From Mizuhopecten yessoensis (taxonomy: Eukaryota): a stretch of 64,000 bases of DNA. Below the pieces are notes generated by a model, which was given only the letters and a program-made list of their open reading frames with translations, did no database searches and had not been told where the DNA came from. The stretch spans positions 115,060 through 179,059 of the forward strand of contig NW_018408801.1 in the NCBI RefSeq assembly GCF_002113885.1. Direction: 5' to 3'. The position numbers and the translations under genes were made by a program. This document shows, piece after piece, positions 1 to 64,000 of this stretch; the first letter of the stretch is position 1, and each line of letters opens with the position of its first letter.

Positions 1-109
1 ATGACGTTGTTACATTATAGAGCGGTGGTGAGTGTAACAAACATAAATAATAACGTTGTTACATTATAGAGCGGTGGTGAGTGTATAACAAACATAAATA
101 ATAACGTTG
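1..109. repeat. End of a ~50-bp tandem repeat cut by the window edge
   Basis: Two copies of acgttgttacattatagagcggtggtgagtgta(ta)acaaacataaataata. Confidence 0.8.
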
Positions 110-241
110 AGACAAAAATCATCATTTCTCACGATTATCATTAAATAGTTGGTTTATACAAAGATTTCATTAAACAAAAAGGTGAAATTGCGACAAAAAC
201 GTTGTGTTTGTGCATTACGTTACTTCGTCTGGCCTTACTAG

Positions 242-431
242 TATTCCGTCTTTGCGTATTGCAGAGTTATCTTCTCTTGTGAACAGGTATTGATTGTTAC
301 GTCATTGGTTTGTGTGAGAAAATTACGTCATTTTCTCAGAAAATGATGACGTTTCTCTCACAAACAAATGACGTAACAATCAATACCTGCTCACAAGAGA
401 AGATAACTCTGCAATACGCAAAGACGGAATA
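242..431. mobile_element. ~190-bp near-perfect palindrome (foldback MITE-like)
   Basis: tattccgtctttgcgtattgcagagttatcttctcttgtg... is mirrored by ...cacaagagaagataactctgcaatacgcaaagacggaata with almost no loop. Confidence 0.7.
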
Positions 432-2020
432 GAATAACAAAGAACCCCAAAATACTGTTTGTGTACTAACTATTTGATATATATGTCTACGTGTTGATCG
501 ATGGAGAATGTGCTGTTGTAGGACTTTAAAACTGCGCTTTAGAATGCAGTTCTGCACAGCGTGGCTGTTTCATATAACACACCATAATTGTTTTATCACG
601 GAGCACAGTACCATATTACAGGGCAGATTTAAATATACATTAAGTCACTCAAAAGTAGCGTACACTCTCTTTGATATTGTATGTGGAGTATAATTGTATA
701 CTACTTACTATAGTGCATAGACTGACTGACTGTACAGGAAACAGGCGATGTAATCCTACATGTTTGATATTTAGTACTATACCAAAACAGTAACTATGTA
801 TGTACAGCGTATTCATTCGCCAAATCCTTTATATTTCTGTACATGTTGCGACATTATAGACTTATTTGTTCTGAACTCCAGTAGCGTTGGCTCCATTAAC
901 GCACCGCATGTTGGATAATATCTAAAGTGCATATTTAATCATTTATTCTAACTTTGGACTTCTTTTTATGCATCTTCACGAAACGCATTTTATGATTGGT
1001 GTCAAAAGATAACAACTTAAAATAGTCATACTCTAACGGTAATTGAGGTGAAAGGTGTCCTTATGAACTTATATAATCCACAAAAATTAAAATCAGGCGG
1101 GCTGAAACAAAACGTCGCTTCAAGATGACCACATCAGTTAGTTGGTATATATGGTACATCTTGTGGAACGTTATTTCGTAATATTTTATAGAATACCGAG
1201 TAATTAACAGTCTAAATGATCGTTCATAAAACGTGTTTGTAATTAGTGTAGAACGACACGAGCGTACACGAGATCCGGCGCCGTGTGTGGAACTCTTTCG
1301 AACAGGAAATACATGTCAAATAGAGGCAGGTTACATCCTTAACTACAGGTTGCTGTGAATACATTTGATCTTTGTGTATATATAAATTCCTGTCTCACTT
1401 ATATAGGGAATTCGTTACGTATACCCAGTAACGGTAGTCACTATAGGGCATTAAGTAGTATTGTGTGTCTAATTGAGAAGAAACTCAAGCCGAAATTGGA
1501 ACGCACCTGAGACCTTCTTAAACACTCAGGGCCAGCGATATAGGATCCAGAAATAAACGGATTTCTCTAACTTCTATATCTGTTTTCATCAAGTACCTCT
1601 TACAGAGGTCAAACCTGTTTGCATTAAAAGGTCAAATGTTAACTCGATACCTCCTTGATAACACACACACTCTACAATGTTCTATCTCGAATGCTACTGC
1701 AGCTAATATACCTATATTGTAGATGTGTAGGTCTCTGTTATAGCTAGAACGTGCATCATGGCAAAGGTCCTTTTTGTTGTAAAAAAACAAACATAATGGC
1801 AGCTTAATAATTAATCTCAGTAGTACTAAACAAGTGAATGCCACATATTTTGCTTCCCTTATGTGCAAATATTTCAATGGAAAAAACATGCATTTGTTAA
1901 TCTCATCTAAGCTTCTAAATTTGTGTCCGTCATCAGAGTGTGCTCAACATCAATAAATTAAGTAACACTTCCGGTACAATAACTACCACATCCAATGACT
2001 CTATCGTACATTAATTACGT

Positions 2021-5000
2021 ATTCCAATAAGGCAACATGTAACTGAACCCTCGAGAAAGGTAACTACTGCTTCCAATAGCTCTGTCGGTAATTATTTATT
2101 CCAATAAGGCAACATGTAACTGAACCCTCGAGAAAGGTAACTTCTGCTTCCAATAGCTCTGTCAGTAATTACTACCTATTCCAATAAGGCATCATGTAAC
2201 TGACCCCTCGAGAAAGGTAACTACTGCTTCCAATAGCGCTGTCGGTTACTACCTATTCCAATAAGGCAACATGTAACTGACCCCTCGAGAAAAGTAACTA
2301 CTGCTTCCAATAGCTCTGTCGGTAATTACTACCTATTTCAATAAGGCAACATGTAACTGACCCCTCGAGAAAAGTAACTACTGCGTCCAATAGCTCTGTC
2401 GGTAATTACTACCTATTCCAATAAGGCAGCATGTAACTGACCCCTCGAGAAAGGTAACTACCGCTTCCAATAGCTCTGTCGGTAATTACTTATTCCAATA
2501 AGGCAACATGTAACTGACCCCTCGAGAAAAGTAACTACTGCTTCCAATAGCTCTGTCGGTAATTACTACCTATTCCAATAAGGCAACATGTAACTGACCC
2601 CTCGAGAAAGGTAACTACCGCTTCCAATAGCTCTGTCGGTAATTACTTATTCCAATAAGGCAACATGTAACTGACCCCTCGAGAAAGGTAACTACTGCTT
2701 CCAATAGCTCTGTCGGTAATTACTTATTCCAATAAGGCAACATGTAACTGACCCCTCGAGAAAGGTAACTACCGCTTCCAATAGCTCTGTCGGTAATTAC
2801 TTATTCCAATAAGGCAACATGTAACTGACCCCTCGAGAAAGGTAACTACTGCTTCCAATAGCTCTGTCGGTAATTACTACCTATTCCAATAAGGCAACAT
2901 GTAACTGACCCCTCGAGAAAGGTAACTACCGCTTCCAATAGCTCTGTCGGTAATTACTTATTCCAATAAGGCAACATGTAACTGACCCCTCGAGAAAGGT
3001 AACTACTGCTTCCAATAGCTCTGTCGGTAATTACTTATTCCAATAAGGCAACATGTAACTGACCCCTCGAGAAAGGTAACTACCGCTTCCAATAGCTCTG
3101 TCGGTAATTACTTATTCCAATAAGGCAACATGTAACTGACCCCTCGAGAAAGGTAACTACTGCTTCCAATAGCTCTGTCGGTAATTACTTATTCCAATAA
3201 GGCAACATGTAACTGACCCCTCGAGAAAGGTAACTACCGCTTCCAATAGCTCTGTCGGTAATTACTTATTCCAATAAGGCAACATGTAACTGACCCCTCG
3301 AGAAAGGTAACTACTGCTTCCAATAGCTCTGTCGGTAATTACTTATTCCAATAAGGCAACATGTAACTGACCCCTCGAGAAAGGTAACTACCGCTTCCAA
3401 TAGCTCTGTCGGTAATTACTTATTCCAATAAGGCAACATGTAACTGACCCCTCGAGAAAGGTAACTACTGCTTCCAATAGCTCTGTCGGTAATTACTTAT
3501 TCCAATAAGGCAACATGTAACTGACCCCTCGAGAAAGGTAACTACCGCTTCCAATAGCTCTGTCGGTAATTACTTATTCCAATAAGGCAACATGTAACTG
3601 ACCCCTCGAGAAAGGTAACTACTGCTTCCAATAGCTCTGTCGGTAATTACTTATTCCAATAAGGCAACATGTAACTGACCCCTCGAGAAAGGTAACTACC
3701 GCTTCCAATAGCTCTGTCGGTAATTACTTATTCCAATAAGGCAACATGTAACTGACCCCTCGAGAAAGGTAACTACTGCTTCCAATAGCTCTGTCGGTAA
3801 TTACTTATTCCAATAAGGCAACATGTAACTGACCCCTCGAGAAAGGTAACTACCGCTTCCAATAGCTCTGTCGGTAATTACTTATTCCAATAAGGCAACA
3901 TGTAACTGACCCCTCGAGAAAGGTAACTACTGCTTCCAATAGCTCTGTCGGTAATTACTTATTCCAATAAGGCAACATGTAACTGACCCCTCGAGAAAGG
4001 TAACTACCGCTTCCAATTGCTCTGTTGATAATTACTTATTCCAATAAGGCAACGTGTAACTGACCCCTTGAGAAAGGTAACTACCGCTTCCAATAGCGCT
4101 GTCGGTAATTACTTATTCCAATAAGGCAACATGTAACTGACCCCTCGAGAAAAGTAACTACTGCTTCCAATAGCTCTGTCGGTAATTACTACCTATTCCA
4201 ATAAGGCAACATGTAACTGACCCCTCGAGAAAGGTAACTACCGCTTCCAATAGCTCTGTCGGTAATTACTTATTCCAATAAGGCAACATGTAACTGACCC
4301 CTCGAGAAAGGTAACTACTGCTTCCAATAGCTCTGTCAGTAATTACTACCTATTCCAATAAGGCAACATGTAACTGACCCCTCGAGAAAGGTAACTACCG
4401 CTTCCAATAGCTCTGTCGGTAATTACTTATTCCAATAAGGCAACATGTAACTGACCCCTCGAGAAAGGTAACTACCGCTTCCAATAGCTCTGTCGATAAT
4501 TACTTATTCCAATAAGGCAACATGTAACTGACCCCTCGAGAAAGGTAACTACCGCTTCCAATAGCTCTGTCGGTAATTACTTATTCCAATAAGGCAACAT
4601 GTAACTGACCCCTCGAGAAAGGTAACTACTGCTTCCCATAGCTCTGTCGGTAATTACTTATTCCAATAAGGCAACATGTAACTGACCCCTCGAGAAAGGT
4701 AACTACCGCTTCCAATTGCTCTGTCGATAATTACTTATTCCAATAAGGCAACATGTAACTGACCCCTCGAGAAAGGTAACTACCGCTTCCAATAGCTCTG
4801 TCGGTAATTACTTATTCCAATAAGGCAACATGTAACTGACCCCTCGAGAAAGGTAACTACCGCTTCCAATAGCTCTGTCGGTAATTACTTATTCCAATAA
4901 GGCAACATGTAACTGACCCCTCGAGAAAGGTAACTACCGCTTCCAATTGCTCTGTCGATAATTACTTATTCCAATAAGGCAACGTGTAACTGACCCCTCG

Positions 5001-5150
5001 AGAAAGGTAACTACCGCTTCCAATAGCTCTGTCGGTAATTACTTATTCCAATAAGTCAACATGTAACTGACCCCTCGAGAAAGGTAACTACTGCTTCCAA
5101 TAGCTCTGTCGGTTACTGCCTATTCCAATAAGGCAACATGTAACTGCCTC
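2021..5150. repeat. 77-bp satellite array, ~40 copies (81-bp variants)
   Basis: Unit attccaataaggcaacatgtaactgacccctcgagaaaggtaactacYgcttccaatagctctgtcggtaattactt; degenerate related sequence continues to ~5660. Confidence 0.97.
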
Positions 5151-6029
5151 TTTCAATAAGGAAACAAGTAACCATATCTTCCTACTCTATCGGTAATTAT
5201 CCCAACCAATTACCATATCTCTTCCAATAAGGCAACCAGTAAATATTTTTTCCTGTTACCTTATTTCCTCATCCAATAAGCCTACTGATAACTACTTCAT
5301 CCAATAATGTAACGGTAATTATATAAATATAACTGTCTATTCGAATAAGGCAACCAGCAACTACTTCTTCCAATTTTCTTAAGCAACTGGTAAGTACTTC
5401 TTCCTGTAAGGCATAAGCGTAGCCAGCCCTTGTACAGAGTGGATTCATGCAGGAGCGTGTCCACGGTACGGTCTTAGTAGCGATTACAAGGAGGTGCAAT
5501 AAGCAGTGTTTTTCATTTGTTTTATTCACCCACGTACAAGCATATAGGCAGCTACGTGCCTGCTATAAGGCAACAATCACTTCCTTTTTCAATAAGGTAA
5601 TCGGTACATACCTCTGTCCAGAACATTTCCTTCCTCAATAATCTTTCCCTCTCATTAAGCCTAACAGTAATTACCACTTACAGCAACAAACAACATATAT
5701 AATGTGTACATAAAAGAATTTATTAAGCAGATTTCATACTAAAGCATACAAAATCAGTAACATATCACAGTCTGCTGGTGAAATTTTGATAAATACACTT
5801 CTTCTTAAATTACAATATTATTAAACAGAACATTGATATTCAATGTGGGTCTCATAGAAATGTTCGTTTTTATTGCATCATTTATTCATAACTTAATGAT
5901 ATTACTGATGCAGTTATTCTTAATGATATCCAATTAACATCTTGAAACAATCCTGTGGTGATAGCAGTGTTTTTCGTATAAAGTGTAGACAGTTTATATC
6001 TGACAGAATGGTGAGCACTTTTAGGCATG

Positions 6030-6147
6030 TCATGCGGCAGTCTTTGTAGACTTGAGGTTGAATCCCCCGCCCGTGAAGCGAGGACCTTCCGTTCGCTGGG
6101 GTTGTATAATGGGACCTCCGGCCTGGTTTATAGCTCTCTCCCTCTCC
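6030..6147 (-). CDS. CFAP58: CFAP58 last coding exon
   Basis: ERERAINQAGGPIIQPQRTEGPRFTGGGFNLKSTKTAA-TGA; candidate AATAAA signals downstream (5881-5886, 5719-5724 on minus). Confidence 0.92.
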
Positions 6148-9100
6148 CTGTGTTCAATGAAACAGACAATACCAAACTTAGTTTTTGTTTCAGTGAAGAT
6201 AGAAGGATACCAGTACTAAAACACCAAGGTCTGCGCTCTGACTTAACCATTAAAATGCAACAAAACATTTGAAATAAAAATATTCATTAAAAACAGTTCA
6301 TAATGACTGCACTTTGATCATTGCAAAAAAACCCACTGTCAATCAATTCATTTTCAGCAAATACAATAACAACATTTTTATCTTTTGTTTGATTTGGATA
6401 CAAAGTAACGGACTCAATTACAAGCCAGCATTTAAGATTGAATTTTCAACTCAACTTGACTAGTATATAGCCTCACAATGCTTCAACATGTGACATAGAT
6501 TCAGACTAGATAGTGCTGTCACAGTCAATGTGCTGTGAACTTACTTTGTCTGTTGCTCCTTCTTTTTCTGCATAAAGTACTTTTTCTTGACTTCCACCAA
6601 TTCCCTCGCTATTCTCTCTATTTCGTATTTGTATTCGTTCACCTGGGACTCGTACATATTCAGTTCAGAAGACATTGACTGAAAAAAACAGAAACAACAG
6701 AATTTCAGAATAAAGTTAATCAACGGATTAAGTAAAATCATTTTCTAACTCAACTATCATAAACCCAATGCAAACTGAATCTTCAAGGATACACAGACAC
6801 TTTTACAATATTTCAAATGTTTCACAGGAGCCTCATGGAATAAGATTTTAAGTTAATATATAGGTGATTGAGAGTATACAGTGGTAGATTGTGCCTACTT
6901 TCATCTGTTTTGTCTTTTCCTTGAGTGTTTGTTGGTAGATCTGGAGCTGTTCAGCCACCTCGGGTCCTGGCTGTCTGGCCAGGATGTGTTTCAGCTCTAA
7001 GTAAAGTTTCTCCTTCTCTTGAATCAGTAGTTCCTTCTCCACCACCTCCTCGGTCTTAGAGATGAGACGTTTCTGGAGGGTGTGTATTTTCTGGATCATC
7101 TCGTAGGTGCTTGGATCGCTGCCCTCTAACTTCCTCCATCTGTGGATGTTCATGGGGTTCTCCAGCTCCTCCTCCAGAGCCTTACAGCGAGTCCGCTCAC
7201 GCAGCAGCTCTGTCTGGATGTGGTGGACCTCTCGCCTGGGGGTCAACAATGATACAGCATTTTACAAATGAGCATACAGTCAGAAAGAAAACATCTACCA
7301 GAATTTAGAACGAGAAATTTGTCATCAAAACAAAACAAGAATCTTGGTTTTGTATCTATACAAATCACTTATAAACGTTCCTGTACCGAATGACTATATT
7401 AGACTCAAAACAAGCATTCCTCACCTGAGGTCTTCAACATTAGCAACACTCTTGTTGAGGATGGATTTCTCGCGGCGGAGTTTCTTGATCTCTAGTTTGA
7501 GGACCCTGATGTCCTCCAGACGCTGGTTGTACTGGATTTCACCCTTGTTGAGTGTTGATTGCTGAATCTTGATCTTCTCATACAGCAGAGCCAGCTCATC
7601 GTTACGCCTCACCAGCTGTGTTCCCAGGATGTCACGCTCGCTGATCACCTACATTTACAACAAAATCCTTTGTTTTGTGCCACAAAATTTCAGTTTTTTC
7701 AAACTATATAGGTGTCATTTTTATGAACTTATTGACCAACAACAGTTTGATATCTCATATTAACTGTAAAATACAACAAATTAGACAAAAATATCATCCT
7801 ATTACATTCAAAAACTTTGTATTATACATGTTCAAATGATATCTATTGCAATAACTCACTTGGTCAAGTTCCTTCTTCTGTCTGACTCTCTCTGCGTCAG
7901 CCTCGGCGATGATCTTGAGGAGTTTCCTCTCCTCAGCCTCCTGAGCGTCGATGTAAGCCTTACTTTCTGCAGCCTGTTGCTTCATCTTGTTGAGGTCGCC
8001 CTTAAGGGTGTCCTTCTCCTTCTCGACACGCTGGTGCTCCAGATGTTCCTTGACAAGGGCCGCCTCCTTGGCCTGGATCTCCTCCTTCAGTTGATCAATC
8101 TGGTGGTTCATGATCTTCAGCTTCCTCTTCATCTCTGTGATCTCATCCTGAAGGCGGAGTAATAACAGGTTGGTCATTAACAATATTAATGCAGCTTCTG
8201 GAAACTTTGTGCAGTCAAAATTTTAACTTTAAAAATTGAAACCGTTTCCTTTATTTTTTTCAATTTTAGTCACTGTGATAACTTTCATCACAAATGAAAT
8301 TCTCTAAATAATATAATACCAAGTTTAATGTAAACAAAATGGAAGTCAAAACACGAAAATCAAAAGATTCTCTATTAAAATACATTGTACTTGTAATTTG
8401 CAGTCCAATTATATTGATTAGCTATCAATATGTATAGATACGAAAATGTTAACATTTGTACCTGGGACTCAATCAGATTCTTGCTGTACAAGTTCCTGTC
8501 ACTTCTCACAGCCTCATACAAGTTCTGCTGCTGCTTCAGTTTGGTCTCAGCCTCTGCAATCTTTTTCTTGTAGTCGAAAATCTGCATCTCTCTAACCTTC
8601 ACGTCTTCCATGTGACCAAGCACCTACAGGTAAAACAGAGGTAACTATAGTTCTAGACTTTGGTTACTGCAGTGTACAGTGTTATATAAGCCATTAACTT
8701 AGTGTTCACATATTTAGTAGTAGTATTCAGAAGAAAGAAAAAACTATTTTCAAAATTTACCTTTAAAATATTTCTATTTCTCTTGGCATTCCTTGAACAT
8801 CAGAAATTTTTAAAACCACATGGTTTCTTTAACACATCTAGAGAAGTGGATTTATTAACCATATGGTGTTACCAATACTGAAAGTATATCCGACATTTCA
8901 AACTTTAAATATTGTTAAGTTGTGAAGTAAGAATTAAATCTCCAATGATGTCTTGATTCTCTATTTGATCTGTTTAAGCACGTTTCAACAACTGAAAATT
9001 TACCAACAAGTTGAACTTACCTTTTGTGTGAGATCGCTGGCCTCGTTGATGTAGCGATCACGCTCCTTCTCCAGCTGGTAGATGATCTTCCTCTGTTTCT

Positions 9101-12100
9101 GAGCCTCCTCCTTGTAGTTCTGGATGTCCTGTTCAAGGTTTTTCTTGGACTGCTCATGGAGCTTCACCAAGTGCAGCTGCTTCTGTGTGGAGCTGATTGC
9201 CTTCAACATGTTCTGAGAAAGCAAACAAAGTCCCATCAATATTCTGAAGTTTTAGGGACACCATGCTTATAGCAAGCACGAAAGAGATGAATTATACCTT
9301 TGCTTCAAAAGATCATTTGGATTTTTGACAAAATGGAGAAAATGCACTGTATTGTTTACACGTGAGAAAATGTCCCCTCACCTTGTTTAGGATGTCCTTC
9401 TCCCTCACAAGGTCATCTATCTGCTTCTTGTCCAGCTCAGCCTGCTTCTTGGATGCCTCAAGTTCTGATAATAGATATCACATGTCAGTAAGGTTAAACC
9501 CAATTTATTTGCTTTATATATATGTACTAAAAACTTTGTTTTTAAGCAATTATAAAAAATGAAATAGAATATGCAGAAAAAATAAATCTCTCTGATACAG
9601 ATATGAACTTGTGAGATCTGTGCTCACCTCTCTCCAGCCCAATGATCTGACTCTTCAGGGTCTCCTTCTGCTGTTCCACATCACCCTTCTGGTCCTCCAC
9701 ATTCCTCAGCTTACGTTGGATTGTCTCTCGGATCTTGTTGAGGCGTTGAGTCTCCTGTTTCAGCTGGTTCACCTCATCCTCTTTTTGCTAAATTTTTAAA
9801 ACCAATGACACATGAAAGGTAACCAAACTCACAAGAGACATGTTTTACCTACATTTCACTAAAATGAGAGTACACCAGCACAAGAATTAGATATTTTAAC
9901 TGATATGTGGATTACAAAATAATGACATGTCGATTTCAACATTGTTAGTTCAGCCCAAAGAATCTTCTAACATCATTTTAAATCTAAAGAAATAGTTTTT
10001 AATCAAACTTAAGACTTGGCTGTGCTTGAACTGTTTAACTTTCAAATAATTATTCAAATGTTCAGAGACAGATTTTTTTCTATAAACTCAACAGGGTCAG
10101 CATATTTTTAAAGTTTTTAGAAGCTTTAATACCTTAAGTTCCGACACCCTGTTCTGGTTTTCGGCTGTCAGCTGGTCAGTTGTGATGAGTTGACCTTCGT
10201 ATTCACCTTGCAGTTTCTGGAACCTTGTGTTGAGGATGTCGCAATCCTTAAGAGCTCTCTCATTCAGAATCTGATGTGGAAGAAACAAAGTTTAGCAAAA
10301 TAATCCAACTAAAACATCAACAAAAAGTTTAAAAACAAAATTAAAACAAAAACAACATTACATGTCCTGCTATACTGGTAATTAATTTCAATAGAATCTT
10401 ATAGAACAGATAGCTCATTCTGTCCCAACCATCTCACCCTTTGTTCCTTGAGTTGTTGTTCCAGCTTGCCGACATCTTCCTTGTAGCGCCCAATTTGTGT
10501 CTGCATGGTCTTAATCTCACCAGACTTGGAGTCGAGGTCAGCCTTAGCCTGCTTCAACTCGCGCTCTGTCTTGTCCTTCTTGCGAGACTCCCGCTGAGCT
10601 TCATTGTTGCGCACCTGGATGTCCTGGCTTAGCTGAAGAAGCAATCATTGCAATGTTCATTAATAAAAAAAAAATCTGAAGTGTTTTGAAAATATTCTTT
10701 CGTTTCAAACATTTTGATTTCAACCCATGTATTATTCTTTAAAAATGGGTAACAAGTTGAACTTTATTTCATTTAAATTTGAAACAATACACATAGTATG
10801 TATTATTTAATATTATTTCTTTCTCATATGTTGTACCTGATAAATCTTAACATGTATTAAGTAATCAATGGAATGTTACAACAGCACTCCTCTCCCTTGC
10901 GTCCATTAAAAGCCTTTTAGAGAAACTCACTAAAGTGTTGAAAATTAAACAGTTAGGGAATCCCTACAACACTATCAGATCACGGTCCACCTTAAATGCC
11001 CCATACCAATGGAAACGTGTCGAAAAGTGTACAGGTTCCAGTGCTGTGCCTATGGCAAAGATTACACGGGGAAGACAAGAATGTTCAACACCAGAAGTTC
11101 AAGGAGCATAGCAACACTAGACAGAAGAACTTCCATCACAACAGTAGGGGACCATCTTAAACACTGGTTGGTTGGTTGTATGGGTTTAACGTCCTATCAA
11201 CAGTTTACGGACATTTACACTAGTCACACAGTATACATCAACAACACCAAAAGGAAAGACAACAAATTAAGAAAGACAATATGAAAGACCACTGAAACCC
11301 TGTGCCCCCACCTTTACAACAAAGACTGCGGCTACTGGATCCTGGCAATCTTTCTGGACCTTTTTACATGTGAAGATGACCATGGTTGGTCATGTGACAA
11401 ATGTCAGTAAACGGCATTTACCACCAAGAGGGTATCAAATGCTTGTGTGTGTCAGTCTCTAAGATCCAGAAAGGTAACTACCAATATATATCATTAATGA
11501 GTTGCCAAGTTTAGCCATTTCCCTACCTCCTGGATCTTCTCCTCACACTCAGATCTGTCCTGTTCTAACTTCTGTTGTTGGGCTGATGCCTGGGCAAGGT
11601 TTTCACGCAGTTTCACAATCTCACCAAGCTGCTCATCTCGTTCCTTTGTCAGATCCTCTTTAATCTTTAACAGCTCATTCACACTACAATAAATCATCAT
11701 CTATATCATTTCACCAGTCAACATTCCCACACCAAGCTTTATTAGTGGATATTACATCCATGAATATAATTTTAAAATATAGATATAAACCTGTGTGATA
11801 ATTTTGTTCATCTAAAAAAAAATCTCATCTTTTCCATCTTAATTATTTAAACCAATTAACTATTCTTATATATTGAACGATTTTTCAGTTGACGTTTTAT
11901 GATTTACCAGATGATGTATGTTTCAAGAACTGTTAACAATTTTACAATTCCAAAATCTAGAAATCAGAAACATAAATATTTTTGGTCAACTTGGACATGT
12001 ACCTGTGTTCTTGCCCCATGGTCAGACCTGCTCCCTGTTCCACAAGTTTGCTAAGGTTGGCAATTTCCATTTTCAGAGACTGAATTGTTTCTCTAGCCCT

Positions 12101-13538
12101 TGTCTCTTTTTCGTGTGCAGCATCAACCATTTTCCATGCTTTCTCTATTTCCTGAAATCATTTATTATAGAACTTTGTGAAACGGTTGTTTTTTGTGTTT
12201 CATACCGGTAAACAAATATTTTATAAACGAAGTTTTAATATAGTGGAGCTGACACATTGGTTCTGACAATCTGAAATCATAAATTCCATGTACTTTAATT
12301 CTATATATGGGGGTAGATTGATTATTAGAAAATATTTAAACATAGAAATGATCAGTATTTAAAGAAACATATCCTTCCAGAAAATATTTTATTTTCGTTT
12401 TCTCCAGTAACCAATAGCTGAAGGGTACAAAAATTAAATTTGAAGAAAACTTTATCTGTTTTCTATGAATGTCATATTTGATTTCAACATTTTTAGCATT
12501 ATAAATATCCATTTTTCTGTGAGATAGACTTTACCTTTTTTAATGAGGTTATGGTATTCTGGTCCTCTTGTGATAGCTTCAGTGCCGTCGCAACTTTTGC
12601 GGAGTTGGCAACAATCTCTGCATTTAGTTCTCGACATTTTTGCATTAACCGCTTCTCACTTTCATGTGATTTCTTTAGAGCCTTGTGAAGCTTCTCATAT
12701 TCAGACCTGAACTTCTCCAAGCTTCGGTCACCGGTAAGTTGTTGAAGGACCTGTGAAAAAGAGGATGGTTTACAGATTGCCCGTCACTATCTACCATTTT
12801 AAGATGGTTATTTACACAATGTATCTTATCATTATTTTATTCAGATAAAGGAGATATACCTACCACATACATAAGTCCAACATATAAAAGAGATAACATC
12901 ACAATTTTATCACATTAGATTTTGAAATTTGATTGTAAAAGAGCTGATATACTAGAAAACATTCATTTTAGCTGGGGTTAAGATGAACCATTTTTTGTGA
13001 CAGTATAACAAGATATAAATTAAACACACTTATAATTCGGAGGGGTGTTTTTGCAATAACTTTGCAAATTAGCAATCTAACATAAGTAATCGTTAAAGTG
13101 TTACAAGTGTTGCTGCTATAGTACGTTCTGTTAGTGTTTTTTCACTTACCTCCTGAAAATCCTTTTCCAGTGACTCAAAAGCACTGTCATCTATCCCAGT
13201 TTTTTCCTTATCTTTCTTTTCCTGAAAATATCAAATATCCAATGGTAAGACAACATTACTGTTTATACATGGTTTGATCGAAGCACAGGCACAGTAGTAG
13301 ATTTTGGATTTTAACTCGGGTATTAAATACCAGATACAAGCGCCTGTGGATCTAAGATAGCGTTACGATGACTGGATGACACTTGCAAAACGATACATGA
13401 TCTGATGATTATGTTGTATCGCGTAAACTTTTGTAGTTAAAAGAATTTTCTTCTGAAAAATAAACACTTTTGAAAACCATAAATATTAGCATATTTTAAA
13501 TCTATTTGAATGCATATAAATTAACTCACCTCAGACAT
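6030..13538 (-). CDS. CFAP58: Cilia- and flagella-associated protein 58 (CCDC147), 16 coding exons, ~877 aa coiled-coil protein
   Basis: Exons 13530-13538, 13150-13221, 12535-12750, 12003-12151, 11527-11683, 10438-10632, 10133-10270, 9628-9787, 9382-9464, 9021-9212, 8462-8623, 7860-8147, 7425-7648, 6899-7235, 6545-6678, 6030-6147 join with GT-AG sites into 2634 nt in frame. Recognised motifs: EKRLMQKCRELNAEIVANSAKVATALKLSQED, LYEAVRSDRNLYSKNLIESQ, ERDILGTQLVRRNDELALLYEKIKIQQ, ENPMNIHRWRKLEGSDP, C-terminal PRFTGGGF. Confidence 0.96.
6545..6678 (-). CDS. CFAP58: CFAP58 exon 15
   Basis: SMSSELNMYESQVNEYKYEIER...KKKEQQT. Confidence 0.95.
6899..7235 (-). CDS. CFAP58: CFAP58 exon 14
   Basis: REVHHIQTELLRERTRCKALEEELENPMNIHRWRKLEGSDP...KTKQMK. 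Confidence 0.95.
7425..7648 (-). CDS. CFAP58: CFAP58 exon 13
   Basis: VISERDILGTQLVRRNDELALLYEKIKIQQ...VEDLR. Confidence 0.95.
7860..8147 (-). CDS. CFAP58: CFAP58 exon 12
   Basis: DEITEMKRKLKIMNHQIDQLKEEI...RQKKELDQ. Confidence 0.95.
8462..8623 (-). CDS. CFAP58: CFAP58 exon 11
   Basis: VLGHMEDVKVREMQIFDYKKKIAEAETKLKQQQNLYEAVRSDRNLYSKNLIESQ. Confidence 0.95.
9021..9212 (-). CDS. CFAP58: CFAP58 exon 10
   Basis: NMLKAISSTQKQ...YQLEKERDRYINEASDLTQK. Confidence 0.95.
9382..9464 (-). CDS. CFAP58: CFAP58 exon 9
   Basis: LEASKKQAELDKKQIDDLVREKDILNK. Confidence 0.93.
9628..9787 (-). CDS. CFAP58: CFAP58 exon 8
   Basis: QKEDEVNQLKQETQRLNKIRE...IIGLER. Confidence 0.93.
10133..10270 (-). CDS. CFAP58: CFAP58 exon 7
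   Basis: ILNERALKDCDILNTRFQKLQ...VSELK. Confidence 0.93.
10438..10632 (-). CDS. CFAP58: CFAP58 exon 6
   Basis: LSQDIQVRNNEAQRESRKK...LEQQLKEQR. Confidence 0.93.
10870..11490 (+). mobile_element. Decayed Penelope-like element, GIY-YIG endonuclease end, in CFAP58 intron 5
   Basis: Frameshifted translation VYRFQCCAYGKDYTGKTR...FKEH...TTVGDHLKH...PHLYNKDCGYWIL resembles the PLE pattern VYxIxC..YIGxT.R..R.KEH..SAVxxH..LNRDxG. Confidence 0.6.
11166..11212 (-). mobile_element. SINE 3' tail inserted in the Penelope remnant
   Basis: rc aactgttgataggacgttaaacccata(caac)n, the gacgttaaa plus short-repeat tail pattern of mollusc SINEs. Confidence 0.5.
11527..11683 (-). CDS. CFAP58: CFAP58 exon 5
   Basis: VNELLKIKEDLTKERDEQL...EEKIQE; phase matches exon 4. 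Confidence 0.93.
12003..12151 (-). CDS. CFAP58: CFAP58 exon 4
   Basis: EIEKAWKMVDAAHEKETRARETIQSLKMEIANLSKLVEQGAGLTMGQEH. Confidence 0.95.
12535..12750 (-). CDS. CFAP58: CFAP58 exon 3
   Basis: VLQQLTGDRSLEKFRSEYEKL...TITSLKK; canonical splice sites. Confidence 0.95.
13150..13221 (-). CDS. CFAP58: CFAP58 exon 2
   Basis: EKKDKEKTGIDDSAFESLEKDFQE; CAG acceptor, GTAAGT donor. Confidence 0.9.
13530..13538 (-). CDS. CFAP58: CFAP58 coding exon 1 (MSE)
   Basis: ATGTCTGAG followed by GTGAGT donor; phase 0 fits exon 2. Confidence 0.8.
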
Positions 13539-13605
13539 TGTGTCTTGTTGTTTTTATCTCCGAGTCCTAATAATGTTAGTCTGTCTGTGTGTCATGTATA
13601 CAATC

Positions 13606-13620
13606 GTTGTCATGGGAAAC
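13606..13620. promoter_or_regulatory. RFX X-box in the CFAP58 promoter/5'UTR
   Basis: GTTGTCATGGGAAAC (rc GTTTCCCATGACAAC) is an imperfect palindrome matching the X-box consensus, ~70 bp upstream of a motile-cilia gene ATG. Confidence 0.75.
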
Positions 13621-15273
13621 TGTGGTTCAGCACTAAATATAATATACATATAGGTTATTATTTAAAAATATATTTGTCTTCAACAATAATCTATCCAAAT
13701 ACCAATACTATTCATCAGTAGAACATTTAAAAAAAAAATGTTTTTAGTTTAAAAAAGAAGTTTATTTTACGGAACGTGTGATAATATTACCTCCAATTTA
13801 AAAGAGCTCTCATATATTTAGCGGGAAATTTTAAACACTGCCATGTGCTCATCAGAAATCACGAGTCGTATATATTGCAAATGAAATGTTTTAAAGCTAT
13901 TTTTTAGGTGGTTTTATTTGGAATTTTAAGATAAAAATAACAACTGGAAATTGCCCTGCTGATGTTAGCAATTGATGATAACAGTTCTATAGTTTTATAA
14001 GAGACGTACATATATTATACTACTATGGCTTTATATGTCTCTGGTTTTATATCAGGTTATATTTCTATAAATAAGCAGAAAATGTTTCCTCATCGGAGAC
14101 ATGTCTGTCGAGGGACAGAGGAACATACAGTATATAGTCTGGGACTCCTCGACCAATATAAAAAAATTGGGGGGGAGGGGGTGGCATGGGCAGAGGNGCT
14201 GTGGGTACATTCCACGGGCAGGATTTGGATAATTGAACATTATGCTTGATTTTCTAAAACTAATGAGACAAAAAAAAATCTATGTATATCAAAATTGTAA
14301 TTTCACCGTTGTGATTTTTACATGTAACTTATACTGATCCGTTTCCGTATACAAGACATTCTCTAGCGAGTCCTGGTCACATATATATCTGCCGCCTTTC
14401 AATAAGCGTCTTTCTAGAACTAGAGACGTATATACCAATACTACGTCCATGTCTGGCTGCTAGAACGGAGGAGCCAATATTAATGTTGCTATATTTGTAA
14501 TCGTCAGTGGCATGGTCTAAAAGAGCATTATAATTTTAAACGGAATTGATTATAGACGTACATACATGTCTCGGAATGGATAAAATCACAACTCTATAAC
14601 TATTTCCTTGTAATTTATTAGATTGCTAGTCTATACATGGTTGAAAGTAATAAGATATAAGGTCTACTTATATGTTTAAAGGAGAGAAACAATTTAATAA
14701 TAGGATGTGATTATTTTAGTCTGTTTATGTAATCACTATGTACAGTCACGTGGTACAGTCAGTGTATATTCACGGATAAAAAATGTAGCGGGCATGCTTT
14801 TGCTGGACTCAGTAAATATTTTTTCATGCCATTTTTATGGTTATCAAATTAAAACACATTTTGCTTGTAGTATGTAGTATACGTCTCTGGTATCAGATAG
14901 ATTTTTTATCACTGGGTATGATAAAATTTTACTAAACGTGGATTCAAAAATCTAATTCCGTGATTTTACTACGATAATGAACCAGATTAATTGTGGTGAA
15001 AAAAAGAGTGCGAGTGTTTCCAGCAACTATATAGTATCGGCTGAGTCATATGTAAATGACAATGACTTTTTGTCATGCAATAGTGTCCGTCACGCATTCT
15101 TGTGAATGTTGGGAGAAGCGAGACAACTCTTTCTAATACGTCGTAAGAAGCTTTCCTATGACTCAGAATATACCTACCATTATTGGGGTCATGAACTTAT
15201 GCGGAAATGGTTGTAAATTGATGAAAAGGTGTATCAACATCATGTTTAGGTTATTTGAATCTTAAAAAGTAAA

Positions 15274-15354
15274 ATGCAGAGGAAGGAAAGTCGATGGATA
15301 ACCGAAGTATCGGTTCCAGACGTGGAGAAGAGACGAATACCAAGTAAACACTAT
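15274..15354 (+). CDS. SH3PXD2A: SH3PXD2-like exon 1 (PX start)
   Basis: [27 protein letters not shown] then GTAAGT. Confidence 0.9.
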
Positions 15355-18300
15355 GTAAGTTGACGGGAACGACCGTTGTTGACATTAGAACTAATTACCA
15401 ACTTTACATGCATTGTTTATAGTATAAGATTGGTCTACAACACCTGCTGCAGGTAGATTACAGATTATGAGATGTCATTTTGACCTATAGCCATTATTTT
15501 CAAATAGGACAGACTGTATACTGAAAAGTGTGTATTAAATATTATGTAAAGATTCAATAATCAACAGGATAGTATTTGTATAAATGTGTAGGTATATATC
15601 TAGTTGTATAGTGTTGTATACAACTGTATTGTAATCATACATACGTAGTTATTTGCCTCGAAAAAGGGATCGGTCGATACTATATAATGTATTACTATAT
15701 TTATGGTTATGAAGGTGATGTATTTTACAAAGGTTTTGTTTTTACACATTAATGTTTAATGTTAGGTTTGTTCATTAAATACCTTTACTTTTATAAATTA
15801 TTTAAGTAATATAAGTGATCTTTACATTAAAGATGTACAACTCAACATTTTATTAATAGAGGGTGTTGTTCATTATCTAGAGGCAGAAGACCGAGGCCAA
15901 ATAAATGAAACATAGATACATTTTAATTATACCCCCCCACCCCCACCCCACCTTCTTGCTTGTTTCCAGAGCAAACTGTGTCTTATCATGTTAGCTGTTG
16001 TGCCACAAATCGGCATCAGACTTTGTTCATAGTTATATTGTGGAAGGTGATATGTCACATTCTAAATTCAGGTCACTGTGACCTCTATTTCACCTCTGAC
16101 CTTACTTCAAGTTCTGAAATAATGGTTTTTGGAGCATATCTCTGCCACTGTGTCATGAATGGGCATCAAACGTACATGTATATATACTGAAGGAACATAT
16201 GTATTATTGGAAGATGGTGTGTCACATCTTAAAACCAGGTCATTATGACCTCAATTGGATGTTTGACTGATCTAAACTTATAAGTACTAAAATAATCGTT
16301 TCTAGATTATATTTCAGACACTGTTTCAAGAATGGGCATCAAACTTTGTATATATAGGTATACATCATGGGAGGCAGTGTACATGTGTAACATCATAAAA
16401 CCAGGTCACTGTGACCTCAATTCGACCTTGAACTCCAGTACTAATTTAATGGTTTCCGGAGAATATCGTTGCTGCTGTTTCACATGATGGTACATGATAT
16501 ATCATGGTAAGGATGTATGTCGCATCCTAAATAAGGTCACTGTGACCTATATTTGACCTTGACCGCAATTCCTTAAATACTGTGTAATACAGATTTTCCC
16601 AGCATATCTTAGACTTTGTAGAAATGCTGTGAGCAAGGGCATTCGTAAAGCCCATGCTTCAAGTTAAATCTAGTATTCCTACTCCTGACATACAAAAAGA
16701 TATGTACTTGTAAAAGGATCCAACCGAATCGGTGTGAATTATCTGAAGGCTATTAGGGGACCCAAGGTTATAAAAACAGGTGTGGTTCCCATTAGGGCAG
16801 AGGGGGAGGCCCACTTAAAGGAAATATAGGTAAATCTTTGAAATCCTAATTCCTAATTACAGATGAAGGGATTCTTAACCTCAATAAGTTTCAGAGTTAA
16901 TTTAAGGTCCATGGACTTTGTATTGTTTTCTATTAGTTTTTGAACTTTTTGCATTCAAAAGTAGTTCAGTGTACATGTACTTATCTTAACTGAATCTGCA
17001 TGTAACATATATGACCACATAATTTTAGCTTACACATATTGTACATGTAATAAACACATTTTCAAGTGGAAAAGGAAAGATGAATCACCAGTCAGCAGAA
17101 ATGTAAACAAATTAAGGCTACTCTAGAACGTTCATGAGAATAGACACAGCTGGTGTGATTAACCGACTATCACACTGTACTGTATATCAGTGTAATATAC
17201 AGCTCTACAAATCCTCACATTGTGTCTTCTGTATGATATGTATTTTTCTCATCAATGACCATCAAATTATGTTGTCTGTATGAAATTAAGTCAGTAGGAA
17301 TATAAATGATATGATTTATAACTAATGTCATTGATAAAGAGTTTTTCTTCAGACATAAAACATACATGTACAGCTAAATAAAAGTGAGAGAGTTACTTTC
17401 TTTTACCGTCATATTGTCATATCAAGAACTGGTAATAGATACTATAAGACACTATATACATTGCCATTTTACAAATAGAAAATAGTATGCGAATATGATT
17501 AAAATGAGAGTTGTTGTAATGTAGTAGGACCAGACTAATTAATCACACCTGTATGTGCTGATAGGTTCCCTGTAAGATCCATCACCTGTTACATAGCTTT
17601 GTGCTTACCTATTTGACAGGTATACATCGTCAACGTTACCTGGTCAGATCACACTATCACATGCCTGTACAGGAGGTACAGCCGGTTCTTTGATTTCCAG
17701 GTAAGTGAACTTATTAATTTGTAACACCTGTAATCAATTAGATAAGTGCACTAGATACGGTAAGTTTGACATTATTGTAATTTTGATTATGAAGACATCT
17801 CGTCACAGGTCTAGTAAATTGTGAACTTAGGTTTTAAAGTTTCCTGGTCAATGTATTACCGTATATGCTATATCCCCATATTAATTTAGATGGTGGTCAG
17901 CATACCTGTGGGTTATCACACAGATTAATGTGTATCAATGCTGTCCAAACAGTCAGTTCCCCTACAGGCATATATACATGGCAGGGACAAGTTCAGGTTA
18001 CCTGTATAAATGTATCTGTGTAGGGTTGATTAAATATTCTTGTTTATTAGTTCTTCTTTATTAAATTACATCCATTCCTGAAGCAACATAAAATACTGGT
18101 TCCTATTTATTTACTGAATACTTCCTAAAGTAGCACACTTAGTGTCTTGCCAACCTTTCACCTGCGTGTTATAGAGAGAAATCCTTGAAGAGACAGACAT
18201 CATTCAATGAAGAATCTTGAGTTCTAAATAGTGGAATTTATCTTGTTTGCTTCATGCCACAGAAAAACCATGTCATTTAATATAAGCGCTGATTCAAGCT

Positions 18301-19243
18301 CTGGCCCACTTAAGGATGTACATGTACGCTACCATGAATTTATGCTAGAGCTATCTCCCATTACTAGTTTAATTAACATTTTAGTTATAATAATTTAAAA
18401 TTACTTCAATAACTTAACAATTTGTAATCAAATCATTATGCATATATAATTAATCAAGACTGATACTATTACTCATAAAAGATATCTGCTAAATGATTTC
18501 TGAACAAACAAATAGTATTGCATGTTAAGGGGAGGGGGTGAGGTGGAGAAGGGGCATGATAAATAGCATGGCATGTGGCATGTACATTAGAATTGATACT
18601 GGAGATTTTAAGCAGAAATGGATTTTCAGTAAAAATAGGAATCAAATCTCTGTGCAAGTATAATTACATTAAGAATAGTAAGGTATCTTATCTTCATTAA
18701 CCAGATTAACCAGATGTAATTGTAAGTTAACAATGAAATTATCAAATGTAATTAGGGTTATATATGTCAGATGGAAAACCAAAATAAAGTAATGTATTAT
18801 TCACATGTTTGACTAGAAAGCATTGCAGTAATATTATTTTAAAATGGATTTGTAATCAGTTAATGATGTTAATGTACCTTATGAGGAAACAGACATAAAG
18901 GTAAATACTAGATGTAATGCACTATTTTAACTGCTGGTTTACGGCTGTGATGCATCAAAAAAAAAAAAATGCAAATTTTATTCTATATCTTTATTTGATG
19001 AGCACTGCTGAATTTAAAATTTGTTTTGTTATAATTTATATCCTAAATAATTAAGGTGAAAATTCCCTGCTGAAAGAGCCTGTTAATGGGGGCTGGTGCA
19101 GCTGGCCCTGAATAATGAGCAAAAAGCACTAGTACTTATTACTAATGATTATGCAATGCGTGTATTGTAAGATATGCCATAAATAATTTTTCATGTTATC
19201 TAAAAGATCATGATCAGACACACTTTTCCTAGTGGCTGATCCA

Positions 19244-19302
<59 letters not shown>

Positions 19303-22300
19303 AAGCTTTAATTGCCTTCATTTGCAGAAAGGGATTTTTTATACACCCACAAAATGGAGCATGTTATGCTATCATGCCAGAGGTCCATCCCTCAACACTT
19401 TCCTGTGAGTGCAACTTGTCTTACAGTTTTCAACCGAGACAGAACTGCTTCAAAATGTGTATGTGTTAGGGGAATCACATGAAGATTTGCATATCGTAAA
19501 AACAGAATCCTGCTCCACTTTTTGCAAGAGTTATGGCCCTTTAAAACTTTGTAATTCTTTCTTGTTAATGCCACGATATATAGTCCCATAGTTTACAGAC
19601 CTATGTGTTACAGATATTTCATGTTTCACATTGCTTGAAAACATGATCATGCAAAAAAAATTTACCAGAGTTATTATCCTTTGATTGTTAAGATTTTTCT
19701 TGTGAGTGCAATGTTGCCATTTTTTTGTTTTATGTGTCTTTGCATATATCATAAGAACAGGATCCTATGTCAACTTTTACTAGAGTTATGGTTCTTTGAA
19801 GCTTACATTTTATTTTTGTATGCCTTAAACAAGCCCCACAGTAACCCAGTGTTACAAAATGTTCTATATGTCACTGTTATATGAAGATTCACATATCATA
19901 AAAGCAGGATATCGATCCTGCTCTTGTTTTCGTTAAAAATGAGAGATTTGGATTTATTCCAATTTTAGACCTGAAAGCAAATGGGATGGGAAGGATTTGA
20001 ATAAAGTTCTGAAACTTGGGCCTTTTCCAAATTCTTTTTAATCATGTGATCTAGTATTCCAAAGGTTATGCACTGTTTTAATTGGTAAGGATTCACATCT
20101 ATCATTCACACTTATGTTATTTTATCTTTTCTCAGCAGTTATAATATGTATGGTAAAATGTTTACGGTATATCCTAAGAGAAATAACAATAGTGGTTTTG
20201 TATTTTGTACCATACATAACCTGTTATTGCTTTTAGAGTAAACACATAAGTGTATCTTTGCTTCCCCCTGTTGACATAAGTCCTTGAGGAAGTCCTGTGG
20301 TCTGGTCGTATCTAACGTCACATGGTGTTACCGTCAGAGGTGATTCTTACCAACCCTGCAATCACAAACATCTTACTTTCTTCAATTTAACAGAATGAAC
20401 TACTGGACAAGTTTCCCTTGGAGGCAGGCCTGCTTGATCCTATGAAAAGGATTATACCATTTTTGCCAGGTAGGTTAGACTGAGTACTTCTATAAGCTTG
20501 CCAAGTATGAAAGATATCACAGATAAATGCTTTGAGGAAAAAAAAGGACAAATTAAAAAAATTGTAATGGATATCTGTTGTGACATAGGTCGAGTACACT
20601 TTGAAGCTAACTTATGGTTGATAATGTATTTTTGAGGAAGTTACATGTACGTGTATGTTTTTCACATTATTTATAGTAGCTTTTTGTGAGTGAGTCATAA
20701 TAATTGGCATGAATATCACAATCAGTGTTACAAATGTTAATAAGAATAGTATCATATTGATATATACAGGAATATGCTTATGTAAATAAAAGAATGGTTT
20801 TTCAATGATATACAGTATTCTATGGTATTAATATGAAATGCAGATTTTTATTCTATACATATATGTAAAGTTGTAAGAACATGATTTGTACCTGGAACTG
20901 TACACGTACAATGTAAGTGTTCAACATATACCGTAGCTATAACAAGGTCAAGGCTAGCATTCATTTGCTGCTGATTTGGATGTCACCAAATTTCACACAA
21001 AAAAAATCTGCAAATTAATGTACATATATACGTACTAGACATATGTTTGTATCCGCTCATCATCTTTACACTGTATGCTCCGGAATACTTACCTATAAAT
21101 CAAGGTTATTACCTGTATACAGAGGTTATTACCTGTAATATTGGGGTAATTATCTGCACATCGGTGTATTACTAAATACAGGGATTATTACCTGTATTGA
21201 AGGGTTATTACTGGTCAACAGGGTTTATTTATATATCATAATACCTGTATTCCAGGTTATTTACCTGTATCCAAGCTAAGGGTTATTACATATACCTTTA
21301 TTCAGGAGTTATTACTTGTATGCAGATGTTATTACCTGTATATTGGGATTATTACCTGTATATAAGGGTTATTTTCTGTACATCAGGGTTATTACCTGTA
21401 TACAGGGGTTTAGGGTTATTACCTGTTTATCTCGGTTTGTATGTACTGTATACAAGGGCTATTACCTGTATACAGGGGTTTAGGGTTATTACATGTTTAT
21501 CTCAGTTAGTATGTACTGTATACAAGGGCTATGGAACCTGATCTTATCATAATACATTTAAAACAGGTATGAGATGTTTTCCGTTGTGTAGTAACATGCA
21601 CTGTAACTTGTCTAAAACAAGAGTTCTGGTCTTTATTTATATAATCCTGTCTTCCCCCTTGTGTAGTGTACGGGACACAGGACAAGGTTTGGGATACCCC
21701 CCACTCCACACACACAAACACACTAGTGTATATACTGGATATGTTATGTACTGGACAAGAGTTAAAAACTCAACTCCCTGTGGTGTAGGTATTTGACAAG
21801 ATTTTGTTAAATGCCTTAATTAAGGGCTCGGCTAAGTTCGATGACCACTTTCAGCGGACCCCATTTGGTGCAATAACAACAACAAATGTAAACCAATTTT
21901 CTTCAAACTTTGTACCAGGGTTAAATGTCTTAAGGGCTCAGCCAAGTTTGATGACCATTTTCAGCAGACCCCATTTGACGGAGTTATGGCCCCTTAAATG
22001 ACGAAAAACATTATTATCTTCTGTTTCTGTTCATTAACTCTCGCAAATAGTATCCGATTGTCTTCAAACTTAGTAACAGGGTTTAACGCGTTAAGGACTC
22101 GGCCAAGTTTGACAACTTCTTTAATTGGACTCCATTTGGCAGAGTCATTATCTACAGTTTCCGCTTTAAATAACTCTAGCAAATATTAGATAAGGGTTTT
22201 TTTTCTTCAAGTTTCAAGCTATACATCATGTCTCAGCAGCACGATATTCACATGTTTAAACCTAACCTCAATGATGTTTACCTACAATATGTCCTGAAAG

Positions 22301-25300
22301 CGGGGGATATAAATTCCACGAAAAGGATGTAAAGCCTCATCAATCAATCAATCGTGGTACTACAAGTACCTTCCCTGTAGTCTGGTTGGCCTGTAGTTTG
22401 CACAATAATCAAGTTTTGGAAAATAAATTACTTCAACCCACCTTTAAGGTCACAGGGATCCAATGTGTTATAACTTCTTATGATGACAAATATATGAGGC
22501 CTAGAGAAGTGATATGTAGAAGTATGTTATTGCTAATAAACTAGGTACACATTTTGGTACCAAATACTGCAAATAAACCAAGATGCATGCATTGGGTTAA
22601 TGAAATTTGGCCTGTGATTGTATTTGCAGAAACATCACTGTTACAGGGTAAAACATGTAAAAAGGTTTCAAATAACTTCTTCTTTAGAACCAAAATATCT
22701 AGGATCATAATAAAGGACATGCAGCTTGCTGGTTAAATGGGCTAGTAAATTTTGAAAACATTGGATTACCTTGCAGTTGATATAGATATGTATATATACA
22801 ATATATGAAAGGCCACATGTGTCAAATAAATGTGTTACAACAGGTAATATTCTGGTAAGGTGAGTGATTTGTAGGCCCTATGGGCCTCATGTTTTTCTAT
22901 GCTCTATATCTGCTTAGGAAACACTAAAGAGACTAATTAAGTTACCGGGATACTTGAAGTCTTTATCTTTTCCTTTTTGATCCTTTTACTACAGCTTATT
23001 AGCTTCCAGATTCTTCACCTGACAGACACTTATGTTTACTTATTTCTATCCTTTTGCCCTGTTTATAATTAGCTGCTAAGACTTAATCAACCAAACAAAC
23101 AAATCAGTACCTAAGGAATAAGTTATGTTCTAAATATAGCTTATAGGGTGTAAGGACAGCTGGAGGTCACTGGGGTTAATTAATTTCATGCAAGATAAAA
23201 GGAAAGCTTATTCACATGCATACTAAGAAATCTCAAGTCTTGTGTGATGGTCATTTTGTAGAGATGACCTGGGGTAATTTCTGTGTATAAATAATGTAGA
23301 GGTTACAAGAGGTCATTTCTAAGTAAATGCCAATACATGTACAAGAGATGACCAGTTGACCAGAGGTCTTTTACAGGTAGTTATTTAAAGATACTTAGAG
23401 ATCATTTTAGTGTTAAAGTCACTATGTACCTGAGATCATCAGAGATTCTTTTTGTGTGTAAAGGTCATTGAAGTTATGATGAAAGGTTGACCATGTATCT
23501 GTAAATGATCACAAGGGAAATATATGGTCTATCTTATAGATCTCATGTACAGTTCATTGAATACCTAATTAGAGGTCATAGCTGTAATGATAATAGTTTA
23601 CAATTAAATAGGTCATCTATATTATAGATCAGTGTAGAGGTCATTGAAAACATGAAGAAAGGTCACAGATGTATCTATAATTATGACAAAGGAAATATTT
23701 CATCTATCTTATAAATTAATGAAGATGTTAAATTACTAAAGACCTCATTCAGGATCAATGAAAAGGTCATTGAAGACCTAATTCAAGGCCATATCTCTAA
23801 TATAATCATGCACGATGTAAAATAATTTGATCAATCTAATGTGAAGGTCATTGAACACCTTATTAAAGGTCATAGCTGTAATGCAATTTTGTATGATGTA
23901 AATTAGTTAGGTCTGTCAATCTAATGTAAAGGTCATAGAAGACCTAGTTGGAGGTCATATACCTATAATGATTACAGTTTACAATGTGATAAGTTATCTA
24001 TATCACAGGTCCGTGTAAATTATATTGATCATGAAGACTTAATGGAAGGCAATATATGGTGATCATGATGTAAAATTAAATAGGTCATCTATATTATAAA
24101 GGTCATTGTAATAATATTTTTATCTACATGTGTTATTATGTTTTAAAATGCACGAGTAACTGTACATTTCAAACAATCGTTGATGACTCAAAGTGTACAA
24201 ATCATAAGTAGAAAGGAAATAGTGAGTCAGAAATTACGGAAGTGTTATATTATTGTTATTAGTACTAGTATTGCCTTACTGCTATATTGACCTTTTAATG
24301 CAAACACAGGGAAGATCTACTTTGGGAGGAGCCATATTCGGGATGTTGCCTTGAAGAGACTTCAGCCTATTAATGATTACTGCAAGGTACAATAAGGTTT
24401 AAATCAATGCATTTGGACATCAGTCAGTTTGTATGTGTGTATTTGGAGGTTAAGTGGGTTGTATGTGTGTACGTGTATTTAGACATCATTCAGATTGTAT
24501 GTGTGTGTTTTGAAATCAAATGGATTGCATCTGTGTATTTGGACATTAGCTAAATTGTTTATGTGTATTAAGACATCAGACATGTTGTATGACTTGTGTG
24601 TTTAGACATCAGTAAGGTTGTATATGAGGTTCTGGACATGGTTTTAGTTGTAAGTGTGTATTTTGACATCCTTTTAGTTGTATGTGTGTATTTTGACATC
24701 CTTTTAGTTGTATGTGTGTATTTCAACATTATTTTAGTTGTATGTGTGTATTTTGACATCCTTTTAGTAGTATGTGTGTATTTCGACATTATTTTAGTTG
24801 TATGTGTGTATTTCGACATTATTTTAGTTGTATGTGTGTATTTTGACATCCTTTTAGTTGTATGTGTGTATATTTTGACAACATCTTAGTTGTATGTGTG
24901 TATATTTTGATAACATTTTAGTTGTATGTGTGTATATTTTGACAACATTTTAGTTGTATGGGGTGTATTTGAAAATTTGAAAGGTTTTTTGTGTGTATTT
25001 GGACATATGTCAGGTTGTTTGTGTGTATTTGGACATATATCAGGTTGACCGTTGTTTGTGTGTATTTGGACATCATTCAGGTTGTTTGTGTGTATTTGGA
25101 CATCATTCAGTTTGTTTGTGTGTATTTGGACACATGTCAGGTTGTTTGTGTGTATTTGGACATCACTTATTAAGTATTATGTGTGTATTTTAACATCATT
25201 CAGATTGTATGTGTGTATTTGGACATCATTCAGATTGTATGTGTGTATTTGGACATCATTCAAGTTATATATGTGTTTTTGCACATAGTTTAACTGTGTG

Positions 25301-28300
25301 ATTTTTCGACTTCATTCAAGTTGTATGTGTGTTTTTTGAAGTATATGTATATTTTGACATCATTTTAGTTGTACCGGTATTTGTGTATTTGACAGCAGAC
25401 AGTTTGTATGTGTGTATTTGGACAGCAGACAGTTTGTGTGTGTGTGTTTAGACATCACTTTAGTTGTATGTGTGTTTTTAGACCTCATTCAAATTGAAAA
25501 CTTCCGTAATCGTTGGTATCGACTGAGGAAGTTAATAAGATGAAGATGAAGAATGAAGAATGTGTGCTTGGACATCAATCAAGCTGTCTAATGTGTATTT
25601 GAACATGATTCAGTTTGAGTATATTTTTTGTCATCAATCAGACTGAATGTATGTATCTGGATATCAGTAAGATTGTTTATGTGTATTTGGACATTGGGCA
25701 AGTTGTATGTATGTGTTTGAATAGTAAACTTTATACACAAGGAAGTAGATTAGCTTGCTTAGGTTTCTACACTGTATTGTGTGCTTCTGCCTAATGTTTT
25801 CTAACTCTTGTTTCACACTTGAAACTTGAAATGTGTTTCCTCTTTTATATCTATAAGGGATATTTGAGTCAATGACTTCCTTATTCATTGAAGCATTATT
25901 TCTTGGTATAATGAACAGGAAATTTGTCATTAAGTAAAATTTGTAGATTGTAACTTTATATTATAGCAACTGCATGCATTTGTATAGATCTGATTTACCG
26001 ATAGCCAGATTTACTTTACAAAAAGATGTACCAGTCATTTTATAAATACAGTTTAAAAATAAACCTGTCATTAGTTCTCAGGTATAGTTACCAAGAGGTA
26101 TTTTGAACTTCCTCTGCCAGAAATTAAAATTAGAATGTAAAATATCTCATATATGACATTTTTGTTAAGAACTACAGTTGAATACTGCCAGCATTCCAGG
26201 TGTTTTGGGTATATCTGTTTTAGGCTCTAATTACACTGCCTGCCAAAATCTCCCGTGGTGAGGACGTTTTGGATTTCTTTGAAGTGGGACCTGAGGACAT
26301 TGTTCCAGCAAATGAAAAAACGCAGTAGGTGTCTAGGAGTATCCTACAGAGATTTAGATAGAAACATTATGAACAAAAAACTATGGATTCTTTTATCAAA
26401 CAATTTGGATATCGCTACACTCAGAGCATGTATGTAACATTTCTATTTTAAATCATTTTGAATGACATTTTTGTGATTGAACACAGAATACAGAGTTATG
26501 TTTCTTGCTTTACATAAATTTGCATATAAGGAAGTCTAAAAAAATCTATTTCAGATATTAAATCATACAAAGATTTTAGGCCACAAATACCTTTTCCATA
26601 TGTTTTAATCTGTATACATTAATATTAATTCTAAACTTGGTATTTTAAATTATAAATTAATTAATTTTATCTGTTGCATTGTATATCAAAGTGTTACGGG
26701 TGAGTTTTTTTTTACAATGATACCGGTTTTTAATTTTGTTTTATGCTTTATCGATTTAATCACATCTGACAAATATTATCTCTCTGGTAGCTACGGCTTG
26801 TTATTATTTCAATTTCTGTGTAATTTTCCTGTTCAATTTAGGATGGGTCATATACATTGTATGTCCTGAAAACTAACAGGTTTTTGGTGGACAGGAAATA
26901 AAACATCTGAAATGAAACGCTTTAAGTAGGACCGAGCCGTAAGCTGGCTTGCTGGCATGGATATGAAAGGCCAAGAATTAGTTATAGAATCAGCAAAAAG
27001 TGTTTTCAGATAGATTTGGTCAAATACAGCAGTTTCAGAAAACAATAACAGTTTTGAGCAAATTAAAGGTGTACCAGGGTAATTGCTATTTTTTGTAAAT
27101 GCCCCTGGACAGTTATAACTACAGAAATTTTGATTAATGAAGATTGGAAATAAGAAATAAACACTTAACCCTTTCACTATTGTAGACTGTAATGGACTCC
27201 TCCACATCAATACATGGTAGAGTCTTCTGAGTTACATAGGGTTGAAAGGGTTAATATGTAGATACATAGATGAAGGTGTATAACTTGAGAATGGACATAC
27301 TTTATCTGAATTTCTTTGGACTCAGGATGAAGACAAAGAATCGGAACATAGAGAAGATCTCCGGCCCAAAGCTTGCGGAGGAATATGTGGTGATTGGAGA
27401 TTACAGTAAGGAGGACAAATGGGACCTCAACCTAAAGGCTGGCATGGTGGTGGAGGTCGTGGAGAAAAGCGAAAGTGGTAAGTCAGGTCAAGGTCAGATA
27501 AAGTCTTTAAGACCATGGAGAGTTATCAAGGTCATACCTGCAAAGATAACACAGGTGATTACATAGTGGGATAGTTGTAACAAGGTCATAAAATTAACAT
27601 TAAATGTATCAGCATTAGATAACAGTTACAGTCAAACCTGCTCATGCCACCACTTCTACTCATGAGAGACCACATGTGTTAAGAGACCACTTAAGGAATG
27701 TTCCCCGTTGTAGTGATTTCTCTATGAATTATACCGATATTAAGAGACACCTATGTTAAGAGACACCTATGTTAAGAGACACCGATATTAAGAGACACCT
27801 ATGTTAAGAGACACCGATATTAAGAGACACCTATGTTAAGAGACACCTATATTAAGAGACACCTATGTTAAGAGATCGGTTTTTGGACTTCCAAAATATT
27901 GTCTTTTAATACAGGTTTGACTGTAACTTCTAATTAAAAAGCAAACTCATTGCGCGGAAGAAAATTTTAGGACTGTTTGCAGAAAAGCTGATCATATAAG
28001 ATATACATTAATGCTTTCTGATTTATCCTCACTTTTAAAGAAGACAACTTCCACTCCTTATGGTTACATATAGTACTGAGTTTAACTCCTTTGTTACTTA
28101 TAACGTTCTCAACATTAACCAGCTTCACAAAATAATTACATGTTAGTAAAATACTTAATTACTTGCTGACAGGTTTCGCCAGTTATGCCTTCTCAGTACC
28201 TACATTGGACCAGTGTTGGCTGTTCTCCCGTTTATTATACTAGTTTCTACACTTGGTTGTTTACATGTATGCCCCTCTTGACTTGCATTATATTACGTAT

Positions 28301-31300
28301 GATGATAGGTTGGTGGTTTGTGACCATTGAGGACCATCAGGGCTGGGTCCCCAGTACCTACCTGAAGAGGAAAGATGGCCTGAAGGAGAACACTACCCAG
28401 AGGCTGCTACCTGGGGAAGGTAAGGTGTACGGGTGTGCTAGACTTGAACAATGAAACCTGTCTTCACTGACATCAAGGGGGCCTGAAATATTTTCTTAGA
28501 TAAGAGAGTGCGTCTGTTAAAGACTTTTAAGACAGGAAAGTATGACAGACTTCACAAGATATCTTCAAAGTCATGTGTCAGTAAGATCATGTTTCACTGT
28601 ACACCTGGGACTTTCTGTCATATATTGTTACCCATTGTACAATCAAGTTTCAGCAATGTCACAGTTTCAAATGTTTTCCTAGATAACATTATACATATCT
28701 GAATATGGTGACAAAAGGTATGTAGAGAATAATGTTTGGGATTGAGTTTTGAATTCATGGTATTCCAGTAGTAAAATACGGTATAGCGCTTTAGATTCTC
28801 GGGGTCAATATTTCGTGGTGTCGTATTCAGTACATATTTACGGGATCTAATTTCACTGTCCCCATGTGTCGTGCAAAGTATTTCGAGTGTCATCATTTAA
28901 GGGTTAAACCTTGAAATACAGGTAAACCCATATATATGTAGAACAATTGTATGTGTCCACATTTTTAGTACCTTAGGGGTAGAAATATCCTATAATTTTG
29001 TCCCAAAGAAGCCCACTGTAGGGCCGAAACCGGTCGAAACTACAATAACAACTTATTGCTCCTTCGCCTGTTGTGATTGAATCTATTTTATGATGTTCTC
29101 ACTTTTACTCAATCCCCTGCATACTTTCGGTTATCCAGACGAGGAGCAAAGGACCAAATTATTCCACCATTTAGAAAACCACGGCGTTGGGTCTACCCTT
29201 GCCTTGTTGTAATGTTGATGTTACAGGCTAAATTCAGGGTTTAAGTGACATTGATGGATTGTTGATGTGAGGTCATTGTATTGTTGACGTGACGTCATAC
29301 CATTGTTATGAATAAGGGAATACCCCGGTCTCACCCTAGCCCGTCTCAACCCTAGGGTGAGACAACAATATCTCATACTGGTAAAAGTGCGGAAACACCT
29401 GTCCAGGGTATAAAGAGAAATGTTTATGATATACTTGTCACTGTTACAGAGGAGAAGTTCATGGTGACGGAGGCTTTCTCTTGTACAAATGAAGATGAGA
29501 TTGCACTGGAGCTGGGTGTTATTGTTGACGTGGTGGAGAAAAACCTGGACGGTTGGTGGATGGTCAGGTATAATTCACCAAGGGATTTCCTTTACAGGAT
29601 TTTCAATATGATATAAAAATAACTTGCTGTGAAAAAACACATTAAATCAAGCACAGGTCCAATATAACAGTATTTACTTTGTCAAAGCTTTCTTCAAAAT
29701 TTTAGATGAGGCAACCATTTTCCTCTGAACAAACCAAGAACTTGAATACCAGCTACAAAGCTTGTTATTATCAATGGACATGTAGTCTGAACAAAATGAT
29801 ATTTTGTTAGTGATGTTTGTTTTATGTAGAAATGTTTGTCATTCTCAGTTCATGAGCAAGCCATTTTCATCACTTGTTCATATTTATGGTGGGCATATTT
29901 TCTCATTGATCATGTACTGTGATGTTTTTATTACGGAGGATATTTTTGCAGGTCAATATTATGATCGCGAAAAACATGATCTGCAGAATTACATGACAAG
30001 CTTAAAATTGAGCCGCAGTGATAAACTTCATAAACTGTAATGTTGTCTTGAAATAGCAAGCATATGGTTGTAACGTTTCACATACATACAGAGTAATGAT
30101 GTTTAAAAGTAGGTTATATCACACATCTAATAGTCTTGTTGATGATTTATTTAACAAAATACACTACCTTGTTGTTTCTCAATATTCTGTCATAAAGCCT
30201 AATATCATTTGACTCTTTCATTTGTTTGTATTATATTGACAGGTACATGGGAAAGGAGGGTTGGGCCCCAGCCACATACCTCATGAAGGCAGAGAAAGCC
30301 CACATACAGCGTACGGCCCGTCAGTCTGGAGTACAGGTTGTGGGCACGCTTAGCGATATCAGTGACATCATGTCGAAAGGGAATGAAGATCAGGCTGTTG
30401 GGGCCATGTCTGGAGTTGGGAGTAAGTTAGGACCAGGAGGTAGGAAGTTACGGAGACAGAAATCTGGGAGTCTGGAGAGAGGGGGCTCCATCCGACCTCC
30501 ACCTCGACAAAACTCCATCAAAAATGTAAGTTACTGTGGTCCAGATTTCTCAGCTACTACTTTACATCAATTAAGTCTGAACCAAGTAATGCAAACATTT
30601 GCTGATATATTTATTACTTTGAACTAAATTTGTGTCGTCTATTGACACAAACTCCACAAACTCCTGTGTTTATTCTCACCAATTCAGTATCCAAACTGTA
30701 GCTCCATTTATATGCTATCTGGTGGTTTCTAGTGATATTTTCATTTTAACAAAATAGTGATATAATGTTTTGGTTAGACATTCACATATCAGAGAACATG
30801 TTCAGCTTTCACTGTAGTGTTTTTATCAACAGGTCAAAAACATGTGGAAAACACAAAAGTGCAGGTATAATGTATGTATTTAAAAACTAAAAAATTCTGG
30901 TGAATTTCCTTTCCACGCCCTGCATGCTGAAAAATTTTCCCGTATGCAAATTGTTCCTCACCAACCTGCTTTAGCTCAGCAGCCCAACACACATTGCTGA
31001 TCATGAGCAGTGAAAGCTAGACAACATGTAATGTTACCCATGACCCCGATTCCTATAAAGTAGGATTGTTAAAATTGGCCCATTTCCATTGCATCAGAGT
31101 AACACAACCTACAAACCCTATTTATTGTGGTGGTTGGTTCCATGTTTTGGTTCCTTTGACTGGCCTATTTCACAACTAATGATGGCAATGGTAATAGTGT
31201 TGAAGAAGATTTTGCAATCTCTGTCAAAAGGACTAACTTTAGGTTTTACCATACTATTTTTATGATTTGTGTGTCCAGCACATCAGAAAAGAAAAAAAAC

Positions 31301-34300
31301 ATCAGATGAATAAATTAAAAAATGTACAAACCCTTGACAACTCTGTTTCGAACATCACAATGTTGAATGAAGAGGGGTGCAGTGAGCTTGCTAGCAGAAC
31401 AGCCTGCAGTGCTACACTCACAGAATCAGATTTGAATCAGTAAGGAATAGCGAATTACACTTAATTGTTTGATTGTTTGAACAGGTGAATTAGTCAAAGT
31501 GACATATTGAGAGCAGTTATACCCAGCACGACGTTGTCATGGTCATCTTTTCCTTTTGAATATTATTATTAAGTATGTCAAAACCCCAAGTTTATCTGAA
31601 GACACAGTATCAGAAAAAGTGCACTGCTGGTCTGAAAGACATACTAGTAACAGAAATACCTGCTTCCAATTAGCACTCATTAAGGTGGTATTCGGCTGAT
31701 TTTAATAAACAGTAAAAGGTTGTGTTGATAATGTAATCAGTATGTTGTGTCCTACAGGGTGTTAACATGTTCCATTGTTTGTGTTTTTTGACTGAAGTCC
31801 AAAACATTACACACTACATTAAAGGAACATTGACCATATACAATTTTTTGCAGATTGTTTTTAATTTTTAGGTTTAATGATTTACTTTTGTGATAATCTT
31901 AAATAAATATTCAATACTTTTCATTCAGATCCAACTTGATGTGGCGATAAAGGAGGCTAAATCACAGCGTTACATAACGATAGCAACCTTCAGTGATACA
32001 GTAGGGGACGGAATCAGCTTTGATAGGGGCCAGGAAGTCTTGGTAAATATAAGATATTACTGTTACATTATAATCTACAGTTGTGTGGAGTCTAATGTGA
32101 CATAGTATTGTTGTGTAAACTATTTCTGAATACACATATATATCACAGTTCTCAGACATAACATGGTTTGGTTTGTGATGTTTACACATCTATTTTCTTC
32201 ACTGGTACAATTGTATATATCATAAACGTAATACATGTAGATATATAACTTTTTTTTCTTACAGATTTCTGAGAAGACGGACGGTGGATGGTGGTTCGGA
32301 GAGATTAACGGTGTTAGTGGATGGATCCCCTCCTCTTATTTGGAGGAAATTACAAATGTAATTTATCTTTATTCTTGCTCCATCACAAATCTTGTTTATC
32401 CTTCCTTTGTCACAGATGTTTAACAGTTATTGTAGATCCTAACTCCATCATAAATGATTTTATTTATGCCTCCTCCATACAGAAATTCTGCACTCAATTA
32501 AATTGGAGACACTGGTATATATCCATAAGACTCATAACATCTATGATGAGTTTGTGGCTTATATACAAAAGTCTCAACCCAGGAGTCAAATTTCTTTCGG
32601 TTGAACCAAGGGTCTGCTGAGGTTAAGATTGTTTTGTCTTCATTACATAGTCATTTTTGATTAAGCATTTTTTTCCTTCTCTTATAAGCTCTTGTGAAAT
32701 AGGTCGCAATGTCAAAATGATGCTGTTATGTTACATGGGTAATAATAGTGCTGTACCCGGGCCATCCCAGGCCCCTCTGGCCGGGGCCTTCCCTGGCCTC
32801 TCTCCCTAGAGGCTCACATTCTCGAACCTCGAATCTACACTCCCACTCCTAACTCTTGACTCCAAACCCTATGTAATTATCCTGAAGTACTTTTAACAAT
32901 CTTTCCAGCATTAAATATTCATAAGTAGGATCTATATTATATATAAATAATGAGGCACGTGCAACAATTTAATCTAACTTCTAAGCTAACTTGTTTTTGG
33001 GAGCTCACACTCTCGTTCCTATCTCTATGCCATTCATGACTGACCTGGTCGCCACTAGATGGATAGCCCTTTAGCACCATTTACAATTCCACAGTCCCCC
33101 TTCAATTAATGCACTGTGTTATCCAAAACATAAGATTTGACGTCAAAGTACTTTTGACCAAAGTGCTGCTCTCTATTGATACCCACTGTCTTACAGGTTA
33201 TAAGATGGTTCCATTCTTCATCATTAATTATCAAATTTACGGCCAATTTTGTTACACATCGTTAACTTCATTTATCTCTAATATATACTGATGCAGCAAT
33301 GTTGATATTTCCAGGGCGACATTGAGGAAGAAGAAGACACTGTCTACCATGAGGTTCCAGAACCATCAGATGAAGAAGACAAGTCTGAATCAGAGGAAGA
33401 TGATTGGTACCAGGAGGTAACAGATGCAAGAAAGTCCAAACATGATGAAGATTATCTTGAACCAATGAAAAAAGCAGATTCTGAAACAATCAAGTTAAAG
33501 AAATCTCCAAACAAACCTAATACACCTCTGAGATCAGTGATTTCAGAGGACGATGATACTGATATAAAGGGATCTGTTTCACAGGCCCTGAAGACTAAAT
33601 TTGAGAAAGAGAAAACTGCAGTTAATCCCAGGCCGTTTACTCCTCCGAAAAACAACCGCAGGTTTAGTGGGAATCAGAATCAAGGTGATGGAGAATCATC
33701 ACACTTGGCAGATGTCCTTAAAGCTAAATTTGAAAAACGACAAAGTGCTGCTACTGAAGAGCGAAATCCTAAAGACAATAATAATGACACAACTTCTGCA
33801 ATTAAAAAGCAACCACTTTTGCCACCGGTTAAACCAAAAGTGAAGACTGGTTCTTCTCCAAGAGAAGACATTCAACCAAAGCCTAACGGAAAAGCATTGC
33901 CTTCTAAGACAACCCCACCGTCAAGACCATCAAAACCAGCGCTTCCCAAGAAGGAACCAGTTAAAACTGACGGCACCTCAGATTTTAAAAACGTGTTAGC
34001 AGCCAAATTTCAAGCCCGAACTAGTGGAATGGTATCAGATGAATCAAGTAATTCTACTCAACCTCCTCCTGTTTCAAAGAAACCTGCCGTTAAACATAAT
34101 GAAAATGACAAAGAGGATGTCAGTGGAAACGTTTCAACATCTGCTTTGAAATCTAAATTTGAAACGGATACTACAAAACCCACCCCAGTTCCACTGAAGC
34201 CCAAACCAAAAGGCCACGCTCAGACTGGCCCCCAGTTTAGAACATCCAAGCCATTTGTTCCAGAGAAGAAGATCCTTCCAAAGCCCGCAATGAAGCCCAA

Positions 34301-34535
34301 ACCAATTGTGTCTGCAAAACCCCCACCCCCGGTTTCCAAACCATACAAAGATAAAGGACAAGCAACCGTTAAATTTATAGCAACTGCAGACTTTTTTGCA
34401 GAAAACGACGGAGAGATATCATTCTATGCCGGTGATTCTATAATTGTTAAACAACAGCTTGATACAGGTTGGTGGCTTGTGTCCATTGATGGAAAGGAAG
34501 GCTGGGCACCGGAGTCTTATCTTCAGAAAACATAG
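15274..34535 (+). CDS. SH3PXD2A: SH3 and PX domain-containing protein 2 (Tks4/Tks5)-like scaffold / NOX organizer family: PX + 4 SH3, 12 exons, ~835 aa
   Basis: Exons 15274-15354, 17620-17700, 20394-20469, 24310-24386, 26224-26324, 27326-27477, 28309-28419, 29450-29567, 30243-30525, 31929-32042, 32265-32357, 33315-34535 join in frame (2508 nt). PX domain [22 protein letters not shown]...[11 protein letters not shown]...[25 protein letters not shown] closely resembles Tks5. Four SH3 domains with GWW...GWxPxxYL. The symbol denotes the family; it is probably a pro-ortholog of SH3PXD2A/B. Confidence 0.9.
15925..16670. mobile_element. Non-autonomous Helentron/HINE-like element with ~165-bp internal repeats
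   Basis: Palindromic ggtcactgtgacc (or variant) recurs at ~16071, 16238, 16404 and 16535, and catcaaac(t) motifs recur in the same units. Confidence 0.5.
17620..17700 (+). CDS. SH3PXD2A: SH3PXD2-like exon 2 (PX)
   Basis: [27 protein letters not shown]. Confidence 0.93.
19246..19301. repeat. (GT)n microsatellite
   Basis: About 27 GT units. Confidence 0.98.
19333..19930. mobile_element. HINE-like repeat remnant
   Basis: ttttatacaccc head; recurring gagttatggccctt and atgaagatt motifs. Confidence 0.4.
20394..20469 (+). CDS. SH3PXD2A: SH3PXD2-like exon 3 (PX)
   Basis: [25 protein letters not shown](G). Confidence 0.93.
21088..21530. repeat. Degenerate ~19-bp minisatellite (gggttattacctgtatac)
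   Basis: About 20 imperfect copies of the ttattacctgta core, with a ~73-bp higher-order duplication near the end. Confidence 0.8.
21800..22315. mobile_element. HINE-like repeat remnant
   Basis: Three copies of ttaagggctcggccaagtttgatgacc / ccccatttg; ends gcgggggatataaatt. Confidence 0.45.
23250..24110. repeat. Old degenerate AGGTCA-rich tandem repeat
   Basis: Many aggtcat/aggtcattgaa motifs at roughly regular spacing. Confidence 0.6.
24310..24386 (+). CDS. SH3PXD2A: SH3PXD2-like exon 4 (PX)
   Basis: [25 protein letters not shown]. Confidence 0.93.
24405..25720. repeat. 30-bp minisatellite (tttgacatccttttagttgtatgtgtgtat) in SH3PXD2-like intron 4
   Basis: Homogeneous core 24640-24960, a second subtype (tgtatttggacatcattcaggttgtttgtg) at 24990-25270, degenerate flanks. 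Confidence 0.92.
26224..26324 (+). CDS. SH3PXD2A: SH3PXD2-like exon 5 (PX end)
   Basis: [33 protein letters not shown]; GTAGGT donor, phase 2. Confidence 0.88.
27169..27250. mobile_element. 82-bp piggyBac-like MITE
   Basis: TTAA|CCCTTTCA...TGAAAGGG|TTAA: TTAA TSD and CCC/GGG termini. Confidence 0.65.
27326..27477 (+). CDS. SH3PXD2A: SH3PXD2-like exon 6 (SH3-1)
   Basis: [40 protein letters not shown](G). Confidence 0.92.
27629..27923. mobile_element. Tc1/mariner (pogo-like) MITE with an internal 16-bp tandem array
   Basis: TA|CAGTCAAACCTG...CAGGTTTGACTG|TA; internal ttaagagacacctatg about 9 times at 27737-27875. Confidence 0.8.
28309..28419 (+). CDS. SH3PXD2A: SH3PXD2-like exon 7 (SH3-1 end)
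   Basis: [21 protein letters not shown]. Confidence 0.92.
29450..29567 (+). CDS. SH3PXD2A: SH3PXD2-like exon 8 (SH3-2)
   Basis: [38 protein letters not shown](R). Confidence 0.92.
30243..30525 (+). CDS. SH3PXD2A: SH3PXD2-like exon 9 (SH3-2 end and linker)
   Basis: [13 protein letters not shown]...[11 protein letters not shown] then GTAAGT. Confidence 0.92.
31929..32042 (+). CDS. SH3PXD2A: SH3PXD2-like exon 10 (SH3-3)
   Basis: [38 protein letters not shown]. Confidence 0.9.
32265..32357 (+). CDS. SH3PXD2A: SH3PXD2-like exon 11 (SH3-3 end)
   Basis: [31 protein letters not shown]. Confidence 0.92.
33315..34535 (+). CDS. SH3PXD2A: SH3PXD2-like last exon (acidic Tyr region, Pro-rich region, SH3-4)
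   Basis: CAG acceptor at 33312-33314, in frame with ORF 33465..34535; ends [21 protein letters not shown]...[22 protein letters not shown]. Confidence 0.92.
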   Translation, partial: GDIEEEEDTVYHEVPEPSDEEDKSESEEDDWYQEVTDARKSKHDEDYLEPMKKADSETIKLKKSPNKPNTPLRSVISEDDDTDIKGSVSQALKTKFEKEKTAVNPRPFTPPKNNRRFSGNQNQGDGESSHLADVLKAKFEKRQSAATEERNPKDNNNDTTSAIKKQPLLPPVKPKVKTGSSPREDIQPKPNGKALPSKTTPPSRPSKPALPKKEPVKTDGTSDFKNVLAAKFQARTSGMVSDESSNSTQPPPVSKKPAVKHNENDKEDVSGNVSTSALKSKFETDTTKPTPVPLKPKPKGHAQTGPQFRTSKPFVPEKKILPKPAMKPKPIVSAKPPPPVSKPYKDKGQATVKFIATADFFAENDGEISFYAGDSIIVKQQLDTGWWLVSIDGKEGWAPESYLQKT

Positions 34536-35320
34536 CAGATGTGTCATCATCATAAAAAAATCGAGCAGCAGCTTTCTAGTCACGAAGTCGAGATTTTGTA
34601 GTGTTCAATTCCTCTGCGTTGGAAGAGTTATTCCCTATTAAGCGCTAATTTCTTCTTTTTCATTCAAATTGAGCTGAATGTATTTGTTTACGGGGGAGGC
34701 ATTTTACAACTCTTGTGTATCATCGATTGAAACAGAAATCATCAACCATCGGAATAAGCTGTTTTCGAGATAATTTTTTTCAAAATGGTGACAAGTTTAT
34801 AAATAATATCCTCTTTGTTATCATCCATAAACTTCTATGATAATCTCTGAATTAAGTGGTTCCAGTTATTTTCCAACTATGCAGATGCATTTCGCAAAAA
34901 AGCGAACATGCAGGCGTATTCGCGTATTATTGTTGAATTATATAGTACAAATCAAGCTAGTTATTTTAAATGTAAACATTTTTGCGTGCGAAGACAAATG
35001 CAAAATTTAGTATAAATAAGCGAAAGTCGAACCAAATGCGATGTAAGATATATTTCTATATGTATTCTGTGTTACTTGACAAGTGAAGTATTTCTTTTGA
35101 GTATCCGTGACACTTGAAGATTGCAAACTATATTCAAACTTAACTATTTTTATAGTTTACTACAAAAACGCTTACATCGAGTAGATTCAGAATTGCAACA
35201 CGTTCATATAATGAAAAGCTTTTTTAGTAAGTGATCTGGTATTTCATTTCGGAGTTATATTACTGTTTAATTAACAATTGGATTGGGCAGAGGAATTGGC
35301 TATAAAAGCCCGTTCCATAT

Positions 35321-35655
35321 AGCAAATGATCTGGTATCCCCGCATAGTGGTAAAAGGAATAGTTTTAGTCACTGCTTAACGGCTTTCAATCAATTTAACT
35401 ATATCTCTATGACATTTAAGACAGGGACTTACTTTTGATGATAAATATGCCGTCCTATATATATTTTCTGTATCACCAACGTAACGACGTCGTCACTGGG
35501 ATGGATCTTTGCTTTCTGTATTAACATGTATTCTGATCTTGTTTCCTTAAATTGTCCCTTACGATAATGTCATAGAGATATGGTTCTATTGGTTAAAACT
35601 ATCCATCAGTGACTGACACTATTTTACCACCTTTGGGGATATAAGAGTACTTGCT
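35321..35655. mobile_element. Diverged inverted-repeat element in the probable SH3PXD2-like 3'UTR
   Basis: tatccccgcatagtggtaaaa...agtcactg...tatatctctatgacatt versus aatgtcatagagatat...cagtgact...ttttaccacctttggggata. Confidence 0.55.
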
Positions 35656-36871
35656 GAACCATTTAATATTAGCATACATTAATACAGGTTCAAACACTTA
35701 TTCAAACAATGACTCCTGATACTGGAATCATTCGTTTGGGAACTTGTTTTTGTGGGGATATACAATACGTGTCCTGCATTAGGATGATGTCAACGTGTCA
35801 ATAGTCTGTACTATCCTTCAAGGATAAAGAACCGTTACGATATATATTTATCATACAGTTTGCTGTATGAAATTATCCAAGTTTATATTTGTCATACGCT
35901 CTGATACCAAGTTATATGGTCTGCTCGAATCGGGTGTCTGTCCGTCTGCCTGTTGACACAAGTTCGACCGGAATACTTCTTCGAAAGTACTTCATAGATG
36001 TCAATGAGATTGTATGCACTTACTAAGTATGCAAAGTAGTTTTTACTGTGCAATGCATTTTCATTTATCCTGTATCTTGTTTTGCAGTGTTAATTAACAT
36101 GTGCCTTACAGTTTTTAGCTTGTATACAAAGTAACGTTTGGGTTGAAATTGATACGAAATAACTGCGTCAATGGAAACTGCAAACATTATACAACTGTGC
36201 CTTCTTGTCAACGGAGGAGCAGTGTGTCCTTGTAGTAAAATCATGTACCAGAGTCATTTGTTGTATATTGTAAACACGTAATGCCGAGAAGAGACATTGT
36301 TGCGAAAATCCGTTATGAGCAAGCTACAATAGAATAGTAATCTTCGGGAAAAACCCTTTTAATTGCTACTGGTAATGCACATATTAATCGTATCACTGCA
36401 TGAACGAGTTTTTATATCATCTTGTTAACCGAAAGGCATTAATTTTTAAAGGTTTTATAATTTTAAAGGTTGGAAGTGCATGTTACAGAATACTAAATAT
36501 ATCATACCTTGTTTTATACGTTGTAATAGTTGCATAGATGTAAGTATTGCTGATGATCTTTGTATATGTAATTTCTTTTCCATATACATTAATTTGAATA
36601 TTAAATTTTATGTTATTTAGCGAGGTTAATTTTTATTTGAAATGCATATTTCTTCCACTGTATCATAAACATGTATTAACAATGCTTTGTTACATTTCTC
36701 GTCAGTTCTGTACACAATATGTTACATTTTTTACTTAACCAATTTTATATTAATTATACATGTATATATCACCTGTTATGAAGCATTTTGGCAATTCTGA
36801 TCTAGGCTTTTAAAAATGTGAATGTCAATGTATTTACGTGTAACGAGTTAAGTGACAGATCGGTAGGTAAT

Positions 36872-37122
36872 GGGCCGGTATTCATGAAACCGTTCTCATA
36901 CTCAAACTTAGATTGTGTACTCATGCCCAATTTCCTTATCCGGTGATAAATGTTTAATATTTCACATTTTTATAATTATTTGGAAGAATTCTGGGAGACC
37001 TGAAGCAGAATACTGTTTTCAGAGTTTACACCAGATTTTTGTACTGATTTAAGCGAGTTACAGGAATGTTTGAACACAGAATACATGCTTGAGTATGAGA
37101 ATGGTTTCATCAATACAGGCCC
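36872..37122. mobile_element. PIF/Harbinger (ISL2EU-like) MITE
   Basis: ~34-bp TIRs gggccggtattcatgaaaccgttctcatactcaa / ttgagtatgagaatggtttcatcaatacaggccc, flanked by AT on both sides. Confidence 0.7.
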
Positions 37123-38017
37123 ATGTGCTTGCTTGTTTCCCGACTGGTACCGAGTACTCGTTACACATGTTTTACTATAACGTGTATAGGTCAATATTTG
37201 TGCTCGGTACATGTGCTGGGTAATGTTTTACTACAACATGTACATGTTGATGTTTGTGCCCGGCACATGTTCTGCGTCAGGTTTGTTCTATAACGTGTTC
37301 CTGAAATGTGATTGCTAGTCCTGTATGACATGAAACTTTCGCGGTGTTTACTTTCGAAGTTACAACGGAACCACAAATATGACTAGTACAGCGATTAGGT
37401 TGACAATTTACCTGATTTAAACTCAAATGTAACGACAGTAAACGAACATGTGTAGTAATGAAATTATGCTTACAAATAAAGTACCCCGAATATTTCCTGT
37501 TATACAGTATTAGAATTTGATTGGATACAAACTATTTTTTTATATAAGAAAAAAATGTTTATAATTAAACTATTATATTTAAAATTTCTACTTTTTGCTT
37601 TGTTTTTGTTCAGGACTTATGTGTTAATATGTCTTTAAAATACGGTAGATGGTAAGTACGTTTTTGAATGATCTGTTGGATATTCAGCTGATAAAGATAA
37701 CTTCGTGAGGATGTCTTTCTTGGTAACACGATGACTCCGGTCACATCTTACAATCTTGTTTGATGTGAATCCAATCTCTACACGATGGTTACACCGAGCG
37801 ATTTTTCAGCTCGTCCTTTGCCATCGTGGATACGAATTAGTTTCGAACTCGTTTGATCGCTTTTTTCGCGACTTTTTTGACCCCAGAAAAAGGAAGCGTG
37901 AAGAAAAACTGAAATCACTATTGTAGTTAATGTACGTAAACATTAATATATTAAGCACACGTTTATATTGATATAGCAACTACATGTATTCCGACATTCT
38001 TTAAGTGTAAGGGTACA

Positions 38018-39074
38018 TCAAAAGGTACAGTATCTTCGGACACACAATGGATAATTCCGGCGTGGAAATCTTTGACACAAGGAACACAGGGTATCTAACA
38101 GCAGAGGGGATATTTCTGATGGGTACGTTCCAGAGCGGTTTCCTGAAAAATACACACACACAGAAAGATGGCATTAGTATGTTTATTATATTTTAGACAG
38201 GGTTTCAGAGAAACAATGACCATAAGTCAACTGTTAGAACATTGAACAACAACTTCTATATTTAAGCGATGGTTTCAGGGAATCAACGACCTAATTTAAC
38301 TAAAAGAACATTGTACATCTACCTTGTGTGATCTATTTACTATTAAGTAGTGAACACTGAGTGTTAAGCCGTTAAGTAGGACACGCTATTCACCTCGTTG
38401 TGGATGATGTTGAATATAATTTCAGCAAGTTATTGAGCCGTTCTCCGTATTAATGTAACTTACGACACCCAAACTCATATTTTTATATAGCGAAATTTAT
38501 CAAGACAAAGTATCTAAAATTGTCAAGCACTAGCCTACCCTATTTGTTTAAGTATAGAGAATGGCCTTAGATTATCACATAAAACACAGATATAGACCAC
38601 TTACCGAGACATCTACTTAAAACTGAGTTATCGAGCACAACCTATGAGTTAACAAGTACGGAGTATTACATGAGAAAGGCATGATTAAGCACTTGTGTAG
38701 CTCGAAGAGACGCATATATTTGAAGCTGTCTTCGTTATTATTTTTCCAACGTTTTCGTTAAATATTCTACCGTAATATATACATGTTCACGCTTAAACGT
38801 TGATTATCTCTTGATTATTTTACGGTGAAGTTTGATGCATCATTATAAACTTCAGCGATGTATGATTTATGTAGATCAATAGCGACACAATATTACCTGT
38901 GTTCCCTGACCGCCTGTTCACTAGTGGCCACCGTGCTCCGATCCTGTTGTCAGCCCAGAAATTACCAAAAGGTCTGGTCTGGCCCTGCCACCGTTCTCTT
39001 CCGTATCCACTCGAGGTCACGTGGTATGTCATCACAAGTACGACTATACCGACACACAGACATCGTAAATCCAT
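38018..39074 (-). CDS. Orphan 100-aa secreted, Arg-rich, four-cysteine peptide precursor (two exons: 38897-39074 and 38018-38142)
   Basis: Spliced product MDLRCLCVGIVVLVMTYHVTSS|GYGRERWQGQTRPFGNFWADNRIGARWPLVNRRSGNTGNRSGTYPSEISPLLLDTLCSLCQRFPRRNYPLCVRRYCTF*. Signal-peptide-like N-terminus; phase-1 intron with GTAATA donor and TTTTTCAG acceptor; both exons are GC-richer than flanks; TATA-like tract ~95 bp upstream of the ATG. Confidence 0.72.
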
Positions 39075-39083
39075 TCCAAACTG

Positions 39084-39462
39084 TGACGTCTGCAAACCAG
39101 CAAACTTCAATGTTCAAATCCGTTACGTCAGGAAATCGCCAAATGTTAGTTTAACGAGATGTGAAAAATATATATATATATAAGAGTGCACTTAGGCTGG
39201 ACTGTATTTATCAAATTTGCTTTTTGCATATTCTAAACACATTGCCGCTAGCTGCTTTCGTATAACAATTCGAGGATATCAATGACAGACTGTCCACATT
39301 GCATCGGTAACAGTAAGCAAGAGCAATATTTTTTCTTAATTGCAATTAGTGATCTCACAATGATTTACTGCGCACTTCATGAAATCAATATGACAAATGC
39401 ATCGGACGGTGTTCCTTTTGACTGTGCAAGAGTACGTGTGTAGGGTGTAGACCCTGACGTCA
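39084..39462 (-). promoter_or_regulatory. Candidate promoter of the peptide gene: TATA-like tract and CRE/ATF sites
   Basis: TA tract at 39169-39182; TTACGTCA at 39123-39130; TGACGTC at 39084-39090; perfect TGACGTCA at 39455-39462. Confidence 0.4.
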
Positions 39463-41384
39463 CGGTATAAAATTGGACAGGCCAGACAGATTAATTTTAA
39501 GCCCACAGGCACACATTAACGTACCTGTCATTTTAATTGACGCGTATACATATAGTCTACACAAAGACACGTTCTACAACAGTTTTCTTTTCGTTTTATA
39601 TTGGATATTTTTTTCATATATGTCAATGAGTTTCAAGAAACATGAATTATTTTTCTTTTCGTGACAAAACAGTTTACAGAAACATGGATTTGTTTCCTTT
39701 TTGTCACAAAATTTACAGAAACATGAATAAAGTAATGCTTGATAACTTATGTAGCAATTTTATCTAAAATCATCTTTCTTAGGAAGTTTTTTATGGAAAG
39801 CATGACAGCAAAACAAGACAACATCATCCATTACTTTGGATATTAAAAGCGATGATCAATCACGTGCATTTTTAACAGGAGTTATAATTGTCTACAGACC
39901 CTACCGTACCGACAATTACTGGTGAGGCAGGCAATGATTGTGAGAGCGCTTTGTTATCTGGTGAGTCACTGTCGGTAGCCATGTTAAATCATCATAATCA
40001 CATTCTTAGTGTGCAGGTTAGTTATTAACATCCTAAAACAAAATAAGTCTAGACTAATGTTAATTTTTATACTCTCAGTTTTATTTATAATTTCTCCGTC
40101 TTCAAGCCAAAATCGTGCATTTTGTTACATAATCATCTATTCCCTCAAAAACCGCAGTACCACAAATTAAATTTCTTATTATTTAGCATTTGTGTAACAC
40201 CTCAGGTTGATAACAAATAAATACATGAATCACTATAAAAATATACCTATTCGAATGATCAATTATTGAAAAAGGAAAACAAACAAATACTGAAGTGTTT
40301 ATAAACTCTTCACAATGTCTTAAACAATACTCTTGAATAAACATAAATAATTACATGCAAGCAGAGAATGAACCAAGCGGAATTAATCAATTTACTTACA
40401 CATATTATGCAGCAGTATGCGGATATATTTTGAAATTATACTACATCGTTCATCAAGCATGATTATAAAATTATCTATCATGTTATAAAATAGAATTTAG
40501 ATATCACATTCAGAGAGTAATCAACAGTAATATCGATATTTATATCATCTCGCTCCAAATCTGACTGGATATGTTCATTTCTTATCTGCTAATAATTAAT
40601 GTCAACCTTTCAATGTTGCTGATGTGTGCGAATAATCACTATGAAGCAGCCACTTATAATGAGCATCATTGTGTAGCGATTGCGTTCGATTTGTATTCAT
40701 AAAAATTCTTAAACAATAATGGTCAAAACAGACATTATTAAATAGAAGTTCCATAACATATTTATTAGTAATACAAAGCAAGGTAACACAGACTGTATTT
40801 AATCAATGCGGAAATCCAAAGTAAGCATTTACCTCATCATATGGTCATTTAATCCGTTAAAGACACATAAGTGGTACTCAAAATCAAAATTATGGAAATC
40901 CGTGTCCAAAGTGATCAAAAATATACTTAAAATTACGAGAAAAACATAAAAGTGCCTTTAAAATAATAACAAGTAAAAAATTACTACTTTTCGCTGCAAA
41001 CTGTGCAAGAATATATTTAAGCCACAAGGTAACAATCCAATGTTGTTACCAGCCCTCTTTTCAATGTGTTTTTAACACAACTGTTCATAATCTTTGGCTC
41101 ATACCAGTATGTGGCAATAACTTTAACCTACCTGTATATAGCAGAATGATAATATAATACCAAGTATGTGGCAATAACTTTAACCTACCTGTATATAGCA
41201 CCTGTCATAGACATCTTGTTTAACGAAAATAGATAATTAAAAAAATCATATAGTACTATCTAACATCAATTATAATAAAACATTATTTGATTGTGATTCT
41301 ATGTAATATAAATCATAAAAATTGTATCACATGTACCCATAACTATTTCAAAATATAATTTATAACAGTGTTATATGTCCAGAG

Positions 41385-41607
41385 TTATTTTGATTTCACA
41401 GAAATCATTTCAATGGTCTTTCGTAACATTTCTTCCCAGTTATCCTCTTTTTTCATTTCCTGTGATTTTGTTTCTTTTGTGAGAAGTGACGCAACCTCGG
41501 CGTTGTCGACGGGCGTTAGTCCAGCAGAAATAACAGCTTCCTGGAACTTCTTCACAGAAGCGGTTGCTATGATTACCCTGGGAGGGCGCCTGTCTGTGTT
41601 TTGTTTA
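41385..41607 (-). CDS. THNSL2: THNSL2 last exon
   Basis: [21 protein letters not shown]...[21 protein letters not shown]. Confidence 0.92.
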
Positions 41608-44600
41608 CTAAAGGACAAGAAAGAAATATGTACTTTTGACGTGTAGCGCATGACAGTTATAGCACATAAATAAATACATATTTTTGCAAGGAAAAAGGAT
41701 TTTGCCTTATTCCTGCCAAACTTTGACCATATTTTTGTCAAAAAAAAAAAATCATCATTGTAAAACACGGCGAATAAACGATTTCCGGTTTAGAAGGGGA
41801 TATTTCGTTAGGGATGATTTAAAATCGTTTATAGGTATCAAATTCCGGTAATGTAGGGATAACCATACCTGTCCAGGTCCCGGTAGTGGTATGCCACGCC
41901 TATCGCTGTATGTGGGCACACGTGGTACTGGTCCTTCTCAAACGTCCGGCGCATTGTCTGTCTCACTACGTCGTCATTGGCGACAAATGTCTCGACAATG
42001 ATTTCTTTGGTCTAGAACAAAACAGAGAAAGCATTCTTTAATATCCTAATTTTCCATCATAAAACAACTATTGTACTGTACACAAGTTATAGTTTGTTCA
42101 TCATTCAAATGTACGGTCATATTAAGTATAATTATGACGTATTTCGCAGCAATCCTAAACAACGCCAGATTGAGCTGCGTTTATGGTTGCAGTATACCAT
42201 GTATTCAAATATAGTGATATGATTCAAATGTTAACGTTTTAGTTACTTGTTTACTAGGTAATGAAAACATTGTTATTATACAATATAACTTGTTTACTAC
42301 ATAATATAAACGTTGTTATTATACAATATAACTTGTTTACTAGGTAATGAAAACATTGTTATTATACATTATAACTTGTTTACAAGGTAATGAAAACATT
42401 GTTATTATACAATATAACTTGTTTACTAGGTAATGAAAACATACAATATAACTTGTTTACTAGGTAATGAAAACATTGTTATTTTACAATATAACTCGTT
42501 TACTAGGTAATGAAAACATTGTTATTATACAATATAACTTGTTTACTAGGTAATGAAAACATTGTTATTATACAATATAACTTGTTTACTAGGTAATGAA
42601 AACATTGTTATTATACAATATTGCTTGTTTACTAGGTAATGAAAACATTGTTAATATACAATATAACTTGTTTACTACATAACCTTGTTTACTAGGTTAT
42701 GAAAACATTGTTATTATACAATATAACGTGTTAACTATGTAATGAAAACAATTATTATACAATATAACTTGTTTACTAGGTAATGAAAACATTGTTATTA
42801 TACAATATAACTTGTTTACAACATAATATAAACGTTGTTATTATACAATATAACTTGTTTACTAGGTAATGAAAACATTGGAAATATACAATATAACTTG
42901 TTTACTACGTAATGAAAACATTGTTATTATACAATATAACTTGTTTACAACATAATATAAACGTTGTTATTATACAATATAACTTGATTACTATTTACTG
43001 AAAACGTTGTTAATATACAATATAACTTGTTTACTACATAATATAAACGTTGTTATTATACAATATAACTTGTTTACAATGTAATGAAAACATTGTTATT
43101 ATACAATATTGCTTGTTTACTAGGTAATGAAAACATTGTTATTATACAATATACTATGTAATGAAAAAAAAACTCACATTGCATAATTGGAAAAGCACCC
43201 CTTTCACTGAATAAAAAGCACCAATTGTAAAAAAAAATCCATATTAGATTATTAAATTGTCATGAAAAATGAGAACACTTTGCAGGGCATGATAAAGCAT
43301 CCTAAATACAATTAAAACAAAAAACAAGAAAACAAAAAAAAAACGTTTTATTTATGTTCTACGTCCTACATTTGATCAATACAGTACATGTTTATTTGTA
43401 ACATACGAACCGTTAGTCACGCTATTGAAGATTTTCCTTTGTATCTTGTATAACTCTCCTAAGTAACATGTTTGTACACGAGTGTAAATGTATATGTCTA
43501 TGTACAAGATTTATCATGCCATGAACAAATATAAAACATAATTTCTACAATGCCTTGCTGTGTTGCTCTTATTTTTATACCTGTCACCTAGTGACAATTA
43601 ATGGGACAGGTATGGGTATCTAAACAACGTCATTATGAGTGTTAACTCCGTAGGGTCTGTTGTCTATCAAATGTCACACATCTGCACCAGACTTAATACA
43701 CATCTGCACCAGACTTAATAAATTTACCGACTTTTCCAACTGAACTTTCCTCGTCTGGTCGGTAAATAATGACAAGAAGTTGATTTAGGGGGCATGCAAT
43801 GTGTGTATAGGAACAGAGTCAGGATTTAAAACTACAGTTCAAGCTAAGAACAACTGAATAGGTACCAGCACATTTGCTCACAAACAAGAAACACAACGTG
43901 AGAATGAAGATAAACCCGAAAATGCTTATTATCGTAGAAGGAGGATGTTTCGAAGAGTGCATTTACATGTTAACAATAGGAAAGGTACATGTGTATTGAG
44001 GTCAACATTTTGCTCAATATGGGTTGTTTAAAGTAACTTTGATTCATTGTAGAGTTGGGAGCTAGGTTCGCCTACATATACTAAATATTTATTTTTACCT
44101 TTTCAACGATGTCAGTCGGCAGCTGAACCTTTCCCGTGCTTTCAAATTCGTCCATCAATGCCTTGATACGCGGTGCGTTACCGCCTGTCACCATGTACCA
44201 GATCCTCTCCATATTGTAGGGTACCTTACACAATTCAAAACAGCCATTATTTACCACCATGTACCAGATCTTCTTCATATTGTAGGGTACCTAACACAGT
44301 ACAATACACCCATTACCACCATGACCATATCTTCTACATACTGTAGGGTACCTTACAAAAGTAAAATCGTCATAATGGTAAGCAATTACTACGAGGCGCT
44401 TTACTTTAGTTTAAACAGTATTTTATTCAATATATGGCAGTGACAAAATAATACAAAATCAACAAAGAGGATTCGAAAACAAGTACATAATAGTACTTAT
44501 ATTAATTCGTCTCCTTATTAATAAACCTGGTAGTAGGACGGCACTGTTACATATATTTTGATAGTATAACAGACAAAGAGAAGAAGAAGAAATCAGGGGG

Positions 44601-47600
44601 GAGGGAGGAAGGGGTGCATCAGGAAATGAAAGAAAGTGGTTATGAAGAGAATAACGAGAAGAAATGCATTGCTTAATTGAATCTGGTTGGAATGTGATTC
44701 ATGAAAAGGTAACCCTAATGAGCGTTATATAAGGATGCATTAAATACATTGGACATCTCTAAATTGCTTTACGTTGATTCCAATCAAAAAGTATACTGAT
44801 ATCCTGCAAAATGCAAGAGTGTTGTAGTCTATATTAATTCAGGCATCAGGCTCTAGATCCTTTCCATATTGACGGGTACCGAAAACAAATGACATCTTCA
44901 TGATGATATCTAAGTAATACTTCCAGTCATTATGTTCTAGATCATGTCCATACTGTTGGGTTCATAATACAAAATAAAGTCGTTATAATGATAGATAATT
45001 AATATGTGGGGCGTTACCTCCGGTCCCCATGCTCCAGATACTCTCCATATTCTAGGGTACCCAAAACAATACAATAAAAACCCGTTTATAATACCTTACT
45101 AATACAATCTTGTTAGGTACTTGGATTTTCTTCAAACTTTGAATTCATTGCAGTCCTTAATACGATTTTAAGTTGATATGGATACGAACTTTACATTCTT
45201 GCACTTGTTTGATCTGACGAAGCTGCAATTATTTTGTTAGATTTGGAACTTGTAAAGGCTGAATTTGAATGTGATAAAATGGACACAAAACTTCAATCGA
45301 AATATTGGTTGTTGTGTTTTTATATTTTGCTACTGATTTTCATAAAACCCAACACCTTAATCGGCAGCGAAGCTTCTTAACCTATAGCTATGTGTTGATG
45401 GATTGACGCAAGACATACATGTTATTGCGCCTGTTAAAGTTGCTATGCTAAAATATGAAGTGCACTGCTTCATACAGCTGCTTCGTCCTTCTAAGACTTA
45501 TAGATGATGCCTCTGTGAAACCATCCAGTACCCACCACTACAGTGCCTATTTTGGCTTTGATATAAACAGTTTCTCGGTCGTCTTTGCTATGTCATCTGT
45601 TCCAAAGCAAATTATAGTTTTGTCCACCTTTTTCCTATTTCGAATTAATCGAGCATGCTACATTGTATGTGCTATCGGAGATTTCTTCAAATGCCGCTCC
45701 AGATATTGATGTACATACAATGTTTTTGTTTTGAAGCTCAATGTGTTTGCAGCTGGAATGACCCGATGTTAGGCATTTATTTGCTTCTTGGAGGGATTCT
45801 TCGTCTTGCGATTCTTTGTTTTCGTTGTTGCTCCAAGCTGTCTCACGCTGGCCCTCTTTGATTGCTGCAGCATATTGTCCATAGATTTCACTGTCAGATT
45901 CTTTTACAGTCTCTTTGCAAATGACCACTTTCACCACAGTAGTAACATTGTCTTTCGTATTTATCACAATCACGGATCAAATATGGTTGCTAGACTGGCA
46001 CCTACTACAATGTCTTGCACTTGACGAAGAGAATTTGTTTGGACATCTGTAATAAGGATGACTTATTTCTCTACTCCTAAACCATTTGGTTCTGTTGTTA
46101 TCAGCAAATATTCTAACTTGGAATCTGCCAAAACATGTTAGACCACACTGTCGGTCATTTAGTAGGGAATGTCTTTGATTTTTATATTTGTAACAGTTTT
46201 TCCCGTTTTAAATACTTTTATTGACTGGACTTTTTGTTCTATTCCATCTACTGTAAGAGTTAATTTTTGTCACATGGTACGCAGTTGCAACAATCACATG
46301 GTTTCAGTGATCTGGGCCAACCTTTTCTTTCTGAAACACTTCCTCCAATCCTATTACAACTTATTCGTTGTTGATCCCTCACAGAAATCTGTGATTGAAA
46401 TGGAGAGACATAGGTCTCTGTAACTGTTGGGACATCAATTTCGAACGCGGGGAGTAGAACTCAGTTGGTTAGAGAAGTGATCGTCTCTTAGTCTCTCTAG
46501 GAAAAAACTGTAATTCCAGAAAATTTACACTTTCCAAAGCATTGGAAATGTTATGGTTACGTTCGCAATTGAAAAGGATGGAACATAAGGGCGAATATTG
46601 GACACACACGGTCGATTTAAAAAGCAAATCAGAGTCTCGACAAATTACCAACATCGTCGATAAAGGGTAGACCACTCAACTATGTGGAAATTCAATACTC
46701 TTACCTAATATGTTGGGTTATGGTTTGGGTGACAGTATGTCATACCCTCAGAAAAGGAAACATCACTTTAACACAAGCTGGCAAAGATGTGAAATCAGAT
46801 GTGCAAAACTTTGGGGTGTAACTGACTCATGTATGACACTTTTAGATTGGTACCATGGACATTTTATTTTTCTCGACTACTCCGTCAGTTACGGTCAATC
46901 GTAACCTTGAACTATAAATTAATTCAAAGTTACCTGTATGTCCATGGCCGTGGCAAGCGTCTGTGTGACGGTGTCTGCCATGGAGTAGTCCCCATTCCTC
47001 ACGGTTCTGTCGACAATATCATTGGTAGTTACGGCACACACCAGTCGTAGGGGAACGCCCATCAGTCGAGCCAGACAGCCCGCTATGTGTGCATACAAAA
47101 CATTTACTTTGAGTTAACAACATCATATCAATTACGACATGGGAAAAGAATCAATTAAGTTTTAAAAAAAATCAGTACATGCAAAATAATGTTGCATTAT
47201 ATATCAATACATATAATATTTTTCGTTTCTATATGACAAGACAATTAACACAGACAAATACCACACCAAGCTTCTGAATAAAACTATAAGTACAAAAGTT
47301 AAGACGATTTTATATTAATTTGCTTTAAAGCAATTGCTACACAACTAACAGACATTAAGACAAGGATTTCCATTTGTTTTATCGTAGGAATCAATGGACG
47401 AAACGGGCACATGTTACAAAACACATTTACTTTGTTCGGTTTTCTGTATTTACTGTTTATCGTATTTTAATCGTTTCCTTACTTCCGTATTTCTAGTGTT
47501 TATTTAAGCACAAACCATACTATTACCACAGGCATCCACATCCGTACGAATACTTTGATAAGGAGTGTATAAAGGCAAACAATGTATGTTACATGTATAT

Positions 47601-49681
47601 AGTATCACTAAATATAGACGGTTTATAATCAAATTGTCAAGTGACTATTTACATATACTCACATGTAACGTTTCCGCACGCACCCGTCGGAATGACAATT
47701 TCTACCTCACCATCACAACTTGGGCACATCTTTGGTGAACATACAGTATAACAAACAAATCGTTATTCGTGTAATGACAGGGTACATCTGAGGTAACAAC
47801 GTATATAATACGTATACTTATCGTACTGGGTTCGTACACTATCTGACAATTATTCTAAGGGGTAACTAGAGCAAGGCTGATGTACTTAAATTTAAAACAA
47901 ACAAAAAGCTAAATTACATTTTGCCACTTCTAAACGACTACATTGATTATATCAACTTTTGATTATTTGACTTTAAACACCATTTGGGTAAGTATGAATG
48001 AAGCAAATTTGAAAACTGGTGCTGGAACGGTTGGTCCAAAATTTACAGCAGCACAATTTAAATATGATAAAGACTCCCTCAAAATCGCAACATACTTATA
48101 TATAGTTAGCATAAGTCACGAATACATCCATGCTACTAAAATTGATCCCCGAATACAGCCCCACCATCGAGGACTTATTCCAATGGTCAAGACAAGGAAA
48201 CCACTGGGATCCCATCCCTATAACCCATACAAAAATTGCCATGTATGAAGAAATGAATACTTTCATTCTAACAGGATTTGCCCTGCCTCTGGAGGACTGA
48301 CTTAGCCCCCGAGTCATAACATACGATTGAGCAGAAATTATTTACACAACCATGCTTCTAGAAGTAGCGCAGAGGTCTGACCCCACCCTTAGGGGATTTA
48401 GAGCCCATAAAGAAGTGTTGTTATGCAATAAGTGTGAAACCCACCTGTAGATAAGAGTAAATGTAGTGAGCCGTCTGTACCATGACACGAGCCCAGTTTA
48501 TAGAATTGATGGAGGTTAGATTGTGTTGGCGCTTGAATGGAATGTCCATGAACACTTTTTTAATAGGAAGGTCGAGGTCATCTGATGATCCTTCTACCCG
48601 GAACACGTGGACATTGTCCTCCATAACAGAGGTCATTTGGTGTTCTTGGACACGAGAACATCGTCCCTTCGGTAGTAATACAACAATGTCTACCCATTTC
48701 AAACCACGTATCGCTTCAATGGCAGCACTTCCGGTGTCACCAGATGTTCCTAGAAACGTTAAAAATATAAACAGTCATATCAAGTTTAAAAACTATAATT
48801 ATACCTGCATAAAACTTATTACTAGTAGCATATTTACCGTGAATTAATACCTGATTATGATAATAATGTTTGCCTTTGTATCGCCAATACAATATACTGT
48901 AACGGATATTGCTAATGGATAAAACTTAATCTCAGGATGAGAGCCTTAGGAGCTACAATATTCCATCTAGGTAAGAAAAAGAAAAATCAGTTATATAGGG
49001 TACCTGGATCTGAACACAGTAGCCCAGTGCGCTACCACATCAAAAAATGTCATTATAACTTATTTCTTGCGAACACATAATATATCAAACAGACTTACCA
49101 ACAATGATTGTCAGGTGTTTCTGTCGTTTATTAAGAAAGTATTCCAGAAACTGTCCCACACACGACAGCGCAAGGTCTTTGAAAGCCCACGTGACGCCGT
49201 GGAAGAGTTCTATAATGTTTAGACCATCGTTAAGCTTCGATATGGGTGTGACGTCCGGATGGGTGAAACGGCCGAATGCTTTGTCCAATAAACCTGGATG
49301 AATAGTAAAACAAAAATAACCAACAGTGTAGCAAATTCAAGCGTACTGTCCAAGTCTGCATATTCATCATCACAAAGTGCGCCGTGGTCATTTGAGGAAA
49401 AATACCTGAATTATTTTAGAAAATGTGACTTCTGTGAGATAACGCTAAAACAACGTACCGTTCAGTTCGTCCTTTGGAATCTCGTCCTCTCCCACAAACA
49501 ACGGTACGATTTCTTTAACTAGCCCCACGTAAGACAGCTTGGACCACGATTTCAGAGTGTCTGTGGTGATGGTTGGAATTGTCTCCGGAAGTATAATTCC
49601 ACCATCTTCAGCATATCCGGTATACAGGGCCTCCTCAAATGTAAGACCGGTGACACCACCTCTTGTACTACAGTATCGCAT
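41385..49681 (-). CDS. THNSL2: Threonine synthase-like 2 (PLP-dependent, fold type II), 8 exons, ~476 aa
   Basis: Exons 49459-49681, 49099-49293, 48445-48749, 47663-47729, 46934-47082, 44099-44224, 41869-42011, 41385-41607 join in frame (1431 nt). Motifs [20 protein letters not shown] (PLP Lys), [52 protein letters not shown]. Kozak context GCCACCACCATG. No N-terminal kinase-like domain, unlike THNSL1. Confidence 0.94.
41869..42011 (-). CDS. THNSL2: THNSL2 exon 7
   Basis: [43 protein letters not shown]. Confidence 0.92.
42243..43168. repeat. 43-bp minisatellite, ~21 copies, in THNSL2 intron 6
   Basis: Unit acttgtttactaggtaatgaaaacattgttattatacaatata, interspersed with a variant (acataatataaacgttg). 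Confidence 0.95.
44099..44224 (-). CDS. THNSL2: THNSL2 exon 6
   Basis: [42 protein letters not shown]. Confidence 0.9.
44400..44700 (-). mobile_element. Probable LINE 3'-UTR fragment
   Basis: Minus strand is pyrimidine-rich and ends ...gaataaaatactgtttaaactaaagtaaa. Confidence 0.35.
45100..46600 (-). mobile_element. Decayed non-LTR retrotransposon ORF1 (gag-like, Tx1/L1-type) in THNSL2 intron 5
   Basis: Two CCHC knuckles: [14 protein letters not shown] (45966-46009, frameshifted) and [14 protein letters not shown] (45906-45947); upstream [16 protein letters not shown] segment; multiple stops. Ends are approximate. Confidence 0.65.
46934..47082 (-). CDS. THNSL2: THNSL2 exon 5
   Basis: [49 protein letters not shown]. 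Confidence 0.93.
47663..47729 (-). CDS. THNSL2: THNSL2 exon 4
   Basis: [22 protein letters not shown]; AAG acceptor, GTGAGT donor. Confidence 0.88.
48445..48749 (-). CDS. THNSL2: THNSL2 exon 3
   Basis: [12 protein letters not shown]...[21 protein letters not shown]. Confidence 0.94.
49099..49293 (-). CDS. THNSL2: THNSL2 exon 2
   Basis: Contains [22 protein letters not shown]. Confidence 0.94.
49459..49681 (-). CDS. THNSL2: THNSL2 exon 1
   Basis: [33 protein letters not shown]... Confidence 0.94.
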
Positions 49682-50559
49682 GGTGGTGGCGGTATATACT
49701 TTGTCCTAGTCAAAGCACTGTGAGTCAGGTTAGTGTTCAGGGAGAATCTGTTAAACGGAAACAACCATTTATGTTATACACTGTCATTGGTGGTATCTCA
49801 CAAATGAAAATGTTAAAAGAAAGGAAAGATATATGTACCATATTGAATGTGACAGAGTATTCAACGCCGCGATAATTTACATAATTCGTGTAGTAATACT
49901 ACTTCAAACAAATCCCTATTAATGTGTATCTAAAAAACGAAATTCAAGAATTGGGTATTGATCTATTTGTAATTCTTCCTTCCTGCAACTATGGTCTGTG
50001 TATAACTCTTTCTTCAGATAGCTGTTACCGTGGGCTTGTAAGAATCGCTTTTAGTCGCAATGCATTCTTCCATGCATAGTGTTAACTATCGTATTGATCT
50101 TTCAAGTAATGTTACCGTCGTGTTATATTTATTTCGTTTTTCGGTTTAATTCTGAAACCATTAGCGTACAAATTTCCTGAGATGCGATTTAACGTTAGAG
50201 TGAGTAACGGTGGTATATAATTTGGAACTGTAAGATGTTTTAACAGAAGTCTCTGTTTTAAATAATATGAGATTCATGCATATACCTCATGAAGTACTTT
50301 TTAACGTGGGATTAGCGGCGACTCAAATCCATTGGGCCTAATATAGGTTATGATAAATATGCTAGTAAACCCATACAATGAATTCACTAAGGAAAGTTAG
50401 TACCTTTGCCTAAGTTTAGGTCCAAATATAGCTGTAACAAATGCTCAGGTCCCTGTGATTATACTGACAACGGGTGAACCAGATGAGCAAGGCATTGCAA
50501 AGGCAAGCGTTAAGAAACAGAAGATGGTTAGAAGTACACCTGCAATTATTATATACTAG

Positions 50560-50860
50560 AAAATCCTAAAAAGACACAATATTATAACTGTAGTCATTTG
50601 AGGGAATTCTCAACATCCAGTAAGTAAGGATTTCCATCAAAATGACACAAAACAATCGTTCATGCTTTTTAAAAATACATCCTTTAATAAAAGCAGTTTT
50701 TGCTGGGATGATTAAAATCGTCTTTCAAACAGACAGCAAAGTGTTGTACCGAATGGGGAAACATCCGATTATATCGAAATGAAAGCAGGAGTGCCCAGGG
50801 TATTAACTGGAACACCTTACTATGGGGAAACACGTCTATAAATGACCAAAAAATGAAGAG
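50560..50860 (+). mobile_element. Highly decayed LINE reverse transcriptase fragment
   Basis: SNRQQSVVPNGETSDYIEMKAGVP(QG)...YIND-like translation across frameshifts. Confidence 0.5.
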
Positions 50861-52069
50861 ATGTTCATTGCGGTGCAACACTATATAAAGTAATCGTTTT
50901 GAATAAGTTCTAGCTTTTTAAATATCAAGATATCTAAAATGTATATCAAGACAAGTGAAGTGTGAATGTTCATTCACTCATTTAATTATCTATCTGTCGG
51001 AGTTGTATTTACAATAAGACGAGTTACATAACCAATGAGCTTGCTGTCACGTCCGTATTCGTCGACTTTTTTCGTTTTATTCGTCGATGTGTTTTGGATG
51101 AATATTGTTGTAATTATAGTTTGATATACAAAACATATGTGTACGTATCATTACAAAGGAAACAAAAGTATGATAAGCACTTCAATGTAAATATGATTTT
51201 CAGCACTGTGAACCCCAGACAGCTTTTTTTCAAATGGGTCTTATTTTCAAGACGCCTCCCTGCAAGGAGTCCCTGACAAGACAAGCAAATGATAGAAATA
51301 AATGGTAAAATAAATGGTAAATGATATTTAGTTATAAATTCTTAATCTATCAATCAAATATCATTTACTATTTATTTTGTTTGAAAACTAAGCTGGCCAT
51401 GTTTGATGAAAAAAAAGGAGATAACTGACAATGCTTTAATATGACGCCATTTAAATTACATCAGATGAGTGTCCAATTACTACACACGCCTTTCCAAGCT
51501 GGTGTGTTACCTTTTATGGATCTTATCTATTTTTGCAGATAGTCAATAAGCCATTACCAACACCATGAACAAAGAGGCAATCTACATTTAATAACATTTA
51601 AATATATATACATTTATTATCAGTTTTCTTTTGTGAACTGTTCCTGATCAACCTGATTTGTAAGTCCCAACATTGTATCGCAATACAAAGGTATGGAAAC
51701 TCTTACAACTGCATGTAAATGCTCAGAAAAAAAACGTTAAACTTCCAATTCACGTAGATTGCCCAGATGATAGCATTTGATCTCGCCTTTCACCAAGCAC
51801 CTTTCATTCAATGGCCCCGTACCCGATACACACATCTTCTCTACACCCTTGGATTCTGTTATGACCAAATCAACGGCACGCGGTTAGCTTTTACGATTGG
51901 TTGCAGAAATACAAAAAATAACCAATCACTAGGTTTATAGCTGTCCTTTGACGATTACAGAGGAGCGACACCCAACTTCAAAGTCGAAAGTTGGTCAATT
52001 TTACCGTTACGCTACCGCGCGATTATTTCAGTGTATATAAAGGGGTCAAAGTAAACTACTCGTATATAT

Positions 52070-52367
52070 GTTGGCGACTGTGTCTCCCTCTTCCGGTCGA
52101 GTCGGGGTGTGGTGTTGCTATGCGACTAGCGTCTTCAGGTCAAACCTGAGTTAGGATAAGGCAACATTTGGTCTAGGAGTCTTCCAAACAATTGAGTTAT
52201 AAATTAGTACATGTAGGAAAGACGGCTCCTTCTCTCCTCCATCATCCTTTCTTATCCATTCACTACATACTTTATCCCTTCTACTCGTTTCTTATTTTTT
52301 TCTTCGTCTTCATGATAACCAAACTACTAGACAGTGAAGTGGACGTAAAACCACTCAAACAAGCAAC
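52070..52367 (+). mobile_element. SINE remnant
   Basis: 3' end tgaagtggacgtaaaaccactcaaacaagcaa matches the SINE tail pattern also seen at 11166 and 22320. Confidence 0.45.
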
Positions 52368-53944
52368 TGCTCGTATCATCAGCAAGGTGCGCGTTGCCCG
52401 TACAGAGCCTTCCATTGTGTCATGACATATCCCAAGTGGATAGGAAAGATACTATATCGAGAGCAGAACCAATTGGTTTCGAAGTTGTTCATCAAGACGG
52501 CCATTGGATCACAGAAGGAAAACTGAAATCCAGAAAGATTCTGCCCATCTGATCTCTTTCAAATTTGATCAAATTTAAGGTCATACCAATACTGTGTTGA
52601 GTTAGATGTAGATCATTCAAAACATGCGCAGTAAAAGAAATTTAATTAAAATCGAACTATACAACAGTATATTATGACTTTAAAAAATAAAAACATTGCC
52701 GAGCTTAGCGATGTGATTTTTCTTCCGTATGGCGCAACAGATGTGGATTTGCCCCCAAAAAGGATGACCTCGTCCCCTGCAATAAGGTATATATTGCTTT
52801 AGAAAACGTGTTTTGATCAATGTATCAGTAACGGGCATAGCCACATGACCATAACAGGCTATGCATTTTAATTTCTAGTCTTAATGTATTTTTATATCAT
52901 TTCTACGTACTGTTGTCTGTGACAATTTGTTATTTGATCATCGGAATTTTTGTACTATCGTTGGGTCTCTAAAATCAATTTCTTTTTATTTAGCAGTCCT
53001 GGAATCGTCACGCTAAGCGATGCGATTTAGCCCCCGATAAAAAATGTTAGCATTGAACGGAGTGATAAGAGATTTATGGAACAGCGGGAGCGAGGAGATT
53101 TTTTCACGTGTTGAAAAAAAACACCCACAGAAATATTCACTTCGTGCCATCCTTTAATTACTTCTGTTTCCGTCCACTTACTCCTGCTTCCCGCCACCCT
53201 ACAGGACTTTTCCGTTGTCCCGTACCTCTTTTTTTCCGGGTACCCTACTACTGACAACTTCGTCTGTGACAGTGATGATTGTTATAACTTTTCTTAAACT
53301 TAACTAAGCCTAGTCAACATAAAGTAGGTCACGTGCAATCATATTTGTTTTGTAAGCCATCTATACGTATTTGTTTTGTTTCAGATTGATTTACATGTGA
53401 TCAATTATTAAAATCTGACGTATGAGTCTGAAAATGAAGTTCAATCAATGTATAAGGTCATTTAATACGAAATTTTAAGATACTTAAAAGAGTACGCTCA
53501 CGTTACCGTCACCGCCTCTCATCTGTCGCCGTCTAAGGTCGAGTTCGTATGTTCGACAGATTTTCACCATGTCCAAACCATGCATATTTTTCAGATTTAC
53601 TCAAGCTTCATATAAAACACAAACTCTTCATTCCAAAAGCAATTTCTGAATCTTGTGTTTATTCGTTGCTTTTGTTTTGATAGTATACATATATATATAT
53701 ACTGTACATTAAAAGAAATTTTAGTGCGTTCGTATAAAATATCATACCGCTATTCAAATGCACCTATATGGGTGCATTTGGGTGGAGGGAATTGATATAC
53801 GTCGTAGTCGCTTGTATTTTACCCAGGTATCAATTTGATGCTGATAGTGCTGGGGATTAGTGTGGCAGATTTTGACTGTACATTGGTTTTCGCTCTTTAC
53901 AAACTTAAGTGAGCGTCACCCCTGGAGTATCGAGGATGCTCGAG

Positions 53945-54088
53945 TATCGACTGGGAAGTCTGCAATCGGGAACCGTCGGCACTTTCCGTAAACTTTTTTT
54001 TCCCGTATTTTCTCGTTTACGGAAAGTGCCGACGGTTCCCGATTGGGGAAGTCTGTGGTCGCGTGTTCGATCCCCGGTGGAAGCATAC
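53945..54088 (+). mobile_element. tRNA-derived SINE head interrupted by a MITE
   Basis: After removing the insert: cgactgggaagtctgtggtcgcgtGTTCGATCCccggtggaagca, with a B-box/T-arm. Confidence 0.55.
53963..54045. mobile_element. 83-bp MITE with perfect 31-bp TIRs and 10-bp TSD (Mutator-like)
   Basis: GGGAAGTCTG|caatcgggaaccgtcggcactttccgtaaac...gtttacggaaagtgccgacggttcccgattg|GGGAAGTCTG. Confidence 0.85.
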
Positions 54089-54829
54089 TACTCTAGATCT
54101 CGTTCCTGTTATATATGAATAAACATGAAAGCTATGTCTATTTGAATTTAGTAAATATATCTCTATTTCGGTTAAAGAAATATCTATTACATTTATTAAA
54201 GATATATGTATTTGAATAAGGAGTATCAAATCATAAAGAAAGGTTCCAAAAAAAGCCGCACGCAGCTTTGTCAAAATGAAGCAATACATATATGAGCAAA
54301 GTAGCAATAACGACAGTGCAATTTTTCAGGGCGATCCGACCCTTTATCAAGTCAGGAACGGAACATGAAAATTAACATCACATCATATAACAGAGATAAA
54401 AAGTCACCATGAAACAATAATACAATAAAAATACATAAGCAAACAAACAGAAGTTACTTATGTGAAATAAGCTGCTGTAATCATTGCATATTTAGCTTAT
54501 TACGAACAATGTTGTTGTTGTCAAGTAAGTGCAAAACTTTTACACTTAAGTTAAAATAAAGACAAAGTTAAAATACAGATAATAACCATTAAGATTTGTT
54601 TATGCTTAAGTGCAAAGGTTTGGTTTTTAATTTATTCTTGCAAGGCCGTCAGTCCATATATATATATAGTCTCAATGGCTAAAATGCATATATATCGGTA
54701 CCGTTAGTTTTTGTCAATATTCGCGACACTTATCATGGCTGAAATATATCATAGAGCTACTATTATCAAGAAAAAATATTCTATGTGTATCGGAACAGCC
54801 AACTGGACTGGCCTGGGTCGATCTTCGGC

Positions 54830-54905
54830 GACCGGGTGGCTCAATTGGTAGAGTGTCCGTCTAGAGTTCAGAGGGTCCCGGGTTGGAACCCCGTCTGACC
54901 GTGCA
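54830..54905 (+). mobile_element. tRNA-derived SINE head / tRNA pseudogene
   Basis: A-box TGGCTCAATTGGTAGAG; degenerate B-box GGTTGGAACCC; poor acceptor and anticodon stems. Confidence 0.65.
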
Positions 54906-54996
54906 TTTTTCTTCTTCTGTTTGCCCAACATATATAAATTAAACTTGTACCGATGTATGGTTAGCTTACAGCGTATGCTTGATACACGGGAACTAG

Positions 54997-57452
54997 ATGT
55001 GTGTGGCAAATAAAGATTTCTGGACAACAGTCAAGCCCTTCTTATCAAACAAGGGGTTGGCTGGTGACCAGAGTATTTTGCTTGAGGAAGGTAATAGAAT
55101 TATTACAGATCAAAAGGAAGTGTGTAATATCCTGAATGATTATTTTGTAAATATAGCACAGGATATAGGGACTAGGACGGATAATGTAAGTACTAACAAA
55201 ATGTTAGACAGGATACAGGACACTACAAATAATTCTGTTTTCTCTTTTAAACCTGTATCCGAACACTTTATTAGTCAAAATATTTCTAAATCTAATGTAA
55301 AGAAGGCGACAGGAGTAGATGTCATCTCATCTAAGTTACTTAAGGCTTATTGTTCCAATATTAGCTTGCCTCTATGTACTCTAGTTAACCACATTATTGC
55401 TACATCTTCTTTTCTAGGTATATTAAAGCAAAAACACAGGTTGTGCCGATCTATAAAAAGAAAGATAACACTGACAAGCAGAATTATAGGCCTGTCAGCA
55501 TCCTTCCTTATATCTCAAAACTATATGAAAAAAGCTATTAGTCGGCAACTTTCTGATTTTTTTGAAAATATATTCCATCCATTTGTAGGTGCTTTCAGAC
55601 CAGGTTTTGGATGCCAAACGACCCTGTTGAGATTGGTGGAGGATTGGCGCTCGGCCCTGGATCGCCATGAGTGTTCTGCTGCCATACTTATGGTCTTATC
55701 CAAGGCCTTTGACTGTCTCCCCCACAATCTGCTGCTCAGGAAGCTGGAAGCATATGGGTTAGACAGTCAGGCAGTGAGCCTGATGTCCAGCTACCTGTGC
55801 AGCAGGTGTCAGCAGGTGAAACTGGCTTCAAATTGCAGCACCTGGTCAGGTATTCTTAAAGGAGTTCCCCAGGGATCTATCCTGGGCCCCCTTCTTTTCA
55901 ACATATTTATAAATGATAATTTTGATTGTGTTGGAGATTCATCTCTTTACAACTATGCAGATGACAATGCTATAGGTTACACCCATAAGGATCCTACTAT
56001 CTTAAAATCAATTTTAGAAAAAGATTGTACTAATGTTATTGATTGGTTTAGTAAAAATGATAGGAAAGCCAATCCTGAAAAGTTTCAGGCAATCATCATT
56101 TGAAAACGAACATTTGATAAAATAAAATCTTTTGGTATTGAGATGTATCTCTTAATTGTGAAAAAAATGTCCAATTACTAGGTGTAAATTTTGATTACTT
56201 ATTGAACTTTGACTTTCACATCTCAGAGCTCTGTAAAAAAAGCCTCCAGACAATTATCTGTACTATAAAGGATAGGTACATTTTTGTCTAGGGAAGGGAG
56301 ACAACTTATTTACAACTCTTTCATTGTTTCAAGTTTTAATTATTGCCCTCTTGTGTGGCATTTCTGTTCGGTAAAAAGTGTACGGAAAATGGAGAGAGAA
56401 AAAATCAAGAAAGATCACTACGTTTTGTATATAGTGATTTTTCGTCTTCCTTTGAACTTTTAGGCCAAAAATCAAACTTTGATTTACTACACATAAGACG
56501 TTTAAGACACATGATATGTGAAGTATATAAAATAGTTAAGAAAATCTCTCCACGTTTTATTCATGATATGATTGAAATAAAGGTGTATTACCTAGGGTCA
56601 ACACTACAAGGTATGGACTCTCAAATTTTTCTCCTACGAGGCCGCCCGGGTGTGGAACAGTCTCCCCAATCAACTCAGAAAAGTAGACAGGTACAATGAA
56701 TTTCGGAGACTCCCATTTGCTCTTGTAATGTCTGCCGCAGTGTGTAGTAAATGTACATGTGGCTAGTCCGCTTTGCTTCATGTTTAATTATGTGTGTGTT
56801 TTATGCTGCTTCTTCGGATTTGTGCGGATTTGTGCGAATGTTTGCTATTATTATTATTTTATTAATTTAATTCATCTTATTACTATGTTCCGTTTGTTTT
56901 ACATGGTGTAAATGTGTTTTATATATATAGTGTTGACAGTGGAAATTGTAGCTCATAATGTCTATTTTTATCTGTATGTGCTTTGCTTCAATGTTTTATG
57001 CTAATGTGTATTTTATTGTAAAAGTATTGTCCTGCTATATATATACATGTATATATATGGGGCAAAGAAGTAATTCCAACAGTGTGGACAAGTTTAGGTT
57101 GTCAACTTTTCGAAGCGATCCGCTCCTTTTTCAAGACACAGTGAAACAGAACAGTTACATGTACATATACATCATATTACAAGAAGATAGAATTGATAAA
57201 CTATAATTGAAAATATAGCTATTATATACAGCCGAAGGTAGCAGTTAAGCATGTATATATATATATAGCTACATAACTTCAGTTGCATAGAGACTATGTC
57301 TTAACATTTTCTGTTAATGTGTCATAATGTTTTATATATGTAATTTCTTGAATTGATGCTTTTACTTACGTTTGTCGGAATAATAGCTTTTAATATCTAA
57401 TGTTAAATGTTTTTAAATATCCGACGTTAAATAAACTGTATTGTATTGTAGT
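54997..57452 (+). mobile_element. 5'-truncated, inactive CR1/L2-group LINE (reverse transcriptase, 3'UTR, tail)
   Basis: RT motifs GVPQGSILGPLLFNIFIND, YADD, ANPEKFQ; NYRPVSILP lies in a shifted frame; DLSKAFD mutated to VLSKAFD; C-terminal CSCNVC; ends AATAAA plus (tgtat)n at 57430-57452. Confidence 0.9.
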
Positions 57453-58104
57453 GTATCGTAAATTGCAATGTTTATTGTCGCGGTTACCGTCGCCCAAGTA
57501 CACCTAAAACTTCGCCTCTCTCTTGAATTTTGTTCTCTCTGTTGACGATTCTAGAAATTTCCGAACGCCATATCAGAAAAGAAAAATGGCGACGATAGGT
57601 AGCATGTGCTTGAGGTCCGCGAGGCGAATGACCAGTATTACCCGTTCATATATTCTTCGTACAACACCTATTAGGTAAATATGACTATCATACATTTATA
57701 GCTAATCACATCAGATTTTATTTCGATTTTAATTCCAACTTCCCTCTGTAACCAGAGTTTACTACAAACGCAATGACGTGATGATGATCGCTTGGCAAAG
57801 GTTACATCAGCATTTATATAAGGCCGATTTTATAACTTTGGTTTACACATTAACTTTCACATTATGGCATTTTGACACAAAGTCATTCGATTTCTTTATT
57901 TGACATTTTGACACATTTTCGTCCAGTATCGCCTGCTTGGTTAGTGTCAACATTGAACATGTCAAAATAATATATTTATTGAAGTATGACCCTTCAATGT
58001 CAGATTGAAAATTGATCACTGGTTGATGCATGGTGAAAGACAACCATTATGAGCAATTTGTAAAACCAGAAGATCCCTTCAATCCAGAAATTCCGTGCAC
58101 GGAT

Positions 58105-59086
58105 CACAGGGGCACGTTACAAATGTCTGAAATACACACATATGCTATACTGATATGGGTCACAACACACATAAACAGACACAAGGGAAGAAGCTTCGTC
58201 AGAGCACTCCCGGTACCGCCAAATTTCAAATGAAGATCTTCAACACTTACTTTTGTTATTTTTTTCAGCGATCTGCGGCGATAGCTTCGGTTTGAATTGT
58301 GATTAAATAATCCATCATGATCAATTGTGTAATCATTCGTCTAATACATCCAATCAAGCACTTTTTCGGGGAATTTGCATTTTTACCGCCATGATTACCT
58401 TGAACCTGACCCGGAAATGACGAGGGCTTTTCGACGTGTCTTTATACCATACTGCCAGATACTAAGGAAAGTCCCAAGGACCCCCGAGTAGAGTCTAGTC
58501 CCGCAGCAAATAATTTTTGGCGCAATGTTTAAAACATCATGTCTGGCATCGTGTCCTAGTATGTATTTCACATTAACAGAGTCCAATATTTTTGATACGG
58601 TAACTTTTAAACGTAAAATGCAAAATACGTACCAGGAAACGATGCGAGACATGATGTTTTATACATTGCGCCAAAAATTATTTGCTGCGGGACTAGACTC
58701 TACTCGGGGGTCCTTGGGACTTTCCTTAGTATTTGGCAGTATGTTATAAAGACATGTCGAAAAGCACTCGTCATTTCCGGGTCAGGTTCAAGGTAATCAT
58801 GGCGGTAAAAATGCAAATTCCCCGAAAAAGTGCTTGATTGGATGTATTAGACGAATGATTACACAATTGATCATGATGGATTATTTAATCACAATTCAAA
58901 CAGAAGCTATCGCCGCAGATCGCTGAAAAAAATAACAAAAGTAAGTGTTGAAAATCTTCATTTGACATTGGGCGGTACCGGTAGTGCTCTGACGAAGCTT
59001 CTTCCCTTGTGTCTGTTTATGTGTGTTGTGACCCATATCAGAATAGCATATGTGTGTATTTCAGACATTTGTAACGTGCCCCTGTG
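58105..59086. mobile_element. 982-bp foldback DNA transposon, ~465-bp TIRs, 7-bp TSD (P/Galileo-like)
   Basis: CACGGAT|CACAGGGGCACGTTAC...GTAACGTGCCCCTGTG|CACGGAT; arms ~58105-58568 and ~58623-59086 are near-identical reverse complements. Confidence 0.9.
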
Positions 59087-59175
59087 CACGGATTATGGAT
59101 ATGGTGCAATCGTTTTCCTGCGACAGGCATTTTGAAAGGACAATCAAATTTATACAGTACCTTGTCTTTATTATT

Positions 59176-59299
59176 CACAGGAGCCTGATGTTCTCTCAAT
59201 AATGAATAATAACAGTAATACAAAAAAATACCTATAATATGCTTGATTTTTTGGTATTACTGTTATTATTCATTATTGACAGAACTTCAGGCTCCTGTG
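59176..59299. mobile_element. 124-bp hairpin MITE with CACAGG termini
   Basis: cacaggagcctgatgttctctcaataatgaataataacagtaatac...gtattactgttattattcattattgacagaacttcaggctcctgtg; flanks ttattatt / gtattatt. Confidence 0.8.
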
Positions 59300-60317
59300 G
59301 TATTATTGTAGCTATATATATTTAGCTTTATAGTAGCAATTAAACAAAAAAACATTTGTTTCACTAAAAAAAACAGTTTTGTCCTCCGTTTTTTGTATGT
59401 GCACATATATATACGCCACAAGATGATCATTATCAGGTATGACAGTTTGTTTACATTCGTCTTAATTTGTAGTAATTGTAAGTTTGGACTACAGAATGTC
59501 AGGGCTGCAACAGTTAGAAATGATGCCAGTTGGATAATCGTGTGTTTATCTGAACCAAAACCGGGTAATTATGTTTTTTGTGCCATGAAATAGAGCCGCC
59601 AATGGCGTTTTATTTTGATAAAAATATGATTACTTGAAGGGACATCACATGAACAGCCATTTTTTTTTAATGAATCAGAATGTATGTGTTGTATGCACTT
59701 CCGCTTATGTTACCTTGCTATCCCCATATTCATAGTCCGTTCCAAATGTCCAGTTTGACCACTTGAATTGCCCTTTTACAAATTAAATAGCTTCATAAAA
59801 GTCAAGTGAAGGTTTTGAAAGAATTAAGGCAATACACACAGGTGGTCTGACCGAGATGCAAAGTTTCCAAAGGGGCCCCTAGAGAGGTGCCACCAGGCAA
59901 CTGCATCTTCTTTACCACACTATGAAACCAAGGAATATGATTTCTAAGTCTGTGTTGAAACTTGTTGAATCCCCTTGGCAGTCATTATTCATCATCAGAA
60001 GTTAATGTGCACACTTGCCAATATCCAAAATTTAATTGAAGAAATATTGGTTGCATCTCAGCGTTATTTATAGACCAGGAAATATCTAATACCTGAATGT
60101 GACCGGTACGGGGCTCAACACCTTCCCTCAACAATGGGACAAACCTTTCTGTACAAAGGAATATTTACGAGACGATTATCCTTTTTCAAATGTTTTCATA
60201 AAGTATATACCGGTATATAAATGCATTGACAAGTGTAAAAAAAAAAAAGAGAAAGTTTTGTGATTTTTTTTATTACAACTCAATGTCTTTAGCCACTTTT
60301 TTCTAGACCATACACAT

Positions 60318-60941
60318 TAGTGATGTACCGATAATCGGAAACATCGATTAAATCGAGTTTGAAAAGGGTCCGATCCAATAATCGATTTTGCCGATGAAAG
60401 ATCGATTATGTTCAATTGTATTGTAATCCTTTTCTAACTTGAAGCAGACGCAATATCTGCACCGACATTATAAATTTGGTGGTTAATATAAAAATGGAAT
60501 TGTATATGGTAAAAAAGCGGAATTGCTTTTCGTTGCGTCATGTGTATTCGTTTCGAAGAATACATATATCCGCATTTTGTATCAACCGAAATCGCCATAT
60601 TTGAAAGCTAGTAAAATGAAGCTAGCAGAGTGTTTTACGTGATAAATTATTATTAATATGCTATGTTATAGTGATTGGAGCATTCAAATGGGGGTAATGA
60701 ATACCTAAACTGTGAGTACACCAAGTTGTCATCAAGTTTTGAGTCAAAACAGAGATATAATTGAATCCTTCCTTCCGCCTAGATTTCGGAAACGAATATT
60801 TTCTCATCAGTCGGCACAATTACATCAGATAATAAATCGGCCAGCCTCTTATGTTACACGAGTAGGTCATTTGAACCGATCATCGATCGTTTATGGAGTT
60901 CCGATTATCGATCTCAAATATTTGACCGATTCCCAGCACTA
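60318..60941. mobile_element. Non-autonomous hAT element (624 bp)
   Basis: Perfect 8-bp TSD ATACACAT; TAGTG...CACTA termini; subterminal CCGAT/ATCGAT repeats at both ends. Confidence 0.85.
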
Positions 60942-61433
60942 ATACACATATACATATATATTTATGTATACTCTAAATCTCTTTCCCACTTTCACTGTTT
61001 TCATACGTTAACACTTAGTGAGTCATATATAAGCCATCACATTAGATGAACATTTCTGGAAAAAACACTACGTGTACATGTAGAATATGTGTCGGATATG
61101 TGTTGAGATACTTGATTATTATATGTTTTTATTACTTTACAGAGATTTAAGCATATTGTATATGGACTCTTTTTATGTTGAGATAAATCAGTTCCTTTTG
61201 TCCAAAACAGAAGCCGTAGTTATCGGTAGCATGCACCATTTTTACAACGTAAACAAATGATTTTTTTCCCGTTTTCAATACGTATTCCGATTCTATCTGA
61301 AGTCGAAAATTAATTATAGACAAAAGTTGTTGCATGATCATACATTCTAACTTTAAGTCAACATCATGTAAAACCTGAACTGTTGAAACATTAGGATTAA
61401 AAAAGTTATTACTATATTAAAGCACTGACTTAG

Positions 61434-61506
61434 ATAGCAATCTAATTCTGTGCTATAATAGCAATCTAATTCTGTGCTATAATAGCAATCTAATTCTGTG
61501 CTATAA
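61434..61506. repeat. 24-bp tandem repeat x3
   Basis: atagcaatctaattctgtgctata three times. Confidence 0.95.
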
Positions 61507-61884
61507 TTAGGTTCTCCTTCCTCAGTTATTCATCTCGAACCATGATGCCATCATTTTGATATATCTTTAAATCTTGCATGTGAATAAAAATAAATGTTTG
61601 CTTCAACAATATAATTTAATCATACCATTTTACTGAACCCGGGAATATTAAAGATTATGTAAATCTAATTGTGCACGTGTCTCATGTGACCCCGAGTACA
61701 GACAGATAGAGGTACTATACAACATCACAGCAGTTATCCCTTGGAGAGCCCCATAGCAAAATCAAACTAACCAGTCACTTATCCCTTCCTTTCGCATAAA
61801 CTACTGTATATAGAAACGCAAAGTAAACTCTTCAGATACATGCCCATAAATTAATAAAAATAAGTTCATCCGTGTTCCAACTTA

Positions 61885-62351
61885 GGCCAAAAAAAATTGA
61901 TTACTAGGTTCTCGGGCCCGCGCATTTCACTTTAGGGCACTGCATTGCCGATTTTATCTTGAAAGTAAAAAAAAAATGTGAATGCGTCAGCCGCCGTCTT
62001 TAAGAAAAAATCCAGAAAATTGGTCCGCATGTCGTTTTTTACTCGTTAGTCACACAGGGCCCCGAAAATGTTTGAATAAAGATAAGGAAATTGATATACA
62101 GGCAAGTGTTAAAAAGATTATGACTTATTAGTCTTGTGTACAAATGGCGCTCATTTCGGTACAAATAAGGAATGGGTGGTTCGTGATTCTTGTCTGGAAC
62201 ATCATGGGGGATTTTTGGAGGCTTGCTACACAATAAAAAAAAATCGTCCTCGTCTCATTTTTGCCATGTAAAATGGGGAAAAAAATAACTCTGCTGCCGC
62301 ATCTCTTTTGAAAAGAGAACCTGAGAACCAAGTAATTAATTTTGTTTGGCC
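61885..62351. mobile_element. Non-autonomous DNA transposon, GGCC termini, TTA TSD (Zator or PIF/Harbinger)
   Basis: TTA|ggccaaaaaaaattgattactaggttctc...gagaaccaagtaattaattttgtttggcc|TTA. Confidence 0.8.
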
Positions 62352-62390
62352 TTAGACAAAGATACATACATGTACTAGCGAGCTTATTAA

Positions 62391-63285
62391 GGCCATAATA
62401 AATTAATTGCTAGATTCTCATCCAAATTTTTTTCAAAATTGGGGCGGAGGGACAAATTTTATTTTTTATTTTTCCTAGAATTTGAAATGGTTGCAAATGT
62501 GTTTAAATAGTGCAATAAAGGCGCATGTTCAGTGTACATTTGTCTTTATTTTTTGTTAATAACAACTTTGAGTATGCAGTATACACATTGAACACCATTT
62601 CACTGTTCAGTACACATATATATCTGTACTAACTGTTGGTATGAATACACCACCCCACATTACTTTTTCACATATCGTCCTCTTTTAATTACAGTGACCT
62701 TGCCATTAGCCAAACAGTTCTGGCATATGGGGTAGTTTTCATCAGATTTAGCCACATTGTCATCTGTGCCACAATGGAAGCATACTGCTTTAAAACCACC
62801 AGAGAAATAGGCCAGTTCAATTGGCCCATCACATGTCAGATTTTTCTTACAAACACTGATTTTATCACATTGTCTTGTTCGGTTTCTACATCAGCAAAAT
62901 CAGAACCACCAGCCGACACAACGACCCTGTTACCACACTCGACGGGCGCAGATTTGTCAATCGTTCCATCAGCTAATTCATGAAAGACTTCCATTAATGT
63001 TTTAGTATCGGCTACTGAACACCCATACCAATCTTTAAGAACGGCAAGTTGACATTTCAGCTTGAGAATTACAAAAACCATACTTGCAGACGACAAGTTT
63101 TCTACGACCGGAAGTTGATAATATAAAACTAATTTTTGAAGTGGAAAACGGGGGGGAAAAATCTGGATTTCGTATTTTCATGGTTTTTTTTTTGCAAATT
63201 AAAAAATTGGGGCGTGGCCTCAAAGATAGGGTGGGCGGGGATGAGAATCTAGCAATTAATTTATTTAAGAAATTTTATTATGGCC
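62391..63285 (-). mobile_element. Internally deleted DNA transposon, GGCC termini, TAA TSD, retaining a Cys-rich probable transposase C-terminus
   Basis: TAA|ggccataataaattaattgctagattctcatcc...ggatgagaatctagcaattaat...ttattatggcc|TAA; minus-strand remnant LTCDGPIELAYFSGGFKAVCFHCGTDDNVAKSDENYPICQNCLANGK ending TAA at 62660-62662. Confidence 0.8.
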
Positions 63286-64000
63286 TAATATTAAGCTTAA
63301 TAATCCTTGCGCTATTCTTTGACCATTTGGCATTTTTTCACTTCGTAGCTGACACGTAGAATCTCCTCTTCTATTAGTTATTACACAGTTTTATGAATAT
63401 GTATCGGCAAAATCCGACCGTTAGTTTCCATGGGGATACTCACTTGATATATTCATGCTTTATTTCAAAAAAAAAGTCAAAAGAAAATATATATATATAC
63501 CTCACCGTGATGTCCCTTTAATTCACTAAATGCATATACACAAAGATAACCCATACCAATTACTTGCAACATGTTGCAATTTCTCAAAATCTGTTTATAT
63601 TGGCTACATATCGCTAGCCTCCCGATTCGAAAATGTCTGTAGAGTTTCGCTTTCAATCATGTGTCCTCAACGTTATGCACATGTATTTCTGTGCATCACA
63701 TGTACAGCTTCCGGTTGGAACACAGAGGACAGCTGCCGGTGAATGATAAGTTATATTATTCAACAAAATGTCAGTCGGTATTATGTTAGCCTATTGTATA
63801 CATGCATTCAATGGTATAGCAAATATATATATATATATAAACTGATTACAAAGCGTTTTTGAGTTCTGTCAACCAGCAGTCAGGAACAACATTTCTGACT
63901 GGGAAACCCAATAAACATTGACCTACATTTTGGGACATTTTTATCGGGTACGTATATCTAGATTTACTAAACCGGATAGTAATCATAATTAACCGTTCAG

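What the first reader, a model, noticed from the sequence alone, without database searches (positions are those of the whole stretch)
38018..39074. Hidden two-exon gene for an orphan secreted, cationic, four-cysteine peptide (candidate new antimicrobial peptide or neuropeptide family)
Seen: the ORF track shows only exon 1 reading into the intron. Splicing 38897 (G|GTAATA) to 38142 (TTTTTCAG|GA) gives a clean 100-aa precursor. It has a ~22-aa hydrophobic leader, a Gly/Arg/Trp-rich linear part (GYGRERWQGQTRPFGNFWADNRIGARWPLVNRR), and a terminal module C-x2-C-x10-C-x4-C-TF. The 78-aa mature region has 13 Arg, no Lys and 4 acidic residues (net about +9), with a dibasic RR that could be a convertase site. 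Knowledge: the mollusc AMP families I know (defensins, big defensins, mytilins, myticins, macins) have 6 or more Cys, and myticalins are linear, so this spacing fits none of them. Inference: a two-disulfide helical-hairpin peptide acting in defence, signalling, or shell/byssus matrix.
Basis: partly seen in the sequence, partly recalled or inferred. Interest (0 to 1): 0.85.

Follow-up and report, generated by a model that had tools for sequence, protein, structure and literature searches.

The report
Orphan secreted cationic scallop peptide gene
This is a real, spliced scallop gene for a small secreted, positively charged peptide with no detectable relatives; it is laid out like a defence-peptide precursor, but its function is untested.

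Summary
The 754-nt GT-AG intron (38896-38143, minus strand) is removed in RNA from two studies, and the exons give a 100-aa reading frame: signal-like leader, Arg/Gly/Trp-rich stretch, dibasic RR, and a C-x2-C-x10-C-x4-C end. The genome is the Yesso scallop. The gene is not hidden: GenBank holds it as hypothetical KP79_PYT17113. That model adds 31 N-terminal residues, 26 of them from an exon with no RNA cover in four runs, which buries the leader. Exon-by-exon searches found no relative in sequence, family or structure libraries, and it is not among 63 catalogued scallop neuropeptides. Closest in layout are mussel myticalins (signal, cationic linear peptide, dibasic site, phase-1 intron), but its tail is cationic and has four cysteines instead of being anionic, so membership fails. 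Best reading: a lineage-restricted host-defence peptide precursor (0.45); rivals are signalling peptide, matrix or gamete peptide, and non-coding or young gene. Conservation in other scallops and tissue expression could not be tested. The scan noted other orphan cationic peptide genes elsewhere in this genome; the near look-up showed no other note on this gene.

The parts
39075..39405 (-). 5' untranslated region as covered by the one RNA contig; holds six short upstream ATG frames, so it may include a retained 5'UTR intron (donor-like GTGAG at 39358, AG at 39091-39090) or the true start may lie nearer the (TA)n run at about 39180
   Evidence: the intron is a candidate only, no RNA joint seen
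39455..39462 (.). CRE palindrome TGACGTCA about 50 nt upstream of the contig start; the stretch 39075-39575 has the highest TGACG density in the window
   Evidence: post hoc, function not tested
39123..39140 (-). kappaB-like 10-mer (1 mismatch) directly followed by an ATF/CRE-like TGACGTAA
   Evidence: weak: 15 such kappaB-like matches in the window
38897..39074 (-). coding exon 1: start ATG in good context, signal-like leader (residues 1-21/22), cationic linear region (23-53), RR (54-55), first residues of the C-terminal part
   Evidence: GC 0.525 against 0.337 in the intron
39009..39074 (-). signal-peptide-like leader
   Evidence: hydropathy; cleavage after Ser21 or Ser22 inferred from the -3/-1 rule, no predictor run
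38916..39008 (-). predicted linear peptide, residues 23-53: 31 aa, pI 11.4, 16% Arg, 16% Gly, 10% Trp, net +3, mostly unstructured
   Evidence: release by convertase is inferred
38143..38896 (-). phase-1 GT-AG intron, 754 nt
38018..38142 (-). coding exon 2: N-glycosylation sequon at residue 61, Pro/Ser linker, helix-loop-helix with four Cys (C79, C82, C93, C98), stop
37928..38017 (-). 3' untranslated region to the end of the X5 contig, with AATATA variants at 37969 and 37952; an X14 contig suggests a longer form to 37550
39905..39982 (-). extra first exon of the GenBank model (26 codons); no RNA cover in the four runs laid, probably a prediction error

Best explanation
A lineage-restricted precursor of secreted host-defence peptides. 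Shown: the gene is transcribed and spliced and has an open 100-codon frame. Inferred: the leader is cut after Ser21 or Ser22; a PC1/PC2-type convertase cuts after Arg54-Arg55 and carboxypeptidase E trims the pair, releasing (1) a 31-residue linear Arg/Gly/Trp peptide, not amidated because no Gly precedes the RR, and (2) a 45-residue piece whose last 22 residues (net +5) fold as two short antiparallel helices closed by two disulfides, most likely nested (C79-C98, C82-C93). Either piece, or the uncut 78-residue chain (net +9), would bind anionic microbial surfaces through Arg and insert through Trp, Tyr and Leu. Expression is probably limited to some tissues or conditions.
For: The linear region meets the stated myticalin mature-peptide criteria of 23-42 aa, pI above 11 and Arg above 10%. 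The exon layout is as in myticalin genes: signal, mature peptide, dibasic site and a few residues on one exon, then a phase-1 intron. A linear Arg-rich part plus a four-Cys tail is the arasin layout. The same terminal Cys pattern with a longer loop occurs in the annelid antimicrobial peptide perinerin. No homologue was found, as expected for fast-evolving defence peptides. It is absent from the scallop ganglia neuropeptide list. Expression is patchy: seen in X5 and X19, no cover of the exons in X24.
Against: No activity, tissue or infection data. The linear piece is only +3, hydrophilic (mean hydropathy -1.14) and weakly amphipathic (moment 0.16), which is poor for killing in seawater salt. 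It is single-copy in the window, whereas myticalins are multigenic. Expression was low in every run laid. The RR site lacks a furin-type Arg at P4. A phase-1 intron and a dibasic site are common in secreted-peptide genes of any function (own knowledge).
Confidence: 0.45

Rival explanations
1. A signalling peptide (neuropeptide, hormone or cytokine-like factor): the disulfide-closed helical end is a receptor ligand released from the precursor at RR.
For: Signal plus dibasic site plus C-terminal Cys module is a prohormone layout; CRE-rich upstream region; low expression. Molluscs have several species-restricted Cys-rich precursors filed as neuropeptides, such as oyster CCCGS.
Against: Not among the 63 precursors from scallop ganglia. 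No amidation signal and no repeated peptide. Receptor ligands are usually traceable in other bivalves (own knowledge), and none was found. No Pfam hormone family matched up to E 10.
Confidence: 0.2
2. A structural or reproductive secretion (byssus, shell or periostracum matrix, mucus, egg coat or sperm protein), where the Arg/Gly/Trp stretch gives cation-pi cohesion and the Cys module cross-links or caps it.
For: Composition rich in Arg, Gly, Trp and Asn recalls small mussel foot proteins (own knowledge); such proteins evolve fast and are often orphans; an N-glycosylation sequon sits at residue 61.
Against: Only one Tyr in the linear part, no repeats, and low depth in all four runs, whereas matrix proteins are usually abundant in their tissue. 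The tissues of the runs are not known.
Confidence: 0.17
3. Not a selected protein gene: a spliced non-coding RNA, a very young gene, or a read-through tail of the upstream same-strand THNSL2-type gene, with a chance frame.
For: No homologue at all. The only database record is one GenBank prediction, with no RefSeq protein among the cluster's sources. Six upstream ATGs lie in the contig-covered 5' region. THNSL2 3' cover reaches 40075, only 670 nt from the contig start, at similar depth in X5. The one coding variant seen (38960) changes an amino acid, Phe39 to Ile.
Against: A frame of 100 or more codons across the junction with a signal-like start arose in 3 of 5000 shuffles. GC rises inside the coding parts. 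Of the three phases of exon 2, the one joined in frame carries the four Cys. X19 shows the peptide exons without THNSL2 3' cover and X24 the reverse (few reads). No Rfam match of note.
Confidence: 0.13

Closest known systems
Myticalins and modiocalins (Mytilus, Modiolus; PMC5577615)
   Same: Signal peptide, then a 23-42 aa linear peptide with pI above 11 and over 10% Arg, then a dibasic site, then a C-terminal extension; signal, mature peptide, dibasic site and first extension residues on one exon, followed by a phase-1 intron.
   Different: The extension is cationic (pI 9.25) with four Cys instead of Asp/Glu-rich; RR not KR; no amidation Gly; the leader does not fit the family consensus; little Pro; single copy; myticalins are reported as restricted to Mytiloida although the Yesso scallop genome was screened.
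Arasin-1 / callinectin (crustaceans; PMC11767717)
   Same: Linear Arg-rich N-terminal region followed by a C-terminal region with four Cys.
   Different: The linear part is Gly/Trp-rich with 6% Pro, not Pro/Arg-rich; a dibasic site and a linker separate the two parts; the Cys module is predicted helical; no sequence match.
Perinerin (Perinereis aibuhitensis; PMC6780910)
   Same: Arg-rich, four Cys, pattern C-x2-C...C-x4-C with two residues after the last Cys.
   Different: Loop of 10 residues against 27; no other likeness by eye; perinerin's precursor and structure are not described in that review.
Cysteine-stabilised alpha/alpha hairpins (kappa-hefutoxin, plant alpha-hairpinins, framework XIV conotoxins; from own knowledge)
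   Same: Two short helices joined by a loop and two disulfides.
   Different: Those have C-x3-C...C-x3-C (or other) spacing; here x2 and x4. Fold searches gave no specific match (Foldseek none, VIA best Z 3.2; one vicilin-buried peptide at Z 2.8 among unrelated rows).
Eclosion hormone / CHH-ITP-type peptides (PMC8398477)
   Same: A C-x2-C followed later by a Pro-Leu-Cys recalls the middle of insect eclosion hormone (resemblance from memory).
   Different: These have six Cys in three disulfides; here four, and no Pfam match.

Membership tests
Myticalin/modiocalin | Central linear peptide of 23-42 aa, pI above 11, Arg above 10% | tested here: met
   31 aa, pI 11.42, 16% Arg against criteria
Myticalin/modiocalin | Signal, mature peptide, dibasic site and first extension residues on one exon, then a phase-1 intron | tested here: met
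Myticalin/modiocalin | Anionic, Asp/Glu-rich C-terminal extension | tested here: not met
   exon 2 net +4, pI 9.25, four Cys
Myticalin/modiocalin | Conserved signal-peptide consensus and Lys-Arg site | tested here: not met
   leader differs from the consensus quoted (read by eye); the site is RR; no myticalin in the exon-1 search
Myticalin/modiocalin | Intron in the 5'UTR just before the ATG | tested here: inconclusive
   candidate AG 15 nt before the ATG and a donor-like site at 39358, but the one RNA contig reads through
Myticalin/modiocalin | Antibacterial activity of the mature peptide | not testable with these tools
   needs synthesis and MIC assays
Arasin/callinectin | Pro/Arg-rich N-terminal domain | tested here: not met
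   6% Pro, 16% Arg, 16% Gly; definition
Arasin/callinectin | C-terminal region with four Cys | tested here: met
   spacing not compared with a tool-held arasin sequence
Perinerin | Four-Cys spacing C-x2-C-x27-C-x4-C | tested here: not met
   end spacings equal, loop 10 against 27; no hit
CS-alpha/alpha hairpin peptides | Helix-loop-helix fold | tested here: met
   single-sequence model, helices 12-24 and 30-37, mean pLDDT 75.6, pTM 0.45; moderate confidence
CS-alpha/alpha hairpin peptides | C-x3-C in each helix | tested here: not met
   x2 and x4; the definition is from own knowledge
CS-alpha/alpha hairpin peptides | Nested C1-C4, C2-C3 disulfides | not testable with these tools
   model coordinates not available; needs disulfide mapping
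Eclosion hormone / CHH-ITP | Six Cys, three disulfides | tested here: not met
   four Cys; no Pfam match to E 10
Catalogued Yesso scallop neuropeptide precursors (PMC5996578) | Listed among the 63 ganglia precursors | tested here: not met
   gene number 17113 absent from Table S1 and two short motifs absent from the supplements; some listed precursors have no gene number, and only the second half of Figure S1 was read
Mollusc defensins, big defensins, mytilins, myticins, macins | Six or more Cys in family arrays | tested here: not met
   four Cys in the mature region; no Pfam or PDB sequence match; the family arrays are from own knowledge

The most novel reading that the evidence does not exclude
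The first member of an undescribed scallop peptide family: a two-product precursor with a myticalin-like gene layout in which the anionic pro-piece is replaced by a cationic, two-disulfide helical hairpin, so that one gene yields both a linear and a disulfide-stabilised antimicrobial peptide, overlooked because the public gene model buries its signal peptide.
Probability: 0.25. Interest if true: 0.6.

Novelty: new variant of a known kind. Interest (0 to 1): 0.35.

Why it matters
Scallop antimicrobial peptides are little catalogued, and this 22-residue, two-disulfide core has a cysteine spacing that matched no molluscan family in the libraries and reviews checked. It is short enough to synthesise, so the defence reading is cheap to test. 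The public model probably starts 31 residues too early, so secretome and peptide screens built on it would miss the gene. Orphan secreted cationic peptides are common in bivalves, so without activity or conservation data a specialist would be interested but not surprised.

Tried and rejected
Sequence searches, exon by exon: exon 1 and exon 2 found only the gene's own GenBank record. phmmer of exon 2 over 1.84 billion representatives added three long repetitive proteins, P0002-P0004, whose scores come from summed repeats and which are not relatives. Pfam to E 10, PDB sequences, ESM Atlas features for both exons (19, 56), Foldseek, atlas shapes (35) and VIA wide (44) gave nothing specific. Metagenome contigs: nothing for either exon (67, 72); two earlier tries failed on the 48-residue minimum (62, 63) and viral contigs were not rescanned. 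Synteny: the last protein search went to the neighbouring SH3 exon to reach other scallop contigs; it returned only contigs of 1.6 and 2.0 kb, too short, so conservation is untested. Papers: no mention of the gene or its accessions. Rejected leads: luqin (W..RPFG near the N-terminus and C-x10-C, but the scallop luqin gene is PY_T04739 and there is no amidation signal); PFGx8amide (PFG-x8-G occurs, but Gly is followed by Ala); GRWRN/Vamide (another gene, PY_T21394); clionin (different Cys pattern); insulin-like (B-chain-like L-x-x-T-L-x-x-x-C, but no CG start, no CC and the core is too short; own knowledge); the two plus-strand ORFs over exon 1 (no Pfam match, and the splice ends fit only the minus strand). 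The kappaB-like site is weak evidence.

Full report
Observation. On the minus strand an ATG at 39074 opens 59 codons and one base up to a GT donor at 38896; an AG acceptor at 38143 is followed by two bases that complete a Gly codon, 40 more codons and a stop at 38020-38018. The junction is real: a 724-nt contig of run X5 (recorded as probably RNA) covers 39405-38896 and 38141-37928 and skips 754 nt with CT..AC ends, and two raw reads of the RNA-seq run X19, from another study, show the same joint, though from one start. Nine further runs hold 0.25-0.31 of the words of 37900-39200, about what exons alone would give (my arithmetic: 0.36 at most). Of these only X14 was laid, and it covered exon 2 and the 3' end but not exon 1, so the others are compatible with splicing but unchecked. 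Depth is low throughout, and the polyA run X24 has no cover on the exons.

Is it coding? Shuffling each RNA-supported exon on its own gave a frame of at least 100 codons across the junction in 40 of 5000 trials, and with a signal-like start in 3 of 5000; shuffling only the coding parts left the frame open in 22 of 5000. GC is 0.525 and 0.458 in the coding parts against 0.337 in the intron and 0.36 and 0.29 in the flanks. This favours a protein gene, but conservation, the decisive test, could not be run.

Identity. The exon-1 search hit one protein, P0001, hypothetical KP79_PYT17113 of Mizuhopecten yessoensis (OWF40334.1, A0A210PV45), a cluster of one. It contains both coding exons plus 31 N-terminal residues; 26 of them come from an exon at 39982-39905 that has no cover in any of the four runs, and the X5 contig reads straight through the acceptor it would use. 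The 100-aa form begins at an ATG with G at -3 and +4 and puts the hydrophobic stretch (peak 3.4, residues 6-14) at the N-terminus, so the public model probably starts too early. The gene lies between a threonine-synthase-like gene (476 aa, same strand, upstream) and a PX-SH3 Tks-type gene (835 aa, tail to tail). No paralogue is in the window.

Relatives. None. Exon 2 found only P0001 by word search and, by full phmmer over 1.84 billion representatives, three repetitive proteins that are not kin. Pfam, PDB sequences, the ESM Atlas and metagenome contigs were blank. These blanks have limits: a 40-residue query needs high identity to score, and small genes are often left out of annotations. A single-sequence model of exon 2 shows helices at 12-24 and 30-37 (pLDDT 75.6, pTM 0.45); the linear part is mostly unstructured (pLDDT 59.8). 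Fold searches gave only generic helix pairs.

How it most likely works. Shown: transcription, splicing, open frame, composition. Inferred: secretion, a cut after Ser21 or Ser22, a convertase cut after Arg54-Arg55, and two products. One is a 31-residue linear peptide (pI 11.4, 16% Arg, 16% Gly, 10% Trp, net +3). The other is a 45-residue piece ending in a 22-residue core (net +5) that would close as a helical hairpin with two disulfides, nested pairing being the natural fit to antiparallel helices but untested. Both would bind anionic microbial surfaces. I give this host-defence reading 0.45. Against it, the linear piece is hydrophilic and weakly amphipathic (moment 0.16), and the gene is single and lowly expressed in the runs seen. 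A signalling role (0.2) fits the prohormone layout and the CRE-rich upstream region (five TGACG matches in 39075-39575, the window's highest, with the palindrome counted twice), but the gene is not among the 63 ganglia precursors of PMC5996578 and has no amidation signal. A matrix or gamete role (0.17) fits the composition but not the low depth. A non-coding, young or read-through origin (0.13) is weakened by the shuffles and by X19 and X24 showing the peptide exons and THNSL2 3' cover in opposite patterns, on few reads.

Comparison. Myticalins (PMC5577615) are the closest in layout: signal, 23-42 aa linear peptide with pI above 11 and over 10% Arg, dibasic site and first extension residues on one exon, then a phase-1 intron. 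This gene meets those points but fails the anionic extension, the signal consensus and the KR site, and myticalins are reported only from Mytiloida although this genome was screened; so it may work like one but is not filed as one, and the shared layout may be convergent. Arasins share a linear Arg-rich part plus four Cys (PMC11767717) but are Pro-rich. Perinerin shares the end spacings C-x2-C and C-x4-C-x2 with a 27-residue loop (PMC6780910). Eclosion-hormone-type peptides need six Cys (PMC8398477). Species-restricted Cys-rich secreted peptides of unknown role are already known in bivalves, such as oyster CCCGS.

Limits set by the operators. P0001 was used only as a length anchor with exon-2 residues scored, for two exact look-ups, and its first 31 residues were mapped to the window. 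The locus fetched is this genome's GenBank contig over about 28018-49983 and does not reach the single N at 14197, which was left as it is.

Verdict. A real, expressed, GenBank-predicted but probably mis-started orphan gene for a secreted cationic four-cysteine peptide. It is a new variant of a known kind: a cysteine spacing and cationic tail not matched to any family checked, on a familiar precursor plan. Interest 0.35; 0.6 if activity and a scallop-wide family are shown.

Noticed in passing
window 39905-39982 (-): First exon of GenBank model KP79_PYT17113 lacks RNA cover in four runs; the 31 added residues push the signal-like leader away from the N-terminus.
   Followed up: partly
window 38960: A-to-T variant on the + strand in X5 and X19, changing Phe39 to Ile in the linear peptide.
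   Followed up: no
window 36870-37124 (+): In the long 3' region of the Tks-type gene, 54-nt inverted arms (81% complementary, 147 nt apart) match a very high-copy repeat (summed depth in the thousands at 36895); an X14 contig skips 169 nt between the arms with non-splice ends, probably a template switch at the hairpin. Looks like a small non-autonomous transposon.
   Followed up: partly
window 58105-59086: Foldback element with 470-nt arms, 96% complementary, 42 nt apart; each arm carries a GGGACTTTCC and a GGGAATTTGC, which explains a cluster of four kappaB-like sites.
   Followed up: partly
window 33465-34535 (+) and upstream: Last exon of a PX plus multi-SH3 (Tks/SH3PXD2-type) gene, 835 aa in GenBank, with RNA cover to about 37490, ending tail to tail with the peptide gene.
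   Followed up: partly
window 41385-49681 (-): Threonine-synthase-like gene (476 aa; Thr_synth_N, PALP, THR4_C), with 3' RNA cover down to about 40075.
   Followed up: partly
window 6848-8183 (-): Exon with a CFAP58 coiled-coil match at 7794-8183 (Pfam E 5e-43); the neighbouring frame at 6848-7249 may belong to the same gene.
   Followed up: no
window 54997-56103 (+): 368-aa reverse-transcriptase frame (RVT_1), likely a retroelement fragment.
   Followed up: no
window 2012-5146: 77-bp satellite, 40 copies at 95% match; further arrays of 30 bp at 24411-25339 and 43 bp at 42245-43153.
   Followed up: no
window 38858-39183 (+): Two antisense frames of 98 and 94 codons overlap exon 1; no Pfam match, probably a by-product of the high GC.
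   Followed up: yes
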